A stretch of DNA of 34,339 nt. Source: a virus. Taxonomy: Duplodnaviria > Heunggongvirae > Uroviricota > Caudoviricetes. Shown here piece after piece: positions 1-34,339 of the stretch. Positions within the stretch are counted from its first letter, which is position 1; every line of letters starts with the position of its first letter. The notes under the pieces were generated by a model. It saw only the letters and a list, made by a program, of their open reading frames with translations, did not search any database and was not told the origin of the DNA. The DNA lies in IMG/VR virus record IMGVR_UViG_2648501437_000013. One strand, written 5' to 3'. The position numbers and the translations under genes were made by a program.

Positions 1-111
1 TGGCGATTGCCAGCCGCCTTTCTCGTTCCATCCTGGAACTGTGTCTTACCGACACATTGTCATCCTGACGCCGATAAGATACATGATTTAAAATGATAGG
101 TAAACACTTAC

Positions 112-705
112 TTACCACTTGTTATAAACAAAACCAATATCTTTCTTGTGAGGCATATCTGCTGCTGAAAAAGCTGCGATCTTCGCGAGTCGATCACATA
201 TTTCATTTTCACGATGCCCGGCGTGACCTTTAACCCACTTCCAGCGAACATTATGTCGACTTGCGGCCTCATCCAGACGCTTCCACAGATCAACATTCTT
301 TACCGGTTTTTTGTCAGAAGTCATCCATCCATTGCGTTTCCACCATTTCATCCACTGTGTCATGCCGTTTTTCAGATACTGGCTATCAGAGTGTAAAATA
401 ACGTTGCATGGATATTTCAAACGCTCCAGCCCGATAAGTGCCCCCATCATCTCCATGCGGTTATTGGTGGTGCTATGAAAACCATCTGAGAACTCGCGTT
501 CCTCTCCACGATACTGAAGAACGATACCGTAACCGCCCGGGCCACCCGGATTTTTAAGGCAAGAGCCATCACTGAAGATTTTCACGGTTTTAAGCTGGGG
601 ATTGAACTCTACGACAGGCGTTGTGGGATTGGTGCGGGGAGAATTTTTGTTTTTGGCTTTTTTGCGAGTTTTTGCTTGCGATCGGGCTGGTGTCTTCGTC
701 GTCAT
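112..705 (-). CDS. rnhA: Ribonuclease HI (RNase H), with ~40-aa Lys/Arg-rich N-terminal extension
   Basis: Translation shows RNase HI hallmarks (SDGSC...[19 protein letters not shown], [15 protein letters not shown]). Start moved from track 759 to ATG at 703-705, which is preceded by CAGGAG 5 nt upstream. Confidence 0.85.
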
Positions 706-1289
706 ATAAACTCCTGAATCAAGCGCCGCGCCGATTTTTTTCCTCGCGCGTGCGCACACGCGTGCGTGTTAATAATTATTAAAATAAACAAATTACTTCC
801 CAGAACAGGTTTTTATAAACCTGAACTGAACGAACGAAGTGAGTGAAGTTCACCTCGAACGAAGTGAGAGGTTGTCTTTTCAGGTAATACTCTCCCAGGG
901 AGGTGAGTATAAAAATCCCTCACCAACCTGGTCGTTTCATAACCTGAAAAGTTATGGTCTAAGTCTACTGCCAGCTTAGACTTGGGAAGTTATGGATGAC
1001 AGCACCCCAGAACCGAGATCTTCCCACACTTTATGAAGGGGAGTACTGGATTCAACCTCTCGAAACACCCCAGACTCGACAATCATAAAGTGACCCTTGT
1101 CTCCGCTCACTTTGGTTCCCCCTTCCCCGACACCTAAACGGCACCGGTTCTACGCTGGTAGTGAACTTTTTTAAACCTGACGCCAGTGACGCTTACCCCC
1201 ACCCATCAGGTCGAGTCTCCAGTCTACGACTGGAAACTATCAGATCTTAGCACTTACAATTCATCTTATGAATAGTTTGTACTTATCTA

Positions 1290-1520
1290 TCATTTCGATT
1301 GATTATTTTCTCGACCATGTAGTTGAACATTCAAGGCAAACACCTCGTTGATCAACTCACCTAAAAGCTGTTCAACAAGTTCGCGATGCTCCCCAAGATG
1401 CAAGCACTTAATTGCCCATTCGTACAAGTTGAAAGCCTGCTCGCGATCTTTCATCATTTCACGAGCCTTAGCCAGAAAATCGCTCTCTACGAGCGCAACA
1501 ACATTGGTCGGGTATGGCAT
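1290..1520 (-). CDS. Hypothetical protein (76 aa)
   Basis: Intact ORF, AAGGAAAA-type RBS upstream of ATG, same strand as flanking operons. No recognisable motif. Confidence 0.4.
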   Translation of the reverse strand: MPYPTNVVALVESDFLAKAREMMKDREQAFNLYEWAIKCLHLGEHRELVEQLLGELINEVFALNVQLHGRENNQSK

Positions 1521-1625
1521 GTTAGTTTTCCTTAAAGTGGTTCATAAAATCGATTTTAAAGCGTCTGGGAAGGGTTCTAGTGGATTCTGTAGTGATGTTC
1601 AGGTCTGGAGTCTCTGATACAAAAC

Positions 1626-1684
1626 AGCCTGCTTCCGTATATTAATAATTAATATGTAGTTATTTATATATACAGAAGCAGGCT
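1626..1684. terminator. Long imperfect hairpin (15-bp arms AGCCTGCTTCCGTAT / ATACAGAAGCAGGCT, AT-rich palindromic loop)
   Basis: Inverted repeat read directly; lies downstream of the minus-strand methyltransferase gene (stop 1706) with GTTTTGT after the stem on the minus strand. Confidence 0.4.
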
Positions 1685-1705
1685 AATTACAGACGCCAGA
1701 ACAAA

Positions 1706-2299
1706 CTAAGCAGCCTTCTTTGATGGTCTTTTTTTCCTGACCACATTCGCAGGATCATACCCTCCCAGACTTTTCATGACGTCCAAAGGGATCTTGCTTA
1801 TAGAGTGCCCAGCGTCCTGACAGAATCCTCGAAAAACAACGAGCATACTGCCACCGGGGTTGATGTTTACTTCTACCTGACCCAAATTGACGTCAGGCTC
1901 GACAAACGCTACGCGGCCACCAGACAGAATAATCGTCTCATTCGCATACTCTGTTGCACGCTCATACCACTTTGTATCGAGGGATTGAGGAATTAGAATC
2001 ACTGTTGTAACTCCGCGAGCCTGCTCACGTATAGCAGCATCAATCCAGGGGGAGATTTTGGAGTAGGGTGGATTGAGGAAGGCAATTGTACCTGGCTGTC
2101 CCCATTCAGATTTCAAAGCATCACGCTCAATGCCTATGAAATTAGGCAGCTTTGCGTTGTCCTTGTTGCAGGCAACGTCAACATCAAATGTCACTCCAAG
2201 ATAACGTTGAATGGCAGAAAACAGCCAATCAGGTGTTCTCCAGAGGTCACGAAGAGAGTTGTCGCGCTTTCGCTGTTTGATTTTTTCGGCTGCAATCAT
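1706..2299 (-). CDS. DNA N6-adenine methyltransferase, phage Dam family
   Basis: WRTPDWLF, FDVDVACN and FLNPPYS motifs typical of the phage N6-adenine MTase family (NPPY catalytic motif). Confidence 0.8.
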   Translation of the reverse strand: MIAAEKIKQRKRDNSLRDLWRTPDWLFSAIQRYLGVTFDVDVACNKDNAKLPNFIGIERDALKSEWGQPGTIAFLNPPYSKISPWIDAAIREQARGVTTVILIPQSLDTKWYERATEYANETIILSGGRVAFVEPDVNLGQVEVNINPGGSMLVVFRGFCQDAGHSISKIPLDVMKSLGGYDPANVVRKKRPSKKAA

Positions 2300-2310
2300 C
2301 TTCTTTCTCG

Positions 2311-2330
2311 ATAGGTAAGTGATTACCTAT
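2311..2330. promoter_or_regulatory. 20-bp palindrome ATAGGTAAGTGATTACCTAT (8-bp arms, 4-bp spacer), 12 nt upstream of the MTase ATG
   Basis: Perfect inverted repeat; member of a motif family recurring at heads of transcription units in this window. Confidence 0.5.
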
Positions 2331-2363
2331 TTTTGCATTTAATTTTATGTATGGCAATCAAAT

Positions 2364-2440
2364 AAAACGCGCCAGAAATGCGAACAAGAAGCTCTCTGGC
2401 GCGTTTTTGTGGTGCTGGGTATGGGTTAGCTTACCCAGCA
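2364..2440. terminator. Tandem rho-independent terminator hairpins (AAAACGCGCCAGA...TCTGGCGCGTTTT and TGCTGGGTA...TACCCAGCA)
   Basis: GC-rich inverted repeats flanked by A-run and T-run on both sides, so bidirectional; sits between gene 2482..3291 (stop) and the MTase promoter region. Confidence 0.7.
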
Positions 2441-2481
2441 CTATAAAGCTCTCTATGGGCTTTATTTTCAGTAGGGGAACG

Positions 2482-3291
2482 TCATCCAATAGTGTACTCC
2501 GCGACAAACTTCTTAACGATCGGTGATTCTTCGTTCAATGTTAGATTTCCACCGTCTCTAACAGCAATTCCTGTAGCTGGAAATACAGCCATCATTTGCC
2601 CAGCCTGAGTTGACGCAGTGTTAAGCGGATACGGTTTTTCTGGATTGCTCATTAAAGCAATCTTAATACTATTACTTGTAGCCTTCTTTTCTGTGAGAAG
2701 GTGTCTCATGGAAATTACCGTGTAAACACTAATATCTGGACCTCCGCTAAACCAATTAAGAAGGTTTAATATCTTATCCTTTGCTTTGACAGGCGCGTTT
2801 TCGTAAGCGTCTAAGAAAATATCTTTTTCTAAGCCTGCTTTATTGAAAAACAAATAATCTTTATCACTTAAAGTAAAACGAGGACCTCTTGCAGTACGAG
2901 CTTTTTTATTTGTATTGCTATCATTTGACTGTTGAACTTTTAATTCATCATTAACCTCAACACACTCTTCAACCTCAATAAATCCCAATTGTTCTGGCTC
3001 GTTTTCGGCAGATTCAACACTTTCAGCCTTAATTACGTTTATAGGCTCATGAGCTAACTCCAACTCATTTAAAGCGGAGCTGAAATCACCTGCTTTTTCT
3101 TCATTGAACAGTTCTTCGGCAACATCATCAGAACTCATGGCTACGCCAGCATCGAGGCCGAGAAGCAGATCGTCAATATCATCAGTATTTTCAACCTGTG
3201 CAGCTTTTTTTACTGGTTCATCAAGTGATTGCAACATGGCTGTCAGCTCATCCAGATCATCATTTGTCATTACATTTTCAACCGAACTCAT
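2482..3291 (-). CDS. Hypothetical protein with acidic N-terminal half (269 aa)
   Basis: Long intact ORF in operon orientation; D/E-rich N-terminus; no recognised catalytic motif. Confidence 0.5.
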   Translation of the reverse strand: MSSVENVMTNDDLDELTAMLQSLDEPVKKAAQVENTDDIDDLLLGLDAGVAMSSDDVAEELFNEEKAGDFSSALNELELAHEPINVIKAESVESAENEPEQLGFIEVEECVEVNDELKVQQSNDSNTNKKARTARGPRFTLSDKDYLFFNKAGLEKDIFLDAYENAPVKAKDKILNLLNWFSGGPDISVYTVISMRHLLTEKKATSNSIKIALMSNPEKPYPLNTASTQAGQMMAVFPATGIAVRDGGNLTLNEESPIVKKFVAEYTIG

Positions 3292-3414
3292 GTAAGTCTC
3301 CTTCTGTTTAGTTGCATTTGCGTTTCGATGGCTACATTTTGACTAAACCTATCAGGCGGAAAAGTATTAAATACAGGCAGGAAATGATTGAAAGGCGACT
3401 GTTCTTTAAAAGAA

Positions 3415-3450
3415 AGCCTACTTTAAACTTTTTAAAGTAGGCTTTTGTTT
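3415..3450. terminator. Rho-independent terminator hairpin (AGCCTACTTTAAA / TTTAAAGTAGGCT) with T-run
   Basis: 12-13 bp perfect inverted repeat immediately downstream of the exonuclease stop codon, T-rich on both flanks. Confidence 0.6.
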
Positions 3451-3998
3451 TACACAATTTCAGAGGGTAATTTAAAAAATCCGTACTTATTACGTGCCTT
3501 AAAGAAGCATTGCATCATTAAGTTTGTGTCATATAAGGCACTATGTGCTTTGGCATGATCGTATATAAAGCCAAGAGAGAAGGCCAACTCTTCAAGGCGG
3601 GGACGTTTACCGTCTTCTGTGGCCCACAGGGAAAATAGAGTGTCAATCAATGGGATGTCTGGAAGCGAAAAACCGTAACTTTTCAGCTCATGCCTAATAA
3701 ACGGAATATCGAACGCTTCGCCGTTGTGGGCTATCCAAATATCGGAAGAAGAGAGATACGAAGCGACAGATGAAGCGTGATCGGCTAGTAACGGCTCGGC
3801 GGCTAAATCTTCAAGACTGATGCCGTGTACCGCTTGCGCTTTCGGATCGATACTGCGACGCGGGTTGAACCGCATTACAAAACTATCAACCATTGTCTGT
3901 GTCTCAATTTCGTACTTCACCATTGCGATTTCAATGATTTTATGGCCTGAGAGGAAATCAAGACCTGTTGATTCGATGTCCACCCCTGTAGCAATCAC
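3450..3998 (-). CDS. DnaQ-like DEDDh 3'-5' exonuclease (Pol III epsilon-like proofreading exonuclease)
   Basis: Exo I (VDIESTGL), Exo II (HNGEAFDIPF) and Exo III (HSALYD) motifs in canonical order. Confidence 0.75.
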   Translation of the reverse strand: MIATGVDIESTGLDFLSGHKIIEIAMVKYEIETQTMVDSFVMRFNPRRSIDPKAQAVHGISLEDLAAEPLLADHASSVASYLSSSDIWIAHNGEAFDIPFIRHELKSYGFSLPDIPLIDTLFSLWATEDGKRPRLEELAFSLGFIYDHAKAHSALYDTNLMMQCFFKARNKYGFFKLPSEIV

Positions 3999-4789
3999 TT
4001 TTTATCTCCTTTTACTGGTCGTTTGGACGGTGTGAAGATGGCAGCTTCAACATCCCACCCCCTCAAAATTCGCTGCGAGATAATGGTCGCAGTCAAGCCA
4101 ACCTCTCTAGCCCATTCGGTAATTCGCTGAGTTCTGCCGCGACACTCGATCAGACGCTTACTATCTCGGTTGGCATACGTGTCGACGCTGGCGTTAAGCG
4201 CGCGATCTAATGGCCACCCTTTCTTGATTCGATAGTGAAGAGTTGATGTCTGAATCCCGGCTCTTTTAGCCCATTGTGAGAGAGTCAGCTTTTCCCCCTT
4301 ATGCTCCAAAATTAAGTTTGAACGCGTGTTATTGGCCTGTTCTTCAAAAGTCGCCCATCTGCAATTTTCAGGTTCGTAGTCACCATTCACATCTTTGCGA
4401 TCAAGAGACATCCCCTCTGGTCGCTCTCCCATGTCAGCATAAAAGTTTTCAAATATTTGCCACCGCTCGCAGACTTTGATACCTCGGCCGCCATACCACT
4501 TATAGGCGTGATGGGTTGGTTTTTCACATCGTTCCCGCATACCCAGCCATATACGATAAATTGGCGTTTTACTCATACCATGAGGCTTTACGCTACGGCG
4601 ATGTGCGTTGTAGACACAGCCACACGATATTGTCGCCCCGTGATTTAGCTTCCCGTAACTAACCAGGCAGGTGTTGCCGCAATCGCAGATGCAATCCCAA
4701 AGTCGCCCTTGTTTGTTTGAAATACCGGAATATTTAAGTGCAACCAACTTTCCAAAACGTTTACCTGTTATGTCTACCGGTTGTCCCAT
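3995..4789 (-). CDS. HNH-like (degenerate) homing-endonuclease-like DNA-binding protein with N-terminal Cys cluster and two C-terminal HTH-like repeats
   Basis: Cys-rich N-terminus (CICDCG...SCGC); YGGRGIKVCERW and LDRKDVNGDYEPENCRWATFEEQANN resemble the NxRWAT..EN tail of HNH_3-type endonucleases; repeats LTLSQWAKRAGIQTSTLHYRIKKGW and QRITEWAREVGLTATIISQRILRGW look like HTH modules. Function assignment from memory only. Confidence 0.45.
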   Translation of the reverse strand: MGQPVDITGKRFGKLVALKYSGISNKQGRLWDCICDCGNTCLVSYGKLNHGATISCGCVYNAHRRSVKPHGMSKTPIYRIWLGMRERCEKPTHHAYKWYGGRGIKVCERWQIFENFYADMGERPEGMSLDRKDVNGDYEPENCRWATFEEQANNTRSNLILEHKGEKLTLSQWAKRAGIQTSTLHYRIKKGWPLDRALNASVDTYANRDSKRLIECRGRTQRITEWAREVGLTATIISQRILRGWDVEAAIFTPSKRPVKGDKK

Positions 4790-4798
4790 TACTACTCC

Positions 4799-5218
4799 TT
4801 ACAACTTCTTAGCGCCCTTAAGTAGTGCGCTACGTACAAATTGAGCCGCTTTTTTCAAAGTTTCTTCACTGGTTTCACAGACAATCGGATCTTTCCACTT
4901 ACCTGACACAGTGTTGAGAATATTGATTTGGTTGCTATCCAGACAAACAGAGATATAAAGCACCGTGCCACCAGCCAGCATCAAATGCATAGGAAACAGA
5001 GGCTTTTTACTGCCTTCACTGAACTGAGACATGGCGATGTTAATGGCTTCACCCACTTGTGTACCAACAAGCCCCTGCGCAGTTTCGAATATGGCACGAA
5101 TAGCCAGACGAGCCTCTCGATCGCTCATAAGCGACCGGGAATGTTCGTCCGCTACACGAATCAAAGCCTCTGTTGTTTTCCGATCCAGTTCATCTTCAAG
5201 CAACATTTCACTAAACAT
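4799..5218 (-). CDS. Hypothetical protein (139 aa)
   Basis: Intact ORF in operon; no recognised motif. Confidence 0.45.
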   Translation of the reverse strand: MFSEMLLEDELDRKTTEALIRVADEHSRSLMSDREARLAIRAIFETAQGLVGTQVGEAINIAMSQFSEGSKKPLFPMHLMLAGGTVLYISVCLDSNQINILNTVSGKWKDPIVCETSEETLKKAAQFVRSALLKGAKKL

Positions 5219-5279
5219 TTTTTATCCTTAACCCATTTTGAGAGTTTTATTGTCGCAATGTAGAAGAGGCGAACAATTT

Positions 5280-5924
5280 CTAATGAACGGTCACTCGGCC
5301 ACAGAACCGGTTTTCTATCTTTTCTACAGCGTTATCTAGCATTCTCATCACTGATCTGGCTCTTGCTTCAACCGTGCGATATCGGTTGGAAACGACGAAG
5401 GTTTGCAGATCTCCCCTTTGCGGATGCAGGTGAATTTTTGTCAGTTCCCCGCACATCAACGCATCAATACGAGCAACATACAGACGGTCTAATGATGCTC
5501 GTTGTGATCGCAAGTAATCTCGCTCTGAGAGAGCGACTCCCGGGCGTAAGCCAGCAATGGCGTTAAAGTTTGAAATGGCAGTTTTGTGGCAAAACTTTTC
5601 GATATCGAGGGCTAACTCAATACACCGCTCTTCATTTGTATGGCCGACCAAATCCAACGTGTAGGCCATAACATCAGCAGGTGTGCGATCGATAACAAAG
5701 CCTTCAACACCACGCGTAAGTAGCTCTATGTGCTTTGCTATTTCCATTTGAATCTGAAGCCGCTCATATAGAGGCATAGACTCACCTACTCGAACACCGA
5801 GGCGGCTCATCAAACTTCCGACACCAGCATCCACGTAAGGGATTCCGTAATGTTTGTCGATATATTTAGCCAGGGTTGTTTTCCCACTGCCCTGAGCACC
5901 AGTGATCCCAATCCGGTAATCCAT
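5280..5924 (-). CDS. P-loop nucleotide kinase, thymidylate-kinase-like
   Basis: Walker A GAQGSGKTT near N-terminus followed by VIDRTPADVMAYT, resembling the DRY/AYQ region of dTMP kinases; start overlaps the DHFR stop. Confidence 0.5.
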   Translation of the reverse strand: MDYRIGITGAQGSGKTTLAKYIDKHYGIPYVDAGVGSLMSRLGVRVGESMPLYERLQIQMEIAKHIELLTRGVEGFVIDRTPADVMAYTLDLVGHTNEERCIELALDIEKFCHKTAISNFNAIAGLRPGVALSERDYLRSQRASLDRLYVARIDALMCGELTKIHLHPQRGDLQTFVVSNRYRTVEARARSVMRMLDNAVEKIENRFCGRVTVH

Positions 5925-6400
5925 TACGACCTTCTGTATACGATCTGCGAAAAGCCAGGCTCTTCCTCGCTGGCTCGTTGGGTATAAGCTGTTTCAACAG
6001 ACACAAAGCCTAAGTTACGCATCATGCTTGCCGGGAAGAATGCATCAGCGTTTGGTACATCAACGCCGATGTGGGAGAGCCAAATCTCTTCAACATGCGG
6101 CATGAATAGCGAGTAAATTTGTTCCCCGCCAATCACCCACACAGGCTCTGGTAATCGCAACACATCATCCACACCAGCAGGGTAGAATCCATTTGGTACA
6201 AAGCCATGAGAGCGCGTCAAAACGAGATTATGACGCTCTGGAAGAGGGCGTTTGAGACTTTCCATCGTTTTACGTCCCATAACGACAGTGGCGTTTTTGG
6301 TGAGTCTCTTAAATAGCTTCAGATCGGTAGAGCAACGCCAGGGCAGTTCGTTCGCTATACCGATCTCATAATTACGGCCAACAGCAGCTATCATCTTCAT
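5924..6400 (-). CDS. folA: Dihydrofolate reductase
   Basis: 158 aa; IAAVGRNYEIG...LPW, GRKT, VIGGEQIY motifs; GAGGTG RBS; sits next to thyA as in phage dTMP modules. Confidence 0.8.
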   Translation of the reverse strand: MKMIAAVGRNYEIGIANELPWRCSTDLKLFKRLTKNATVVMGRKTMESLKRPLPERHNLVLTRSHGFVPNGFYPAGVDDVLRLPEPVWVIGGEQIYSLFMPHVEEIWLSHIGVDVPNADAFFPASMMRNLGFVSVETAYTQRASEEEPGFSQIVYRRS

Positions 6401-6858
6401 TTGCCCACCTCATAGATGACCGGTCTATGATGAGAGTCAGCTAAAGCGGCACGGAGTCGAGGATCGTGCACCAGCGCAGCGATAAGCAGATCGCCTTTAT
6501 GCTCCGCTAATGTGCGCTTAATATGCTTCTCATAACTGATGCCATTCGGTACGAGATGAAGCCAGTCGTAATCAACACCAAAATCTTTCAGCCATCGTTT
6601 AGTGGGCGCTTCAAGAGTTTCAGAGCGGCTACTGATAAGCACCACTTCAGCCCCTGAGCGAGCAAAACCACGCAACATACGGCTGGTGGGGAAAATGAGG
6701 TCATCACCGGCAATGAGCTGGCCTGCATCCGCGTCAAATACAGATTTACGATGGCTGGTATTTGCCAGCACACCTTCAATTTCGCATAAGACATACATAC
6801 CTCTTGCCATATCACACCGCCACTGGAACCTTGATCCACGGTAGAGGGTCATAGCCAA
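6397..6858 (-). CDS. Hypothetical protein (start uncertain; alternative Met at ~6810)
   Basis: ORF between thyA and DHFR, translationally coupled to DHFR (ATGA overlap); no clear family assignment. Confidence 0.45.
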   Translation of the reverse strand: MAMTLYRGSRFQWRCDMARGMYVLCEIEGVLANTSHRKSVFDADAGQLIAGDDLIFPTSRMLRGFARSGAEVVLISSRSETLEAPTKRWLKDFGVDYDWLHLVPNGISYEKHIKRTLAEHKGDLLIAALVHDPRLRAALADSHHRPVIYEVGK

Positions 6859-7942
6859 GAATCAGAATATCGTCCCATTTGAAATCATCCAGCTCAGACC
6901 ATTCATGAGGGAAAATAACGACCGGATCTGAATGCTCTGGAGCCTGTCGTTTCATTAGCTCACACACACTTTCCATGTGGTTATTGTACAAATGCACGTC
7001 AAAGCCAAAATGCACAAAGGCACCGGCCATGTGACCCGTAATCTTCGCGAGAAAATGAGTGAGAATGCCATAACCAGCAATATTGAATGGCATACCAACA
7101 AAAGTGTCTACGCTACGCTGTACGAGGCAGGAGTTGAGGATGCGTTTGGGGATTCCAAGTTCATCCAGTTCAGCTTCAGTAACACTGCCGTCCATCTCCA
7201 GATCGTATAGCATCTTGGTGTAGATAGACTCGTAACCGAGGCGACTGTGTTGAAGACCAATGTCAGTTGCCATCGTTAAACGGGTTTCAAAATCAAGCTC
7301 ACGACTCCACAAAGAGAAGACAAAGTGGCAAGGTGGCAGTTTCATATCCTCAAGCTCGCCTACGTTCCATGCGTTAAGCATGATGCGACGATCGGTAGGG
7401 TTCGTGCGCAGTGTATCGACAATACGCTGTAGCTGATCGATTTCACGGGACAGCACTACGCGATCTTCACTGATACCTAGGTATCCCTCGACTTTGTACC
7501 CGCGTTCACGGAAAGTAGCGATCTTGCTCAGATATTCACTATGGCTCACGATGCGGGTATCTTCCCATCGACGCCACTGCTTACCGTAAACTGGCCCCAA
7601 ATCGCCATTCTCATCGGCCCATGCATCCCAAATCTTAACGCCGTTATCCTTGAGAAATTGAATGTTACCCGTGCCTTTCAGATACCACTCAAGTTCGACA
7701 AGTAGTGGCTTAAGATTTACCGCCTTTCCAGAAATAAGCGGCACAGTCCCACCAGTAAGCATGTAGTAAGAGGGAACGTAGCAGGTGCTTAAAGTACCAG
7801 TGCCTGTGCGATCATCAGCCTGCACGCCGCTTTTAAGCACCGTCTCAATAACTTTTGCATACGATGCGTTTGTTACCTGACCGTTCGTATGCTCACGATT
7901 CAAAAGGAGTGACACAAAAACCTCACAAAGATAAGTAACCAC
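6812..7942 (-). CDS. thyA: Thymidylate synthase (ThyA) with ~45-aa internal insertion; annotated start uncertain
   Basis: DRTGTGT, LPPCH (catalytic Cys) and QRSVD...MPFNIAGY motifs; insertion between LPPCH and QRS blocks relative to E. coli ThyA; track start (GTG at 7942) lies inside a nested palindrome, so the true start is probably 10-25 codons downstream. Confidence 0.8.
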   Translation of the reverse strand: MVTYLCEVFVSLLLNREHTNGQVTNASYAKVIETVLKSGVQADDRTGTGTLSTCYVPSYYMLTGGTVPLISGKAVNLKPLLVELEWYLKGTGNIQFLKDNGVKIWDAWADENGDLGPVYGKQWRRWEDTRIVSHSEYLSKIATFRERGYKVEGYLGISEDRVVLSREIDQLQRIVDTLRTNPTDRRIMLNAWNVGELEDMKLPPCHFVFSLWSRELDFETRLTMATDIGLQHSRLGYESIYTKMLYDLEMDGSVTEAELDELGIPKRILNSCLVQRSVDTFVGMPFNIAGYGILTHFLAKITGHMAGAFVHFGFDVHLYNNHMESVCELMKRQAPEHSDPVVIFPHEWSELDDFKWDDILILGYDPLPWIKVPVAV

Positions 7943-7958
7943 TTATTCATTGTGTGAG
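7922..7958. promoter_or_regulatory. Nested palindrome CTCACA-aag-ATAAGT-aacc-ACTTAT-tcat-TGTGAG at the thyA operon head
   Basis: Read directly; the inner element belongs to the recurrent ATA(A/G)GTAA...TTAC(C/T)TAT family. Confidence 0.45.
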
Positions 7959-7991
7959 TTTACATTTATTGAGAGAACAAGACCAGATAGA

Positions 7992-8024
7992 TAAAAAAAT
8001 GGTGGCCATAGGCCACCAAAAACG
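7992..8024 (-). terminator. Rho-independent terminator (TGGTGGCC-ata-GGCCACCA + T7 on minus strand)
   Basis: 8-bp GC-rich stem with A7/T7 run; downstream of gene 8087..8956. Confidence 0.75.
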
Positions 8025-8086
8025 GATAGTTGTTTCAGAAATTTAACGCGCCGACACAATATACATAGATAGATAACTACCTACAA

Positions 8087-8956
8087 TTATTTTTTGATCA
8101 TTTCGTACATTGCTGAGGCTTTAGCTTGCTCAACAAAGGAGGATAAATCGACATCACTATAGGTTGGAGACTTCAGAATTTTTCCATCGGAAATTCGAAA
8201 ACCGATCATCTTATCGGTGCCATCAGCATGGCGAAATCCCAGGTCTGAAGAGTCGTATTTGCAGTTGGCCACAGCCTGGCGACGTTCCTCGACATCAGCA
8301 GGCCATAATTTTGTCATGTTAGACCGATGAATTTCGCCAACCAGCTCGACGACATTGATACCGAGGAAATCAGCCAGTCGATAGGTCATCATGCACGCCA
8401 CATAGATTTTGTTCATGACACGGCGCAGTTCCTGAATCAGCTCAGAATCCTTAACAGTCTTGTTCTCAAGTTTATCTGCCAGCTCTTCGAGCATACATGA
8501 CGCCTCACGAGCTTCCTGAAATGGCATTGCCATATCATCGAAAACAGTGTTACCAGGCACAAAAATTGTCTGCATAAAGCGATCAATGCTCTGTTCCTGC
8601 GTGTAATAGGTCATGCCGGTAGAAATGCCGCCTTTGATGGCGACCATCGTACCAACACCAACGTATAAAAAGTCGGCCATTGCATCCAGCAGTTGCTCAA
8701 TATCCCCATTCATTGCGGCTGGAATACCTTCCACTACAGCTTCTTCATGAATCAGGCTTGCACGGAGACGAAGCAGCTCTGGTGTCGGCATAACGCGTCT
8801 CGGATGCTGGAAGAGTTCATGAAACTGATCGACCATCTTGTAAATACTTTCAGTGGCTACACCATGGCCTTCATGCAACTCATATGGTTCTGGCTTAAAT
8901 CCAATGAGTCGATCGGTGGCAAGTTTCAGGTGGTCAGTCAGTTTGGTAAAGTTCAT
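8087..8956 (-). CDS. Hypothetical protein; N-terminal region possibly MazG/HisE-like all-alpha NTP pyrophosphohydrolase
   Basis: 289-aa ORF; HEEAVVEG...DIEQLLDAMADFLYV resembles the EExxE/DxxxD metal-binding helices of MazG-like enzymes. Weak, memory-based. Confidence 0.4.
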   Translation of the reverse strand: MNFTKLTDHLKLATDRLIGFKPEPYELHEGHGVATESIYKMVDQFHELFQHPRRVMPTPELLRLRASLIHEEAVVEGIPAAMNGDIEQLLDAMADFLYVGVGTMVAIKGGISTGMTYYTQEQSIDRFMQTIFVPGNTVFDDMAMPFQEAREASCMLEELADKLENKTVKDSELIQELRRVMNKIYVACMMTYRLADFLGINVVELVGEIHRSNMTKLWPADVEERRQAVANCKYDSSDLGFRHADGTDKMIGFRISDGKILKSPTYSDVDLSSFVEQAKASAMYEMIKK

Positions 8957-9033
8957 GCTAGTTTTGTTCCTTCTTAATTCTTGTGATCCATTGTGGCCCA
9001 GCGTTGCCAGGCCACATAATGCTTTGTATCGGT

Positions 9034-10176
9034 TTACAGGTCTGCAAACTGGCTTAGAGAAGCCTTATCCACGGTAGAATCGATCTGACCTACCAGATAT
9101 GTGCTTTGCTCTGCCTCTTGTGGTGCAATTTGCAGTGTGTCGGTTAACAACCACTTGTTCATCCAGACCAGCGGATCAGTGGTAACTTCTGGAAATAAAG
9201 CCTTCAGGCCAAGACGATTCATAGCCAGATTGGTGCGGTATTTTACATAGGTTTTGAGAATATCCGCGTTTAAACCAATCATCGAACCGTCTTTGAAGAG
9301 ATAGTCTGCCCAGTTCATTTCTTGTTCGGCGACTGATTTCATGGTGTCGTAAATGACGTTTTCTTCATCAGCAGCAATCTCTTTCCACAATAAACCTTCT
9401 CGACCGGTACGCATGAAGCGGATCATGCGTTCAGTTCCTTCGCAATGCAGAGCTTCATCACGGGCAATAAAGCGCATAATTTTGGTGTTACCCTCAAGCA
9501 ACTTCCGTTCGCCAAAGGCAAACGTACATGCAAAACTTACATAGAAACGGATCGCCTCAAGCGCATTAATGGACACCAACGTGCGGAAAAGCTGACGATG
9601 CAAAGGGTATGGCTCCCAGCCATATTCATTTACGTACAGACGTTCAAACTCCTTCTCACCTAACGACTGGCGCTCGCATGTCATCCCATAAAGCCTGTCA
9701 TATTCAGCAGAGATACTGATCGCTCGGTTGATGATTTCTTCATCCGTAACAATACCGTCAAAAACAATGCTCGGATCGTCCACCATGCCACGAATAATGT
9801 GGGTGTAGCTACGGCTATGGATAGTCTCAGAGAAAGACCACGTTTCAACCCACGTTTCCAGTTCAGGAATAGAGATAAGCGGCAGCAGCGTTGCATTTGG
9901 GCTACGTCCCTGAACTGAATCGAGCAACGTTTGATAACGGAGATTACTCAGGAAAATGTGGCGTTCGTGGTCCCGCAGCTTCGTATTGAAGTCGATGCGA
10001 TCGCTCGAAATATCAACTTCTTCCGGCCGCCAGAAGAAAGACAATTGACGTTCAATCAACTTTTCAAAATCACGGTATTTTTGCTGATCGTAACGTGCCA
10101 CGTTGACAGATTGTCCGAGGAACATAGGCTCTTTGGTTGCATCATTAGCACCCAAACGGAACGTTGAATATGACAT
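9034..10176 (-). CDS. nrdB: Ribonucleotide reductase class Ia beta subunit
   Basis: Near-collinear similarity to E. coli NrdB from MSYSTF... to ...YLVGQIDS (di-iron and tyrosyl-radical regions); start set at ATG 10176 with AAGGAAAAACAC leader. Confidence 0.9.
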
Positions 10177-10281
10177 GTGTTTTTCCTTTTGCTTTTTGAT
10201 GTGTTTAAACAAGTTGTTATCTTATTTGTTTAAACAAGGCTTACAAATCAAAGAGAAGGTGGGGATACACCCCACCATATG

Positions 10282-12597
10282 TCAGATTTTGCAGGCTCCG
10301 TCGCACTCATCTTCTGGCTCGACGGCTACAGCTTGCGTCAGTGGATTCTGCGGTTCGTCGTCATCACGCTTTCCTGCCCCATCTCTGGTGTTGTGGTAGT
10401 AAAGCGTTTTAACTCCCATCTTGTAGGCGAGAAGCAAATCTGACAGTAGCGTCATCATTGGGACTTTATCGCCTTCAAAGCGAGAAGGGTCATAGTTGGT
10501 ATTGGCTGAAATAGCCTGGTCAAAGAACTTCTGGATGATCGCCACCTTTGTCAGATAGCCGCGGTTGTCCGGCATATCCCACAGGTATTCATACTGTTCC
10601 TTCAGTTTTTCAAACTCAGGCACGACCATCTTAACGATGCCGTCCTTAGAAGATTTCACCGACACCGGGCCACGAGGCGGTTCGATGCCGTTGGTGGAAT
10701 TAGTGATCTGGCTGGAAGTCTCGCATGGCATTTGTGCCGTCAGTGTGGAGTTGCGAAGGCCGTATTTTGCAATACGTTCACGCAGTTCTTCCCACGGCAT
10801 CTTTAACTCAAAGTTGGTTTCACCACTTTCGTCTAATGAAGAACGGTAATGGTCGATAGGCAACTGACCAATTGCGTATTTGGTCTGCTCAAACCAGTCA
10901 CACTCACCTTTAGCTTCAGCAAGTTGGCAGCTGGCATCGAGAAGGTAATACTGGATAGCTTCGAACGTTTCATGCACCAGTTTATTGCCAGCGGTATCAG
11001 AATAACGAAAGCCATTCTTTGCCAGGTAATAAGCAAAGTTGGTTACACCGATTCCCAGGCTACGACGAGCTTTGGCAGGCACTTCGGCAGCCTCCATCGG
11101 ATAGTCTTGATAATCCAGTAACGAATCCAGTGCAGCGACGGCATAGAACGCCACCTCTTTAAGAGACTCCAGTGAACGGATGGCTCCGAGGTTAAAAGCG
11201 GATAAAGTGCAAAGCGCGATCTCACCGTTCGGGTCGTCGGTAAATGTCAGTGGACTGGTGGGTAGGGTGATCTCCATACACAGGTTTGACTGGCGGACAG
11301 GTGCAAGAGCAGGAATGAAAGCGCCATGCTCGTTAATATGATCGACGTTCGCAATATAAATTCGGCCCGTGGACGCTCGTTCCTGCATCAGAGATGAGAA
11401 CAGCTCAATGGCAGGCACTGACTTCTTGCGAATTGAATCATCGGCTTCGTATTTATGGTACAGCTTTTCAAACAGATCCTGGTCTGTGAAGAAGGCTTCG
11501 TACATATCAGGCACATCATGCGGGCTGAACAGAGTGATGTTCTCGCTTCTGACGAGTCGACGGTACATCAGACGGTTACTCATGACACCGTAATCAAGAT
11601 GGCGAACGCGGTTTTCATCGATACCACGGTTATTTTTCACCACCAGCAGACTTTCAACTTCAAGATGCCAAATCGGGTAAAACGCTGTTGCTGCGCCACC
11701 ACGGACACCACCTTGCGAGCAAGATTTAACAGCCGTCTGGAAATGCTTCAGGAATGGAATAACTCCGGTATGGGTGGCTTCACCATTGCGGATCTCACTG
11801 CCCAGCGCACGGATACGGCCAAAACCAATACCAATTCCAGCACGACGTGAAACGTAGTCGATAATTGCGGCTGAAGCTGCGCTAATCCCTTTCAGACTAT
11901 CGCCAGACTCAATCAGCACACAACTGGAGAACTGACGGGTTGGAGTACGGACGCCGGCCATGATTGGTGTGGGCAGAGACAGTTTGAACGTACTTGTAAC
12001 GTCATAGAAACCTTTGACCATCTCCATACGTGTTTTGCCAGCGCAGTCGTCTTCCCAATTCTGGAACAGACACATGCCTACCAGCATATAGATATGTTGC
12101 GGCCCCTCATGAATCTCACCAGTAACACGGTTTTGAACGAGGTATTTGCTTTGCAATTGCACCGTAGCTGCATAGCCAAAAAGATCGTCACGTTTAGGCT
12201 TAATGTAATTGCCGAGTTCTTCGATCTCTTCAAACGAATAACGTGTCAGCAAATCCTTGTCATAAACGCCCTTGTTAACGTTCTTGACAATGTGTTGGTA
12301 GAAGTTCGGATAGTCGTAACGACCGAAGGCATCTTTGCGGATTTTAAAAATGTTCAGGCGGGCAGCCACCTGTGAGTAATTTGGTGCATCTGGTGAGATC
12401 AAATCAGCGGCAGATTTAACCAAAGCCTCATGCAACTGGCTGGTGGTAATCCCATCAAAAATGCTGGCCGCAGCTCCCATTGCTACAGCGGATGCGCTTA
12501 CACCACGAATGCCTTCTACGCCATACATTACGACGCGGTTGTATTTTTCTTCGGATAACGGCTCTGTTTGGCCGTTACGTTTTACGATGCTTATCAT
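10282..12597 (-). CDS. nrdA: Ribonucleotide reductase class Ia alpha subunit
   Basis: 771 aa, collinear with E. coli NrdA including SLPTPIMAGVRTPTRQFSSCVLIE, NLCMEITLPT and C-terminal CDGACKI; no intein-sized insertion. Confidence 0.9.
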   Translation of the reverse strand: MISIVKRNGQTEPLSEEKYNRVVMYGVEGIRGVSASAVAMGAAASIFDGITTSQLHEALVKSAADLISPDAPNYSQVAARLNIFKIRKDAFGRYDYPNFYQHIVKNVNKGVYDKDLLTRYSFEEIEELGNYIKPKRDDLFGYAATVQLQSKYLVQNRVTGEIHEGPQHIYMLVGMCLFQNWEDDCAGKTRMEMVKGFYDVTSTFKLSLPTPIMAGVRTPTRQFSSCVLIESGDSLKGISAASAAIIDYVSRRAGIGIGFGRIRALGSEIRNGEATHTGVIPFLKHFQTAVKSCSQGGVRGGAATAFYPIWHLEVESLLVVKNNRGIDENRVRHLDYGVMSNRLMYRRLVRSENITLFSPHDVPDMYEAFFTDQDLFEKLYHKYEADDSIRKKSVPAIELFSSLMQERASTGRIYIANVDHINEHGAFIPALAPVRQSNLCMEITLPTSPLTFTDDPNGEIALCTLSAFNLGAIRSLESLKEVAFYAVAALDSLLDYQDYPMEAAEVPAKARRSLGIGVTNFAYYLAKNGFRYSDTAGNKLVHETFEAIQYYLLDASCQLAEAKGECDWFEQTKYAIGQLPIDHYRSSLDESGETNFELKMPWEELRERIAKYGLRNSTLTAQMPCETSSQITNSTNGIEPPRGPVSVKSSKDGIVKMVVPEFEKLKEQYEYLWDMPDNRGYLTKVAIIQKFFDQAISANTNYDPSRFEGDKVPMMTLLSDLLLAYKMGVKTLYYHNTRDGAGKRDDDEPQNPLTQAVAVEPEDECDGACKI

Positions 12598-12614
12598 GTA
12601 TCACCAAATAAAGA

Positions 12615-12636
12615 GGGCCACTAAATATAGTGGCCC
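12615..12636 (-). terminator. Hairpin GGGCCACTA-aata-TAGTGGCCC followed by TCTTTATTT on the minus strand
   Basis: 9-bp stem between the RuvC-like stop and the nrdA ATG; possible attenuator in the nrdA leader. Confidence 0.5.
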
Positions 12637-12645
12637 ATGTTAATA

Positions 12646-12663
12646 GATAGGCACTTACCTATC
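12646..12663. promoter_or_regulatory. Palindrome GATAGGCACTTACCTATC upstream of nrdA
   Basis: Arms GATAGG/CCTATC; recurrent motif family. Confidence 0.45.
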
Positions 12664-12670
12664 AATGAGA

Positions 12671-13240
12671 TCAAATGAGAGACTTGAGAACATCGCGCAC
12701 CTGGCGGAACTGATCTGTTTGCATACCGGTATGGATGGCAGCCACCGCATCAGCCAAATGTTCGTTTTTGTTTACGAGAACATCCTGTCCAGATTGCTTA
12801 CGACGCAGCCACGGTGCTTTAGGGTGTTTTTTCGTAGCCCACTGGATAATCTCTTCTTTCGATGTTGTAAGTTTATTGCCGACAAAATGTTTAATTTCGT
12901 TTGGAGTAACCTGGATCAATGGCTTATCCACACACGCAAGTACACCGATGCAAATACCGTAAGACGTCTGCGAACGAGAGTTTTGGCTCCCAACCGGTAG
13001 CTCACAAAAAACCATATTTGCCTTATCAATGATTGGCTTCGCAACACGCCATATTTCACTGGCGCGGCGAAGATCGTCACTGTTCACACGAACTGTCTTT
13101 TTGTTATTCCCCGCTTTAGTCTCAACAAGAGTAAGGCCGTGAATCTCAAGTTCGTCCGTTTCAAGGTCTAAAGTGCCCACAGCAAGCCCAAAGTTGCTCA
13201 TTGAAGGATCAACACCAACTACGCTGATTTTTTTACTCAT
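12671..13240 (-). CDS. RuvC-like Holliday junction resolvase
   Basis: N-terminal VVGVDPS...FGLAV (catalytic Asp), CELPVGSQN (Glu) and C-terminal EHLADAVAAIH, matching the RuvC-fold acidic residue layout. Confidence 0.55.
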   Translation of the reverse strand: MSKKISVVGVDPSMSNFGLAVGTLDLETDELEIHGLTLVETKAGNNKKTVRVNSDDLRRASEIWRVAKPIIDKANMVFCELPVGSQNSRSQTSYGICIGVLACVDKPLIQVTPNEIKHFVGNKLTTSKEEIIQWATKKHPKAPWLRRKQSGQDVLVNKNEHLADAVAAIHTGMQTDQFRQVRDVLKSLI

Positions 13241-13249
13241 ATAGTCTCC

Positions 13250-13993
13250 TTACCATGTTCCCCATATAGGGTTTTCCAATAATCTCGCCTCCAACGAATT
13301 GGCTACTATTGCCGTTTGCAACGTTGGTTGGGGATAGTTTGCAAAGTCTGAATACTCATTTTCCTGCGTGACAAGTTTATCTGCGGCATCTTTAACGCCA
13401 CTTGCTATGAAATGACGCATGATGCCCAACAGCCTCCGACTGTCTGCACTATCGTTTGCTAAAACATGAGGGAGCTGAAGTTCGATTTCTACCATTTCTC
13501 CATACTTACCAACAAACTGTAGTTTGTCCGCACTGTACTTTTTATCCCTCCTTTGGATAAGGAAACCAGTAAAAGCATCACCTGGCGATGCCAAACTATC
13601 CGCCCGCTTATTGGCAAGTCGAATAAGGTTCGTGAAAGCCATACAGAGATGCGCATCCATTGCCCCAAAGAACCCTTCGCTATTAATGTTAAGATCTTCA
13701 GTTTCATGGGTTGCGATAAACCCAGGTCCGACGTTGGGAAGATATCCCCCCTCAACAAAAGGATTAATCAAGATCGGCGCAATACATCCAGACGGCAGTG
13801 ATTCCAAACTTTGCATCAATGGTGTCTCGGATATTAGACCAAGCAACGGGGCGAATTGTGCTTTGTCAATATTATTGCTGCCCCACAGAATACGTGGAGC
13901 CGCACTATTGGAAGTATGCCCATTGATCAGTTTTATCGACTGCATCACTGCAAACACCTGCAAAAACTGCGAGCGGCTTAATTTAAACGACAT
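13250..13993 (-). CDS. Hypothetical protein (247 aa)
   Basis: Intact ORF between sbcC and the resolvase; no recognised motif. Confidence 0.45.
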   Translation of the reverse strand: MSFKLSRSQFLQVFAVMQSIKLINGHTSNSAAPRILWGSNNIDKAQFAPLLGLISETPLMQSLESLPSGCIAPILINPFVEGGYLPNVGPGFIATHETEDLNINSEGFFGAMDAHLCMAFTNLIRLANKRADSLASPGDAFTGFLIQRRDKKYSADKLQFVGKYGEMVEIELQLPHVLANDSADSRRLLGIMRHFIASGVKDAADKLVTQENEYSDFANYPQPTLQTAIVANSLEARLLENPIWGTW

Positions 13994-15899
13994 AGCTGCG
14001 CCCCTCTTTAACTTCCAGCGTAATAGTTTCGCGGAACCATGACTTCATCTCTTTATGGGAGATAATCAGCACAGTGCCCCGTTCGCGAGCTTTGGACTCC
14101 AGAATACCCATGAGGCGTTCAAGACCGGCTGTATCGAGTGCATCGTCAATTTCGTCGCCGATAAACAAATCGATGTTTTTACTCGCCCGGTTACTAACCA
14201 GATCCTGCAATGCCAAAGAACACGCAATGCGAACCTTCCGCTTCTCACCACCAGAGAGGGTCTGGAACGACTTACTTGAACCTTTCTTCTGCACACTAAT
14301 GTTGAATTTGTCGCGATACTCACCTTTTTTAGTGACATCCATCGTCGACCACTCAGCAGTAATATTCCCGTCAGACAACGTATTGAGATACTCGGCTGTG
14401 CGTGTATTCAGGAAAGGCGTAACAGACGTCAAAATATGAGAACGCACCCCGGCAGGAGAGTAGACCTGACGAGCTTTTTCCAATAGCAACGTTTGTTCCT
14501 GAATAGCCTTCAACTCATCTTTTAAGGACTTGAAGGTAGACTTACTGGATACCAGGTTATCTTCGTGTCTGGCGATAAGAGCAATAAACGGATTAATCTC
14601 TTTTGATATACGATCGACCTCAGTACGAGCACGAGTAACAAGAGACTCAATAGCAACAACCTCCTTCTCACGATGACGCAAAGATGAGAGTTGTTTAGTA
14701 AGTTCTTCAATCCGGGCAATGATAGCCGTTACATCAGGTGTCGTTTTAACAAGGGCAGACTCAATGCTTAACGCCTTCTCAAGATTCGTTTTGTGTTTAG
14801 CCATTGCCTCTGCAAGTGTCTTCGCCTGACCAATTTCCTGACGTGCTTGTTCAATGAAATTCTCCTTCACCGTTGATAGATCTTTTTCGCAGTAGGCTTT
14901 GCCACAAGTAGGGCATGGTGATCCTACTTTAGTACCAACCTCTTCTGCTTTGGTCTTAAAATTGCGCGCGCGGCTCATTGCATCAGCCTGACTATTTTCT
15001 GTAGCTTTGATGCTTGCCCGAATATCAGTTATCGCTCCACGCACTTTGAGCAACTTGGCGTCATGTTCTTCTTTTGAGGCTAACTTTTTGCGCTCACTTT
15101 CGATTGCCTTCTCGGTATCACAGATCTGTTCGGGAAGAGTGCGGATCTCAAGTTCAACTTCTGTTAACTCAACTTCGGCACTTGCCAGCCCAGCCAGGGC
15201 ATCGTCATAACGTTTAGAACGCTCTTGTTCCCATGATTCAGAGGAGGCTTTCGCGGACTCAATTTCTGACTGTGTTGCCTCAATGGTCGAGATTGTCGAC
15301 TCCAATTTGGTTTTAACCACGTCCATACGTGCGGCAGCTGCGTTAGCTCGTTCACGAGCAATAGCGTAGGCGCGTGTCAGTCTGTCAACGCCAGCGGCTT
15401 CTTCTACGATGGTTTTGAGGTTTTTGTCGGACATTCCAGGTAGATCTGGCATAGCTTCTTGGCTTGCATAGATGGAAGCCATGAAAACCTCTTTAGATGC
15501 ACCGATCAGACGTTCGACGAACTCTTGCGTCAGCGCATCTTTGCCTTTCGTCATATCGCCGTCTTCACCACGAACGATAAGCCGATTTTTGAACTCTTTG
15601 TGTTTACGGTGACGAATGATCGCATATCTCTTGCCTTCATCCTCGATGGTTACTGCAACACGACAGTTCTTTTCATGGTCGGTAGACAACACATCGTCCC
15701 CCTTCACACCATGAGCTGTTTCACCATAAAGACACCACATCAGGCTATTCATTAGAGTTGACTTTCCAGAGCCATTACTTGATGCGGAACTATCATCACT
15801 ATTAACGCCCTGAATTAACACTAAACCACGCTGATCTAACTCGACCTCCGCGCTGGCGATAGCCATAAAATTCTCAACCTGGAGTTTTAAAAACTTCAT
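13983..15899 (-). CDS. SbcC/Rad50-like recombination ATPase (T4 gp46-like)
   Basis: N-terminal Walker A (NGSGKSTL), central coiled coil with CPTCG zinc hook, C-terminal ABC signature LSGGEKRKV and Walker B LFIGDEIDDALD. Confidence 0.8.
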   Translation of the reverse strand: MKFLKLQVENFMAIASAEVELDQRGLVLIQGVNSDDSSASSNGSGKSTLMNSLMWCLYGETAHGVKGDDVLSTDHEKNCRVAVTIEDEGKRYAIIRHRKHKEFKNRLIVRGEDGDMTKGKDALTQEFVERLIGASKEVFMASIYASQEAMPDLPGMSDKNLKTIVEEAAGVDRLTRAYAIARERANAAAARMDVVKTKLESTISTIEATQSEIESAKASSESWEQERSKRYDDALAGLASAEVELTEVELEIRTLPEQICDTEKAIESERKKLASKEEHDAKLLKVRGAITDIRASIKATENSQADAMSRARNFKTKAEEVGTKVGSPCPTCGKAYCEKDLSTVKENFIEQARQEIGQAKTLAEAMAKHKTNLEKALSIESALVKTTPDVTAIIARIEELTKQLSSLRHREKEVVAIESLVTRARTEVDRISKEINPFIALIARHEDNLVSSKSTFKSLKDELKAIQEQTLLLEKARQVYSPAGVRSHILTSVTPFLNTRTAEYLNTLSDGNITAEWSTMDVTKKGEYRDKFNISVQKKGSSKSFQTLSGGEKRKVRIACSLALQDLVSNRASKNIDLFIGDEIDDALDTAGLERLMGILESKARERGTVLIISHKEMKSWFRETITLEVKEGRSYVV

Positions 15900-16087
15900 A
15901 TAACACCTTTGATACCGTGTGTTAGCTTTTGACCTTCTTTCAATCTGAACTCCGTATGCGCCGGGAAGGATCTGCGCCTCAATACGCCTTTTCTGGTTAA
16001 CCTTCCAAGATAAAACGCTACGGGATTTCCTTGTGGCGGGTAGGGCTTGTGAAACATCACCGTCTGGCCTCGTTCAAGTCTTTTCAT
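15896..16087 (-). CDS. Possible small basic protein (63 aa) between sbcD and sbcC
   Basis: Arg/Lys-rich ORF fills the 229-bp sbcD-sbcC gap; its stop overlaps the sbcC ATG in ATGA configuration; no convincing RBS. Confidence 0.25.
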   Translation of the reverse strand: MKRLERGQTVMFHKPYPPQGNPVAFYLGRLTRKGVLRRRSFPAHTEFRLKEGQKLTHGIKGVI

Positions 16088-16128
16088 CGTGATGGCAAAG
16101 TCTCGAAAGCTCCCATAACGACTTTGCC

Positions 16129-17214
16129 TCACACAGCCTCCGAACTCTCCGCTTCGGTGAGGATTTCCTGACACAAAATATCCAACTTGCTCAGATCAAA
16201 TCCGCCGTCAGTATCGTGGACAATCTTGCAATAAGCAGATACCGACTCTCCCAGGCTATCGATTTTGCTGGTTTCCGTTGTGCTTGCTGTCCCTTCCATC
16301 ATTGATGACTTACGGATGAAGTTGCACACAACACCTTTTGCACCCATTGTTTTGAGGATGTTCTGGTACTTAATGCCTTCTTCGTCGTTCTCGATTACGG
16401 CGCGGAAACGCACGTAGTTGCCGCGAATTTGGTCATCAGCAACATAATCTTCCAGGTTAATGAATTTAGGCGCACTGGTTTCGTAGTGACTGAAACTGCC
16501 GTCCGGGTTTACGATCATGTAACCAGCCAGAGATCCAACATCTCCCCAATTTTGATGGGTCAGTGCACCGACACTGATAACTCCAGGAATGACCTCTTTG
16601 TGGTTGTGGTAATGCCCACTAAGCACGAGACGAAAGCCGATATCCTTTAACTCCTGCGCATCGATACCGACGTCAGGCATTGTTGGAATGGCTTTGTTAA
16701 TGGATGTATGGATAACAACATCATGATTATCACCTTCTACGCTCTTACGTAATGCTTTCAGATCGCTGATAAGCTCTGCATGATTGTTACGCCAGCTAAT
16801 CAGGTGGACAGTCACATCACCAATTTTTATTGAGTGTGGGCGCTTGCCACATACGATTACCACGCCGATAGAACTCAGCGATGCTGCTGCGTTGGCGCTA
16901 TATACTGAATCGTTGGTTTCAAGATCGTGATTACCGGCCAGCATTACTACTGTCAGATCAAGCTCGTTGATAATCCACTTGTACGTTTCAGTTACGTAAT
17001 GCAAAACAGAAGGGGACACAGTTCCTCGGACGTGAAATGTATCACCGGCAACCAACATGTACTTACAACCGGCCTTCTTCATGGCGATGGCTGCTTCTTT
17101 CGTTGCTTCCAACTGTATTTCAAGTCTGGAGTTAAGCCCCTCAGCGTTCGTCGTGGAGAACGCATCCCATTTGTGGTAGTGGCAGTCAGAAATGACGCCG
17201 TATGGCAAAGTCAT
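16129..17214 (-). CDS. SbcD/Mre11-like nuclease (calcineurin-like phosphoesterase)
   Basis: Motifs ISDCHYH, AGDTFH, GNHD, GHYH; start moved from track TTG (17244) to ATG at ~17214 preceded by CCACAAAGGAAAAACAC. Confidence 0.8.
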   Translation of the reverse strand: MTLPYGVISDCHYHKWDAFSTTNAEGLNSRLEIQLEATKEAAIAMKKAGCKYMLVAGDTFHVRGTVSPSVLHYVTETYKWIINELDLTVVMLAGNHDLETNDSVYSANAAASLSSIGVVIVCGKRPHSIKIGDVTVHLISWRNNHAELISDLKALRKSVEGDNHDVVIHTSINKAIPTMPDVGIDAQELKDIGFRLVLSGHYHNHKEVIPGVISVGALTHQNWGDVGSLAGYMIVNPDGSFSHYETSAPKFINLEDYVADDQIRGNYVRFRAVIENDEEGIKYQNILKTMGAKGVVCNFIRKSSMMEGTASTTETSKIDSLGESVSAYCKIVHDTDGGFDLSKLDILCQEILTEAESSEAV

Positions 17215-17324
17215 GTGTTTTTCCTTTGTGGTTATTTGATACAAATCTTAAGCTTGCTCGAGAGGTGAGCAACCAAGACAGCACGGCACAGAAGAACATC
17301 AACAGGCATAGTATTACAAAATAA

Positions 17325-17344
17325 ATAGGTAAGTGAATACCTAC
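17325..17344. promoter_or_regulatory. Palindrome ATAGGTAAGTGAATACCTAC in the divergent AT-rich region upstream of sbcD
   Basis: Arms TAGGTA/TACCTA; same motif family as 2311..2330. Confidence 0.45.
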
Positions 17345-17466
17345 CAAAATTGTTGAATGGATTGCTTACAAGGCGGCTAGAGTTTCATTGAAGTGCTTAG
17401 ATGTATATGGTAGGCAAAAGTCTCATCGTTACATATGAATGAACTATCTCATGGGTCATGTATCAT

Positions 17467-17500
17467 TTGATATTTTTATTATCAACAATTACTGTATAAG
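17467..17500 (+). promoter_or_regulatory. Candidate sigma70-like promoter for the plus-strand 85-aa gene (TTGATA ... TGtATAAG)
   Basis: TTGATA at 17467 and TATAAG at 17495 in an AT-rich tract; spacer is non-optimal, so weak. Confidence 0.25.
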
Positions 17501-17535
17501 AGGAATTTTCCAAATTGAAAAAGGATTGATTATCA

Positions 17536-17793
17536 ATGGCTATTGATGAAAGAAATATTGTTGTTGGTGGATTGTACAAGACCCATACGAATCAAGAACG
17601 GGTCGTTCTAGAAATAAAAGATGATGAAGTGAAATACGCTCCTCGAGGTGGAAATGTAGAAAATAAATTTGACCATATGCAAAAAGCCAAATTGATCACA
17701 TTTGCAGGAGCATGTTCAGAAAAAATTAAAGATTTACCCTCCGATGAATTTAATAAAATTCGACAACTATTTGTGGATAGAAAACTTATTTAA
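17536..17793 (+). CDS. Hypothetical protein (85 aa) in an AT-rich island, opposite orientation to flanking operons
   Basis: ATG preceded by AAGGA RBS; followed by a plus-strand intrinsic terminator; codon composition visibly more AT-rich than neighbours. Confidence 0.55.
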   Translation: MAIDERNIVVGGLYKTHTNQERVVLEIKDDEVKYAPRGGNVENKFDHMQKAKLITFAGACSEKIKDLPSDEFNKIRQLFVDRKLI

Positions 17794-17884
17794 ATAGTTG
17801 TATTAGTTTTGAGGGTTTGTCTCTTAAAGGATTACCATTACTTGGATGAGTAAATTTTAAACAGGAAAAGTTCTAAAAGCCAAT

Positions 17885-17915
17885 GAGCGCCTATGTAACG
17901 AGCGCTCTTTTTTTG
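17885..17915 (+). terminator. Rho-independent terminator (GAGCGC...GCGCTC + T7)
   Basis: 6-bp GC stem, 11-nt loop, TTTTTTT immediately after on the plus strand only. Confidence 0.7.
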
Positions 17916-17940
17916 TTTGTGGATGGGCCTACTAAACCAT

Positions 17941-18594
17941 TTAAATCGTGTCGGAGGGCTTTTTACGCGCGTTACGCGCTGCGTTTATGCTTATGACGCC
18001 AGCTTTTGGACGTGGGTCAACAAGGTTAAGCTCTTCTTCACTGTGGTATTCGAGGTCGAACTCACGTTTTACATGTCTGATGTAGATTGCGGTGAGCAGG
18101 CTATCTTTGGTTAGGAAGTGTCCGTAGGATTTGCGGATCACTTCTTCTACCTTCTCGATTTTCTCACCCCCCATACAGAGATGATTAAACCGGCTGTGTT
18201 TTCGCAACATTTCGTCTACTGGACCTGAGTAAACCTTGTCTACTTTCCCAAAACGGATGATTTTCCCTGTGTCTGCGGATACAAGGCAAATCAGCTTGTC
18301 TGGTGATAAACGATCTCGCCACGTCACACCTGAACGGAGTGTGTTGAAGTAGGGGGCATCCAATCCGATGATCGGTTTACGAAATGCGAGCAATGGAACG
18401 TACCTGATGCAACTGTTTAAATGAAAATTCACACCAGCCTTATCAAGTTTAATTCTGGTTTCGTAGATCGGGCACTTCGCCGCTATACCGCAGATGTCAC
18501 AAAGCAACTTCTGCTTATTCAGGTTGGAATTTGATTCGATAGTGTAGGAGCCGTCTTCAAGACGACGAACCCAGCGCGTGCGTTTTAGATCCAT
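17941..18594 (-). CDS. Hypothetical protein (217 aa), divergent from the replication origin
   Basis: Intact ORF; N-terminal CDICG...C pair; no confident family assignment. Confidence 0.5.
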   Translation of the reverse strand: MDLKRTRWVRRLEDGSYTIESNSNLNKQKLLCDICGIAAKCPIYETRIKLDKAGVNFHLNSCIRYVPLLAFRKPIIGLDAPYFNTLRSGVTWRDRLSPDKLICLVSADTGKIIRFGKVDKVYSGPVDEMLRKHSRFNHLCMGGEKIEKVEEVIRKSYGHFLTKDSLLTAIYIRHVKREFDLEYHSEEELNLVDPRPKAGVISINAARNARKKPSDTI

Positions 18595-18672
18595 ATGTCA
18601 TTTTTCTGTGATTGTTAGCCGAGGCAACGATAACCCACCAGGTGCGCCGAAGGTAGTAAATGCCTGTTTTAA

Positions 18673-18690
18673 TTATTCACATATCCACAG
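18673..18690. promoter_or_regulatory. Two tandem DnaA-box-like 9-mers (TTATTCACA, ATATCCACA)
   Basis: Each matches TTATNCACA at 8/9 positions; located just upstream of the GATC cluster and iterons. Confidence 0.55.
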
Positions 18691-18694
18691 GATA

Positions 18695-18753
18695 GATCCT
18701 AATAAAGAGATCCATAGATAGATCCTTGTATAGATCAAATAAGATCCCCGATC
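18695..18753. promoter_or_regulatory. Cluster of six GATC sites in 59 bp (repeated AGATCC units)
   Basis: GATC at 18695, 18709, 18721, 18733, 18743, 18750; resembles the Dam-methylation-dependent GATC repeats of P1 oriR and oriC. Confidence 0.6.
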
Positions 18754-18793
18754 GCTGTAAGCCGCGCCACGACTGGTCTGAAGCCATGTTCAT

Positions 18794-18895
18794 GTATGCT
18801 ACCAGCGGTAATTGATAGTCTGTCAACGGTTCGCCGTATGCTGCCAACTGTTTTTGGTATGCTGCCAGCGGCAAATCAAGTATGCTGTCAGCGGT
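18794..18895 (+). repeat. Origin-proximal iteron array (about 4 copies of TATGCTGYCAGCGGT, two degenerate)
   Basis: Copies at 18794, 18837 (degenerate), 18858, 18881, directly upstream of the repA start. Confidence 0.75.
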
Positions 18896-18915
18896 TGAAT
18901 GACAAAGGTGTCCAC

Positions 18916-20010
18916 ATGTCCACAAAAAATAAAAAAGGTAAAAATAACAAAGAAGTAGAAGATAATCTCGACAACTTTGAAGAAGGTTCCCTTGAATTGT
19001 ACACAGGGGAACTTGTCCCTAATAGCAACAATACAGTCCAACCAATTGCGTTGATGCGGCTGGGGTTGTTCGTGCCCACGCTCAAGGGGACAAAATACAG
19101 CAAGCGTAACAAGCCAAATGAGATCGATGCTTCAAAGGAGCTTGTTCAGCTCGAAGTAGCCCGTTCTGAAGGTTATTCCGATATCAAGATAACCGGTCCT
19201 CGTCTCGACATGGATCATGATTTCAAAACGTGGGTGGGCGTTGTGCGTTCGCTGGCAGAATACGGCGAACCTAACGGTCGTGTCGAGTTAAGCATCACGA
19301 AATTTGCGAAGTTTTGTGGCTATCCATCGTCACAGATCCGCAAAACACTCCGCGACCGGCTTACAAACAGTCTTTTGAAGATCATGCGTACAACTCTGTC
19401 TTTTCAGAGAACGTATGAAGAAAAGAACGTCGACGGCTCTAACAAGATCTCGCTTCTGATGGTGCACCTCATCAATAGCGTGGACTACAACGAGCAGAAA
19501 GATACGGTGGTGTTCTATGCAGAACCGAAGCTGGCCGAACTATATCGCTTTGACCATAAAGTTCTTTTGCAGTTAAAGGTTATCAATAAGCTACCACGCA
19601 AAGAAACAGCACAGGCTCTGTACACCTTCATCGAAAGTCTTCCAACCAAGCCTGCGCCGGTATCGCTTGCTCGATTACGTGCGCGACTCAATTTGAGTAG
19701 CAGGAATGTCAGCTCGCAGAATCAGACTATACGTAACGGCTTAAAAGCTCTCCAAGATTTGGGCTATCTCGAATACAGCGAGATTAAGCGAGGGCGGTCG
19801 ATCTATATCCAGATTCACAGCCGCAATCCAAAACTCAAAGTCGCACCGCCAAAACCTGAAGACATCGAACCCAAAAAACCAGATGAGAAAGCTGGGGAAA
19901 TTGATGCCAAACAGAACATTATCAACAAGATAACCGAACTTTCGCAGAATTTGACGCCTGAAAATATCAAGATGATTGAGATCCTTTCCAATAGTCTCAA
20001 ACTGCTTTGA
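18916..20010 (+). CDS. repA: Replication initiator RepA (P1 RepA / RepFIB-type)
   Basis: Recalled similarity to P1 RepA (NSNNTVQPIALMRLGLFVP, DIKITGPRLDMDHDFKTW, YTFIESLP, HSRNPKLK); start moved to ATG 18916 (AAAGG RBS) because the track start reads through the iterons. Confidence 0.85.
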   Translation: MSTKNKKGKNNKEVEDNLDNFEEGSLELYTGELVPNSNNTVQPIALMRLGLFVPTLKGTKYSKRNKPNEIDASKELVQLEVARSEGYSDIKITGPRLDMDHDFKTWVGVVRSLAEYGEPNGRVELSITKFAKFCGYPSSQIRKTLRDRLTNSLLKIMRTTLSFQRTYEEKNVDGSNKISLLMVHLINSVDYNEQKDTVVFYAEPKLAELYRFDHKVLLQLKVINKLPRKETAQALYTFIESLPTKPAPVSLARLRARLNLSSRNVSSQNQTIRNGLKALQDLGYLEYSEIKRGRSIYIQIHSRNPKLKVAPPKPEDIEPKKPDEKAGEIDAKQNIINKITELSQNLTPENIKMIEILSNSLKLL

Positions 20011-20542
20011 TATGCTGTCAGCGGTGAAATGTATGCTATCAGCGGCTATTTTTCTGAAAAGTATGCTGTGAACGGTTAAAGATATGCTACCAGCGGTATA
20101 GTGAGATAAACGTATGCTGTGAGCGGTAAATCATCTATCACCACTCAATGCTCTGGCATACCTCCCCAGTGGTTACTAACCTCGAAGAGTGCATTCCATA
20201 TAGGTTTGCGCTCACTAACATTCTATTGCCGTTGCGCTGATTGCTTGTAGTGAAAGGCATTTATTGCCTGCTGCTCCCTGATAGAACGTATGCTGTCAGC
20301 GGTGTTTTATTGAGGAATTTTTGTTTGGATATGCTATCAGCGGTAATTAATGGTATATGTCAGACCTTCGTATGCTGCCAGCGGTAATTTTGTTCTGGTT
20401 ATACCCATACCGGTACACATTATTCATGCAATGTCTTAAGTATGCTGTCAGCGGTAAAAAATCGAGTAAAGTATGCTGTGAGCGGTGAGATAAACTCTCG
20501 ATATGCTATCAGCGGTAATTGATTGTGTATGCTGTCAGCGGT
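20011..20542 (+). repeat. Downstream iteron array, 12 copies of TATGCT(G/A)(T/C)(C/G)A(G/A)CGG(T/C) in two groups (5 + 7) separated by a ~160-bp spacer
   Basis: Copies at 20011, 20032, 20062, 20083, 20113, 20289, 20330, 20371, 20441, 20472, 20503, 20528, all in the same orientation; position matches a P1 incA-like copy-control locus. Confidence 0.8.
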
Positions 20543-20558
20543 GACGACTATGAAATAT

Positions 20559-20580
20559 GACTGCGGCACGTGCCGCAGTC
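20559..20580. terminator. Perfect 22-bp palindrome GACTGCGGCACGTGCCGCAGTC
   Basis: Read directly; sits between the iteron array and the stop of minus gene 20590..20802; no strong T-run, so it may be a protein-binding site rather than a terminator. Confidence 0.4.
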
Positions 20581-20589
20581 AGTTTGCAT

Positions 20590-20802
20590 TTAGTGTATTT
20601 TCTTTAACAGACCCCAAAGTGTTCCGGCTTTTGTAGTCAGTTTTCCTGTTTCTGGATCGTACATACGCCATTCACGCCGCTGGTGGACGATATACCCATC
20701 TTCACGTTCCAGACGCTCAAGAATGCCAGGCTGCTTGAAACCCTTAGCACGCCAGTAGCCGCTTGTTTTCTCGATTTCCAGACCTGCCAGTGTTAATGCC
20801 AT
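20590..20802 (-). CDS. Hypothetical protein (70 aa)
   Basis: Intact ORF translationally coupled to the upstream gene. Confidence 0.4.
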   Translation of the reverse strand: MALTLAGLEIEKTSGYWRAKGFKQPGILERLEREDGYIVHQRREWRMYDPETGKLTTKAGTLWGLLKKIH

Positions 20803-21137
20803 TATCCAACCTCCTTGCAGTCATCGAAAAGGTAGCTTTGCTGAGAAGCGTGAACGCCATAGAAGCCCTTGTATTTGTTGTATACGAAGTGGTCTTCTCC
20901 GACGCCGGTTAATTTGCCATTACGGTTTGTGAGATATGGGGATGACAATACTCGATCGTCACGCACTACATAGAACTGGTCGCCGCTGTCTACGACCATC
21001 GCGCCATATGGTGCTTTTATGACGTCGGTAAAAGCGCCATTCTTAATGTCGGCTACAGACATTTCACACTGATAAACAGTGGTGTCGGCCACAACGATCG
21101 AAGAAAGGAACAACAGAGCGAATGGGATGGCCTTCAT
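20802..21137 (-). CDS. Predicted secreted/periplasmic protein (111 aa) with N-terminal signal peptide
   Basis: MKAIPFALLFLSSIVVA hydrophobic leader followed by a polar mature region with two Cys. Confidence 0.55.
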   Translation of the reverse strand: MKAIPFALLFLSSIVVADTTVYQCEMSVADIKNGAFTDVIKAPYGAMVVDSGDQFYVVRDDRVLSSPYLTNRNGKLTGVGEDHFVYNKYKGFYGVHASQQSYLFDDCKEVG

Positions 21138-21313
21138 GCTGCCACCTCTTTGATTACATCAAATGCTGAATTAAATACGAGCACGATAGCCAAAGCGTTT
21201 ATGACTACTTCGTTCACCGGGGAAAAGACTTTACGAATGACACCAGTGAAAATGCAGTCGATGACAAAAGCTATTGACACGATGAGTAACAAGTATTCAA
21301 TAAAAATCTTCAT
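21134..21313 (-). CDS. Small hydrophobic membrane protein (59 aa, two predicted TM helices), absent from the ORF track
   Basis: My translation: MKIFIEYLLLIVSIAFVIDCIFTGVIRKVFSPVNEVVINALAIVLVFNSAFDVIKEVAA; its TGA overlaps the ATG of 20802..21137 (ATGA coupling). No strong RBS. Confidence 0.35.
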   Translation of the reverse strand: MKIFIEYLLLIVSIAFVIDCIFTGVIRKVFSPVNEVVINALAIVLVFNSAFDVIKEVAA

Positions 21314-21352
21314 GATAGGTAGATACTAACTTATATAAATTTTACTGTAAAC

Positions 21353-21628
21353 TCACTCAAAAGTGCTGATGCTTAAAATACGCTCAAGATGTGCGGCATC
21401 TTCATCACTGATTTGTTGAGTCTCTTCTACGTACCAACAGTTGCCGTTATGCCAACAAACACCATCATCATCAACCATCACTGAATCAGCGTCATGACCT
21501 GTATATTCAACGAGAATGCGCTGGATCAGCGCGTCAGTTTCTTCGTCGTTAAGGCCATCGGCTTTGACCATAAAAAGCGGAAACACGTCATAGACAGTGC
21601 TGGTAACGATTCGAACTAAAACTCTCAT
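21353..21628 (-). CDS. Hypothetical protein (91 aa)
   Basis: Intact ORF preceded by the conserved CCACAAAAGGAAAAACAC leader. Confidence 0.5.
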   Translation of the reverse strand: MRVLVRIVTSTVYDVFPLFMVKADGLNDEETDALIQRILVEYTGHDADSVMVDDDGVCWHNGNCWYVEETQQISDEDAAHLERILSISTFE

Positions 21629-21683
21629 GTGTTTTTCCTTTTGTGGTTAGTGTTTACTTATTTTGTTAGTTATGAATAGGCGA

Positions 21684-22109
21684 TCAATCTTCTTGTTTAG
21701 GGAAAAACTGTTCAATAACTCTGTCAACGGCTGTGTCTATATGGAGTAGATGCCACACAACCATATCTTTGCTTCCCATGCCTTGTGTGAATATCACGTC
21801 ATACTTACGCCATGCGCAGTGGAACCAATATGCTGAGTCATCAATTGGTAAATCCTCTCCCGCCTCTTTGAAGTATTTCAGCAGCATTGCCTGCTCTGCC
21901 GTTGGCGTTGGACCTATTTCCTGAGCGTACATACGGATGAATCGCTGCCAGTCTGTCTCGTCGGGGGTTGGATCTGGTGGGGTCATTTCTGCGATAGCGT
22001 TTCGTAGCTGATGCGCCCAATCAGGTTCAGGAAAGCCTTTTGCTACTTCATCATCAATAACATCCAGAGCCACGTTTGCGGCATCGTAGAGTTTCTTAAT
22101 AGCTGTCAT
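21684..22109 (-). CDS. Hypothetical protein (141 aa)
   Basis: Intact ORF, first gene after terminator 22160..22196. Confidence 0.5.
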   Translation of the reverse strand: MTAIKKLYDAANVALDVIDDEVAKGFPEPDWAHQLRNAIAEMTPPDPTPDETDWQRFIRMYAQEIGPTPTAEQAMLLKYFKEAGEDLPIDDSAYWFHCAWRKYDVIFTQGMGSKDMVVWHLLHIDTAVDRVIEQFFPKQED

Positions 22110-22159
22110 GTTTTCTTATCCTTTTAAACAAATTGTTTTCTTAATAAGATAATTGCGAT

Positions 22160-22196
22160 AAAAAAGGCGTCCAACTGGACGCCTGAACTTTTTAGG
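22160..22196. terminator. Rho-independent terminator A6-GGCGTCCA-act-GGACGCC-T5
   Basis: GC-rich stem flanked by A-run and T-run (bidirectional); downstream of the SPFH gene. Confidence 0.8.
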
Positions 22197-22200
22197 GGAG

Positions 22201-23031
22201 TTATTTCACTGTAATGAAAGGAGTGTTAGCCCCTTGAGTCATGTACTGCGGTAACTGGCCATTCCATTTATTGATGGCTTCCAGTTCCATAACGTTCGGG
22301 TTTTGACGCAGAGCTTCACCGCGCAGACGAATGGCGTCTGCTTCTGCTTGCGCACGAGCACGGATAGCATCAGCTTCACCATTAGCCTGTTCACGTAGCA
22401 TATTCGCCTCAGCTTTACGTTGTTCAACTTCCTGCTGACGTTGCAGAGTACGCTGGTTAGCCGTTACTTTGGCGTTAATAGATTCAATGACAGTTTTTGG
22501 GTAATCAGGCTTTCCAACCCATGACAGGCTCAGTACCTCAATACCAACCGGAGACATCTCTTTCTGAATATCTTTCAGTGCGTTGTCCAGCAATTGTGCC
22601 TTACCACCGTCGATAAATGAGTCAGTGGTCATACGGCTGGCCAAACGGTTTAGAGAGTCGGCAATTTTCTGACGCAGATCTGATTCGGTGATATCGTCTA
22701 CGCCTTTGCGATAGGTCTGGAACACCGTCGTTACCTTGTCACGATTAACCAGATACGCAACGCCAATTTTGTGACCAATAGCAGTACCGTCACTCATCTG
22801 GAATGTGAACGGCTCGTCGTAGGTCTTCATTTGTTTGAAGGTCGGGAATACGTAAAGTTCGGTGTTAAGACCTGTCCATTGGCGACCAACGCCAACCACT
22901 TCACCAATCCCTTTGTCTTCACCTAATTTGTTTACTTTGATGCCAACGTATCCAGGCTCCACGCGATCGCAGCCAGTAAGACCCATTGTGCAAATAGCCG
23001 CCAGAGCAACTGCAAGTAAACCTTTCTTCAT
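22201..23031 (-). CDS. SPFH/Band-7 (stomatin/prohibitin-like) lipoprotein
   Basis: Signal peptide with lipobox LTGC; core resembles the SPFH domain; C-terminal Ala/Glu/Arg/Gln-rich coiled-coil region. Confidence 0.65.
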   Translation of the reverse strand: MKKGLLAVALAAICTMGLTGCDRVEPGYVGIKVNKLGEDKGIGEVVGVGRQWTGLNTELYVFPTFKQMKTYDEPFTFQMSDGTAIGHKIGVAYLVNRDKVTTVFQTYRKGVDDITESDLRQKIADSLNRLASRMTTDSFIDGGKAQLLDNALKDIQKEMSPVGIEVLSLSWVGKPDYPKTVIESINAKVTANQRTLQRQQEVEQRKAEANMLREQANGEADAIRARAQAEADAIRLRGEALRQNPNVMELEAINKWNGQLPQYMTQGANTPFITVK

Positions 23032-23034
23032 TAC

Positions 23035-23235
23035 TTATTTCCCCTTTGCTTTGATTAATGAGTTGATAAACTTACGACCAGCAATAAGACCGATTACAGG
23101 AGCACCAAAACCAACGATAACTCCAAACATGACGGCTAAATCACTCTTGGTAGAAATCAGCGACGGAACCAGTAAACCGTAGATGAGAGCCACTGAAAGG
23201 CCTGTGGCTACTGCCAATAGATAGATTTTGATCAT
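23035..23235 (-). CDS. Small membrane protein (66 aa, two TM segments), first gene of the SPFH operon
   Basis: Hydrophobic sequence MIKIYLLAVATGLSVALIYGLLVP...VIVGFGAPVIGLIAG; conserved leader upstream. Confidence 0.5.
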   Translation of the reverse strand: MIKIYLLAVATGLSVALIYGLLVPSLISTKSDLAVMFGVIVGFGAPVIGLIAGRKFINSLIKAKGK

Positions 23236-23267
23236 GTGTTTTCCTATGTGGTTGTTATGCGAAAATA

Positions 23268-23283
23268 ATAAGTAAGTGCTTAT
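23268..23283. promoter_or_regulatory. Palindromic motif ATAAGTAAGTGCTTAT upstream of the SPFH operon
   Basis: Arms ATAAG/CTTAT; recurrent motif family. Confidence 0.4.
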
Positions 23284-23297
23284 ATATTTTCAAGAGA

Positions 23298-23325
23298 TAA
23301 AAAAGGCGTCCTGTGGACGCCTTGT
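23298..23325 (-). terminator. Rho-independent terminator A6-GGCGTCC-tgt-GGACGCC (T6 on minus strand)
   Basis: Same GGCGTCC...GGACGCC stem as 22160 and 25635; downstream of the recombinase gene. Confidence 0.8.
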
Positions 23326-23327
23326 GT

Positions 23328-24401
23328 TTACTCTTCTACTGACTCGGTGGGGTTGTCTTTTGCTCTTCGGTCGTCGATTGCCTGCAAAGCCGCAATGATT
23401 TCAGCCAGTGGCTTCTCCCGATACATCTCGACGATCTGCGATTTGGTGTATTTCTTGTCACCAATTTCAACTCGCCCGCTGGCGTTCTTTGGCAGGTATC
23501 CTTCTTCCAGCATGTACTCGACGAGCGATTCGATAACGTCGAGGCCACGAGTAGGATCGAAGTAGAATTTCCAGGTGCATTTGCCATACGGTGGTGCAAC
23601 TTTGTTTTTGATGCATTCTGCGCCTACGTCCTGGCCGATCTTCTCTTTACCATCCTTCATCACCGATGCACCAAGACGGATACGTACAGAAGCGTAGAAC
23701 TTCGGTGAATCTCCACCTGGCGACGTAGTAGGGTCGCCAAACATTACACCGATTTTTGTGCGAACCTGATTCAAGAAGATGATGCAGGCGTTGTATTTGC
23801 GTGCCCACAAAGCCAGAGTAGGGAAGTTCGCACTCGTCGCACGAGCCAGTGCCGTATTGTCGTTCATGTTTAGCTGATCTTTGTCTTTGGCAGTGCCTTC
23901 AGCCATCTTTTCGAACTTCTCGGCTTTGGAGTTCGGAACCATAGACGCAAGAGAGTCAGCCACGATACAGATTGGTGCTGATTCGGGGATAAGCTCTTCA
24001 TCACGAACCAATTTAAGTATTGTGCCGATCAACTCTACAGAGTCTTCGAAGGTATCTGGCTGCTTGTATACCCACTGACCGTCATCCTCATCTGCGTTCA
24101 GGCCATTGGCGACAGCCAGGCCAACGTCAAAACTGTTTTCATGATCGAGGAATACCGCCAGACCATCTTGTTTTTGAGCGGAGATCATCGCTGCTGTTGC
24201 AAGGAACGTTTTCCCTGCACTTGGAGGACCGAATACTTCGACGATACGACCACATGGGAAGCCGCCATCGTAACGACCAGAAATAGCTTTGTTTAACGGT
24301 GGAAAGCCTGTATCAATCCAATGAGTTACTTTCTGAATTTCGTCGTTGCTACCGATTTTCTTTTTCAGAGCAAGTGCCAGTGCGGATTTTCCTTTTGCCA
24401 T
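23328..24401 (-). CDS. RecA-superfamily recombinase (UvsX/RecA-like)
   Basis: Walker A VEVFGPPSAGKTF, Walker B-like VFLDHENSFD; ~357 aa as for RecA/UvsX. Confidence 0.8.
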   Translation of the reverse strand: MAKGKSALALALKKKIGSNDEIQKVTHWIDTGFPPLNKAISGRYDGGFPCGRIVEVFGPPSAGKTFLATAAMISAQKQDGLAVFLDHENSFDVGLAVANGLNADEDDGQWVYKQPDTFEDSVELIGTILKLVRDEELIPESAPICIVADSLASMVPNSKAEKFEKMAEGTAKDKDQLNMNDNTALARATSANFPTLALWARKYNACIIFLNQVRTKIGVMFGDPTTSPGGDSPKFYASVRIRLGASVMKDGKEKIGQDVGAECIKNKVAPPYGKCTWKFYFDPTRGLDVIESLVEYMLEEGYLPKNASGRVEIGDKKYTKSQIVEMYREKPLAEIIAALQAIDDRRAKDNPTESVEE

Positions 24402-24403
24402 GA

Positions 24404-24676
24404 TCAGGCTCCTTTTGTTTCGTTGATTCGTTTTAAAGCGGCGGATTCATCGAATACAATCGCATCGTGGTTAAGGAGTCTGGATACACGAGCGAGGATT
24501 TTTACGACCTGCTCGCTGACTAATCCAAACTCGCGATCTGTCGCTTTCATTCCGGCAGCGCCTAGAATTGACGGCAGTGCGATGACAGCGTACTCACCGT
24601 GATAAAAGACAATCTCTTTTGCCAGTTGGGCAGGGGTGGTTGTAGCGCCATTGATAATCGATTTAAGCATTAGCAA
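24404..24676 (-). CDS. Hypothetical protein (90 aa)
   Basis: Intact ORF between FEN and recombinase, overlapping both. Confidence 0.45.
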   Translation of the reverse strand: MLMLKSIINGATTTPAQLAKEIVFYHGEYAVIALPSILGAAGMKATDREFGLVSEQVVKILARVSRLLNHDAIVFDESAALKRINETKGA

Positions 24677-25614
24677 TACCTTTCGAATGGAAGAACAAAC
24701 ACTTCAAGGTCTTCAAGGAACGAACGGAAATTCAGCTCGTAGCACAGTTGCTCGAATGCTTTCACGTCACGATTGCCTTTGATTGTTTCGATTTCGGTAG
24801 GCGGAAACTTCGTCTCAATCAGGTTCATTAGCGTGATGTTTCTCTTGAACGCTTCGAGCATTCGACAGCCTGTTTTCTCGTTGAAGGCATTCTTCGCTAG
24901 TTTGTTGAAGGCGGTCTTATGACGCCCTTTATTAACCACGATTGAGCCGTCGTTGATGCCGCGTACCATCGTTGCGACACTTCCCCATTCATGCAGCAGC
25001 TCTTTCGCACCGCCAGCACCAATGCCACCAACACCGCTAATGTTGTCCGAGTTATCGCCTTGTAATGCTTTTGCTTCCAAAAATGCGCGAGGCGTGGCGA
25101 ATCCTGTCAGCTCCGCAAATTGCTCAAAATTAACCTGCTTGTTTTTGGCGTCTTCACGCAGGCTTACCCAGCTTACGTTTTCACGAACTAACTGAAGCCA
25201 GTCGCTATCGCCTGTTAACAGATAGATGTGTTCAACGGTTGGCTGCGGTGCCATGCGGGATACCAGCAGCCCGGCCAGATCATCCGCTTCTGCATCTTTT
25301 GCAATGAGTTGGGTAACTCCAAGCGCGGTCATCATTTTGAGGATGTATGGCTTCTGGATAGCAAAGCCTTCCTTCATCTTTTTCATATCAGGATCGTCGT
25401 CGCGATTTGCTTTGTAGTCCGGGTAAAAGTCGCGACGCTTGTCACTAAATCCATCCCAAAGAATCATAGGTCGGGCATGGAGGATGGAGGCATAACGACG
25501 GACGTTCTTAACAAAGCCGAAAGCAGCCTGTACTTCCATTTCGCCGTTGTGCAATTTGTCAGATTGTTGGTGGTAATAACCCAGGCTATTGCCATCTACG
25601 AAGAGATAATTCAC
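24670..25614 (-). CDS. 5'-3' exonuclease / flap endonuclease (FEN, PIN + H3TH)
   Basis: Motifs VDGNSL, YKANR, EADD, TGDSDWLQL, GDNSDNISGVGGIG; track start (GTG 25665) lies in the upstream terminator hairpin, so start moved to GTG ~25614 preceded by GGAAGG. Confidence 0.8.
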   Translation of the reverse strand: MNYLFVDGNSLGYYHQQSDKLHNGEMEVQAAFGFVKNVRRYASILHARPMILWDGFSDKRRDFYPDYKANRDDDPDMKKMKEGFAIQKPYILKMMTALGVTQLIAKDAEADDLAGLLVSRMAPQPTVEHIYLLTGDSDWLQLVRENVSWVSLREDAKNKQVNFEQFAELTGFATPRAFLEAKALQGDNSDNISGVGGIGAGGAKELLHEWGSVATMVRGINDGSIVVNKGRHKTAFNKLAKNAFNEKTGCRMLEAFKRNITLMNLIETKFPPTEIETIKGNRDVKAFEQLCYELNFRSFLEDLEVFVLPFERYC

Positions 25615-25634
25615 CGGTACATTCCTTCCAAAAA

Positions 25635-25660
25635 GTAAGGCGTCCGTAGACGCCTTACTG
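25635..25660 (-). terminator. Rho-independent terminator GTAAGGCGTC-cgta-GACGCCTTAC (T5 on minus strand)
   Basis: 10-bp stem; downstream of the SSB stop (25675). Confidence 0.7.
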
Positions 25661-25674
25661 GTCACGTAATGGGA

Positions 25675-26703
25675 TTACAGAGAGTCCAGCTCTCTCAGTA
25701 GGTCATCCAGACCTTCATCTTCCGTCGCAGATGCGGTTGCTACAGATGTCGCTGCGACTGCTTCAGACTCTTTGACTGATACGGCAACGGCAGCGGAACT
25801 TGCCTCTGGTTTAAATTCAGTTTCAACGGCACGGAGGATTTCTTCATCAACCAGACTGGTTGGTTCAGAAGCCGGTGTGTGCGCGGTTGCTACAGCCGTC
25901 GCTCCTTCTGTATGACCAGTGACAGAGCCAAATCCAGGTAGTGCCGCAGCCGATGTTTTCGCGGTTGAGGAAATTGCTGGTGCAGATGCTGCGGCAGTTG
26001 GTGCAGCGATGCCAATCAGACGACCCATAGTGCGAACTGTCGACAGAAGACGAGTTTCATCAGCCTGATTTGCGTATGCGATCAGATCATGCTGGGTGTT
26101 CCAGAATTTATCTTCGATATCGCCTTTGTAGACTTTACGCTTAGGCGAGACGTCATATTTGGTATCGCGACCAGAGCCAGTACGTTTAATCAGGAATGCG
26201 TAGCCTTCCTCTTTGCTCAGTGGATTGCCGATATCATCAGCGATGTCTTCGGTGATTGCTTTGCAGATATCATCGAATACAGTAGACGGCAGCTCGATTA
26301 ACTGGCATTTCTCAGCATCTGCGAAATCCTCACGAGCAGAAAGAATGCCGTTGACCAGGTAGCGAGGAGTGGCACGCATTTGACCGATGCGTTCTTCCAT
26401 TGCTTTGTTACCCTTGTGACGAGCGCGACCTTCCATCACCATTTCGCATAGCTGACAAGCGCGACCGTGAGTATGTTGCTCACAAATATAAGCGTTGGTT
26501 GCTTCTTTACCTTCCTCGTTCTGATACTTAACGTAGTGCATACCGAAAGTCTGGAAGAACTTACCGTTTGGGTCGTCTTTATTCGGGAAGATGCGGATAT
26601 AGTTGACGCCGTCTTTTAAGCGAGTCAGATCAACGTTGTTACCACGTTTGGCGGCAATGTCTTCACGAGTTTTGTTAAGCAAATCAAGTAATGTCTTAGA
26701 CAT
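25675..26703 (-). CDS. Single-stranded DNA-binding protein, T4 gp32-like
   Basis: Cys/His cluster CEQHTHGRACQLCEM, Ala/Ser/Thr-rich linker, acidic C-terminal tail EDEGLDDLLRELDSL. Confidence 0.55.
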   Translation of the reverse strand: MSKTLLDLLNKTREDIAAKRGNNVDLTRLKDGVNYIRIFPNKDDPNGKFFQTFGMHYVKYQNEEGKEATNAYICEQHTHGRACQLCEMVMEGRARHKGNKAMEERIGQMRATPRYLVNGILSAREDFADAEKCQLIELPSTVFDDICKAITEDIADDIGNPLSKEEGYAFLIKRTGSGRDTKYDVSPKRKVYKGDIEDKFWNTQHDLIAYANQADETRLLSTVRTMGRLIGIAAPTAAASAPAISSTAKTSAAALPGFGSVTGHTEGATAVATAHTPASEPTSLVDEEILRAVETEFKPEASSAAVAVSVKESEAVAATSVATASATEDEGLDDLLRELDSL

Positions 26704-26786
26704 GTGTTTCTCCTTGTTGTGATTTGGCCGATGGCGCTATGCGCGTTGGGCTTTCGTTCATTCGTGGCTCTTTCGAGCTGTTAAAT

Positions 26787-26815
26787 GATAGATCAGTGCT
26801 TACTTATTATCTATC
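26787..26815. promoter_or_regulatory. Palindrome GATAGAT-cagtgcttacttatt-ATCTATC upstream of the SSB gene
   Basis: 7-bp outer arms; inner part matches the recurrent ATAAGTAAG core. Confidence 0.4.
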
Positions 26816-26820
26816 AAAAA

Positions 26821-27252
26821 TCAACGGGGAGTGATAAAGCGTTCAGAGCCTAATCGCTCTAATTCAACGATGGCCATCTTTGACGCCTGAACGATCATGT
26901 CTCGGCGATGCGAAAAGGCGGCGACAGCATGTTTGTATATGTCTGCGATGTGCCGTGCTTCATCCAACTTCTGCCGTTTAGACAGATACTGTGGGTTTGT
27001 TTTAACCTTAGCGTCCAGTACAGATTCGTTGAACTTAATGCCGTTCATACTCAAGTTCTTACGCTCTGTGTCGTATAGCTTTGCTTCAACAGCTTCAAGG
27101 TTAAGTTTTGCTTCTGCGACACTTCTTTCTGCATGGGCGAGTTTTGAGCCATATTCCATCAACAGGCGGGGTTGTCTACGCCAGACTTCTTCCAGATTGT
27201 CTCGGTCAAACTCGAGATCAGACATTATTTTCTCGTAAATATCGGCGATCAT
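26821..27252 (-). CDS. Hypothetical protein; possible UvsY-like recombination mediator
   Basis: Start set at ATG ~27252 (AAGGAAA RBS) rather than track 27276; weak, memory-based resemblance to T4 UvsY plus neighbourhood with UvsX-like and gp32-like genes. Confidence 0.4.
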   Translation of the reverse strand: MIADIYEKIMSDLEFDRDNLEEVWRRQPRLLMEYGSKLAHAERSVAEAKLNLEAVEAKLYDTERKNLSMNGIKFNESVLDAKVKTNPQYLSKRQKLDEARHIADIYKHAVAAFSHRRDMIVQASKMAIVELERLGSERFITPR

Positions 27253-27286
27253 GCACATTTCCTTATCACTTATCATTTTGTATTGA

Positions 27287-27295
27287 TTATATCAT
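27287..27295 (-). promoter_or_regulatory. Extended -10 promoter element TGATATAAT (minus strand)
   Basis: Perfect TATAAT with TG two nt upstream, ~35 nt upstream of the ATG at 27252. Confidence 0.5.
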
Positions 27296-27325
27296 TGTAA
27301 TGATGAGGCAATGAGCTTGAAGATA

Positions 27326-27371
27326 GGGGGGGGAGGGGATAAGGGAAAACATGGCCTTTATGGCCATGTTT
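27326..27371. other. G8-A-G4-ATAA-G3 tract followed by 10-bp hairpin AAACATGGCC-tttat-GGCCATGTTT, just downstream of the dnaE stop
   Basis: Read directly; on the minus-strand transcript the hairpin is followed by a C-rich run, not a U-tract. Confidence 0.5.
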
Positions 27372-27377
27372 ATTGGA

Positions 27378-30300
27378 TCACGTCTTAATAGTTTCTGCTA
27401 CGTCGGCTAATATCGCTTCTAGTCGTTCTCCCTCTTCAGGTCTGAAGTAAAGAATGTTGGGGTTAAACCCGTAAAAGACAGTAACGTCAAGGTCTGGAAG
27501 ATACTCCTTCCTGCCGACCAAATCGGATGGCTTGTTTTTGTTGTTAAACAATGCCGTTGCCCGGCTGCCACACGTCAGCACATAGGTCGGACGCACCAGA
27601 TTGATCTCTTCACGTATAAAGTCGGTGAACTGGCCGATCTCGTCTTTGGTGTAGTCTTTTTCTTTGTCTTTAACCTTCTTGCAAACGCCTGTGACATAGA
27701 GATCGCCCATGCGTAAATCTCCAGCCGTCAATAGCTTGGCCTTAAAGTCGTCGTATCCGTTCTCCATAAAGTAACCGGTTCGAGCATCATTGCCGTTCGC
27801 ATTGTCCAGAATGATCATGATTTTCGGCTTAATACCAATGCTGGGGCGGATTAGTTCATCACCTAAGCCCATTTCAGCCGCCATCCGCGTCATGAGTACG
27901 TTAATTTCAGCCGAACGTTTGGGGTTCATCTCAAACGGACGTGAGGCTTTAACTGCGTCTATGACAAGATTTCCCATCAATTCAGCCTGGTCGCGTAGGC
28001 GCTCTGGAGCAGTTGCTGGCAGACTACCTGGCTCGATGGATGCAAACGCCCCTACTTTTTGCAGCGATTCGCGCACTCGACTATTACAGGCACGTTTCTC
28101 GACAGCTTCTTCGAATTGCGCCAGTGACTCGAATTTGCCGCCAACTTTTTCTCGCGCTCTCATGATGGCTTGGCAGCCATTCTCAGAACACCCCTTCACA
28201 GCAGAGAATGGCGCATACAGCACCTGGCTGCCATCTTCAAGCGTGCGGATCTCGATTCGGTTAGATGACACGTTAACGTCTGGTGGCAATACGCGAATAC
28301 CATAGGTCAGCGCATCTTTAACCAGCCCTTGGTGTTTATCTTCGCCAAGAATAGTGAGAGCAGCAGCGAAAAACTCTGCGGGATAATGAGTTTTCAACCA
28401 CATAGATTGATAACTGATTAAGGAGTAAGCAACAGAGTGTGATTTGTTGAACTGGTAGGCACCATTTTTTTCGAATGCGGTCCAGATCTCCTTCGCTTTC
28501 ATCTCTGATAGCCCTGGATGTGACGCTGTAACGCGTACTGCGTTTATAGGTAGTTTTGCGCCGTGCTCAAGTGCCTCTTCGACAGTTTTCAGAGTTCCGT
28601 CTTCGCATTTAAAATGTTCCGCACGGTGAATGCGCTGTGTAGTGCCATCTTCCAGCTCAACGTCTATCCAGCCAGCTTGAGCCTGAACGATGAACTTCTC
28701 GCCCATGCTCTTCATTTTTTCCATGTCCTTTTTGCCGATCGCTTTACGAACACCGTCAGCTTCAGCCATTGTGAAGCCAGCAAGCAATCGAGTCGCGTTC
28801 ATCGTCTGTTCCTGATAGAGAATCACGCCATTTGTTTCTGCGGTAAGTTCATCAAGAACGGGGTGTAATGATTCCGGCGTCATAAAGCCTTTGGCTACAG
28901 AAACATAGTCATCCAACATGCCTGACTGAATTGGCCCTGGCCGGAAGAGCGCAGTCGTAGCGACGACCGTTTTAAAGCTCATTGGCTCAATTCCACCACC
29001 TAAATCTTTAAGCAGCTTGCGCATTGGGCCTGATTCAAGCTGGAAAACACCTTGAGTATACCCAGCAGCAAAACCATCCAGCACCTTGCGATCTTCAAGA
29101 GAAATGGCATCAAGATTGATATCTTCACCTGTGTTCTCTTTTATGTAGCGTTTTGCACTATCGAGCAAATCGAGAGTTGCCAGGCCAAGCACGTCCAGCT
29201 TAATTAGGCCCATAGCCTCGCAGTAACGCTTGTCAAATGCGATACAACGCGCGTCACCACGGCGCTCAACCGGTGTACGTTCTGTCAGAAGAACACCTGC
29301 TACGATCATCCCTGCCGCATGTCTACCAAAGCCACGCATAAGGCTTTGTAACTTGCAGGCTGCATTGAATGCATCAGGATATTTTGTTGCGTATTTGTCG
29401 AGACTTGCCAGTTGTTCGCGCAGCTCTTCCAATGGAAGGCTATCATCCTCGACGTTCTTCAGTTCTTTTGATACCGCCATATCTGCGGACTCCACACCAT
29501 AAATACGAGCGGTATCACGTAGTGCAGAGGCTGCGCCCAGGTAGGTGAAGTTCGGAATGCCTGCAACGTAATCTTCGCCGTAGCGTTCATTCAGATACTC
29601 GATCACTTCATGGCGACGTGCCTGGCTGAAGTCCAAATCCGCATCCGGCAAGTCGAGACGCTCAGGGTTGATGAAACGTTCAAACAGAAGACCGTGACGG
29701 ATTGGGTCGACGTTGGTTATGCCTATGCACCATGCCACCAGAGATCCAGCGGAGGAACCACGACCAGGCCCGACAGGAATGCCAGTTTCACGGCTGTGAT
29801 TCATCAGATCGCGTACCATCAGGAAGTAACCACAAAATCCCAGGCGAGTCAGCGTGTCCATTTCGTACTTTAGCCGCTCAACATAAACCCTGTTCTCAGA
29901 AGCAGGTGGTGTGTAGCCAAACTCTTTTGTGGTAAGACGTTTACGCAGCCCTGCAACAGCCAGTTTCATAAGCGTTGCAGGCTCGTCGTCTGCCATCTTT
30001 GGCAGTGCTGGCGGCAATTCATGCCAGCGCCATGTGCAGGCATCGATAATGGTATCCTGCGTTGTTGAGGCCATTGCAGCTGTTACCGGCACATCCATGC
30101 GAACGGAGAAGGCTTTAAGCGCCTCAAGGAGATGGCGGCGACCATTGACGGCGTTATCTCGCTGGTGGGGGATACGCAGACGATGCGGCTGGTCGATTTT
30201 GATGTTGTTCGTAACCATGTGCGCAATGTCTTTAATGTCTGCATCGTCGATCGATTCGTAATAAGCGGGATAGAACGCCACTGGCTCTATTTTCAATGCG

Positions 30301-30896
30301 CTGGCGACTTTCATCGCCCGGACGTTAATCTGGTCGTAGAATGGGGTAGGGTGCGGATAAACCACACTATAGAAGTTGTCTTTTCCACCCGCTGTAATCA
30401 GTGTGCTTATAATTTTTGCAAAATCGTTGCGTTGGAACACGCTACCGATGTCGGAAGTAAGCAGGATGATGTTGCCTTTGGCATATGTAGAAACCAACTG
30501 TTCGAGCGAGAGACGCGGTACAAAGTAGAACTGTTCTCGTGTGTTGGCCGCCGTCATTAGTTCGCAGATGTCGCGATATCCTTTCTCATTTTTAATTAGA
30601 GCGGTAAACGAGTAGTTACGTCCTCGCTCTAATGATTCCATACATCCCTTAGATTCTTTAGCAAGTTTAGCCCGGTGCTCGTATGTGGGATCATCAACGA
30701 TATTTAGTTTCACACCACAAATAACCGCCATGTCGCCACCAGCGGCACGTTGTAGTGGAATAACACTCGCAATATTCATGCTATCTGCTGAAATTACAGC
30801 GGTGTAGCCAGCTTCTCTGGCAATCTTCACCGCGTTTTCTGCTTTTAAAGCCGACTCCCCAAGTGAGAAGTCAGTTCGAACCATCAGTGCCTTCAT
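27378..30896 (-). CDS. dnaE: DNA polymerase III alpha subunit (DnaE-type replicative polymerase, N-terminal PHP domain)
   Basis: 1172 aa; PolC/DnaE palm motif GYFLMVRDLMNHSRETGIPVGPGRGSSAGSLVAWCIGITNVDP; PHP-like N-terminus; length close to E. coli DnaE, no intein-sized insertion. Confidence 0.9.
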   Translation of the reverse strand: MKALMVRTDFSLGESALKAENAVKIAREAGYTAVISADSMNIASVIPLQRAAGGDMAVICGVKLNIVDDPTYEHRAKLAKESKGCMESLERGRNYSFTALIKNEKGYRDICELMTAANTREQFYFVPRLSLEQLVSTYAKGNIILLTSDIGSVFQRNDFAKIISTLITAGGKDNFYSVVYPHPTPFYDQINVRAMKVASALKIEPVAFYPAYYESIDDADIKDIAHMVTNNIKIDQPHRLRIPHQRDNAVNGRRHLLEALKAFSVRMDVPVTAAMASTTQDTIIDACTWRWHELPPALPKMADDEPATLMKLAVAGLRKRLTTKEFGYTPPASENRVYVERLKYEMDTLTRLGFCGYFLMVRDLMNHSRETGIPVGPGRGSSAGSLVAWCIGITNVDPIRHGLLFERFINPERLDLPDADLDFSQARRHEVIEYLNERYGEDYVAGIPNFTYLGAASALRDTARIYGVESADMAVSKELKNVEDDSLPLEELREQLASLDKYATKYPDAFNAACKLQSLMRGFGRHAAGMIVAGVLLTERTPVERRGDARCIAFDKRYCEAMGLIKLDVLGLATLDLLDSAKRYIKENTGEDINLDAISLEDRKVLDGFAAGYTQGVFQLESGPMRKLLKDLGGGIEPMSFKTVVATTALFRPGPIQSGMLDDYVSVAKGFMTPESLHPVLDELTAETNGVILYQEQTMNATRLLAGFTMAEADGVRKAIGKKDMEKMKSMGEKFIVQAQAGWIDVELEDGTTQRIHRAEHFKCEDGTLKTVEEALEHGAKLPINAVRVTASHPGLSEMKAKEIWTAFEKNGAYQFNKSHSVAYSLISYQSMWLKTHYPAEFFAAALTILGEDKHQGLVKDALTYGIRVLPPDVNVSSNRIEIRTLEDGSQVLYAPFSAVKGCSENGCQAIMRAREKVGGKFESLAQFEEAVEKRACNSRVRESLQKVGAFASIEPGSLPATAPERLRDQAELMGNLVIDAVKASRPFEMNPKRSAEINVLMTRMAAEMGLGDELIRPSIGIKPKIMIILDNANGNDARTGYFMENGYDDFKAKLLTAGDLRMGDLYVTGVCKKVKDKEKDYTKDEIGQFTDFIREEINLVRPTYVLTCGSRATALFNNKNKPSDLVGRKEYLPDLDVTVFYGFNPNILYFRPEEGERLEAILADVAETIKT

Positions 30897-31076
30897 GTGT
30901 TTTTACCTTTCTGGTTTTTTTGATTTTGTCATTTGGGAAGCCTACGAACTTCCCATGCATCGAAATCGCAACTTCTTTTGCTGATTGGTGACAATCAGGC
31001 TTGTCTGGACACACCAGACAAGCCTTACCAGTTTCAGAAGCAGCGATAAGAGAGCCGAAACATCCTTTACGCACGA

Positions 31077-32312
31077 TCAACCAAATATTTTTTGAACAAC
31101 TTCACGAGCCGCTTGTGCAGAAGCTGAAGGGAGTTTGTTAATGAAAGAACGCTCAATACCTGTCACAAAGTCGCCTCGCATCATTCCAATCTTGGCCGAC
31201 AACAAAAGTTCACGAGGGCCAATTGGCTGACTGATAAGGTGTTCTTCGTATCCATCGCGAACGATACCGGCAAACTTAACCATCTTTTCTGCGTATTCAC
31301 CCACGATACCGGCATTTATCAACATGTTGATCTCTGCCTCTTTGCTCATGTATTTCACATTCGAAACGATGCCAAAACGCGAAAAGTTCGCGGCGTTCTG
31401 GATGTTTGTACCCTGGTACAAGCCGGTTTCATCACCAGATCCGTTCGTGTTGCCAGTGCCAATGAAAGCAAACCGTTCATGCGGAGTAATGCGACGCCAT
31501 TCTGGAGTCGCCTCTTTGATGACCAACGCTTCACCTTCCAGCACTGGCTGATACACGCCAAGAATCTGTGGAAACGCAAAGTCGTATTCATCCGCGAGGT
31601 AAACCCAGCCATGCTTCATTGCGAGCGCAAGCAAGCCAGGCTCGAAATACGTAGAGCCATCACGCGCCAGAATTTGCCCCGTAACATGTGCCTCTTCCAT
31701 TGATGCTGTATGTTGGGCACGGATCAACGGACGATTGAGCAAAGCACATAGCTGTGTAGGCAATGACGATTTGCCTGTTCCTGCATGACCCCACAAATAG
31801 CCAGGTATGCCAAGTTCAAGCATCATGAAAATATCTTTGATCAGTTCGAAGTCGCCATATACGTAGCCCTTCTTCACTTCTGGAACGAACTCTGGATACG
31901 GCGTATTGACGTTGACGCTAACCATGAGCGGCGTCCCACGTTTTGTTCCGAGTTCTTCCACCGTTACGTTTAGCAGTTCGTGAGCTGCGACCAGATCTGT
32001 CTTGTACTCAACTGTGCCTGTGTAGCCAGGGCTACTGGTCAAGCCAGAAGATTTGGCCATTTCGCTTTTTTGCTCGGCACGTTTAGCTTGAATTGCATCA
32101 AGTGCCTTTTTCGATAGCGTTGGCTCATCTGGAAACTGCGTTGTGTACATTTTCAGTACGGTGTCAGGATCGGCATCTTTTACTGACTCAGGAATGCCCT
32201 CGCAATTACCATTGGCTACATGGGACTTAAAATAGTGAAATGATTTGCCGCACCACTTGCAAACAAGGTAATCAGAATGATTTTTTTCATTTTGCAGTGC
32301 AGTAGTCGTCAT
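31077..32312 (-). CDS. MoxR/CbbQ-class AAA+ ATPase (CobS-like) with N-terminal Cys-rich zinc-finger-like segment
   Basis: Walker A GHAGTGKSS, Walker B-like WVYLADEYD; N-terminal CKWCG...H...C; directly upstream of a vWA protein. Confidence 0.7.
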   Translation of the reverse strand: MTTTALQNEKNHSDYLVCKWCGKSFHYFKSHVANGNCEGIPESVKDADPDTVLKMYTTQFPDEPTLSKKALDAIQAKRAEQKSEMAKSSGLTSSPGYTGTVEYKTDLVAAHELLNVTVEELGTKRGTPLMVSVNVNTPYPEFVPEVKKGYVYGDFELIKDIFMMLELGIPGYLWGHAGTGKSSLPTQLCALLNRPLIRAQHTASMEEAHVTGQILARDGSTYFEPGLLALAMKHGWVYLADEYDFAFPQILGVYQPVLEGEALVIKEATPEWRRITPHERFAFIGTGNTNGSGDETGLYQGTNIQNAANFSRFGIVSNVKYMSKEAEINMLINAGIVGEYAEKMVKFAGIVRDGYEEHLISQPIGPRELLLSAKIGMMRGDFVTGIERSFINKLPSASAQAAREVVQKIFG

Positions 32313-32371
32313 GCGTTTTTCCTTTGTTCTCTAATGAGCGTTCAACTTCTTATATAAATATACCATTAACT

Positions 32372-32391
32372 ATCGTAAGTGGTTACTTATC
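32372..32391. promoter_or_regulatory. Palindromic motif ATCGTAAGTGGTTACTTATC upstream of the AAA+ ATPase gene
   Basis: Matches the 7931..7946 variant (ATAAGTAACCACTTAT). Confidence 0.4.
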
Positions 32392-32407
32392 ATTAAGGCT
32401 GTTTTAT

Positions 32408-33907
32408 TCACTTCAAAATGATACGAGATAGTTCAGTAACTACAGATGAACCAAGACTATCAACGCTCGTTACCAGGGCATGATTTGAGTAAAATCTCTC
32501 CGGTGCGTCAGTCATGATGCCAATTGCCATCAAATCAATGTCAGTCTGCGTTTCAATTTGCTTCGCAACCGAACGCAAATGAGCGTCAAAACCTCTCCCA
32601 ACAGCCCACGGCGCGCCATCACTCAGAACAAGCATGATCTTCCTGTCCTCCATGCGACCGGAAAATAACGATGCAAGGCTGGCTATGCTTTCACCATCCA
32701 CGTTATTAAGAAGTGGGAATGTGTAGCCTACGCACCCCATACGTGAGCGAACTTCGCGAGAATTTACCTTTTCATTCCAATTTTTGATGATAGGTAGCAT
32801 TAAAGATTCAAAGCGAGAGAACTCATACTTGACAGCCTTAAGTTCTCCTGCCGCCATATGACTACCAAATGTAGTGAAGCCGGTGATAATGTTGGGAACA
32901 TTTATTCGATCAAGGGCATCGGCGATGGTATATGCACTTGCAAGAGCCAATTGTATCGTTATACCACTCATTGAACCTGATAAATCAATCACTTGTTGAA
33001 CACAGGCGTTAACGGCTTTAGATTCTTCTTTTTTACGAAACACGCGATCATCATTCATTGCTAATCTGTAGATACTAGAACCATGAATGCGCCCCCGACG
33101 CTGGCCCGGTATAAACTGAACTCTGTTTCTGCTTGCTATTGCTCGCTCCAAGTCTTTTGCCAGCGTCGACGAAACACCTGACGAAAGATGCTTTTCAATA
33201 TATTTGTCGAAGAGCTGGTTGCCTTCAGGAACGATGCGATAGCGGCTGATTGGATATCCTCCTAAATCAATATCGGAGAATGTTTTAATAAGCCGTTTGA
33301 TATGGGCTTCTGCCTGATCAATCGAGCCGATGAAGTCGTATGAGCGATTGTATGGCCTGTATTCGCTTTTCGAGCTTTCTGTTAACTCGCTTTTAATCGT
33401 TTCGGATAGAGCATCTTCTGTCATGCCTCCGACTTCATCTTCTATGCTATCCAGCTCCTCTAAAGCCTCTTCCAGACTCATTTTTGACGGAGTTGGAATA
33501 TCTGAAGAGCCGTCTTCTGTCGTTTTTCTTTTTTCGTGGTCAGCGATAAATGATTCTGACACCGCGTTATCAGAAGCATCAGAATCTGATACCTCTTTAT
33601 CATTTTCTGTATCATCGAATATTGTTTCTGATGATTCAGAATTATCTGAATCATCACTGTCGTTATTATCATGTTTGTGCTTACTGTGTGATTCTGATTT
33701 GATAGATTTGTGATTATCTAACGCTGAGGGTGTCTCATGATCTTCGTTGTCTTCATTGTTTTCTCCAGAGGCATCCGTCTGGTCAGCGTCTGAAGGATCG
33801 GAAGTTTTTCCCGGAGCTGACTCCTTACCTTTGCTTTCACTTTCAGTGTCTTTGAGGATCTTAGCTATGGTCGCAGCCACCTTTACACAATCCTCGGTGC
33901 AAGACAT
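32408..33907 (-). CDS. von Willebrand factor A (vWA) domain protein, CobT-like, with ~150-aa acidic Ser/Asp-rich N-terminal region
   Basis: MIDAS motif VIDLSGSMSG; ATG at 33905-33907 lies 1 nt from the IS2 terminus. Confidence 0.7.
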   Translation of the reverse strand: MSCTEDCVKVAATIAKILKDTESESKGKESAPGKTSDPSDADQTDASGENNEDNEDHETPSALDNHKSIKSESHSKHKHDNNDSDDSDNSESSETIFDDTENDKEVSDSDASDNAVSESFIADHEKRKTTEDGSSDIPTPSKMSLEEALEELDSIEDEVGGMTEDALSETIKSELTESSKSEYRPYNRSYDFIGSIDQAEAHIKRLIKTFSDIDLGGYPISRYRIVPEGNQLFDKYIEKHLSSGVSSTLAKDLERAIASRNRVQFIPGQRRGRIHGSSIYRLAMNDDRVFRKKEESKAVNACVQQVIDLSGSMSGITIQLALASAYTIADALDRINVPNIITGFTTFGSHMAAGELKAVKYEFSRFESLMLPIIKNWNEKVNSREVRSRMGCVGYTFPLLNNVDGESIASLASLFSGRMEDRKIMLVLSDGAPWAVGRGFDAHLRSVAKQIETQTDIDLMAIGIMTDAPERFYSNHALVTSVDSLGSSVVTELSRIILK

Positions 33908-33908
33908 G

Positions 33909-34339
33909 TGGATTTGCCCCTATATTTCCAGACATCTGTTATCACTTAACCCATTACAAGCCTGCTGCCGCAGATATTCCCGTGGCGAGCGATAACCCAG
34001 CGCACTATGCGGATGCCATTCGTTATAATGCTCGAACGCCTCTGCAAGGTTCTTTGCTGCCGTTAACCCGTCTGGTTTGGGCATGATACTGATGTAGTCA
34101 CGCTTTATCGTTTTCACGAAGCTCTCTGCTATTCCGTTACTCTCCGGACTCCGCACCGCCGTGTTCTTCGGTTCAAGTCCCAACATCCGGGCGAACTGGC
34201 GTGTTTCATTAGCCCGGTAGCATGAACCATTATCCGTCAGCCACTCCACTGGAGACGACGGAAGATCGTTGCCGAAGCGGCGTTCCACCGCTCCCAGCAT
34301 GACGTCCTGTACTGTTTCACTGTTGAAGCCGCCGGTAGT
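33909..34339 (-). mobile_element. IS2 (IS3 family), right ~430 bp including the right inverted repeat; truncated by the window edge
   Basis: Terminal TGGATTTGCCCCTATATTTCCAGACATCTGTTATCACTTAA matches the IS2 right inverted repeat as I recall it; adjacent ORF is the C-terminus of the IS2 transposase. Confidence 0.85.
33920..34339 (-). CDS. insD: IS2 transposase OrfB (InsD), C-terminal part; 5' end lies beyond the window
   Basis: DDE integrase-type C-terminus ...[50 protein letters not shown]...; ORF is open to the window edge. Confidence 0.8.

What the first reader, a model, noticed from the sequence alone, without database searches (positions are those of the whole stretch)
18660..20580. Complete P1-type iteron replicon inside a phage DNA-metabolism module (phage-plasmid signature)
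A plus-strand repA resembling P1 RepA is flanked by about 4 upstream and 12 downstream 15-bp iterons (TATGCTGTCAGCGGT), preceded by two DnaA-box-like 9-mers and six GATC sites in 59 bp. This copies the P1 oriR / repA / incA layout, yet it sits between sbcCD and virion-independent replication genes of a lytic-type module on the opposite strand. The element can therefore probably replicate as a low-copy plasmid as well as a phage. The downstream array is split 5 + 7 by a ~160-bp spacer of unknown role.
Basis: partly seen in the sequence, partly recalled or inferred. Interest (0 to 1): 0.7.

Follow-up and report, generated by a model that had tools for sequence, protein, structure and literature searches.

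The report
Known P1-type plasmid replicon in phage-plasmid

Summary
A 364-aa RepA gene (18916-20010) is flanked by 17 same-strand iterons (TATGCTGTCAGCGGT): 5 upstream at 21-23 bp spacing and 5 + 7 downstream. Upstream lie two tandem DnaA boxes and six GATC sites in 59 bp.

RepA is 43.5% identical to P1/P7 RepA (E 2e-64), matches Pfam Rep3_N, and its model matches RepE and RctB folds. The DnaA-box/GATC/GC-rich origin core is 68% identical in nucleotides to P1 oriR.

It is not new. The 2-kb region is 98-99% identical to about 120 non-mobilizable E. coli, Shigella and E. albertii plasmids of mostly 100-115 kb, and to Escherichia phages PhiR41_1 and CMS-2020a. Its position between sbcCD and the SPFH/RecA genes is the same as in SSU5. 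The SSU5 phage-plasmid supercommunity is published and typed IncFIB.

The ~160-bp "spacer" is not filler. It holds a single-copy ~60-bp element: two GTTAGTrnnnAC boxes 39-40 bp apart. The element is conserved in SSU5, Yersinia pMT1, and Pantoea and Rahnella plasmids, but is inverted here relative to SSU5 and absent from P1 and F RepFIB. Its function is unknown; mini-ORF, RNA-hairpin and dif/cer readings were rejected.

The parts
18673..18689 (+). Two tandem DnaA boxes (TTATTCACA, ATATCCACA) at the left edge of the origin.
   Evidence: Each is 1 mismatch from TTATCCACA. They are conserved in four genera and align with the tandem DnaA boxes of P1 oriR.
18695..18753 (.). Cluster of six GATC (Dam) sites in a 63% A+T stretch, mostly in the context (A/T)AGATCC. 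This is the presumed unwinding and sequestration region.
   Evidence: All six are invariant in relatives. They are homologous to the five annotated Dam sites of P1 oriR.
18761..18776 (+). Conserved GC-rich block GCCGCGCCACGACTGG between the GATC cluster and the iterons.
   Evidence: Nearly invariant in relatives and shared with P1 oriR (GCCGCGCCACGTCTGG).
18795..18895 (+). Five origin iterons (equivalent to P1 incC), with start-to-start spacing of 21, 21, 21 and 23 bp.
   Evidence: The same number and spacing occur in Klebsiella, Salmonella, Cronobacter, Enterobacter and E. albertii relatives.
18904..18924 (+). Shine-Dalgarno AAAGG, followed by two weak DnaA-box-like 9-mers (GTGTCCACA, ATGTCCACA) that overlap the repA ATG at 18916.
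   Evidence: Read from the sequence and conserved. P1 has a DnaA box at the equivalent place, just upstream of repA.
18916..20010 (+). repA, encoding a 364-aa Rep_3-family iteron-binding initiator.
   Evidence: Pfam Rep3_N E 3.9e-9. P1/P7 RepA 43.5% identity, E 2e-64; SSU5 RepA 47.9%. PHROG 775 E 4.6e-133. The AlphaFold model (pLDDT about 80-90 for most of residues 71-310, dipping to 52-54 at 211-230) matches RctB domains 2-3, RepE and a WH1 domain.
20011..20127 (+). Downstream control iterons, cluster 1 (5 copies). The first starts immediately after the repA stop codon.
20163..20223 (-). Conserved bipartite spacer element. Box A is ATGTTAGTGAGCGCAAACC (20203-20221) and box B is GGTTAGTAACCACTGGG (20165-20181), separated by a 21-nt linker. 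Function unknown.
20289..20542 (+). Downstream control iterons, cluster 2 (7 copies).
   Evidence: The copy number is polymorphic: 4 in phage PhiR41_1, and 4-6 in other genera.
20558..20581 (.). 10-bp GC-rich hairpin (TGACTGCGGCAC/GTGCCGCAGTCA). It is terminator-like on both strands and closes the replicon against the convergent leftward operon.
   Evidence: (I2).

Best explanation
This is the plasmid-prophage replicon of an SSU5-like E. coli phage-plasmid of the pECOH89/AnCo type. It is a theta-type, iteron-controlled, low-copy replicon of the P1 RepA / RepFIB family.

Shown here: the sequence anatomy, the homology to P1, and the identity with known phage-plasmids.

Inferred from P1 and RepFIB biology:
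- RepA monomers occupy the five 21-bp-phased origin iterons.
- Host DnaA binds the tandem boxes at the left edge, and possibly the weak boxes at the repA start.
- Together they open the adjacent A+T-rich stretch that carries the six GATC sites.
- Methylation of those sites (by the host Dam or the element's own Dam) and their hemimethylated state after firing couple initiation to the cell cycle.
- RepA bound at the origin iterons is expected to repress its own promoter.
- The 12 downstream iterons titrate RepA and pair with the origin ("handcuffing"), which holds copy number low and determines incompatibility.

The surrounding minus-strand genes are the phage's own DNA-metabolism module: nrdAB, thyA, DHFR, sbcCD, RecA, SSB and DnaE.
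For: Anatomy.

RepA homology and fold.

Comparison with the annotated P1 oriR/incC/repA/incA record: feature-by-feature match, with 67.7% nucleotide identity in the origin core.

Conservation: DnaA boxes, all six GATC sites, five iterons at fixed spacing, the SD sequence and the ATG are conserved across five genera.

Identity with known elements:
- 143 plasmid records match, of which 118 cover at least 80% of the query and 122 are at least 95% identical. 136 are non-mobilizable. In the four matching records examined, the only replicon type listed is rep_cluster_488.
- Three phage records match.
- The window is colinear with pEC881_2 at 97-99% identity over 32 of 34.3 kb. That plasmid carries tail, tape-measure, capsid, portal and terminase genes.
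- Synteny is the same as in SSU5.

Literature:
- pECOH89 RepA is 48% identical to pLF82 RepA (PMC3999498). That is the value found here against Cyrano/pLF82.
- The SSU5 supercommunity is typed IncFIB (PMC7969092).
- The SSU5-like phage-plasmid Cyrano is kept at about 5.5 copies per chromosome and makes virions on induction (PMC9928086).
- In RepFIB, the downstream iterons alone displace the replicon, while the upstream ones do not (PMC11983097).
Against: Nothing here tests function. Autonomous replication, dependence on DnaA and Dam, and incompatibility are all inferred.

No sigma-70 consensus promoter for repA was found on the plus strand in 18550-18916, so autorepression through iteron occupancy is by analogy only.

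Unlike P1, all 12 downstream iterons point the same way, and the partition genes are not adjacent to the replicon.

RepA has no sequence-level hit in the PDB, and the fold matches have modest TM-scores of 0.25-0.5.
Confidence: 0.9

Rival explanations
1. The replicon is a relic. The element is maintained by another replicon or only as a lytic phage, and the repeats are inert.
For: One E. coli SSU5-like phage-plasmid could not be induced (PMC9600943), which shows that not every part of such elements is active. SSU5 itself was described as a virulent phage (abstract of PMC5427195).
Against: RepA is intact and nearly identical in more than 100 circular plasmids. The iteron number and spacing at the origin, the DnaA boxes and all GATC sites are conserved across genera that have diverged to about 78% nucleotide identity. 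PLSDB lists no other replicon type in the four matching records examined. No second rep gene appears in the annotation of pEC881_2.
Confidence: 0.04
2. The direct repeats flanking repA are phage attachment (att) sites of an integrated or excisable module, as annotated in the Klebsiella phage pJN2-26 record.
For: The pJN2-26 record labels a 20-bp repeat on each side of repA as attR and attL.
Against: Those two features fall exactly on members of arrays of 5 and 8 identical iterons. There are 17 copies here, phased at 21 bp upstream, in the canonical position for Rep_3 initiator binding. No integrase is adjacent to the replicon.
Confidence: 0.01
3. For the spacer only: the conserved ~60-bp element is a functional accessory cis-site of the copy-control region. 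It would be a pair of same-face binding sites for RepA in its non-iteron (dimer) mode or for a host architectural protein, possibly with a bend between them. Such a site could fold or organise the two iteron clusters for handcuffing.
For: - It is conserved well above its flanks across E. coli, Salmonella, Klebsiella, Cronobacter, Yersinia pMT1, Kluyvera, Rahnella, Pantoea and Erwiniaceae.
- It is always 150-900 bp downstream of repA, within or beside the downstream iterons.
- It is single-copy in the 109-kb plasmid.
- Box-to-box spacing is fixed at 39-40 bp.
- It persists in replicons whose iterons and RepA differ, so it is independent of iteron specificity.
- The genes downstream of it are unrelated cargo in the different plasmids, so RepA is the only common partner.
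- In several Pantoea and Erwinia variants the linker resembles the IHF core WATCAANNNNTTR; the match is perfect in L191.
Against: - It is absent from P1, a p0111-type P1 relative, F RepFIB and about 60 of 80 related RepA loci. These include some with SSU5-type iterons and one Klebsiella locus with window-type iterons, so it is dispensable.
- The IHF-like match is poor in the window's own variant.
- No binding protein is identified.
- The palindromic right arms are degenerate.
Confidence: 0.35
4. For the spacer only: the conserved core is a slowly decaying remnant, for example of ancestral SSU5-type half-iterons. Box B (TAACCACTG...) resembles the left half of the SSU5/Rahnella iteron (T/C)AACCACTGTAG.
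For: Box B in the window (GTTAGTAACCACTGGGG) and in Rahnella (GTTAGTAACCACTAGGG) contains AACCACT, which is the left half of SSU5-type iterons. The element is dispensable in many relatives.
Against: The most conserved positions are GTTAGT and the following AC, not the iteron-like centre, which varies freely (AACC, GGTC, GACC, AAGT, ACTC). Conservation persists across lineages whose flanks have been completely randomised.
Confidence: 0.25

Closest known systems
Phage-like plasmids pECOH89, p09EL50 and AnCo1/2, and Escherichia phages PhiR41_1 and CMS-2020a (E. coli members of the SSU5 phage-plasmid supergroup)
   Same: The replicon is essentially the same: 98-99% nucleotide identity over the whole 2 kb, the same flanking genes, and RepA 99.5-99.7% identical. 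RepA is 48% identical to the pLF82/Cyrano RepA, exactly as reported for pECOH89 (PMC3999498).
   Different: Only minor polymorphism. PhiR41_1 has 9 rather than 12 downstream iterons, and there are a few SNPs within iterons.
Bacteriophage P1 plasmid replicon (oriR with incC, repA, incA; IncY)
   Same: The order of features is the same: tandem DnaA boxes, GATC cluster (P1 has 5, here 6), GC-rich block, five 21-bp-phased iterons, repA, and downstream control iterons that start at the stop codon. RepA is 43.5% identical. The origin core is 67.7% identical in nucleotides.
   Different: - The iteron sequence differs: TATGCTGTCAGCGGT against GATGTGTGCTGGAGGGAAA.
- There are 12 downstream iterons, all direct and in two clusters; P1 has 9, with 6 inverted.
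- RepA has about 30 extra N-terminal and 55 extra C-terminal residues.
- parAB is not adjacent.
- A conserved spacer element is present here and absent from P1.
Salmonella phage SSU5 / pHCM2 / Yersinia pMT1 replicon
   Same: The genomic slot is the same (sbcCD - 214-aa hypothetical - ori - repA - iterons - 70-aa gene - ... SPFH - RecA). The origin core is homologous (68%). The spacer element is the same.
   Different: RepA is only 48% identical, and the iterons are of a different specificity type (CCACTGTAGAGAG). The second downstream cluster is inverted in SSU5/pMT1, and the spacer element has the opposite orientation. SSU5 has a second, degenerate ori-like block upstream of repA.
RepFIB of F / P307 / pO157
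   Same: It has a Rep_3 initiator flanked by upstream origin iterons and downstream control iterons. Experiments show that the downstream block is the incompatibility and copy-control determinant (PMC11983097).
   Different: The RepA is more distant (about 41% to the p0111/RepFIB-type RepA of P1-like phages). No spacer element was detected in F RepFIB.

Membership tests
P1 RepA / RepFIB-type iteron replicon (Rep_3 initiators) | The initiator is homologous to P1 RepA / Rep_3 and has a dual winged-helix fold. | tested here: met
   P1/P7 RepA at 43.5% identity, E 2e-64. Pfam Rep3_N at 37.5 bits against a cut-off of 22.4. The model matches RctB domains 2-3, RepE and a WH1 domain with Foldseek probability 1.00.
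P1 RepA / RepFIB-type iteron replicon (Rep_3 initiators) | An array of directly repeated initiator-binding sites, phased by whole helical turns, lies immediately upstream of rep. | tested here: met
   Five iterons at 21, 21, 21 and 23 bp, conserved in number and spacing in five genera.
P1 RepA / RepFIB-type iteron replicon (Rep_3 initiators) | DnaA boxes and an A+T-rich, GATC-rich region lie next to the iterons. | tested here: met
   Two tandem 1-mismatch DnaA boxes and six GATC sites in 59 bp at 63% A+T. They are conserved and align to P1 oriR.
P1 RepA / RepFIB-type iteron replicon (Rep_3 initiators) | A second iteron array downstream of rep acts as the copy-control and incompatibility locus (incA). 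| tested here: met
   The sequence feature is present: 12 downstream iterons. Its control function was not tested here; it is inferred from P1 and from RepFIB experiments (PMC11983097).
P1 RepA / RepFIB-type iteron replicon (Rep_3 initiators) | Autonomous replication that depends on RepA, DnaA and Dam, and low copy number. | not testable with these tools
   This needs cloning and genetics. Indirect support: the same replicon is the only typed one in the four matching circular plasmid records examined. A related phage-plasmid was measured at about 5.5 copies per chromosome (PMC9928086).
SSU5-supergroup phage-plasmid (pECOH89/AnCo lineage) | Near-identity and colinearity with described members. 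| tested here: met
   97-99% identity over 32,025 of 34,339 bp to pEC881_2. 98.0% replicon identity to KY515225 and 81% to AnCo3. Synteny is the same as in SSU5.
SSU5-supergroup phage-plasmid (pECOH89/AnCo lineage) | Virion structural and packaging genes are on the same molecule as the plasmid replicon. | tested here: inconclusive
   The 34-kb window holds only DNA-metabolism genes. The colinear relative pEC881_2 carries tail, tape-measure, capsid, portal and terminase genes. The molecule the window comes from cannot itself be seen.
SSU5-supergroup phage-plasmid (pECOH89/AnCo lineage) | Both lifestyles demonstrated: virions are produced and the element is maintained as a plasmid. | not testable with these tools
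   The record of the 98.4%-identical replicon is deposited as a phage with MG1655 as host. Related elements have been induced (PMC9600943, PMC9928086).

The most novel reading that the evidence does not exclude
The ~60-bp element in the "spacer" consists of two GTTAGTrnnnAC boxes 39-40 bp apart. It is single-copy, independent of iteron specificity, and can sit in either orientation. It may be a previously undescribed accessory control or architectural site of one clade of RepA replicons. That clade spans E. coli, Salmonella and Klebsiella phage-plasmids, Yersinia pestis pMT1, and Pantoea, Rahnella and Erwinia large plasmids. The element would bind RepA in a non-iteron mode or a host protein, and would organise the two downstream iteron clusters for handcuffing.
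Probability: 0.3. Interest if true: 0.45.

Novelty: already known. Interest (0 to 1): 0.2.

Why it matters
The replicon decides whether this phage can persist as a low-copy plasmid. It also decides which other plasmids the element excludes and how typing tools classify it. This matters in practice because pECOH89-type phage-plasmids carry blaCTX-M-15 and other resistance genes. However, the family, its IncFIB-type replicon and its dual lifestyle are all published, so the finding adds no new biology.

The one item that could repay work is the conserved spacer element. If it modulates copy control, it would be a new cis-acting component of a replicon class that includes the plague plasmid pMT1.

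Tried and rejected
1. Mini-ORF in the spacer (minus strand, MLVSANLYGMHSSRLVTTG...). It looked conserved in 7 phage-plasmid variants, with synonymous-looking changes. It was rejected when deeper homologues showed AAG in place of the start codon in most cases, and a linker of 21 or 22 nt that breaks the frame.

2. RNA hairpins at boxes A and B. There are no compensatory changes in 21 sequences, and the observed pairing is not above the shuffled control. There is no Rfam hit in 18500-20700.

3. dif/cer-type XerCD site. Only ATGTTA resembles the XerD arm, and the would-be XerC arm and central region are not conserved among variants (comparison made by eye against the dif consensus from memory).

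4. P1-type parS, or an operator for a neighbouring gene. There are no ATTTCA heptamers. The downstream genes differ in every plasmid (LacI-family, umuC-like, GNAT, GntR and others). The element occurs nowhere else in the 109-kb plasmid.

5. Tus/Ter, SlmA, MatP, FNR/CRP, GntR and SlyA consensus sites, recalled from memory. None fits the half-site spacing, and none was tested further.

6. repA promoter. The consensus scan found nothing on the plus strand. The candidate TTGATA-19 nt-TATGCT and an extended -10 (TGgTATGCT) are not conserved in relatives.

7. NCBIfam gave no hit for RepA or its three neighbours. A PDB sequence search gave none for RepA.

8. A 2026 bioRxiv preprint on phage-plasmid heteroresistance mentions RepA 41 times and copy number 20 times. 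It could not be opened, so its content is not used here.
Full report
**1. What is in the sequence**

- **Iterons.** The 15-mer TATGCTGTCAGCGGT, with up to 3 mismatches, occurs 17 times on the plus strand between 18795 and 20542. Only 0.73 hits are expected in the whole window.
- **Upstream copies.** Five precede the gene, with start-to-start spacing of 21, 21, 21 and 23 bp, which is two helical turns.
- **Downstream copies.** Twelve follow it, the first beginning at the base after the stop codon. They form clusters of 5 (20011-20127) and 7 (20289-20542).
- **GATC sites.** Six lie in 18695-18753, while no other 59-bp span of the window has more than two. Random placement reaches six in 24 of 20,000 trials.
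- **DnaA boxes.** Two tandem boxes with one mismatch each lie at 18673 and 18681. Two weaker box-like 9-mers overlap the repA ATG at 18916.
- **Terminator.** A 10-bp GC-rich hairpin at 20558-20581 closes the unit.

Everything else is as stated.

**2. The protein**

The 364-aa product of 18916-20010 has several lines of support as an iteron-binding initiator.

- It matches Pfam Rep3_N (E 3.9e-9) and PHROG 775 (E 4.6e-133).
- By tblastn it is 43.5% identical to P1 and P7 RepA over 76% of its length (E 2e-64). It is 47.9% identical to SSU5 and Cyrano/pLF82 RepA, about 85% to Klebsiella phage-plasmid RepA, and 99.5-99.7% to Escherichia phages PhiR41_1 and CMS-2020a.
- A database search finds 477 homologues, all carrying PF01051 and variously named RepB-family, RepA or RepFIB initiators of Enterobacterales plasmids.
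- An AlphaFold model built on 30 homologues is confident for most of residues 71-310. Its best PDB matches are RctB domains 2-3, RepE of F, and an isolated WH1 domain. This is the dual winged-helix fold of iteron initiators.
- There is no sequence-level hit in the PDB.

RefSeq annotates a 404-aa version starting at 18796. That start would place all five origin iterons inside the coding region. The 18916 ATG has a conserved AAAGG Shine-Dalgarno sequence and corresponds to the P1 start, so the 364-aa form is preferred.

**3. Comparison with P1**

The annotated P1 record lists the following, in order: a DnaA site, five Dam sites, five incC iterons overlapping PrepA, repA, and nine incA iterons. 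The window has the same order.

The resemblance goes beyond layout. From the DnaA boxes to the start of the iterons, the two sequences are 67.7% identical in nucleotides (84 of 124 columns). One example is TTATCCACATTATCCACTGGATAGATCC in P1 against TTATTCACATATCCACAGGATAGATCC here. Another is GCCGCGCCACGTCTGG in P1 against GCCGCGCCACGACTGG here.

The differences are:
- the iteron sequence;
- the number (12 against 9) and uniform orientation of the downstream iterons;
- N- and C-terminal extensions of RepA;
- the absence of adjacent parAB;
- the spacer element described in section 6.

**4. What the element is**

- **Database matches.** The 2-kb region matches 143 PLSDB plasmids. Of these, 122 are at least 95% identical, 136 are non-mobilizable, and most are 100-115 kb, from E. 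coli, Shigella and E. albertii. It also matches three phage records.
- **Colinearity.** The whole window is colinear with plasmid pEC881_2 at 97-99% identity over 32.0 of 34.3 kb.
- **Phage genes in the relative.** pEC881_2 carries tail, tape-measure, major capsid, portal and terminase genes. It also has an S24 peptidase-family gene, an integrase, a primase and a DnaB-like helicase. Its only PLSDB replicon type is rep_cluster_488.
- **Synteny.** The gene order sbcC, sbcD, 214-217-aa hypothetical, origin/repA, small genes, SPFH, RecA, 5'-3' exonuclease is that of phage SSU5 and of Yersinia pMT1.
- **Window content.** The window is a DNA-metabolism module: RNase H, Dam, DnaQ-like exonuclease, DHFR, thymidylate synthase, nrdAB, sbcCD, gp32-like SSB, DnaE and CobS/CobT-like proteins.
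- **Literature.** The pECOH89 paper reports a RepA identical to that of p09EL50 and 48% identical to that of pLF82 (PMC3999498), which is exactly the relationship found here. Pfeifer et al. define the SSU5 supercommunity and note that it is typed IncFIB (PMC7969092). A 2025 preprint notes that typing tools include the SSU5 (IncFIB) replication genes (10.1101/2025.09.12.675607). From memory, PlasmidFinder has an entry IncFIB(H89-PhagePlasmid); I could not check this here.

The finding is therefore a correct reading of an already known replicon in an already known family.

**5. How it most likely works**

The anatomy, homology and conservation are shown here. The mechanism below is inferred from P1 and RepFIB.

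- RepA monomers bind the five phased origin iterons.
- DnaA binds the tandem boxes.
- The A+T-rich stretch carrying the GATC sites melts.
- Dam methylation, and sequestration of the hemimethylated sites, time re-initiation.
- RepA on the iterons is expected to repress its own promoter. I could not locate that promoter: the consensus scan found nothing, and the candidates I found are not conserved.
- The downstream iterons titrate RepA and handcuff the origin. For RepFIB this has direct experimental support: the downstream block alone displaces the replicon, while the upstream block does not (PMC11983097).
- A related phage-plasmid, Cyrano, sits at about 5.5 copies per chromosome and yields virions on ciprofloxacin induction (PMC9928086).

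Conservation argues that the unit is under selection. The five-iteron origin with 21-21-21-23 spacing, both DnaA boxes, all six GATC sites, the GC-rich block and the SD/ATG are invariant or nearly so in E. coli, Klebsiella, Salmonella and Cronobacter relatives. The sequence just upstream of the origin is not conserved.

The downstream array is plastic in number: 12 here, 9 in PhiR41_1, 8 in Klebsiella, 11 in Salmonella AnCo3, 12 in Cronobacter and 9 in Enterobacter. It is always bipartite.

**6. The "spacer of unknown role"**

The spacer is not filler. It carries a core of about 60 bp, at 20163-20223 and read on the minus strand:

ATGTTAGTGAGCGCAAACC - 21 nt - GGTTAGTAACCACTGGGG

*Conservation and distribution*
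- The core is conserved in Salmonella, Cronobacter and Enterobacter relatives whose flanking spacer sequence has diverged.
- It is shared with SSU5, where it lies in the opposite orientation relative to repA.
- In a scan of viral contigs with box B, 86 of the 120 loci returned also carry box A at the right distance. Together with the earlier loci these fall into 7 sequence variants.
- The element is single-copy in the 109-kb plasmid.
- A profile search of 80 diverse RepA loci from genomes finds it in 19. These are Yersinia pestis pMT1, Kluyvera and Buttiauxella (SSU5-like, plus orientation), and Rahnella, Pantoea, Erwiniaceae and an unclassified enterobacterial contig (minus orientation). The latter group sit on contigs from a few kb to 468 kb, whose flanking genes are P1-type parA and assorted cargo rather than phage genes.
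- It always lies 150-900 bp downstream of repA.
- It is absent from P1, a p0111-type P1 relative, F RepFIB and about 60 of the 80 loci. The loci without it include some with SSU5-type iterons and one Klebsiella locus with window-type iterons.

*Architecture*
- In SSU5, pMT1, Pantoea and Rahnella the usual layout is: origin iterons (forward), repA, cluster 1 (forward), element, cluster 2 (mostly inverted).
- In the window's lineage cluster 2 is direct and the element is flipped.
- The invariant positions are two direct GTTAGT(R)nnn(Y)AC boxes 39-40 bp apart. Box A is often extended to a palindrome, GTTAGT-N4-ACTAAC.

*Readings tested and rejected*
- A mini-ORF: the start codon and reading frame are not conserved.
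- RNA hairpins: there are no compensatory changes in 21 sequences, and no Rfam hit.
- A dif/cer site.
- A parS site, or an operator for a neighbouring gene.

*What remains*
Two readings remain. One is an accessory protein-binding or architectural site of the control region, bound by RepA in a non-iteron mode or by a host factor; some variants have an IHF-like core in the linker. The other is a slowly decaying relic related to half-iterons. I rate these at about 0.35 and 0.25. I found no description of the element in the papers I could search, but much of the older literature on pMT1, RepFIB and P1 is not in the library.

**7. Verdict**

- Novelty: already known. The replicon is 98-99% identical to that of more than 100 deposited plasmids, which belong to a published, IncFIB-typed phage-plasmid family.
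- Interest is low (0.2).
- The residual novelty is the spacer element: probability about 0.3 that it is a functional, undescribed cis-element, with interest of about 0.45 if true.

Noticed in passing
window 1706-2299 (-): The element encodes its own Dam-family N6-adenine methyltransferase (Pfam PF05869, E 4e-37), while its plasmid origin carries six conserved GATC sites. The phage-plasmid may therefore control the methylation state of its own origin independently of host Dam.
   Followed up: no
window 18796-20010 vs 18916-20010: RefSeq/PGAP records annotate RepA as 404 aa, starting at an ATG inside the first origin iteron. Phage records use the 364-aa start. The shorter form has a conserved SD sequence and matches the P1 start, so the long form is probably a mis-annotation propagated across hundreds of records.
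   Followed up: partly
L005 (Klebsiella phage pJN2-26) 1378-1397 and 2648-2667: The GenBank record labels two RepA iterons as phage attachment sites attR and attL. They are members of arrays of 5 and 8 iterons.
   Followed up: yes
L004 (SSU5) 5240-5500 and 5630-5945: SSU5 has two tandem ori-like blocks upstream of repA. The distal block has good DnaA boxes, five GATC sites and iterons (68% identical to the window core). The block next to repA has largely lost its GATC sites (47% identical).
   Followed up: partly
window 20441-20527 vs L002 (PhiR41_1): The number of downstream iterons is polymorphic among near-identical elements. PhiR41_1 lacks three iterons through an 87-bp deletion whose ends lie in two iterons. 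Other genera have 8-12.
   Followed up: yes
window 17941-18594 (-): A 217-aa protein of unknown function (PHROG 2105, E 4e-131; no Pfam or NCBIfam hit) is encoded divergently, right next to the origin. It is in this position in every SSU5-like element examined, including pMT1. It contains a Cys-rich stretch (CDICGIAAKC...). It could be replicon-associated.
   Followed up: partly
window 19897-20010 (RepA residues 328-363): RepA has a C-terminal two-helix extension, modelled with pLDDT of about 80-85, after a disordered Pro/Lys/Glu-rich linker. P1 RepA (286 aa) lacks it. SSU5 RepA also carries a C-terminal extension.
   Followed up: no
window 3629-4793, 17253-17971 and the junction near 22116-22128: These are the only places where the window is not colinear with pEC881_2. 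Two are replaced segments; one holds a unique 85-aa ORF at 17536-17793 with no PHROG hit. At the third, pEC881_2 has about 2 kb extra. They look like small variable cargo slots within the DNA-metabolism module.
   Followed up: no
plasmid hits H5-H11, H13 and H72: E. albertii plasmids of about 62 kb, and E. coli plasmids of 72-76 kb, carry the identical replicon (99% identity). They are probably deletion derivatives that have lost much of the phage genome but are still maintained by this replicon.
   Followed up: no
PHROG 775 and RefSeq P1/P7/SSU5 records: RepA homologues are named 'replication helicase' in PHROGs and in several RefSeq phage records. They are Rep_3 origin-binding initiators, not helicases.
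   Followed up: no
iteron consensus, window vs P1: The window iteron core TATGCTGTCAGCGG resembles the P1 iteron core TGTGCTGGAGGG (TGCTG ... AG.GG) with a 2-bp insertion. SSU5-type iterons (CCACTGTAGAGAG) do not. This suggests that iteron specificity in this lineage is closer to P1 than RepA identity alone implies. This is an observation by eye only.
   Followed up: no

What the first reader, a model, noticed from the sequence alone, without database searches (positions are those of the whole stretch)
21134..21313. Unannotated 59-codon two-TM membrane protein translationally coupled to a secreted protein
Below the ORF-track length cutoff, but the reading frame is clean, strongly hydrophobic, and its stop overlaps the start of the signal-peptide protein 20802..21137 as ATGA. 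The pair (small membrane protein plus secreted protein) could be a holin/spanin-like or exclusion module.
Basis: seen in the sequence. Interest (0 to 1): 0.4.

Follow-up and report, generated by a model that had tools for sequence, protein, structure and literature searches.

The report
Small membrane gene in phage-plasmid operon
The 59-codon reading frame is a real, conserved gene for a tiny two-helix membrane protein that heads a three-gene operon of SSU5/pMT1-type phage-plasmids; public databases already list it as a protein of unknown function, and it is not part of the phage's lysis machinery.

Summary
ORF 21134..21313 (-) encodes a 59-aa protein with two hydrophobic helices, and its TGA overlaps the ATG of a 111-aa signal-peptide protein (ATGA). 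The window is an E. coli SSU5-like phage-plasmid. The ORF is intact in 13 of 15 loci examined (always 59 codons there) and in three remoter relatives (45-51 aa). It is under purifying selection (pN 0.16 vs pS 0.87 against SSU5, p=2e-17). It equals PHROG 2535 and SSU5_066/CYRAN_60. "Unannotated" is true only of some RefSeq records.

It is the first cistron of an operon of three genes: the membrane hairpin, a periplasmic beta-barrel with two invariant cysteines, and a 70-aa Cra-like protein. A conserved promoter/operator element abuts the start codon with no Shine-Dalgarno, and a terminator follows, next to the repA iterons.

Published RNA-seq of the 98%-identical phage Cyrano shows the trio silent in LB. 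Its first two genes show the largest macrophage-over-DMEM rise of all Cyrano genes at 6 h. The upstream gene stays low.

The holin/spanin reading is not supported, because the lysis cassette lies elsewhere and the defining features fail. The function is unknown. My best guess (~0.3) is an inducible envelope module for exclusion or protection. Interest is low to moderate.

The parts
21323..21351 (-). Sigma-70-type promoter-like site TTTACA-17 nt-TAGTAT. Its -10 hexamer ends 9 nt before the ATG of the 59-aa ORF.
   Evidence: Consensus scan. The -35 and -10 hexamers are kept in all 15 close loci, and equivalent sites occur in remote relatives: TTGAAA-17-TACTAT in L021 and TTCATG-16-TACTAT in L020. 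In Cyrano RNA-seq, expression steps up about 12-fold between CYRAN_59 and CYRAN_60.
21314..21333 (-). Conserved operator-like element TAAGTTAGTATCTACCTATC. It overlaps the -10 hexamer and the expected transcript start and abuts the start codon. There is no Shine-Dalgarno between it and the ATG.
   Evidence: Nearly invariant from E. coli to Klebsiella. In remote relative L021 it is one arm of a perfect 10-bp inverted repeat, TAGGTAGATA-AGTTAC-TATCTACCTA, followed by an SD-containing leader. A 19-mer search with up to 3 mismatches finds a second copy at 96..114 (-), against 0 expected by chance.
21134..21313 (-). 59-aa small inner-membrane protein with two hydrophobic helices (about residues 7-26 and 36-54) and a basic RK..PVN loop. 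It is the first cistron of the operon and equals PHROG 2535 / SSU5_066 / CYRAN_60.
20802..21137 (-). 111-aa exported protein: signal peptide (residues 1-17, cleavage VVA|DT) plus a small all-beta barrel with invariant Cys24 and Cys107. It has its own SD (GAGGTG) inside the end of the 59-aa ORF. It equals PHROG 2077 / SSU5_067 / CYRAN_61.
   Evidence: (AF2 pLDDT 87).
20590..20802 (-). 70-aa cytoplasmic protein (PHROG 804; annotated 'P1 Cra protein' or 'Cre-associated' in Cyrano and SSU5). Its start overlaps the stop of the 111-aa gene by 1 nt (TAATG). It is the most conserved member of the trio.
   Evidence: (dN/dS 0.02-0.17).
20558..20581 (.). GC-rich 10-bp-stem hairpin: a terminator-like site that closes the operon just before the iteron array.
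   Evidence: I1.
21353..21628 (-). Upstream 91-aa gene (PHROG 2209). It is conserved next to the trio in SSU5-like elements, but RNA-seq shows it is transcribed separately and at a low level.

Best explanation
Shown: ORF 21134..21313 (-) is a real protein-coding gene of an SSU5/pHCM2/pMT1-type phage-plasmid. It is the first cistron of a compact three-gene operon. That operon encodes (i) a 59-aa two-helix inner-membrane protein, (ii) a 111-aa Sec-exported periplasmic beta-barrel with two invariant cysteines (a disulfide is inferred), and (iii) a 70-aa cytoplasmic Cra-like protein. A terminator closes the operon beside the repA iteron array. The trio is off in the plasmid-prophage state in rich medium and strongly induced under intracellular stress.

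Inferred, regulation: the operon has its own sigma-70 promoter, overlapped by a conserved, partly palindromic operator-like element that reaches the start codon. In this clade the first cistron would therefore be translated from a leaderless or 2-3-nt-leader mRNA. The second and third cistrons are coupled through ATGA and TAATG overlaps.

Inferred, function: the membrane hairpin most likely has its basic loop in the cytoplasm and both ends in the periplasm. It would work with the periplasmic barrel at the outer face of the inner membrane as an inducible envelope-acting accessory module. The most likely role is blocking entry or wall-degrading steps of competing phages, or otherwise protecting the envelope, once the element is derepressed. 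It is not part of the lysis cassette.

Confidence by step: real gene about 0.97; separately promoted three-gene operon about 0.8; membrane plus periplasm localisation about 0.85; exclusion or envelope-protection function about 0.3.
For: Gene reality: the frame is kept at 59 codons in 13 of 15 loci, down to 49% identity. Homologous ORFs of 45-51 aa sit at the same position in three remote SSU5-like elements. pN is well below pS. The protein matches PHROG 2535 end to end.

Operon: promoter and terminator scans, a conserved upstream element, conserved overlaps, and the gene order 91aa-small-barrel-70aa-rep in all SSU5-like loci.

Expression, from the S1 Table of PMC9928086 (GEO GSE154648), as log2(FPKM+5) for CYRAN_60/61/62: LB 2.3/2.5/3.7, macrophage 1 h 7.0/6.2/7.2, macrophage 6 h 8.6/8.4/8.9. 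CYRAN_58/59 stay at or below 5.7, and RecA, exonuclease and PolIII are flat. The rise of CYRAN_60/61 at 6 h in macrophages over DMEM (5.3-5.4 log2 units) is the largest among the 123 listed Cyrano genes.

Localisation: hydropathy peaks and the basic loop, the signal peptide, and Cys24/Cys107 being two of only five invariant residues family-wide. The AF2 model is confident (pLDDT 87, ten beta strands).

Against: There is no functional evidence of any kind. No match was found in PADLOC, Pfam, NCBIfam or PDB sequences.

The genes are silent in LB-grown lysogens, unlike classical prophage exclusion genes. pHCM2 has lost the pair through a 206-bp deletion, yet is widespread in S. Typhi, so the module is dispensable for maintenance.

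Translation of the first cistron without an SD is inferred only. A second, less conserved promoter-like site (TTTATA-16-TATCAT, 21339..21312) would start transcription inside the ORF.

Physical interaction between the two proteins is not shown. In several phages the barrel occurs without a small TM partner.
Confidence: 0.4

Rival explanations
1. Host-fitness moron. The pair is a stress- or macrophage-induced envelope-protection factor for the lysogen. For example, the barrel could be a periplasmic inhibitor of lysozyme or another peptidoglycan hydrolase, with the small membrane protein as its partner or anchor. On this reading it is not an anti-phage device.
Against: There is no sequence match to the MliC/PliC family or any other Pfam model. 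The fold hits cannot be told apart from generic barrels, and Foldseek against PDB is negative. S. Typhi pHCM2, from a macrophage-dwelling pathogen, has deleted the pair. Many Cyrano genes rise in macrophages, including toxin-antitoxin genes, the repressor and some late genes at 6 h, so induction may reflect partial derepression.
Confidence: 0.15
2. Lysis-related module: a class II holin, pinholin or antiholin (59 aa) with a spanin-like or lysis-regulating periplasmic partner (111 aa).
For: It is a small protein with two hydrophobic helices, coupled to a periplasmic protein. Some expression coincides with late-gene expression at 6 h in macrophages.
Against: Relatives have a complete holin-endolysin-Rz-Rz1 cassette elsewhere, and this window is the replication module. 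The C-terminus (KEVAA) is not a charged cytoplasmic tail, and there is no second start codon. The partner has no lipobox and is a beta barrel, not a coiled coil. The trio rises at 1 h in macrophages, when the holin CYRAN_22 is only at about 5.0, and it reaches 8.6 against 6.1 at 6 h.
Confidence: 0.05
3. Small membrane toxin, addiction or abortive-infection device. The 59-aa hydrophobic protein would damage the membrane when induced, and the other two genes would modulate it.
Against: There is no PADLOC hit. The barrel is exported and has two invariant cysteines, so it cannot sense cytoplasmic signals as Cap15 does. No CD-NTase or antitoxin-like partner is present. Identity to Cap15 is 2%. No antisense RNA or Rfam family lies in the region.
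Confidence: 0.1
4. Plasmid replication or copy-number accessory function. The trio always sits between the variable slot and the repA iterons, so it may influence replication, for example through membrane attachment or regulation by the Cra-like protein.
For: Synteny with rep is strict in all SSU5-like loci, including remote ones. The operon terminates at the edge of the iteron array. The Cra-like protein is the most conserved member.
Against: Exported and membrane proteins have no known role in iteron replicons. Barrel homologues occur in integrative phages with no plasmid replicon. pHCM2 replicates stably without the intact pair. The genes are silent while the plasmid is maintained at about 5.5 copies.
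Confidence: 0.05
5. Chance ORF or non-coding leader. On this reading the 180 nt serve only as a 5' leader for the 111-aa gene.
For: There is no Shine-Dalgarno. PGAP omits the ORF in some records. The antisense frame is also open in most relatives.
Against: The frame and its length are kept over saturated synonymous divergence (pS 0.87 vs pN 0.16, p=2e-17). Codon-position variability is 34/24/54. Remote homologues have an SD plus ATG and a conserved RKALxPVNG motif. The antisense frame is broken in Klebsiella.
Confidence: 0.02

Closest known systems
SSU5_066 / CYRAN_60 / PHROG 2535 with SSU5_067 / CYRAN_61 / PHROG 2077 (hypothetical proteins of SSU5-like phage-plasmids, including Y. pestis pMT1/pFra)
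   Same: These are orthologues with the same length, the same ATGA overlap, the same position beside repA, and 64-98% identity. The PHROG match is end to end.
   Different: Nothing differs. This is the same gene family, and none of its members has a described function.
T4 Imm (small inner-membrane protein) plus Sp/spackle (periplasmic protein): superinfection exclusion expressed early in the lytic cycle. The T4 details are from my own knowledge.
   Same: The logic is similar: one small multi-TM inner-membrane protein and one small Sec-exported periplasmic protein, expressed on derepression rather than in a quiescent lysogen. This is an analogy only.
   Different: There is no sequence or fold relation. 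Sp is helical, whereas this partner is a beta barrel. The T4 genes are not adjacent or coupled. No exclusion phenotype has been tested here.
MliC/PliC-type periplasmic lysozyme inhibitors and Brucella PhiA, Neisseria ACP
Cap15 (CBASS effector: two N-terminal TM helices plus a minimal beta barrel)
   Different: Here the parts are two separate polypeptides. The barrel has a cleavable signal peptide and two invariant cysteines, so it is periplasmic. There is no CD-NTase neighbour, identity is 2%, and there is no PADLOC hit.
Class II holins / pinholins (e.g. phage 21 S21) and Rz/Rz1 spanins
   Same: The size is small and there are two hydrophobic helices. A periplasmic partner is encoded by an overlapping gene.
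   Different: It is not in the lysis cassette. It has no charged C-terminal tail and no dual start. The partner lacks a lipobox and a coiled coil. It is expressed differently from the element's own holin.

Membership tests
PHROG 2535 (phage protein family, unknown function) | Significant full-length match to the family HMM | tested here: met
   E=1.5e-31, residues 1-59 matched to profile positions 1-59 of 59.
PHROG 2077 (partner protein family, unknown function) | Significant full-length match of the 111-aa protein | tested here: met
   E=4e-63, residues 1-111 of 111.
Holin (class II / pinholin) | Small protein with two transmembrane helices | tested here: met
   Kyte-Doolittle 19-residue peaks of 2.68 and 2.20.
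Holin (class II / pinholin) | Encoded in the lysis cassette next to the endolysin | tested here: not met
   The window is the replication and nucleotide-metabolism module. Holin, endolysin, Rz and Rz1 are CYRAN_22-25, about 30 kb away in the 98%-identical Cyrano.
Holin (class II / pinholin) | Hydrophilic, highly charged C-terminal cytoplasmic tail; often a dual-start motif | tested here: not met
   The C-terminus is ...DVIKEVAA, and there is no second Met in the protein.
Holin (class II / pinholin) | Late expression together with the endolysin | tested here: not met
   In Cyrano RNA-seq, CYRAN_60 is 7.0 at 1 h and 8.6 at 6 h in macrophages, against 5.0 and 6.1 for holin CYRAN_22. This is indirect evidence, because it is not a synchronous induction.
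Spanin (Rz/Rz1 or unimolecular) | o-spanin lipobox with Cys at +1; i-spanin N-terminal TM helix plus periplasmic coiled coil | tested here: not met
   The cleavage region is VVA|DT with no Cys at +1. The mature protein is all-beta with ten strands. The 59-aa protein has no periplasmic domain.
MliC/PliC lysozyme inhibitor family (Pfam MliC) | Match to the family HMM | tested here: not met
   No Pfam hit at E<=0.1 for the protein and no MliC hit among 17 family members at E<=1. No PliC/MliC chain appears in a profile search of PDB sequences at E<=10.
MliC/PliC lysozyme inhibitor family (Pfam MliC) | Eight-stranded periplasmic beta-barrel fold | tested here: inconclusive
MliC/PliC lysozyme inhibitor family (Pfam MliC) | Inhibition of lysozyme | not testable with these tools
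   This needs a biochemical assay.
Cap15-type CBASS effector | Single polypeptide with TM helices plus a cytoplasmic nucleotide-binding barrel, next to a CD-NTase | tested here: not met
   There are two polypeptides. The barrel has a signal peptide and invariant cysteines. No CD-NTase is nearby, and there is no PADLOC hit.
Known anti-phage defence / exclusion systems (PADLOC-DB v2) | Match of any component to a defence-system model | tested here: not met
   Zero families at E<=0.1 for the trio and its four neighbours.
Superinfection exclusion (functional class) | Expression reduces infection by the same or other phages | not testable with these tools
   This needs plating and injection assays.

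The most novel reading that the evidence does not exclude
The 59-aa membrane protein and the exported barrel could form a previously undescribed, stress-induced two-component envelope device of phage-plasmids. It would switch on inside macrophages and protect the carrier bacterium (AIEC, Y. pestis, Salmonella) against host or phage wall-degrading enzymes. It would be expressed from a leaderless first cistron under a dedicated operator. That would make it a lysogenic-conversion factor for intracellular survival.
Probability: 0.1. Interest if true: 0.6.

Novelty: already known. Interest (0 to 1): 0.25.

Why it matters
As a gene, it matters little. It is a catalogued hypothetical protein of a well-sampled phage-plasmid family, found on plasmids in 210 of 5,426 complete E. 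coli genomes and also in Y. pestis pMT1.

Three points are useful. First, annotation pipelines treat it inconsistently, so the conservation evidence here justifies annotating it everywhere. Second, the trio is a discrete, separately promoted operon whose first two genes show the largest macrophage-over-DMEM rise of the element in existing RNA-seq data. That makes it a cheap, well-defined target for a knockout study of what phage-plasmids contribute to intracellular pathogens. Third, the start codon abutting a conserved promoter/operator is a candidate natural leaderless mRNA in Enterobacteriaceae.

Tried and rejected
- **Foldseek against AFDB50:** the library was unavailable.
- **AF2 of the 70-aa Cra-like protein:** the model was poor (pLDDT 64, N-terminal 27 residues below 50). 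No fold search was run on it, and phmmer against PDB gave only chance-level hits.
- **Barrel family profile:** searches against PDB sequences and Pfam found nothing relevant.
- **Other libraries:** PADLOC, NCBIfam and Rfam gave nothing for the trio or the region.
- **Literature:** searches by accession, locus tag or PHROG number, and for SSU5 with superinfection exclusion, returned no papers. Only the LF82/Cyrano paper held usable data.
- **Regulation of the promoter:** I looked for the operator-like motif in Cyrano's repressor/early region and found none, so control by the main repressor is not supported. By eye there is no LexA box (CTGT-N8-ACAG). A PhoP-box-like direct repeat in the window is not conserved in relatives, so I rejected it.
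- **Antisense ORF 21150..21329 (+):** rejected on codon-position variability and a stop codon in Klebsiella.
- **Natural fusions:** the pHCM2 101-aa protein and the Pseudocitrobacter 167-aa protein could have meant an ancestral single-chain protein. I rejected this, because one is a 206-bp repeat-mediated deletion that removes part of the barrel and the other is a single frameshifted record.
Full report
**1. What is in the sequence**

On the minus strand, ORF 21313..21134 starts with ATG and encodes 59 aa: MKIFIEYLLLIVSIAFVIDCIFTGVIRKVFSPVNEVVINALAIVLVFNSAFDVIKEVAA. It ends in a TGA that shares ATGA with the ATG of ORF 21137..20802, which encodes 111 aa. That ORF ends in TAATG, overlapping by one base the start of a 70-aa ORF at 20802..20590.

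ORF length alone means little, because 48 ORFs of at least 30 aa overlap this 4.5-kb stretch. The case for a gene rests on conservation.

**2. Where the window comes from**

The region is 98-99.9% identical to about 110-kb E. coli plasmids and to the phages PhiR41_1, CMS-2020a and Cyrano (pLF82). It is 75% identical to Salmonella phage SSU5. It is therefore an SSU5/pHCM2/pMT1-type phage-plasmid.

The whole window corresponds to the replication, recombination and nucleotide-metabolism module: PolIII alpha, RecA, RepA, SbcCD-like, RNR, ThyX, DHFR. No lysis gene lies in it. In Cyrano, the holin, endolysin, Rz and Rz1 are CYRAN_22-25, about 30 kb away.

The trio is present on plasmids in 210 of 5,426 complete E. 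coli genomes, and never on a chromosome.

**3. Is the ORF a gene?**

Yes.

- **Distribution.** tblastn finds the protein in 768 plasmid records (714 with at least 80% coverage) from Escherichia, Klebsiella, Enterobacter, Yersinia, Salmonella, Citrobacter and Cronobacter, and in 12 phage records. Identity goes down to 49%.
- **Frame conservation.** In 13 of 15 loci that I extracted, the ORF is exactly 59 codons with the ATGA overlap intact.
- **Selection.** Against SSU5, pN is 0.16 and pS 0.87 (Fisher p=2e-17). Five of six other pairs give p<=0.01. dN/dS is 0.15-0.31 where dS is measurable, apart from one low-divergence pair (0.92).
- **Codon positions.** Variable sites fall 34/24/54 on codon positions 1/2/3.
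- **Antisense frame.** The antisense ORF of equal length (21150..21329 +) is open in most relatives but broken in Klebsiella.
- **Remote relatives.** Three remote SSU5-like elements, found through distant homologues of the partner protein, carry a homologous 45-51-aa ORF at the same position. They share the motif TSI..L.D..F.G.[RK]KA[LF].P[VIM]NG.

Two losses were seen. S. Typhi pHCM2 has a 206-bp deletion between two 12-nt repeats (GGCGCGATGGTT, encoding GAMV in both proteins). It fuses residues 1-38 of the small protein to the C-terminal two-thirds of the barrel. One K. pneumoniae plasmid has ATG->ATT plus a nonsense codon at codon 5.

**4. Annotation status**

The gene is annotated as a hypothetical protein in SSU5 (SSU5_066), Cyrano (CYRAN_60), PhiR41_1 and many RefSeq plasmids. 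It matches PHROG 2535 (unknown function) end to end with E=1.5e-31. The partner is PHROG 2077 and the third gene PHROG 804.

PGAP omits it in the 99.9%-identical pG749_2 and in the Klebsiella plasmids examined. So 'unannotated' describes some records, not the state of knowledge.

**5. The three proteins**

- **59-aa protein.** GRAVY is 1.55. Kyte-Doolittle 19-residue peaks are 2.68 (residues 8-26) and 2.20 (36-54). A conserved acidic residue followed by Cys lies in helix 1 (D19-C20), and the basic loop is R27-K28...P32-V33-N34. By the positive-inside rule the loop is cytoplasmic and both termini periplasmic. This topology is inferred.
- **111-aa protein.** It has an MK(K) n-region, a 10-12-residue hydrophobic core and V/I/L-x-A | D/N-T in every relative, with no lipobox. 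AlphaFold2 on 13 sequences gives pLDDT 87.2 and pTM 0.74, with ten beta strands forming a small barrel.
- **Barrel family.** An exhaustive HMM search of 1.84 billion cluster representatives finds only 26 proteins at E<=1e-3. Across the family the only invariant residues are Cys24, Phe55, Ser66, Pro67 and Cys107. Together with the signal peptide, this points to a periplasmic protein; a disulfide between the two cysteines is inferred.
- **70-aa protein.** It is the most conserved of the three (dN/dS 0.02-0.17). It is annotated as P1 Cra-like. Its AF2 model is poor.

**6. Operon and regulation**

Terminator-like hairpins lie at 22184..22165, after the SPFH gene, and at 20581..20558, after the 70-aa gene. 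The second abuts an array of at least 11 iterons (20009..20547) downstream of repA.

A promoter-like site, TTTACA-17-TAGTAT (21351..21323), ends 9 nt before the ATG. The sequence from -35 to the ATG is nearly invariant from E. coli to Klebsiella, and no Shine-Dalgarno is present.

In remote relatives the same element is followed by a leader with an SD, then the ATG. In one of them it is a perfect 10-bp inverted repeat, TAGGTAGATA-AGTTAC-TATCTACCTA, spanning the -10. It therefore looks like an operator on a core promoter. In this clade the leader has been lost, so the first cistron would be translated from a leaderless or 2-3-nt-leader mRNA. This is inferred.

A less conserved alternative site (TTTATA-16-TATCAT, 21339..21312) would start transcription inside the ORF. 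The 111-aa gene has its own SD (GAGGTG) within the end of the small ORF.

**7. Published expression data**

The data come from the S1 Table of PMC9928086, a re-analysis of GEO GSE154648 for E. coli LF82 carrying Cyrano. Values are log2(FPKM+5); 2.32 means zero reads.

| Gene(s) | LB stationary | DMEM 1 h | DMEM 6 h | THP-1 macrophage 1 h | THP-1 macrophage 6 h |
|---|---|---|---|---|---|
| CYRAN_60 / 61 / 62 | 2.3 / 2.5 / 3.7 | 4.3 / 4.7 / 5.4 | 3.3 / 3.1 / 6.2 | 7.0 / 6.2 / 7.2 | 8.6 / 8.4 / 8.9 |

- The upstream genes CYRAN_58 and 59 never exceed 5.7. RecA, the exonuclease and PolIII are flat.
- The step between CYRAN_59 and CYRAN_60 fits the conserved promoter.
- Of the 123 listed Cyrano genes, CYRAN_60 has the second-largest rise from LB to macrophage 6 h (6.3 log2 units, after CYRAN_46 at 6.4). 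CYRAN_60 and 61 have the largest rise over DMEM at 6 h (5.3-5.4).
- The holin goes only from about 3.1 to 6.1.
- The genes are not among the lysogeny-expressed morons listed in that paper.
- The same paper reports that Cyrano virions were not detectable above background after macrophage infection. Some late genes do rise at 6 h, so partial derepression cannot be excluded.

**8. Context of distant barrel homologues**

Apart from the remote SSU5-like elements with identical synteny, the barrel occurs in several other settings:

- in a lambdoid phage, in the operon divergent from cro, where it is overlapped by a different 46-aa single-TM protein;
- between the immI antirepressor genes and the tailspike of P22-like prophages;
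- in the tail module of a phage contig whose neighbouring genes match E217-type Pfam families;
- after a primase;
- in a prophage region with a Tlde1-domain protein.

These are typical accessory ('moron') positions. The barrel can occur without a small TM partner, but in two unrelated lineages it is coupled to one.

**9. Interpretation**

Shown:
- The ORF is a real gene.
- It encodes a small protein with two hydrophobic helices.
- It is coupled to an exported barrel protein and a small cytoplasmic protein.
- The trio is co-regulated, silent in rich medium and strongly induced in macrophages.
- It is not part of the lysis cassette.

Inferred:
- It has its own operator-controlled promoter, with leaderless translation of the first cistron.
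- The loop of the membrane protein is cytoplasmic.
- The membrane protein and the barrel cooperate at the periplasmic face of the inner membrane.

Best functional guess (about 0.3): an inducible envelope module that excludes competing phages or protects the wall once the element is derepressed. This is analogous in logic to T4 Imm plus Sp (my own knowledge), not a relative of it.

Rivals:
- a host-fitness or lysozyme-protection moron (0.15);
- a membrane toxin, addiction or abortive-infection device (0.1);
- a holin/spanin-like lysis function (0.05);
- a replication accessory (0.05);
- a non-coding leader (0.02).

The remaining probability is 'something else'.

**10. Verdict**

The holin/spanin idea is not supported, and the exclusion idea is untested. 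The gene family is already catalogued as a hypothetical protein, so novelty is low. The conserved promoter/operator abutting the start codon and the macrophage induction are the only features worth a follow-up experiment.

Noticed in passing
window 20009..20547 (+): An array of at least 11 iterons (~GTATGCTGTCAGCGGT) lies directly downstream of repA (stop at 20010). It is bounded by the bidirectional hairpin at 20558..20581. It looks like an incA-type copy-control array of a P1/RepFIB-like replicon.
   Followed up: partly
window 96..114 (-) and 21646..21660 (+): Two further copies of the operator-like motif (GTWAGTRTYTACYTA) occur in the window. One follows ORF 112..759 and overlaps the annotated start (window 107) of the small ORF annotated 'P1 TciB-like' in Cyrano. 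The other is inverted, between the 141-aa and 91-aa genes. This suggests a small regulon with an unidentified DNA-binding protein.
   Followed up: partly
L008 (S. Typhi pHCM2, NZ_CP029857.1) 1501..1806: A 206-bp deletion between two 12-nt direct repeats (GGCGCGATGGTT) fuses the small membrane gene to the barrel gene, giving a 101-aa protein. That protein cluster (P0016) is seen on about 1000 contigs, so the deletion is fixed in pHCM2.
   Followed up: yes
window 23328..24401 (-): The RecA-like gene here is intein-free (357 aa). Cyrano, PhiR41_1, an E. kobei plasmid and a K. pneumoniae plasmid carry a 2.3-kb version annotated as intein-containing or LAGLIDADG homing endonuclease.
   Followed up: no
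window 21684..22109 (-) and the equivalent slot in L010, L011, L002, L005: The slot upstream of the 91-aa gene varies between relatives. It holds DUF7238 here, DUF2591/NinX-like in SSU5 and Y. pestis, an SNF2-related protein in pJH51-3, and a type I restriction R subunit in pNT1F31-113kb. It may be an accessory or defence hotspot.
   Followed up: no
window 22201..23235 (-): A second envelope pair lies here: a 66-aa membrane protein (PHROG 1130) plus an SPFH/stomatin-like lipoprotein. It has its own promoter-like site (23293..23265) and terminator (22184..22165). The Cyrano orthologues CYRAN_56/57 also rise in macrophages at 6 h, to 7.6 and 7.3.
   Followed up: partly
P0010 (Pseudocitrobacter faecalis plasmid protein, 167 aa): In one record a frameshift near the end of the small ORF fuses it in frame to the full 111-aa precursor. 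This is probably a sequencing error or a pseudogene.
   Followed up: no
Cyrano RNA-seq table (PMC9928086 S1 Table), CYRAN_46 and CYRAN_98: CYRAN_46, a small gene divergent from the putative repressor, has the same induction profile as the trio. CYRAN_98, a LexA-like S24 peptidase, is highly expressed and rises further in macrophages. Both are candidates for the circuit that controls the trio.
   Followed up: no

Follow-up and report, generated by a model that had tools for sequence, protein, structure and literature searches.

A two-gene cassette pairing a small membrane protein with an SPFH lipoprotein in an SSU5-type phage-plasmid and other phages

Introduction

Beside the DNA-metabolism genes of a tailed-phage element, two minus-strand open reading frames (ORFs) encode a small membrane protein and a lipoprotein of the SPFH/Band-7 family. 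Do these genes form a unit of their own, and what might a phage do with such a pair? The window analysed here, the whole stretch of 34,339 nucleotides (IMG/VR record IMGVR_UViG_2648501437_000013), had been interpreted once from its letters. That sequence-only reading described an insulated operon with its own leader and palindromic motif, regarded it as unexpected cargo, and connected SPFH proteins of mobile elements with superinfection exclusion or the regulation of membrane proteases. We find that the two-gene cassette is real and a genuine, self-contained unit of an SSU5-type phage-plasmid. The gene pair is already known at the annotation level, where hundreds of phages, N4 (gp19/gp20) among them, are recorded as carrying it.

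Genomic setting and layout of the cassette

The whole window represents an SSU5/Cyrano-type phage-plasmid, and identical cassettes carry annotation in public genomes. With a 1301-bp query (window:22100-23400), nucleotide identity was 99% to Escherichia phage CMS-2020a and 94% to Cyrano, in agreement with the phage-plasmid context proposed earlier. The cassette and its control elements, in the direction of transcription, are as follows.

23303..23323, minus strand: upstream intrinsic terminator, AAGGCGTCC-ACA-GGACGCCTT, then T6; 9-bp stem with 6 GC pairs
23265..23293, minus strand: sigma-70-like promoter, TTGAAA-17 nt-TATTAT, 10/12 consensus matches
23265..23286, minus strand: copy of the recurrent palindrome, TATATAAGCACTTACTTATTAT, covering the promoter spacer and -10 box; 2 mismatches
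23236..23250, minus strand: translation-initiation leader, ATAGGAAAACAC, directly before the ATG of the 66-aa gene
23035..23235, minus strand: small membrane protein, 66 aa, PHROG 1130, like N4 gp19 and SSU5_061
22201..23031, minus strand: SPFH/Band-7 lipoprotein, 276 aa, PHROG 200, like N4 gp20 and SSU5_062
22165..22184, minus strand: downstream intrinsic terminator, AGGCGTCC-AGTT-GGACGCCT, then T6; ends the cassette

The two ORFs form one operon, 23235..23035 followed by 23031..22201, with an intergenic gap of 3 nt (TAA GTA ATG) and a ribosome-binding site, AAGGGG, within the 3' end of the 66-aa gene. This arrangement shows a gene pair that is predicted to be co-transcribed and translationally coupled. 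The ORFs, their spacing, and the Band_7 match and lipobox described below all agree with the discrete two-gene operon that was first proposed.

SSU5 and Cyrano carry the pair in the same slot, after RecA. The slot is empty of the pair in the Klebsiella phage-plasmid pJN2-26, whose RecA is 94% identical, and in Pseudomonas phage nickie. Since both elements share the backbone without the pair, the pair is accessory cargo lying outside the conserved DNA-metabolism module, as had been suggested. With its own promoter and terminators, and missing from this slot in pJN2-26 and nickie, it shares these features with morons; it is not listed among the 13 morons of Cyrano (PMC9928086).

Insulation of the cassette by terminators holds on both sides. 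The upstream hairpin folds at -20.1 kcal/mol (z -6.26) and the downstream one at -15.6 kcal/mol (z -4.23), and for neither did any of 200 shuffles fold as well. The upstream terminator is predicted to end the RecA/UvsX-like operon and to shield the cassette from read-through. Its hairpin recurs in about 45 loci of related phage-plasmids, where the loop varies and one stem carries a compensatory change (GGCGCCC/GGGCGCC); the downstream terminator is also conserved in relatives, and pJN2-26 has a different hairpin after RecA. The pattern GGCGTCC-N2-6-GGACGCC matches twice in the whole window (0 expected), and the two matches flank the cassette. We considered these identical terminator stems as possible marks of a target duplication.

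All related phage-plasmids keep the -35 box and a -10 box of TATTAT or TATCAT, and the pair of Cyrano is transcribed independently of its flanks, both in accordance with a promoter belonging to the cassette. The 22-nt palindromic motif occurs at nine sites in the window versus 0.03 expected. The cassette has its own copy, as reported before, placed inside the promoter spacer and -10 box and conserved in relatives, and we presume that it is a repressor operator. The claim of a conserved leader holds in part: the shared element, AGGAAAAACACATG, does recur, with six copies in the window versus 0.5 expected, but the copy of the cassette, AGGAAAACACATG, is a variant one base shorter. An RNA element in the leader was ruled out, the whole window giving no Rfam match at gathering thresholds.

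The SPFH lipoprotein

The 276-aa protein matches phrog_200 at 3e-108 and Pfam Band_7 (PF01145) at 106.2 bits versus a cut-off of 23.6 (E 2.6e-30), the entire profile being aligned to residues 23-209. Its gene is under strong purifying selection (dN/dS ~0.03). Three parts can be delimited.

22969..23031, minus strand: lipoprotein signal peptide, residues 1-21, with the lipobox LTGC at 22969-22980
22405..22965, minus strand: SPFH1 and SPFH2 core, residues 23-209 (Pfam); AlphaFold2 block-mean pLDDT 71-95
22303..22497, minus strand: long coiled-coil helix, residues 179-243 (65 residues; AlphaFold2), then a short helix and a conserved C-terminal tail

After the signal peptide, the phage protein thus consists entirely of a full SPFH architecture. 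The cages of HflK/C, prohibitin and erlin have a wall and a cap built from this coiled-coil and tail region. The AlphaFold2 monomer model of the phage protein has a mean pLDDT of 78, with low values in the C-terminal tail, as would be expected if the tail folds only in an oligomer. The best Foldseek matches to this model were HflC (5e-14), erlin1/2, HflK and prohibitin, and full-length matches comprised HflC, HflK, erlin, prohibitin, stomatin, flotillin and QmcA (E 5e-14 to 4e-7). At the sequence level, the sole PDB match was HflK, and the top NCBIfam matches were HflC and HflK; both equivalogs were missed widely, HflC TIGR01932 with 30.2 versus 134.4 bits and HflK TIGR01933 with 18.7 versus 159.4.

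The signal peptide, MKKGLLAVALAAICTMG-LTGC, combines a positive n-region, a hydrophobic h-region and the lipobox L18-T-G-C21, which conforms to the pattern [LVI][ASTVI][GAS]C. Among 22 homologues, the Asp at position +2 (Asp22) is invariant and both Cys21 (at least 90%) and Gly20 are nearly so, which confirms that the protein was rightly called a lipoprotein. According to the +2 sorting rule for lipoproteins, an Asp at this position is an inner-membrane retention signal. Asp22 is thus predicted to keep the protein at the inner membrane, with the SPFH domain on the periplasmic side, although the Arg at +3 might weaken this retention. More distant homologues also retain the Cys of the lipobox, but their +2 residue is Tyr, Glu, Ser, Gly or Asn, and inner-membrane retention may therefore not be general in the family.

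The small membrane protein

The 66-aa protein is predicted to cross the membrane with two transmembrane (TM) helices, joined on the periplasmic side by a conserved turn (YGLLVPSLISxKSD), and its C-terminus is a basic tail. It matches phrog_1130 at 2.1e-25, as do the small proteins of seven other backbones (E 1e-28 to 2e-7). A word-indexed protein search with this short query reached close relatives only, and the distant partners were recovered by reading the loci and by PHROG/HMM scans. The allele of the window is of the 'E. coli CMS-2020a' type, 73% identical to that of Cyrano and ~59% to the SSU5 type. We ruled out an NfeD identity: the protein matches no Pfam family at E <= 0.01, NfeD included, and an OB-fold would not fit into 66 aa.

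The size, topology and charged C-terminus of this protein presumably resemble those of class II holins. From this likeness, a function in lysis timing can be imagined, where the 66-aa protein would act as a holin or pinholin (N-in/C-in, with a basic tail) restrained or organised by the SPFH scaffold. We regard this as highly improbable, given that a long distance separates the pair from the lysis cassette, that Cyrano encodes its holin, endolysin and Rz/Rz1 elsewhere, that early or replication regions house the pair in all backbones, and that no holin family of Pfam or PHROG is matched. A spanin-like arrangement of an outer-membrane lipoprotein with an inner-membrane partner was also dropped, since the Asp at +2 is invariant, the genes are located outside the lysis cassette and Cyrano has Rz/Rz1 genes of its own elsewhere.

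A mobile module of many phage backbones

The PHROG 1130 gene lies directly upstream of the SPFH gene in 170 of the 173 testable loci, which are partly redundant and span at least eight phage backbones. The two genes are separated by -19 to +4 nt, except in PVP-SE1 (150 nt). This constancy favours an obligate partnership of the two proteins. SSU5_061/062, CYRAN_56/57 and N4 gp19/gp20 are of the same family and in the same order as the pair of the window, with no essential difference. An identity of the pair with P1 Plp/Upl was ruled out: plp (126 aa) and upl (63 aa) lie on the opposite strand and neither matches the cassette.

Overall, the pair matched 413 phage records. Apart from the SSU5 type, it is found in some P1-like phage-plasmids, in the P2-like P88, in lambdoid/Stx prophages, Stx2a-converting phages among them, and in virulent N4-like and rV5-like phages, including the model phage N4. 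Among complete E. coli genomes, 195 of 5,426 match with at least 80% query coverage, and 195 of the 296 matching places are on plasmids. Identity of the SPFH protein is 100% in Cyrano, ~95% in SSU5-type phage-plasmids and 63% in the N4-like phage Moo19. The PHROG 1130 and PHROG 200 pair is a mobile module. In P1-like elements it lies in the ban operon, which C1 controls; in P88 it belongs to the early operon, and in lambdoid prophages to the early-left arm. To call it unexpected beside DNA-metabolism genes was an overstatement, since across at least eight unrelated backbones the pair either adjoins replication or recombination genes or sits in early operons.

Several of these contexts bear on the proposal that the pair serves in superinfection exclusion or blocks entry, with a periplasmic SPFH layer and the two-TM protein halting, at the level of the inner membrane, the injection of DNA from other phages or the import of colicins. 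Envelope proteins that phages express early are often exclusion factors, as in T4 (Imm/Sp) and T5 (Llp), and this pair is present in virulent phages. Next to the pair in Moo19 is a gene whose annotation names an exclusion protein similar to P22 gp17. In P1-like elements the pair takes the slot held by tciABC in P1, some of them having it in place of plp-upl-tciABC; tciABC is annotated for tellurite or colicin resistance by homology only. The category given to PHROG 1130 itself is 'moron, auxiliary metabolic gene and host takeover'. The 66-aa partner evolves more rapidly than the SPFH protein and is exchanged through recombination, which would suit an exclusion factor, but its selection is purifying and not diversifying (dN/dS 0.13-0.34), and none of the variable neighbours is a known defence gene. 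We ruled out a known defence system, with neither protein of the pair matching PADLOC at E <= 0.1 and none of the variable neighbours giving a match that we accept. Among these neighbours, one marginal PADLOC match to LmuB (E 0.007) was regarded as chance.

The link between SPFH proteins of mobile elements and superinfection exclusion, which the sequence-only reading had put forward, was not found in the literature: our searches returned no paper connecting the two and a single incidental co-mention. Searches on SPFH proteins with defence, as phage-encoded proteins or in N4-like phages gave annotation-level remarks only. We consider exclusion somewhat unlikely, and the expression of the pair restricts the form that it could take.

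Expression in the near-identical element Cyrano

Published RNA-seq values, as log2(fpkm+5), are available for Cyrano, a near-identical element in strain LF82 (PMC9928086, S1 Table). In LB, CYRAN_56 has the floor value (2.32) and CYRAN_57 lies at 3.0-4.3; after 6 h in macrophages, both reach 7.25-7.7, while the flanking replication genes are near 4, which places the pair ~10-fold above its flanks (PMC9928086). These data show that the pair is silent in LB lysogens and is induced in macrophages independently of both neighbouring operons, with the caveat that RNA counts of intracellular bacteria are low. Silence in LB lysogens, together with the repressor-controlled operons that harbour the pair elsewhere, argues against classical exclusion by a resting prophage, and superinfection exclusion in the resting lysogen is disfavoured. 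If the pair excludes other phages, this expression pattern suggests that it would do so mainly in lytic development, in the manner of T4 Imm/Sp.

The same data have a bearing on a possible benefit to the host, in which stress of the host cell, such as that inside macrophages, would turn on an envelope factor or lysogenic conversion. Such a factor might stabilise the inner membrane, change the surface, or act as a triacylated lipoprotein in virulence or immune modulation. In its favour, the pair of LF82/Cyrano rises from the LB floor to ~7.3-7.7 in macrophages, where Cyrano makes no virions (PMC9928086). Induction without virion production fits a host benefit as well as it fits leakage of early genes. 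Other genes of Cyrano, namely integrase, a cro-side gene, capsid and tail genes, also go up in macrophages (PMC9928086), and the signal may thus be partial derepression and not a dedicated stress response.

A further argument for host benefit comes from PM0222 of Pasteurella multocida, a prophage-borne, HflK/C-like protein of 25-35 kDa that occurs in outer-membrane vesicles and triggers TLR1/2 signalling; deleting it alters capsule, adhesion, serum sensitivity and virulence (PMC9872710). It is likened to PHROG 200 by description, being prophage-borne, SPFH/HflK/C-like, of similar size and lipoprotein-like in behaviour, and it may be the only studied relative; its phenotypes concern bacterial virulence, not phage biology. 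Strictly virulent phages, in which the family is common, gain nothing from host fitness. Taking these points together with the low intracellular RNA counts and the concurrent rise of other Cyrano genes, we judge a host-benefit function improbable.

A possible HflK/C-like cage in the periplasm

Our favoured explanation, held tentatively and at somewhat less than even confidence, is that the pair is an accessory unit making a two-part envelope complex, an HflK/C-like periplasmic cage on the inner membrane. The lipoprotein would be kept in the outer leaflet of the inner membrane and would oligomerise into a periplasmic dome or ring, as do HflK/C, prohibitins and erlins, enclosing a patch of membrane that holds the two-TM partner. 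The lipid anchor and the separate hairpin protein would together take the place of the N-terminal TM helix that cellular SPFH proteins have. In the resting plasmid-prophage the unit would be off, and its own operator-bearing promoter would turn it on upon early-gene derepression or host stress. Most speculative is the step that we nevertheless favour, in which the cage is a viral mimic of HflK/C that would control which inner-membrane proteins are reached by FtsH or another membrane machine, such that phage or host membrane proteins are stabilised during phage development. HflC/HflK, erlins and prohibitins are oriented away from the cytoplasm and gate proteolysis in the membrane. The protease-regulation idea put forward earlier (HflK/C-FtsH) fits the predicted topology and the fold matches and may hold. 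The presence of the pair in strictly virulent N4-like and rV5-like phages points to a role in lytic growth.

Among solved proteins, HflK/HflC are the best matches in both sequence and structure. They share with the phage protein the architecture of SPFH1, SPFH2, coiled coil and tail, as well as the orientation towards the periplasm (predicted for the phage protein), yet sequence identity is only ~16-18%. HflK/HflC have an N-terminal TM helix and form a K/C heteromer, whereas the phage system has a lipid anchor, a single SPFH gene and a dedicated 66-aa partner with two TM helices. The SPFH-NfeD operons (QmcA-YbbJ, PDB 8z5g; YqiK-YqiJ) also place an SPFH gene next to a co-oriented membrane-protein gene, and QmcA-YbbJ has the same SPFH fold (Foldseek rank 42). 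Their partner is an NfeD protein, while that of the phages has only 66 aa and neither an NfeD OB-fold nor a protease domain. Moreover, QmcA and YqiK face the cytoplasm, whereas the phage SPFH protein is predicted to be exported and lipidated. T4 Imm/Sp, T5 Llp and Cor, which are small early phage membrane proteins or lipoproteins, are possible functional analogues with no sequence or fold relationship to the pair.

Implications

In the literature up to 2026, we found no experiment on any member of the PHROG 1130/200 families; the role of phage SPFH lipoproteins has been termed unclear (PMC13239085) or only speculated on (PMC10269572). The pair is common and strongly conserved, extending to Stx2a-converting phages and to the model phage N4, and its study could uncover a new means by which phages condition the inner membrane or keep rivals out. 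In LF82, a strain associated with Crohn's disease, the induction specific to macrophages hints that the pair may play a part in host-pathogen biology. A phage SPFH scaffold in the periplasm would also offer a simple setting in which to study the choice and control of clients by SPFH cages. In its broadest form, which we consider rather unlikely, the proposal is that many temperate and virulent families carry a widespread viral HflK/C cage, divided between an SPFH protein anchored by lipid in the periplasm and a separate two-TM hairpin, that fences off a patch of inner membrane early in infection and either shields or captures a host machine such as FtsH or blocks rival DNA. If true, phages would have here a general means, not described so far, of taking control of the inner membrane of the host.

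Gene organization and encoded products

Positions 22201-23235 hold exactly two ORFs, both on the minus strand, and the two-gene operon described in the sequence-only reading was borne out by the ORFs themselves, a Band_7 match, a lipobox and a promoter.

Features of the cassette
23323..23303, minus (coding) strand, upstream terminator-like hairpin followed by T6 (folding -20.1 kcal/mol, z -6.3)
23235..23035, minus strand, small protein of 66 aa (ORF reading)
23031..22201, minus strand, SPFH lipoprotein of 276 aa (ORF reading and Pfam Band_7)
22184..22165, minus (coding) strand, downstream terminator-like hairpin followed by T6 (folding -15.6 kcal/mol, z -4.2)

Only 3 nt separate the two genes (TAA GTA ATG), and the ribosome-binding site of the SPFH gene lies within the 3' end of the small gene. 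The 276-aa protein matches Pfam Band_7/SPFH (2.6e-30, 106 bits; cut-off 23.6) and begins with a lipoprotein signal peptide, MKKGLLAVALAAICTMG-LTGC. According to the +2 rule, an Asp after the lipobox Cys leads to inner-membrane retention; Asp22 occupies this position and is invariant in 22 homologues, and retention of the SPFH lipoprotein in the inner membrane is therefore predicted. The small protein, for which a Pfam search found no family, consists of two hydrophobic helices separated by a short turn, and a basic tail. Its conserved segment is the periplasmic turn, (Y/F)G-x-(L/V)(L/V)P-x-(L/M)(I/V)S-x-x-(D/S).

An AlphaFold2 model of the SPFH protein (mean pLDDT 78) places a 65-residue helix (179-243) after the SPFH core, then a short helix, and gives the C-terminal tail low confidence. 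The best full-length PDB matches found by Foldseek were, in order, HflC (5e-14), erlin1/2, HflK and prohibitin, followed by stomatin, flotillin, major vault protein and QmcA (in the QmcA-YbbJ complex). The first four control membrane proteolysis and are all oriented away from the cytoplasm, a group that the predicted periplasmic site of the phage protein fits. Unlike HflK/HflC, the phage protein is predicted to be anchored by a lipid rather than a TM helix and is encoded by a single SPFH gene, and its partner is not NfeD (Pfam). Orthology to HflK or HflC was ruled out, the score being far under the equivalog cut-offs.

Both genes are constrained, the SPFH gene very strongly: against SSU5-type alleles its dN/dS is about 0.03 (dS >1), and that of the small gene is 0.13-0.34, with no sign of diversifying selection on either gene in this comparison. 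The SPFH gene of Cyrano is 100% identical in nucleotides to that of the window, whereas identity falls to 79.6% in the small gene, 3 nt upstream; for the related locus L053 the values are 99.9% and about 80%. This drop, with a small-gene dS of 0.63 against both, marks a sharp recombination junction at 23031/23035.

Control elements and expression

The two terminator hairpins have the same stem, and the window contains just these two hairpins of the form GGCGTCC-N-GGACGCC (0 expected). Together with the promoter, palindrome and leader they are kept in about 45 related loci, one of which carries a compensatory double change in the terminator stem; terminators on both sides, as first proposed, thus stand. 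The promoter, TTGAAA-17-TATTAT, lies past the upstream terminator and ahead of the first ATG, and the cassette does have its own palindromic motif, a 22-nt copy filling the promoter spacer and -10 box. This motif, TAAGYRNNYACTTACYTATYAT, occurs nine times in the window (0.03 expected), always in intergenic positions. At promoter-like sites it overlaps the -10 box, and a single repressor co-controlling many early or DNA-metabolism operons of the phage-plasmid probably uses it as operator.

Copies of the 22-nt palindrome (motif search of the window)
93-114; 97-118; 2308-2329; 7932-7953; 12644-12665; 17322-17343; 21312-21333; 23265-23286; 26785-26806

Copies of the translation-initiation element AGGAAAAACACATG (motif search of the window)
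10174-10187; 17212-17225; 21626-21639; 26701-26714; 30894-30907; 32310-32323

The latter element heads six other genes (0.5 expected). The conserved leader claimed for the cassette is present as a variant of it, one base shorter. The ORFs listed as TTG 10212 and TTG 17244 probably begin at ATG 10176 and ATG 17214. A second palindrome, AAACAATTTGTTT / TTGTTTAAACAA, lies at 22125-22145 and 10189-10238; it is found directly past the downstream terminator, before the DUF7238 gene, is kept in relatives, and may represent another operator class.

Published RNA-seq of E. coli LF82 covers the near-identical cassette of its phage-plasmid Cyrano (PMC9928086, S1 Table).

Expression of the Cyrano cassette and its flanks, log2(fpkm+5), two replicates (PMC9928086)
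CYRAN_56 (small protein): LB overnight 2.32 / 2.32 (floor); macrophages 6 h 7.61 / 7.70
CYRAN_57 (SPFH): LB overnight 4.30 / 3.02; macrophages 6 h 7.25 / 7.42
RecA (upstream flank): LB overnight 3.56 / 3.12; macrophages 6 h 4.06 / 4.05
CYRAN_58 (downstream flank): LB overnight 2.69 / 2.32; macrophages 6 h 4.20 / 3.94

Because the pair is induced while both flanks stay near 4, the unit is transcriptionally insulated, in agreement with the sequence-only reading. In the ordinary plasmid state the cassette is silent, and it can be activated independently of its neighbours; the 13 Cyrano morons that the lysogen expresses in LB include neither gene (PMC9928086). Macrophage induction hints at a stress-induced factor for host benefit or virulence, as does the Pasteurella prophage protein PM0222 (PMC9872710), a putative relative. 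Other Cyrano genes are also up in macrophages, among them the integrase, one beside the repressor and some for capsid and tail; no virions were detected there (PMC9928086). Either partial derepression or a stress response could account for the rise. CYRAN_60-62 likewise reach 8.3-9.0 in macrophages against floor or near-floor values of 2.3-3.8 in LB (PMC9928086). Their homologues in the window are three small genes at 20590-21313; the Cyrano copies, induced along with the SPFH pair, include one predicted membrane protein and one P1 Cra-like protein.

Distribution across phage backbones

The window is an SSU5-type phage-plasmid. A query of 1301 bp spanning the cassette shows 99% identity to Escherichia phage CMS-2020a and 94% to Cyrano (phage-plasmid pLF82 of E. 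coli LF82), where the genes are annotated 'membrane protein' and 'Stomatin-like integral membrane protein'; SSU5 carries the pair in the same position, past the RecA-like gene (SSU5_061 and SSU5_062). With at least 80% coverage the query matched 195 of 5,426 complete E. coli genomes. Plasmids bear 195 of the 296 matching places (those listed mostly about 106-128 kb); about 100 more are in chromosomes, where the SPFH gene is about 76% identical. Public databases therefore already contain the sequence under the same annotation, and the cassette is known as a gene pair (PHROG 1130 and PHROG 200; SSU5_061/062; N4 gp19/gp20).

Two neighbouring regions deserve mention. Fourteen 17-nt iterons (GTATGCTGTCAGCGGTG) at 18794-18896 and 20010-20543 lie on both sides of repA (18796-20010, plus strand), and this is the plasmid replication origin region. 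The RecA/UvsX-like gene (23328-24401, minus strand) encodes 357 aa against 779 aa in Cyrano (L001 13230-15569); the alignments of PhiR41_1 and Klebsiella phage p4727 likewise start only at residue 65. The extra stretch in Cyrano is probably an intein, the window carrying the insertion-free allele.

The cassette is an accessory, mobile unit. At this slot it is absent from Klebsiella phage-plasmid pJN2-26, whose RecA is 94% identical and followed by an unrelated opposite-strand gene, and from Pseudomonas phage nickie, which retains the SSB-exonuclease-RecA order. Among P1-like phage-plasmids only some, such as RCS47 and 813R1, carry the pair, which in them is flanked by trnT and trnI within the C1-controlled ban operon. 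In 813R1 (L089 4703-8581) it replaces, between tRNA-Thr and tRNA-Ile/Met upstream of ban, the plp-upl-tciABC genes of P1 itself (L100 2849-6160). The pair also lies in the early operon of P2-like phage P88. Lambdoid prophages of Shigella, Klebsiella and E. coli, among them Stx2a-converting phages and phiP27, carry it in their early-left arm. More distant carriers are virulent N4-like phages (Moo19 gp30/gp31, annotated as similar to N4 gp19/gp20); rV5-like PVP-SE1 and a Vibrio siphovirus have it too. The supposed unexpected cargo is thus accessory but not unusual, the same pair recurring on unrelated backbones.

The SPFH protein matched 413 phage records (tblastn). On all these backbones the small proteins belong to PHROG 1130 and the SPFH proteins to PHROG 200. 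A search with an HMM of ten small proteins found the small gene directly 5' of the SPFH gene in 170 of the 173 loci (partly redundant) with enough upstream sequence; it is missing only from the three most distant homologues (at most 38% identity). The gap is -19 to +4 nt, except in PVP-SE1 (150 nt). In SSU5-type elements the slot and the stretch after the cassette vary (L010, L015, L033 4900-7000; L035 4900-5540; L098 5065-5895, all related loci); extra genes there encode DUF1281_C/Api92-like, coiled-coil and NinX-like proteins and an HTH-like ORF, and none matched a known defence system.

Possible function

We found no evidence for the superinfection-exclusion link raised earlier. Exclusion by the resting lysogen is disfavoured, since the cassette is silent in LB and the pair sits in repressor-controlled early operons on other backbones. 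Rival explanations are that the pair excludes superinfecting DNA or colicins during lytic growth, that it is a stress-induced factor for host benefit or virulence, or that it times lysis. No function for an SPFH lipoprotein of phages was reported in the literature searched. One paper, from 2026, says that why phage genomes carry it 'remains unclear' (PMC13239085), and another speculates on lysogeny control via HflC (PMC10269572).

We favour, speculatively, a viral mimic of HflK/C. The SPFH lipoprotein, kept at the periplasmic side of the inner membrane, would oligomerize into an HflK/C-like dome enclosing a membrane patch with its two-TM partner, a lipid anchor and separate hairpin protein replacing the usual SPFH TM helix. 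Such a dome may gate client access of FtsH or another membrane machine during phage development. Nothing in these findings would surprise a specialist. They show an autonomous, accessory, strongly conserved operon whose predicted products are a full-length SPFH protein, exported and anchored by a lipid, and its obligate partner with two TM helices, a pair that is very widespread and tightly conserved.

Follow-up and report, generated by a model that had tools for sequence, protein, structure and literature searches.

A conserved recombination module with a bacterial-type RecA, a gp32-family SSB and a putative UvsY-like mediator in an SSU5-like phage-plasmid of E. coli

Five genes (nt 23328-27276, from RecA to a 143-aa protein) lie on the minus strand of a 34,339-nt phage DNA, directly downstream of the gene for a DnaE-type polymerase, and raise the question of whether a recombination module of the T4 style is present here and which process it serves. 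The window, i.e., this whole stretch of DNA, comes from an SSU5-like temperate phage-plasmid of E. coli, of which it forms the DNA-metabolism arm, and shares 98% identity with Escherichia phage CMS-2020a and 94% with phage Cyrano. The phage-plasmid nature of the element, which has its own RepA, had gone unrecognised in the original prediction. The genes considered were as follows.

23328-24401, minus strand: 357-aa RecA-family recombinase of the bacterial RecA type, without intein
24404-24670, minus strand: small ORF between the FEN and RecA genes, 88 aa, PHROG 2207, function unknown
24670-25614, minus strand: flap endonuclease (FEN)/5'-3' exonuclease, 314 aa from GTG at 25614
25675-26703, minus strand: gp32-family ssDNA-binding protein (SSB), 342 aa, with Zn-site cysteine triad, Ala/Ser/Thr-rich linker and acidic LDDLL C-terminus
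26821-27252, minus strand: putative UvsY-like recombination mediator, 143 aa
27378-30896, minus strand: DnaE-type polymerase of 1172 aa whose C-terminal UDG-superfamily domain is diverged
3450-3998, minus strand: DnaQ/epsilon-like 3'-5' exonuclease (separate proofreader), RNase_T, PHROG 192
12671-13240, minus strand: RuvC-like resolvase, PHROG 159
13250-13993, minus strand: unknown protein between the RuvC-like and SbcC-like genes
13983-15899, minus strand: SbcC-like protein, Pfam AAA_23, SMC_N and SbcC Walker B
16129-17244, minus strand: SbcD-like protein, Pfam Metallophos

The contiguous recombinase, SSB, FEN and small protein of UvsY-like pattern that had been predicted were all present on the minus strand and, as judged from strong family matches, the module is true gene content, a chance pattern being excluded. 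The SSB matched Pfam gp32 over the whole profile (1.7e-66, positions 1-208 of 208); in the alignment to T4 gp32, its Cys74, Cys83 and Cys86 aligned with the Zn ligands Cys77, Cys87 and Cys90, and a THG motif was conserved between the two proteins. Its linker was rich in Ala, Ser and Thr and its tail was acidic by composition, ending in ...EDEGLDDLLRELDSL with the LDDLL motif common to the T4 gp32 C-terminus, in agreement with the Zn-cluster SSB with acidic tail foreseen earlier. In T4 gp32, the acidic C-terminal A-domain is the binding place of UvsX and UvsY (PMC3016280). The FEN possessed the domains 5_3_exonuc_N (2.2e-24) and 5_3_exonuc (6.9e-12) of Pfam and matched T5 D15 exonuclease (4e-15) and Pol I 5'-nuclease domains in the PDB, which by sequence places it in the T5 D15/Pol I 5'-nuclease family. 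The recombinase had been regarded as UvsX/RecA-like, and a UvsX-like identity was rejected: besides matching Pfam RecA (2.2e-42), it was far closer to bacterial RecA, its best match in the PDB (6e-35), than to T4 UvsX (3io5, 1e-5). Its Walker A motif, GPPSAGKT, occupied residues 58-65; in the Cyrano orthologue a LAGLIDADG intein sits at this P-loop.

The 143-aa protein required closer comparison. The frame 26821-27252 was backed by homologues, nearly all of 143 aa, and translation probably does not start at the ATG at 27276. The protein matched PHROG 231 (UvsY-like) at 1e-4. It shared only 13% to 17% identity with T4 UvsY and did not itself reach a score for UvsY in Pfam; the last two results, together with the frequency of chance matches among helical folds, would suit a generic four-helix protein that merely resembles UvsY in structure and has no mediator function. 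That interpretation is very improbable in view of the family as a whole. When an 82-sequence family alignment was compared with the UvsY alignment by hhalign, a collinear match over 111 columns was obtained (85.8%, E 5.4e-6), although a shallow alignment of 14 sequences had yielded no better than P = 0.016, and Pfam UvsY, the sole Pfam family recurrently matched, was found in 11 of the 82 members. The AlphaFold model (pLDDT 94.6), searched with Foldseek against 350,542 PDB chains, retrieved T4 UvsY as all of its top 19 matches (TM 0.65-0.94, probability 1.0), followed by a sharp drop to a TM of ≤0.32 for the best non-UvsY match. Of six gene neighbourhoods that were inspected, four had the gene directly adjoining gp32, and RecA was present in every one where the contig extended far enough. 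A near-invariant Arg64 of the family aligned with T4 UvsY Lys58, which belongs to the ssDNA-binding KARL motif (PMC3016280); against the assignment, the second KARL residue, T4 Arg60, aligned with Asn66. Thus, profile comparison, recurrent Pfam matches and predicted fold indicate that the protein is a genuine, though divergent and remote, UvsY homologue, as had been suspected; a lack of similarity to UvsY profiles would have spoken against the original prediction, but similarity was seen.

Outside the five-gene stretch, the predicted RuvC-like resolvase (PHROG 159, 3e-57) and SbcCD were likewise borne out, as was the DnaE polymerase (Pfam PHP, DNA_pol3_alpha, finger and HHH_6) with a separate DnaQ-like proofreader (Pfam RNase_T, 1.3e-22; PHROG 192 "DNA polymerase exonuclease subunit", 6e-51). 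The UDG domain of DnaE was weak (Pfam E 0.015); the C-terminal 180 aa gave just four sequence matches in the PDB, all to family-4 UDGs, and the orthologue in Pseudomonas phage nickie (Nickievirus) matched UDG at 3.6e-12. T4-like accessory functions around the module include SbcCD (gp46/47 equivalent), the resolvase, RNase H, ligase, and PNK-, Nrd-, Td- and Frd-like genes.

The T4 presynaptic system consists of UvsX, UvsY and gp32 with gp46/47, UvsW and RNase H. The element likewise has a RecA-superfamily recombinase, an SSB sharing with gp32 its family, Zn-site cysteines and LDDLL C-terminus, a mediator of predicted UvsY fold and similar size (137 aa in T4), an Mre11/Rad50-type nuclease (SbcCD) and a 5' nuclease, while a helicase annotated as UvsW occurs in close relatives; by analogy, the handover of ssDNA from SSB through mediator to recombinase would be expected to follow the same logic. 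The two systems differ in that the recombinase here is a bacterial-type RecA, whereas T4 UvsY partners UvsX, not RecA; the UvsY-like protein has diverged so far that it falls below the Pfam threshold; DnaE and a DnaQ-like exonuclease take the place of the family-B polymerase gp43; the element encodes a RuvC-like resolvase where T4 has endonuclease VII; the 5' nuclease is of the T5 D15/Pol I type; and the gp45 clamp, gp44/62 clamp loader and gp59 are absent from the annotations of the relatives. Furthermore, T4 is a virulent myovirus, but the element is a temperate siphovirus-type phage-plasmid. Bacterial RecFOR/RecO-RecR solve the same problem for the same type of recombinase, displacing SSB for RecA nucleation; however, they have no sequence or fold relationship to the mediator of the window, and bacterial SSB is a homotetrameric OB-fold protein, unlike the gp32-type SSB.

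The combination of DnaE with T4-style recombination genes had been considered unusual, a view refuted by the conservation of the cassette. In the SSU5 group (Salmonella phage SSU5, Escherichia phage Cyrano (pLF82), CMS-2020a and Klebsiella relatives), sequence comparison revealed the same gene order and 82% to 98% nucleotide identity across the module, and RecA-like genes are listed as persistent in the SSU5 supercommunity (PMC7969092). Genes in the record of Cyrano are already labelled "UvsY recombination mediator", "SSB T4 gp32-like", "Exonuclease", "RecA" and UvsW. In nickie, the order CobT-like, CobS-like, DnaE with UDG domain, UvsY-like, gp32-like SSB, 5'-3' exonuclease, RecA, SbcD, SbcC and RuvC was the same, although the proteins shared only about 25% to 32% identity with those of the window and the UvsY-like domain formed the C-terminal third of a 426-aa protein. 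The core of DnaE, UvsY-like protein and gp32 recurred in three distant metagenomic phage contigs (L014, L016 and L021), being extended into FEN and RecA in L014 and L016. With the same gene set already annotated in a close relative and common in other phages, the module is therefore an ordinary one.

Signals that may govern its transcription were located as follows.

23303..23323, minus strand: intrinsic terminator closing the gp32-FEN-orf88-recA transcription unit, a 9-bp GC-rich stem then TTTTTT (-14.7 kcal/mol, z -6.9)
25630..25658, minus strand: hairpin with a U-run, immediately downstream of the gp32 stop codon, a candidate for terminating or attenuating transcription between gp32 and FEN, GUAAGGCGUC-UAC-GGACGCCUUAC then UUUUU (-19.8 kcal/mol, z -4.3; equal folding in 0 of 200 shuffles)
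26785..26813, minus strand: promoter-like site upstream of gp32, matching TAGATA-17-TATCAT
27286..27294, minus strand: TGATATAAT, candidate extended -10-like element preceding the uvsY-like gene, by consensus match alone
27344..27366, minus strand: terminator-like hairpin after dnaE, AACAUGGCC-AUAAA-GGCCAUGUU then UUUCCC (-15.4 kcal/mol, z -4.9)

The FEN start given by the mechanical ORF, 25665, was set aside because the extension would run through the terminator hairpin; the GTG at 25614, at which relatives start, was preferred on the basis of a PHROG match that sets in at residue 18, orthologues of 945 nt and a GGAAGGA ribosome-binding site. The promoter-like site upstream of gp32 overlapped one copy (26788-26807) of a 20-bp palindrome, ATAAGTAAGCACTGATCTAT, which was matched at the corresponding syntenic position of both SSU5 and Cyrano; the region of nickie that was examined did not contain it. 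Its occurrence in the promoter regions of these operons suggests shared repression. In the Cyrano lysogen, the normalised means were 10.9 for UvsY, 9.1 for SSB, 6.6 for Exo, 10.2 for RecA and 10.1 for DnaE, as compared with 133 for RepA, 96 for the repressor and 294 for HicA (PMC9928086 S1 Table); these data, from a 94%-identical relative in the lysogenic state only, show only that the module genes are at background in lysogeny. Background expression of the module while RepA is expressed is in keeping with a role during the lytic phase, either in recombination-dependent replication or in repair.

From the gene content, recombination-dependent replication is plausible in this element. By analogy with T4, we consider it fairly probable that nt 23328-27252 encode a complete presynaptic-filament machine serving this process in the lytic cycle through a UvsY-like/RecA partnership. 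In the plasmid (lysogenic) state, the module would be silent and the element copied by RepA and the host replisome; in the lytic cycle, the module would be switched on. The gp32-family SSB would coat ssDNA, the UvsY-fold mediator would bind and destabilise this complex and pass the ssDNA to the element's own RecA, and RecA would invade a homologous duplex. The invading 3' end would then prime the element's replisome, composed of DnaE with its UDG-like domain, the DnaQ-like proofreader, and the DnaB-like helicase and primase, whose genes lie immediately beyond the window; the host sliding clamp would presumably be used. Cyrano also carries a helicase, primase and ligase, and its annotations include no clamp or clamp loader. 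FEN, RNase H and ligase may mature lagging strands and trim flaps, with SbcCD resecting ends and the RuvC-like nuclease resolving junctions prior to packaging. We infer all of these biochemical steps, the mediator-RecA partnership, and use in replication rather than only in repair from the T4 analogy.

A tenable but rather unlikely alternative is that lytic replication starts from RepA or another origin and that RecA, UvsY and gp32 do no more than save collapsed forks and genomes that are broken or restricted, the module acting in recombinational repair, fork restart and the generation of mosaicism. The element has a Rep3-type RepA, whose origin system could in principle support lytic replication too; its full helicase-primase-polymerase set needs no recombination to start; a gp59-type helicase loader was looked for and none was found; and clear mosaic breaks relative to Cyrano occur inside and around the module, the 3' part of dnaE being 84% identical where the flanks reach about 97%, and the RepA region being replaced. 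However, the T4-like set (SbcCD, resolvase and the UvsW-annotated helicase of relatives) and the tight conservation of the cassette beside the polymerase fit core replication equally well, and T4 employs one set of proteins for both purposes (PMC3016280), so the two roles are not exclusive. It is hardly credible that RecA acts mainly as a signalling co-protease, sensing ssDNA to cleave the element's own LexA/S24-type regulator and control induction beside unrelated replication accessories, since, despite its bacterial type, the LexA-like S24 peptidase of Cyrano (CYRAN_98) and the induction of Cyrano by genotoxic stress (PMC9928086), the gene is at background in the lysogen, where a sensor would be needed, and apparently shares a transcript with gp32 and FEN from a promoter that is putatively repressed, host RecA is already there for SOS signalling, and the UvsY-like/gp32 linkage kept in nickie, where the viewed region contained no gene annotated for lysogeny, argues for strand exchange.

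Several features distinguish the window from its close relatives: the HicAB pair found between dnaE and uvsY in Cyrano is missing, as is the Cyrano recA intein, the RepA region is a different one, and the cobT-like gene carries an IS insertion. As for the 88-aa protein (PHROG 2207, 5e-54), its AlphaFold model was helical (pLDDT 81) and gave no meaningful match in a fold search against the PDB; its homologues were found almost exclusively on phage-plasmid-sized contigs (about 100-110 kb) of enterobacteria.

Nucleotide identity over positions 23000-31000 of the window was 97.9% with Escherichia phage CMS-2020a, 97.2% with PhiR41_1, 94% with phage Cyrano (the pLF82 phage-plasmid of E. coli LF82) and 82% with Salmonella phage SSU5, and most of the window length was collinear with Cyrano and SSU5. 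Based on these nucleotide matches and this collinearity, the element was assigned to the SSU5 group of phage-plasmids, the features found being 82-98% identity over 8 kb, collinear blocks and a RepA with Rep3_N. The window is identified, from these sequence comparisons, as the DNA-metabolism arm of a temperate phage-plasmid of this group; partition and virion genes were outside the window and seen in Cyrano only. The minus strand carried nearly all window genes, and the genes named in the original prediction lay where it had placed them. Besides the proteins listed below, the window encoded RNase H, Dam methylase, a DnaQ-like exonuclease, DHFR, a PNK-like phosphatase, thymidylate synthase, a RuvC-like resolvase, SbcC and SbcD, and also genes annotated in the Cyrano record as MazG-like and NrdA/NrdB. 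The features considered here were as follows:

18796-20010, Rep3-type RepA of 404 aa with Rep3_N (Pfam)
23328-24401, minus strand, RecA-family recombinase
24404-24670, minus strand, 88-aa ORF, PHROG 2207, function unknown
between the 88-aa ORF and the SSB gene, minus strand, flap endonuclease (FEN)
25675-26703, minus strand, gp32-like SSB
26821-27252, minus strand, 143-aa UvsY-like protein
27378-30896, minus strand, DnaE
27378-27920, minus strand, C-terminal ~180 aa of DnaE, diverged UDG-superfamily domain (last ~150 residues)
31077-33907, CobS-like AAA_5 (MoxR-type) ATPase and CobT-like VWA protein, directly upstream of DnaE

For the ORF at 26821-27252, the frame originally proposed was supported by the full-length homologues, nearly all of which had 143 aa; its ATG was preceded by an AAGGA ribosome-binding site. 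The window protein gave no PF11056 (Pfam UvsY) hit at E <= 1 and matched no Pfam family, and its match to PHROG 231 'UvsY-like' was weak (1e-4). Searches of PDB sequences with the protein and with its 14- and 82-sequence profiles returned nothing UvsY-related, and the 14-sequence family alignment against a UvsY alignment reached P = 0.016 only, the close relatives being mutually too similar to help. When 1.84 billion cluster representatives were searched exhaustively with a profile, the family proved large: at E <= 0.001, 2,711 members were recovered, many of them 300-420 aa long with the UvsY-like domain at the C-terminus and N-terminal parts that matched no Pfam family. When an alignment of 82 family members was compared by hhalign with one of seven UvsY sequences (T4, ECD7, Lw1, KVP40, two cyanophages and one Vibrio phage), 111 collinear columns were obtained with a probability of 85.8% and E 5.4e-6. 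Individually, 11 of the 82 members matched PF11056 (best E 7e-5), which was by a wide margin the family most often matched, the next being matched by 3.

In the UvsY fold, two short helices, the first at the N-terminus, alternate with two long ones, the second of which is C-terminal, and this arrangement was found in the four-helix AlphaFold2 model of the 143-aa protein predicted from the 82-sequence alignment (pLDDT 94.6, pTM 0.81). A Foldseek search of 350,542 PDB chains with the model placed T4 UvsY at all of ranks 1-19 (entries 4zwq, 4zwr, 4zws and 4zwt, with 7 or 14 chains per crystal entry; TM 0.65-0.94, rmsd down to 1.2 A, probability 1.0), followed by a sharp drop to unrelated helical proteins with TM <= 0.32. 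Among predicted viral structures, the fold recurred in annotated UvsY proteins of cyanophage S-CAM3 and in a protein of Aeromonas phage 65.2 that carries the label single-stranded DNA-binding protein, as well as in many proteins without characterisation from SPO1-like Bacillus phages, Lactobacillus phage LP65 and other phages. The LKARLDY (KARL) motif of T4 UvsY is involved in ssDNA binding (PMC3016280); in the hhalign alignment, T4 Lys58 corresponded to Arg64, whose conservation across the 82 family sequences is at least 90%, and T4 Arg60 to Asn66, with Lys65 adjacent. Both in the window and in Pseudomonas phage nickie (Nickievirus), the UvsY-like gene occurred together with those for a recombinase and a gp32-type SSB. 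Among the other contigs inspected, gp32, FEN and RecA genes were next to it in L014 and L016, a gp32 gene preceded the contig end in L021, and RecA accompanied it in L020.

On profile alignment and predicted fold, the 143-aa protein belongs, as a divergent member, to the UvsY superfamily, and at that level the hhalign and Foldseek results bore out the original prediction of a UvsY-like protein. It was filed as UvsY-like, not as a PF11056 member, because the curated Pfam model was not passed. Readings as a component of a defence system or as a generic coiled coil were dismissed on the fold and synteny evidence. The SSU5 orthologue carries the RefSeq label 'hypothetical protein', and the best-matching PHROGs families are labelled 'unknown function'; the evidence links thousands of phage proteins, as one family, with UvsY.

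The recombinase matched Pfam RecA (PF00154) with E 2.2e-42 and 145.8 bits (cut-off 27) and possessed an intact P-loop, GPPSAGKT, at residues 58-65. In phmmer searches against PDB, bacterial RecA proteins scored 6e-35 to 2e-30, two other phage recombinases 1.5e-10 and 2.3e-9, and T4 UvsX (3io5) 1.1e-5. These values do not support a UvsX-type recombinase, and the UvsX-like assignment in the original prediction gave way to one closer to bacterial RecA. The RecA of Cyrano (L001, nt 12330-14669) has 779 aa and contains a LAGLIDADG intein of ~423 codons within the Walker A motif; the insertion maps to window position 24206/24210 (recA P-loop codons 64/65), where the window copy has no intein.

The SSB matched Pfam gp32 (PF08804) over profile positions 1-208 of 208 with 224.7 bits (cut-off 26.8) and E 1.7e-66. 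Since phmmer against PDB sequences returned nothing and BLASTP against T4 gp32, taken from a T4 record, gave E 0.064, gp32 membership rests on the Pfam profile. Residues Cys74, Cys83 and Cys86 aligned with T4 Cys77, Cys87 and Cys90, and a THG motif was common to both proteins. The zinc ligands of T4 gp32 are His64, Cys77, Cys87 and Cys90; the His ligand of the window protein was not aligned unambiguously, the candidates being His56, His77 and His79. An Ala/Ser/Thr-rich linker of 117 residues was present, and the C-terminal end ...EDEGLDDLLRELDSL shared LDDLL with the T4 end ...DDTDLDDLLNDL; this motif was invariant in the window protein, SSU5 and T4, and the last 40 residues included 9 acidic and 2 basic ones. 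With three Zn-site cysteines and the acidic LDDLL end, the protein was correctly described from the start as a Zn-cluster SSB with an acidic tail. In a comparison aimed at the basic N-terminal domain that serves cooperativity in this family, the N-terminus, MSKTLLDLLNKTR, aligned loosely to T4 residues 1-21, with only Lys3 and the L-L-N positions in common. Folding of the gp32 leader was moderately better than that of shuffles, and with a z of only -2.45 no T4-like translational autoregulation is claimed.

FEN matched PF02739 (86.4 bits, cut-off 34.3) and PF01367 (46.1 bits, cut-off 40), its nearest solved relatives being T5 D15 exonuclease and the 5'-nuclease domains of Pol I. The GTG at 25614 very probably represents its true start, because of a GGAAGGA ribosome-binding site, orthologues of 945 nt and a PHROG match from residue 18, and because the longer mechanical ORF crosses a stable hairpin (-19.8 kcal/mol, z -4.3) and U-run that directly follow the stop codon of gp32. 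The stop codon of FEN overlaps the start codon of the 88-aa ORF, a conserved helical protein encoded between FEN and recA that had no Pfam family and no fold match, and whose homologues were almost only on phage-plasmid-sized enterobacterial contigs.

The polymerase was DnaE together with the DnaQ-like exonuclease, not a family-B gp43. The C-terminal domain of DnaE matched Pfam UDG with E 0.015 in the window and 3.6e-12 in the nickie orthologue, and the match was recorded in metagenomic orthologues; four family-4 UDGs were its only PDB sequence hits, and a homologue search with the C-terminal 200 aa recovered fragments only. By eye, the catalytic-motif residues of this UDG-like domain look degenerate. 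Residues 970-975, QAELMG, resemble QADMF, the internal clamp-binding motif of E. coli alpha. The gene order in nickie was CobT, CobS, DnaE, a 426-aa protein, gp32-like SSB, exonuclease, RecA, SbcD, SbcC and RuvC, and the C-terminal third of the 426-aa protein matched the UvsY-like family at 99.8%. Contigs with family members only ~30% identical to the window protein had the same cassette; one contig adds a beta clamp and clamp loader, and one places the UvsY-like gene beside a Pol A-type polymerase. The combination with DnaE was originally regarded as unusual, a view that its recurrence in nickie and in distant contigs does not support. RecA-like proteins belong to the persistent gene set listed for the SSU5 supercommunity (Pfeifer et al., PMC7969092).

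The CobS/CobT-like pair was also found in nickie (L018, 1-2931) and in contigs L016 and L017; in L014 and L021, the gene ahead of an identified CobS-like ATPase had no Pfam hit on record. That the linkage to the polymerase is conserved suggests that the pair acts in a process related to replication rather than in cobalamin synthesis. In the Cyrano record, CYRAN_52 to CYRAN_55 are annotated as 'UvsY recombination mediator', 'SSB T4 gp32-like', 'Exonuclease' and 'RecA', respectively; the module is part of a known element type, already so annotated in this close relative. Besides a primase and a ligase, the same record lists a DNA helicase and a UvsW helicase; for the last of these, only generic helicase domains were confirmed. 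Nowhere in the 108 kb of Cyrano is a clamp, a clamp loader or a gp59 of a T4-type replisome annotated. Of the replication proteins that the original prediction had proposed seeking elsewhere in the genome, helicase and primase were present in that record, and clamp and clamp loader were absent from it.

On the model of T4 (PMC3016280), gp32 would coat the ssDNA that SbcCD resection exposes or that arises at replication ends, and the UvsY-like mediator would remodel the gp32-ssDNA and pass the ssDNA to the element's RecA. The RecA filament would invade a homologous copy and the invading 3' end would prime the DnaE/DnaQ replisome of the element, with FEN, RNase H and ligase maturing the lagging strands and the RuvC-like nuclease resolving branches before packaging. 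The RecA-UvsY partnership and all these biochemical steps we infer by analogy, and recombination-dependent replication of this kind is plausible. A serious rival is that the module serves repair only; it is favoured by the element's RepA and complete helicase-primase set, and by the failure to find a gp59-type loader; the choice of recombination-dependent replication over repair only is one that we infer. In published data on the LF82 lysogen, mean normalised expression of the Cyrano orthologues was at background for UvsY (10.9), SSB (9.1), exonuclease (6.6), RecA (10.2) and DnaE (10.1), with values of 133 for RepA, 96 for the putative repressor and 294 for HicA (PMC9928086 S1 Table). This background expression, together with apparent transcription units bounded by hairpins and a 20-bp palindrome at operon fronts, points to a lytic-phase role for the module.

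The consensus promoter/terminator scan was not enriched over shuffles, so that promoter calls are weak. Three hairpins nonetheless folded significantly, one each behind dnaE, gp32 and recA, and bound the apparent transcription units; the one after gp32 was missed by the consensus terminator scan and read from the sequence. Terminator hairpins at 22165-22184, 23303-23323 and 25635-25658 on the minus strand had a near-identical stem sequence (AAGGCGTC.../...GACGCCTT). No Rfam RNA family was found anywhere in the window. The palindrome sites were as follows:

96-115, 2311-2330, 7931-7950, 12643-12662, 17325-17344, 21315-21334, 21642-21661, 23268-23287, 26788-26807 and 32371-32390, about ten intergenic sites of a 20-bp palindrome

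The consensus was ATA(G/A)GTAAGT(G/A)CTTA(C/T)CTAT, also written ATAGGTAAGT / ACTTACCTAT, and the best copy, ATAGGTAATCACTTACCTAT at 2311-2330, was an 8-4-8 inverted repeat. A 16-base version gave 9 matches versus 0.76 expected, and the 20-base version 30 strand-hits versus 1.9 in mononucleotide shuffles. Sites preceded the genes for Dam, thymidylate synthase, the RuvC-like protein, SbcD and gp32 and followed recA, one copy overlapping a promoter-like site upstream of gp32. Matches occurred at syntenic positions in SSU5 and Cyrano; none was found in the nickie region. The palindrome looks like a candidate dispersed operator, with the putative operator sequence ATAGGTAAGTACTTACCTAT, for a repressor of lytic DNA-metabolism genes, the putative repressor being the homologue of Cyrano CYRAN_45.

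A broader reading is put forward tentatively, at somewhat under even confidence. UvsY-fold mediators would be a very large, mostly unannotated phage family and not a T4 speciality. The conserved cassette, in which they accompany a bacterial-type RecA, a gp32-type SSB and a DnaE with a fused UDG-like domain, would represent a phage machine for replication and recombination that is both distinct and widespread. For phage-plasmids of the SSU5 type, this machine would provide a lytic-phase alternative to RepA- or host-driven replication, held off by a single repressor through the dispersed 20-bp palindromic operator. A UvsY-type mediator that works with a true RecA would offer a simple system for studying how mediators recognise their recombinase. 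Which replication machinery SSU5-group elements use in each life-cycle state is of some practical interest, because these elements spread resistance genes in Enterobacteriaceae (PMC9600943).

Several local differences from the relatives were observed. The RepA region at 18782-20590 had no nucleotide match to Cyrano or SSU5 between flanks 89-97% identical to Cyrano; a replaced replication initiator and origin are therefore indicated. Within dnaE, the 3' third (27412-28451) was 84% identical to Cyrano, with an unaligned gap at 28451-28701 and flanking DNA at 97-98%, the pattern of a mosaic recombination patch within the polymerase gene as judged from the alignment. The spacer between dnaE and the uvsY-like gene (27253-27377) was a variable spot, containing in the window 101-125 nt with a terminator hairpin and an extended -10-like element, in Cyrano a HicA/HicB toxin-antitoxin pair expressed in lysogeny, and in SSU5 three other small genes. 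Homology to the Cyrano cobT-like gene ended at 33909 and was followed by an rve/rve_3 transposase C-terminus at 33920-34300 on the minus strand; the CobT-like VWA gene is thus interrupted by an IS, leaving a 499-aa ORF versus 702 aa. Between the DnaQ-like gene and the next gene, a 264-aa ORF of the HNH-endonuclease family (3995-4789; PHROG 374, 2e-79) occupied a place where the Cyrano annotation has no gene, and is probably a homing endonuclease insertion.

What the first reader, a model, noticed from the sequence alone, without database searches (positions are those of the whole stretch)
31077..33907. MoxR/CobS-like AAA+ ATPase with zinc-finger N-terminus paired with a vWA/CobT-like protein carrying a long acidic low-complexity arm
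The two adjacent genes form a MoxR-AAA+ plus vWA pair in their own transcription unit between dnaE and the IS2 copy. The ATPase has an extra N-terminal Cys/His cluster. The vWA protein begins with ~150 residues of Asp/Ser/Glu-rich low-complexity sequence before the MIDAS domain. No cobalamin pathway context is present, so a chelatase role is unlikely; the function in a replication module is unknown (chaperone-like remodelling of a replication or defence complex are possibilities).
Basis: partly seen in the sequence, partly recalled or inferred. Interest (0 to 1): 0.6.

Follow-up and report, generated by a model that had tools for sequence, protein, structure and literature searches.

The report
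Phage CobS/CobT-like motor pair, IS2-broken
These two genes are the well-known but functionally unexplained "CobS/CobT-like" ATPase-adaptor pair of SSU5-type phage-plasmids. In this copy an IS2 insertion has cut off the front third of the adaptor gene, so the "acidic N-terminal arm" is really an internal linker.

Summary
Both ORFs exist at the stated coordinates, and the family assignments (MoxR/CobS-like AAA+ ATPase; CobT-like vWA protein) are correct. The window is an E. coli SSU5/Cyrano-type phage-plasmid, 98-99.8% identical to many public records.

Three points change the picture.

1. The 499-aa "vWA" ORF is the 3' 71% of a 702-codon gene. IS2 sits at codon 203/204 and removes the CobT N-domain. 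The acidic stretch is the disordered linker found in all CobT proteins.
2. That lost N-domain keeps an intact HExxH...E zincin motif in 143 of 147 diverse phage-type relatives. Canonical cobaltochelatase CobT has lost the motif.
3. The ATPase "Cys/His cluster" is a Ros/MucR-type prokaryotic zinc finger. It is invariant in this clade.

The pair is not its own transcription unit. It overlaps a small ORF and dnaE, and the order cobT-like, ATPase, small ORF(s), dnaE is conserved in seven distant loci plus the window's close relative pSTEC409_1.

The best reading is an ATP-driven motor-adaptor machine of the lytic replication module. It remodels, and probably cleaves, a protein client. It is not a cobalt chelatase, and it is crippled here by IS2. 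The kind is known; its function is unknown.

The parts
31077..32312 (-). Intact CobS-like (MoxR-class) AAA+ ATPase gene, 411 aa
   Evidence: ORF. Pfam AAA_5 2e-15; phrog_249 2.5e-105; PDB CobS 9ujv 1.4e-25 over residues 142-411. Walker A G175-S182, Walker B D241-E242, sensor-1 N288, Arg finger R312 and sensor-2 R367 are invariant in 59 sequences. They align to CobS G71-S78, D141-E142, N186, R210 and R271. AF2 model pLDDT 91.7. Foldseek best hits are NorQ and CbbQ, TMt 0.87.
32133..32270 (-). Ros/MucR-type zinc-finger domain at the ATPase N-terminus (about aa 15-60; C18, C21, H26, H31, N36/C37)
   Evidence: C18, C21 and H31 are invariant; H26 and H36 are about 97% conserved in 118 homologues. 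17 of 23 relatives hit Pfam ROS_MUCR, best E 1.9e-5. The profile hits the Ros87 structure 2jsp_A at E 3.2e-4, with the Cys, Cys, His, His columns aligned. The AF2 model is confident here, with strands 15-17, 24-25 and 27 and helices 28-33 and 49-59. The window's own copy has N36/C37 instead of H36 and does not itself reach ROS_MUCR.
32408..33907 (-). 3' fragment (codons 204-702) of the CobT-like adaptor gene: last N-domain helix, acidic linker, shaft and vWA/MIDAS domain
33503..33826 (-). Acidic, Ser-rich disordered linker (ORF aa 28-135; aa 231-338 of the intact protein)
   Evidence: Composition. pLDDT is below 50 over residues 231-338 of the model. An acidic linker is family-wide: the median highest D+E fraction in any 60-aa window is 0.50 over 146 proteins. 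It is also present in canonical CobT (preprint).
32972..32986 (-). MIDAS motif D-L-S-G-S of the vWA domain
   Evidence: Motif position. D511, S513 and S515 are invariant in 48 sequences. It aligns to CobT D422, S424 and S426.
33909..34339 (-). Right end of IS2 (3' part of insD, ending in the right terminal inverted repeat), inserted in the CobT-like gene in the same orientation; the window ends inside it
   Evidence: 98.9% identity to annotated IS2/InsD. The InsD stop codon lies 12 nt upstream of the fragment's ATG. No record in PLSDB or in RefSeq complete E. coli genomes has this junction.
30871..31080 (-). orf69, a small Cys-rich gene that overlaps both the ATPase stop and the dnaE start
   Evidence: ORF. 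phrog_6337 2e-45. Overlaps read. Same gene in SSU5.
27378..30896 (-). Phage dnaE (Pol III alpha), downstream gene of the same operon
   Evidence: The order cobT-like, ATPase, small ORF(s), dnaE is conserved.

Best explanation
The two genes are the phage-type CobS/CobT pair. One is a MoxR-class AAA+ motor. The other is its vWA/MIDAS adaptor.

By homology to the solved CobST(N) complex, the ATPase forms a hexameric ring. The adaptor inserts a 'shaft' segment, which lies just before its vWA domain, into the ring pore. The adaptor also docks its N-domain on the ATPase small subdomain. A client protein is held between the MIDAS face and the N-domain.

The phage version differs from the chelatase in two ways:
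- Its adaptor N-domain keeps a complete zincin site (HExxH plus Glu).
- Its motor carries a Ros/MucR-type zinc finger.

The pair sits at the head of the lytic replication operon, immediately upstream of dnaE.

I therefore read it as an ATP-driven machine that remodels, and probably cleaves, a protein client when phage DNA replication starts. The client is possibly DNA-associated. I do not read it as a cobalt chelatase.

In this window the machine is broken. IS2 has separated the zincin N-domain from the linker-vWA part. IS2 also lies between the operon promoter and the ATPase and dnaE genes, so lytic replication of this element is probably impaired, while plasmid maintenance need not be.

Shown: the family identities, the domain architecture, the motif conservation, the IS2 disruption and the synteny.
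Inferred: the ring-shaft assembly, the protease activity, the DNA tethering, the client, and the polar effect of IS2.
For: Identity:
- Fold matches are to NorQ, CbbQ, NorD and Midasin.

Assembly by homology:
- The shaft and vWA region aligns to CobT residues 347-616.
- The CobS residues that contact CobT_N (E308, Q311, R312) correspond to E404, Q407 and K408.
- The predicted N-domain topology is one helix, three strands, then helices. This equals the crystal description of CobT_N, which resembles an M48C peptidase.

Zincin site:
- HExxH is kept in 143 of 147 relatives at 30-57% identity; Glu111 is kept in 147 of 147.
- D73, H74, E75, H78, E106, D107 and E111 are invariant in a 21-sequence subset.
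- Canonical CobT has S-M-A-L-R or A-F-A-L-R at that position.

Zinc finger.

Context:
- Overlapping genes and no terminator.
- Conserved synteny with dnaE in seven distant loci.
- The cyanophage pair lies next to gp45, gp44 and gp62.
- The ICP2-like pair lies next to a helicase and PolA.
- The operon starts beside the divergent putative repressor.
- CYRAN_46-49 are not among the Cyrano genes listed as expressed in lysogeny (PMC9928086).

Against a chelatase:
- Equivalog cut-offs are missed by a factor of 7 or more.
- The phage RNR is class Ia NrdAB.
- E. coli has only the salvage pathway, and CobN had to be added heterologously.

IS2 disruption.
Against: - No experiment on any phage CobS/CobT pair was found.
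- A minority of relatives have lost HExxH (4 of 147; also phage ZY21, 'SEISK'). Catalysis is therefore not universally required.
- The window's own finger lacks the fourth His and does not itself hit ROS_MUCR.
- Synteny within the roughly 100-115-kb phage group may simply reflect common descent.
- Expression of the IS2-proximal fragment, and any polar effect, were not tested.
Confidence: 0.5

Rival explanations
1. True cobaltochelatase subunits. The viral CobS/CobT hijacks a host CobN (or a mosaic chelatase) to raise cobalamin supply for phage replication, as proposed for viral cobST clusters.
For: Clear homology to CobS and CobT, including the shaft, the MIDAS motif and the CobS-CobT_N contact residues. 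The proposal is made in PMC8651126. Many cyanobacterial and alphaproteobacterial hosts of related phages do make B12.
Against: TIGR01650 and TIGR01651 scores are 84 and 67 bits, against cut-offs of 558 and 759. E. coli has only the salvage pathway and Salmonella uses the anaerobic route (PMC6249242). The phage RNR is class Ia, not B12-dependent. Phage-type CobT keeps a zincin motif that real CobT lacks. Gene order is reversed: cobS then cobT in bacteria, cobT then cobS in phages.
Confidence: 0.07
2. Virion-assembly chaperone with a processing protease. A MoxR-vWA pair folds and trims structural proteins, as proposed for T4-like jumbo phages and by analogy to the MoxR-vWA pair needed for tail development of Acidianus two-tailed virus.
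For: Iyer et al. 2021 (PMC7824862) describe the same architecture (MoxR ATPase plus a vWA protein with an N-terminal metallopeptidase) and propose this role. A distant Kayvirus homologue of the ATPase is annotated 'structural protein' in one record (H96).
Against: In every locus examined, the pair sits among replication or early genes: dnaE, ligase, primase, gp45/44/62, helicase/PolA and SSB. It never sits in the structural module. A DNA-binding-type zinc finger on the motor is not expected for a capsid or tail chaperone.
Confidence: 0.15
3. Metallochaperone. Like NorQ-NorD, CoxD-CoxE or CobST, the pair inserts a metal into a phage metalloenzyme encoded nearby, such as the PHP domain of DnaE or NrdB. 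The HExxH site would serve as a metal-holding site rather than a protease.
For: The closest structural relatives are metal-insertion machines: NorQD and CobSTN (discussion). The genes are adjacent to dnaE, which has a PHP domain. NrdAB is in the same element.
Against: The complete gluzincin signature, with catalytic Glu75 invariant, is typical of hydrolases. No metal-insertion client is known for phage DnaE or NrdB. The pair also occurs in phages that use PolA rather than DnaE.
Confidence: 0.12
4. Decaying passenger genes with no current function in this element.
For: The adaptor gene is disrupted by IS2 in this window.
Against: The ATPase is intact and 99% identical to relatives. About 190 PLSDB plasmids carry the uninterrupted region, and none has this IS2 junction. 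Catalytic and metal-binding residues are invariant across 30-57% identity. The insertion therefore looks recent and strain-specific.
Confidence: 0.05

Closest known systems
Aerobic cobaltochelatase motor CobS-CobT (CobSTN holoenzyme; Brucella melitensis cryo-EM, bioRxiv 10.64898/2026.07.21.739949; PDB 9ujv, 9uka)
   Same: The AAA+ motor has all catalytic motifs. The adaptor has a CobT N-domain, a roughly 100-aa acidic disordered linker, a shaft and a vWA/MIDAS domain. The CobS small-subdomain residues that contact CobT_N are conserved.
   Different: No CobN partner. Scores lie far below the equivalog cut-offs. HExxH is intact in the phage type and lost in real CobT. The ATPase has about 140 extra N-terminal residues with a Ros/MucR finger. 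Gene order is reversed. The context is a replication operon. The window's adaptor lacks the N-domain.
Viral cobST two-gene cluster (Liu et al. 2021, PMC8651126) and the jumbo-phage MoxR-vWA-metallopeptidase pair (Iyer et al. 2021, PMC7824862); cyanophage core gene cobS
   Same: The same two-gene module in tailed viruses. The adaptor is annotated 'peptidase' in cyanophages.
   Different: This clade (SSU5-like, Nickievirus, Vibrio and soil phage-plasmids) adds the Ros/MucR finger, which cyanophage, ICP2 and Kayvirus homologues lack. It also has fixed synteny with dnaE. The two papers give conflicting readings (chelatase vs peptidase chaperone), which the motif comparison here helps to reconcile.
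NorQ-NorD, CbbQ-CbbO and Midasin (Rea1) MIDAS: MoxR-class motor with a vWA adaptor
   Different: Sequence identity is only 13-21%. Those adaptors lack the zincin-like N-domain, and their clients (cNOR, Rubisco, pre-ribosome factors) are absent here.
Ros/MucR prokaryotic C2H2 zinc-finger proteins
   Same: C-x2-C-x9-H-x4-H spacing. The predicted fold has three strands then two helices. There are profile hits to Pfam ROS_MUCR and to Ros87.
   Different: Here the finger is fused to an AAA+ motor rather than to an oligomerisation domain. The fourth ligand is N36/C37 in the SSU5-like copies. DNA binding is untested.

Membership tests
Cobaltochelatase subunit CobS (TIGR01650 equivalog) | Score at or above the curated equivalog cut-off | tested here: not met
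   84.2 bits against a cut-off of 558.55.
Cobaltochelatase subunit CobS (TIGR01650 equivalog) | AAA+ catalytic motifs as in solved CobS (Walker A and B, sensor-1 N, Arg finger, sensor-2 R) | tested here: met
   G175-S182, D241-E242, N288, R312 and R367 align to CobS G71-S78, D141-E142, N186, R210 and R271. They are invariant in 59 sequences.
Cobaltochelatase CobNST holoenzyme | A CobN catalytic subunit available in the element or host | not testable with these tools
   None is annotated in the homologous Cyrano regions inspected, which cover the window's span. E. coli has only the salvage pathway, and CobN had to be supplied heterologously (PMC6249242). No direct CobN search of the host genome was possible.
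Cobaltochelatase subunit CobT (TIGR01651 equivalog; Pfam CobT + CobT_C) | Score at or above the equivalog cut-off | tested here: not met
   66.6 bits against a cut-off of 759.05.
Cobaltochelatase subunit CobT (TIGR01651 equivalog; Pfam CobT + CobT_C) | Architecture: CobT N-domain, acidic linker, then shaft and vWA/MIDAS | tested here: not met
   Intact relatives have it: PF06213 5e-27 plus PF11775 1.3e-82. The window copy has only the linker and CobT_C, because IS2 removed codons 1-203.
MoxR-class AAA+ ATPase with vWA partner | AAA_5-type core, MoxR-like fold, adjacent vWA/MIDAS gene | tested here: met
   AAA_5 57.4 bits against a cut-off of 22. Foldseek NorQ and CbbQ E 3e-16, TMt 0.87. The vWA gene lies 95 bp upstream.
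vWA/MIDAS domain | DxSxS motif and vWA fold | tested here: met
Zincin (gluzincin, M48-like) metallopeptidase domain | HExxH plus a downstream Glu ligand on the helix after a three-stranded sheet | tested here: inconclusive
   The motif is present and conserved in intact relatives (143 of 147), with the matching predicted topology. Fold searches did not surface the N-domain. Activity is untested. The domain is absent from the window copy.
Ros/MucR zinc finger (Pfam PF05443) | C-x2-C-x9-H-x4-H ligands in a fold of three strands then two helices | tested here: inconclusive
   Met for the clade: 17 of 23 relatives hit ROS_MUCR, and Ros87 is hit at E 3.2e-4. The window's own copy has C18, C21 and H31 but N36/C37 in place of the fourth His, and it does not itself reach the model.
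Viral cobST cluster (tailed-virus two-gene module) | Adjacent CobT-like and CobS-like genes in a tailed-phage genome | tested here: met
   The window is 98-99% identical to phages Cyrano, PhiR41_1 and CMS-2020a. The pair is found in 51 (adaptor) and 801 (ATPase) phage records.
IS2 (IS3 family) | Terminal inverted repeat and InsD reading frame | tested here: met
   98.9% identity to annotated IS2. The terminal sequence ...GGGGCAAATCCA lies at the junction, and the InsD ORF is 33920-34300. That this is the IS2 terminal sequence rests on my own knowledge.

The most novel reading that the evidence does not exclude
The phage CobS/CobT-like pair is a DNA-tethered AAA+ protease. Six Ros/MucR fingers place the ring on (AT-rich) DNA. 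The vWA/MIDAS adaptor captures a DNA-bound host protein, such as a nucleoid silencer like H-NS or a component of the host replisome. The intact zincin domain then cleaves the captured protein. This clears the way for the phage DnaE polymerase at the start of lytic replication. It would also explain the long-unexplained 'cobS' of cyanophages and other viruses as a host-takeover machine rather than a vitamin B12 gene.
Probability: 0.15. Interest if true: 0.8.

Novelty: new member of a known kind. Interest (0 to 1): 0.4.

Why it matters
Viral 'cobS/cobT' genes are core genes of marine cyanophages and occur in many phage groups, yet their role has been unexplained since at least 2005 and they are routinely counted as vitamin B12 auxiliary metabolic genes.

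Two results argue against the B12 reading. The phage adaptor keeps a protease-type zinc site that the real chelatase subunit has lost. In this clade the motor also carries a DNA-binding-type finger and is locked to dnaE.

This gives concrete, mutable residues to test in a genetically tractable E. coli system: Cyrano/pLF82, and PhiR41_1, whose recorded host is MG1655.

For this particular element, the IS2 insertion probably marks a phage-plasmid that is drifting towards a plasmid-only life. It also shows how a truncated gene can be mistaken for a protein with an unusual N-terminus.

Tried and rejected
- **Defence role:** PADLOC found nothing for the ATPase and only a marginal DrmE hit (E 0.0014) for the adaptor. 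Rejected as evidence.
- **Source record with the same IS2 junction:** none in PLSDB or in RefSeq complete E. coli genomes.
- **5' fragment of the CobT-like gene, or a second IS2, in the window:** absent.
- **Sequence profile of the phage N-domain against the PDB:** it did not retrieve solved CobT_N. It gave only a weak AcrIIA26 hit (E 0.002), which I did not pursue.
- **Promoter and terminator scans of 30700-34339:** counts were at chance level, so they were used only as absence of an obvious minus-strand terminator.
- **Literature searches for functional work on phage CobS/CobT, or for a MucR finger fused to CobS:** nothing found.
- **CobS H2-insert residues that contact the CobT shaft (S102, I104, D110):** hand mapping on the alignment suggests they are not conserved in the phage ATPase. 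I did not use this either way.
Full report
**What is there**

The region holds two ORFs on the minus strand. One spans 31077-32312 (411 aa) and the other 32408-33907 (499 aa). Downstream on the same strand lie a 69-aa ORF (30871-31080) and a 1172-aa dnaE (27378-30896). An IS2 transposase fragment runs from 33920 to the end of the window.

The DNA is 98-99.8% identical to E. coli SSU5-type phage-plasmids. These include phage Cyrano (OV696614), PhiR41_1, CMS-2020a, pSTEC409_1 and about 190 PLSDB plasmids. It is 75% identical to Salmonella phage SSU5.

**Family assignment**

- The 411-aa protein hits Pfam AAA_5 (2e-15), phrog_249 'porphyrin biosynthesis' (2.5e-105) and the solved cobaltochelatase motor CobS (PDB 9ujv, 1.4e-25, residues 142-411).
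- All AAA+ catalytic residues are present and are invariant in 59 homologues.
- An AlphaFold model (pLDDT 91.7) superposes best on the MoxR-class ATPases NorQ and CbbQ, with TMt 0.87.
- The 499-aa protein hits Pfam CobT_C (6e-83) and solved CobT (9uka_G, 9e-17). It has a DLSGS MIDAS motif.

**The main correction: the adaptor gene is truncated by IS2**

- phrog_1576 matched the 499-aa ORF only at profile positions 200-729.
- In pSTEC409_1, Cyrano and hundreds of others the gene has 702 codons.
- Those intact proteins carry a Pfam CobT N-domain (residues 9-294, 5e-27) ahead of the acidic stretch.
- In the window, homology to the intact gene stops exactly where the IS2 terminal sequence ...GGGGCAAATCCA begins. 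The junction lies at codon 203/204 (...VAVRN|MSCT...). The ORF simply starts at internal Met204.
- The missing 609 bp are not elsewhere in the window, which ends inside IS2.
- No plasmid in PLSDB and no RefSeq complete E. coli genome has this junction. The insertion is therefore strain-specific.

The 'long acidic N-terminal arm' is in fact the internal linker:

- It is 108 aa long, with 31% Asp+Glu, 26% Ser+Thr and net charge -23.
- It is predicted to be disordered, with pLDDT below 50 over residues 231-338 of the intact protein.
- It corresponds to the roughly 90-residue disordered linker of real CobT (preprint).
- Acidic linkers are family-wide.

**What the lost domain is**

A 2026 preprint on the CobSTN holoenzyme reports the following:

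- CobT_N has a peptidase-M48C-like fold.
- CobT_N docks on the CobS small subdomain.
- A 'shaft' segment just before the vWA domain enters the CobS ring.
- CobN sits between CobT_N and the MIDAS face.

The phage proteins align over the shaft and vWA region. The CobS residues that contact CobT_N (E308, Q311, R312) correspond to E404, Q407 and K408 in the phage ATPase. The predicted N-domain has the same topology of one helix, three strands and then helices.

The striking difference is the active site:

- Of 147 full-length representatives at 30-57% identity, 143 keep HExxH at residues 74-78. All 147 keep Glu111.
- D73, H74, E75, H78, E106, D107 and E111 are invariant in a 21-sequence subset.
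- Genuine CobT proteins, taken from Rhizobium and Cereibacter loci where cobS and cobT lie close together, read RGLGDSMALRL and RGTADAFALRR at that position. The two His and the catalytic Glu are gone.

Phage-type 'CobT' is therefore a vWA adaptor with an apparently competent zincin module, and chelatase CobT is a degenerate derivative.

This reconciles two published readings of the same genes. Iyer et al. (PMC7824862) describe a 'MoxR-vWA chaperone with N-terminal metallopeptidase'. Liu et al. (PMC8651126) describe a 'viral cobST', and they regard the cyanophage 'peptidase' annotation as a mistake.

**The ATPase N-terminus**

The Cys/His cluster is real and conserved:

- C18, C21 and H31 are invariant in 118 homologues. 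H26 and H36 are about 97% conserved.
- The spacing C-x2-C-x9-H-x4-H equals that of Ros (C79, C82, H92, H97; PMC9779718).
- 17 of 23 relatives hit Pfam ROS_MUCR, with a best E of 1.9e-5.
- The profile hits the Ros87 NMR structure at E 3.2e-4, with the four ligand columns aligned.
- The model shows a confident fold of three strands followed by two helices.
- The SSU5-like copies, including this window's, have N36/C37 instead of the fourth His. They do not reach the Pfam model on their own.
- The finger is absent from cyanophage, ICP2-like and Kayvirus homologues.

I found no paper describing this fusion.

**Context**

The pair is not a separate transcription unit:

- The ATPase stop overlaps the orf69 start (TTGA).
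- orf69 overlaps dnaE by 26 nt.
- No minus-strand terminator was detected.
- In intact relatives the operon begins next to a divergent putative repressor.
- In Cyrano lysogens that repressor is among the expressed genes listed, but CYRAN_46-49 are not. This fits a lytic role (PMC9928086).

The order CobT-like, ATPase, small ORF(s), DnaE recurs in seven distant loci:

- Pseudomonas phage ZY21
- Salmonella phage SSU5
- a soil prophage
- a Vibrio phage-plasmid
- two metagenomic phage-plasmids
- the window's close relative pSTEC409_1 shows the same order

In unrelated lineages the pair also lies by replication genes. In a cyanomyovirus it is next to gp45, gp44 and gp62. In an ICP2-like podovirus it is next to a helicase and PolA.

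**Function**

A cobalt-chelatase role is unlikely:

- The scores are 7 to 11 times below the equivalog cut-offs.
- No CobN is present in the element.
- E. coli has only corrinoid salvage.
- The phage ribonucleotide reductase is the B12-independent class Ia.
- Hosts of homologous pairs include Vibrio cholerae, Klebsiella and Salmonella.

The best-supported model is a motor-adaptor machine that works at the onset of lytic DNA replication. It remodels a protein client held at the MIDAS face and probably cleaves it. In this clade a DNA-binding-type finger possibly directs it to DNA. The client is unknown.

The rivals are a virion-assembly chaperone, a metallochaperone for DnaE-PHP or NrdB, and CobN hijacking. 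They are weighed in the rival section.

In this window the adaptor is split and IS2 lies upstream of the ATPase and dnaE. The machine, and perhaps lytic replication, is therefore likely impaired. IS2 points the same way as the operon, and InsD stops 12 nt before the fragment's ATG, so weak read-through expression of the linker-vWA fragment cannot be excluded. This last point is inference.

**Novelty and verdict**

The gene pair is a known kind. It is annotated, inconsistently, in hundreds of records, and it has been discussed in at least two comparative papers. Its function is unknown.

What this analysis adds:

- the IS2 truncation that explains the odd 'N-terminal arm';
- the contrast in the zincin motif between phage-type and chelatase CobT;
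- the Ros/MucR-type finger on the motor;
- the fixed linkage to dnaE.

Interest is moderate. The finding as written is partly an artefact. The underlying system does bear on a long-standing open question, and it can be tested in E. coli.

Noticed in passing
window 30871-31080 (-): orf69 is a Cys-rich 69-aa protein (C7, C21, C24, C30, H31; phrog_6337, 2e-45). Its start overlaps the ATPase stop and its end overlaps the dnaE start by 26 nt. SSU5 has the same gene, but other clades carry different small ORFs at this position. It may be a small zinc-binding partner of the pair or of DnaE.
   Followed up: partly
N-domain of the intact CobT-like protein (P0001 residues about 87-139; the region is not in the window): A profile of the phage CobT-like N-domain gives a weak hit (E 0.002, 53 columns) to the anti-CRISPR AcrIIA26 (PDB 9zq6_B). 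The match lies around the invariant N-x-x-E-D-x-x-I-E motif. AcrIIA26 is described as a novel fold. Chance or remote homology is unresolved.
   Followed up: partly
L002 (phage Cyrano OV696614), CDS CYRAN_47 and CYRAN_48; also several plasmid records: Public annotations suffer from a name collision. The pair is labelled 'dimethylbenzimidazole phosphoribosyltransferase' and 'cobalamin synthetase', which are the unrelated Salmonella/E. coli salvage enzymes CobT and CobS. Elsewhere it is labelled 'porphyrin biosynthesis protein'. A roseophage paper (PMC11288001) repeats the same confusion.
   Followed up: yes
window 33909-34339: The window ends inside IS2, which suggests a contig break at a repeat. 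The IS2 insertion in this gene was found in no PLSDB plasmid and no RefSeq complete E. coli genome.
   Followed up: yes
L009 and L010 (Rhizobium and Cereibacter plasmids): In both bacteria a J-domain (DnaJ-like) protein gene lies immediately upstream of the genuine cobS-cobT genes. Gene order there is cobS then cobT, the reverse of the phage order.
   Followed up: no
L003 (Pseudomonas phage ZY21) 4847-6928: The ZY21 CobT-like protein has 'SEISK' in place of HExxH, while its ATPase keeps the Ros/MucR finger. It is a natural variant that lacks the zincin ligands. About 3% of the family (4 of 147) is like this.
   Followed up: partly
L011 (soil metagenome contig) 9209-9943: In a soil prophage, a gene with a weak Sigma70_r2 hit lies between the ATPase and dnaE. 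In addition, dnaE there is split by an HNH endonuclease gene, which suggests an intein or homing-endonuclease insertion.
   Followed up: no
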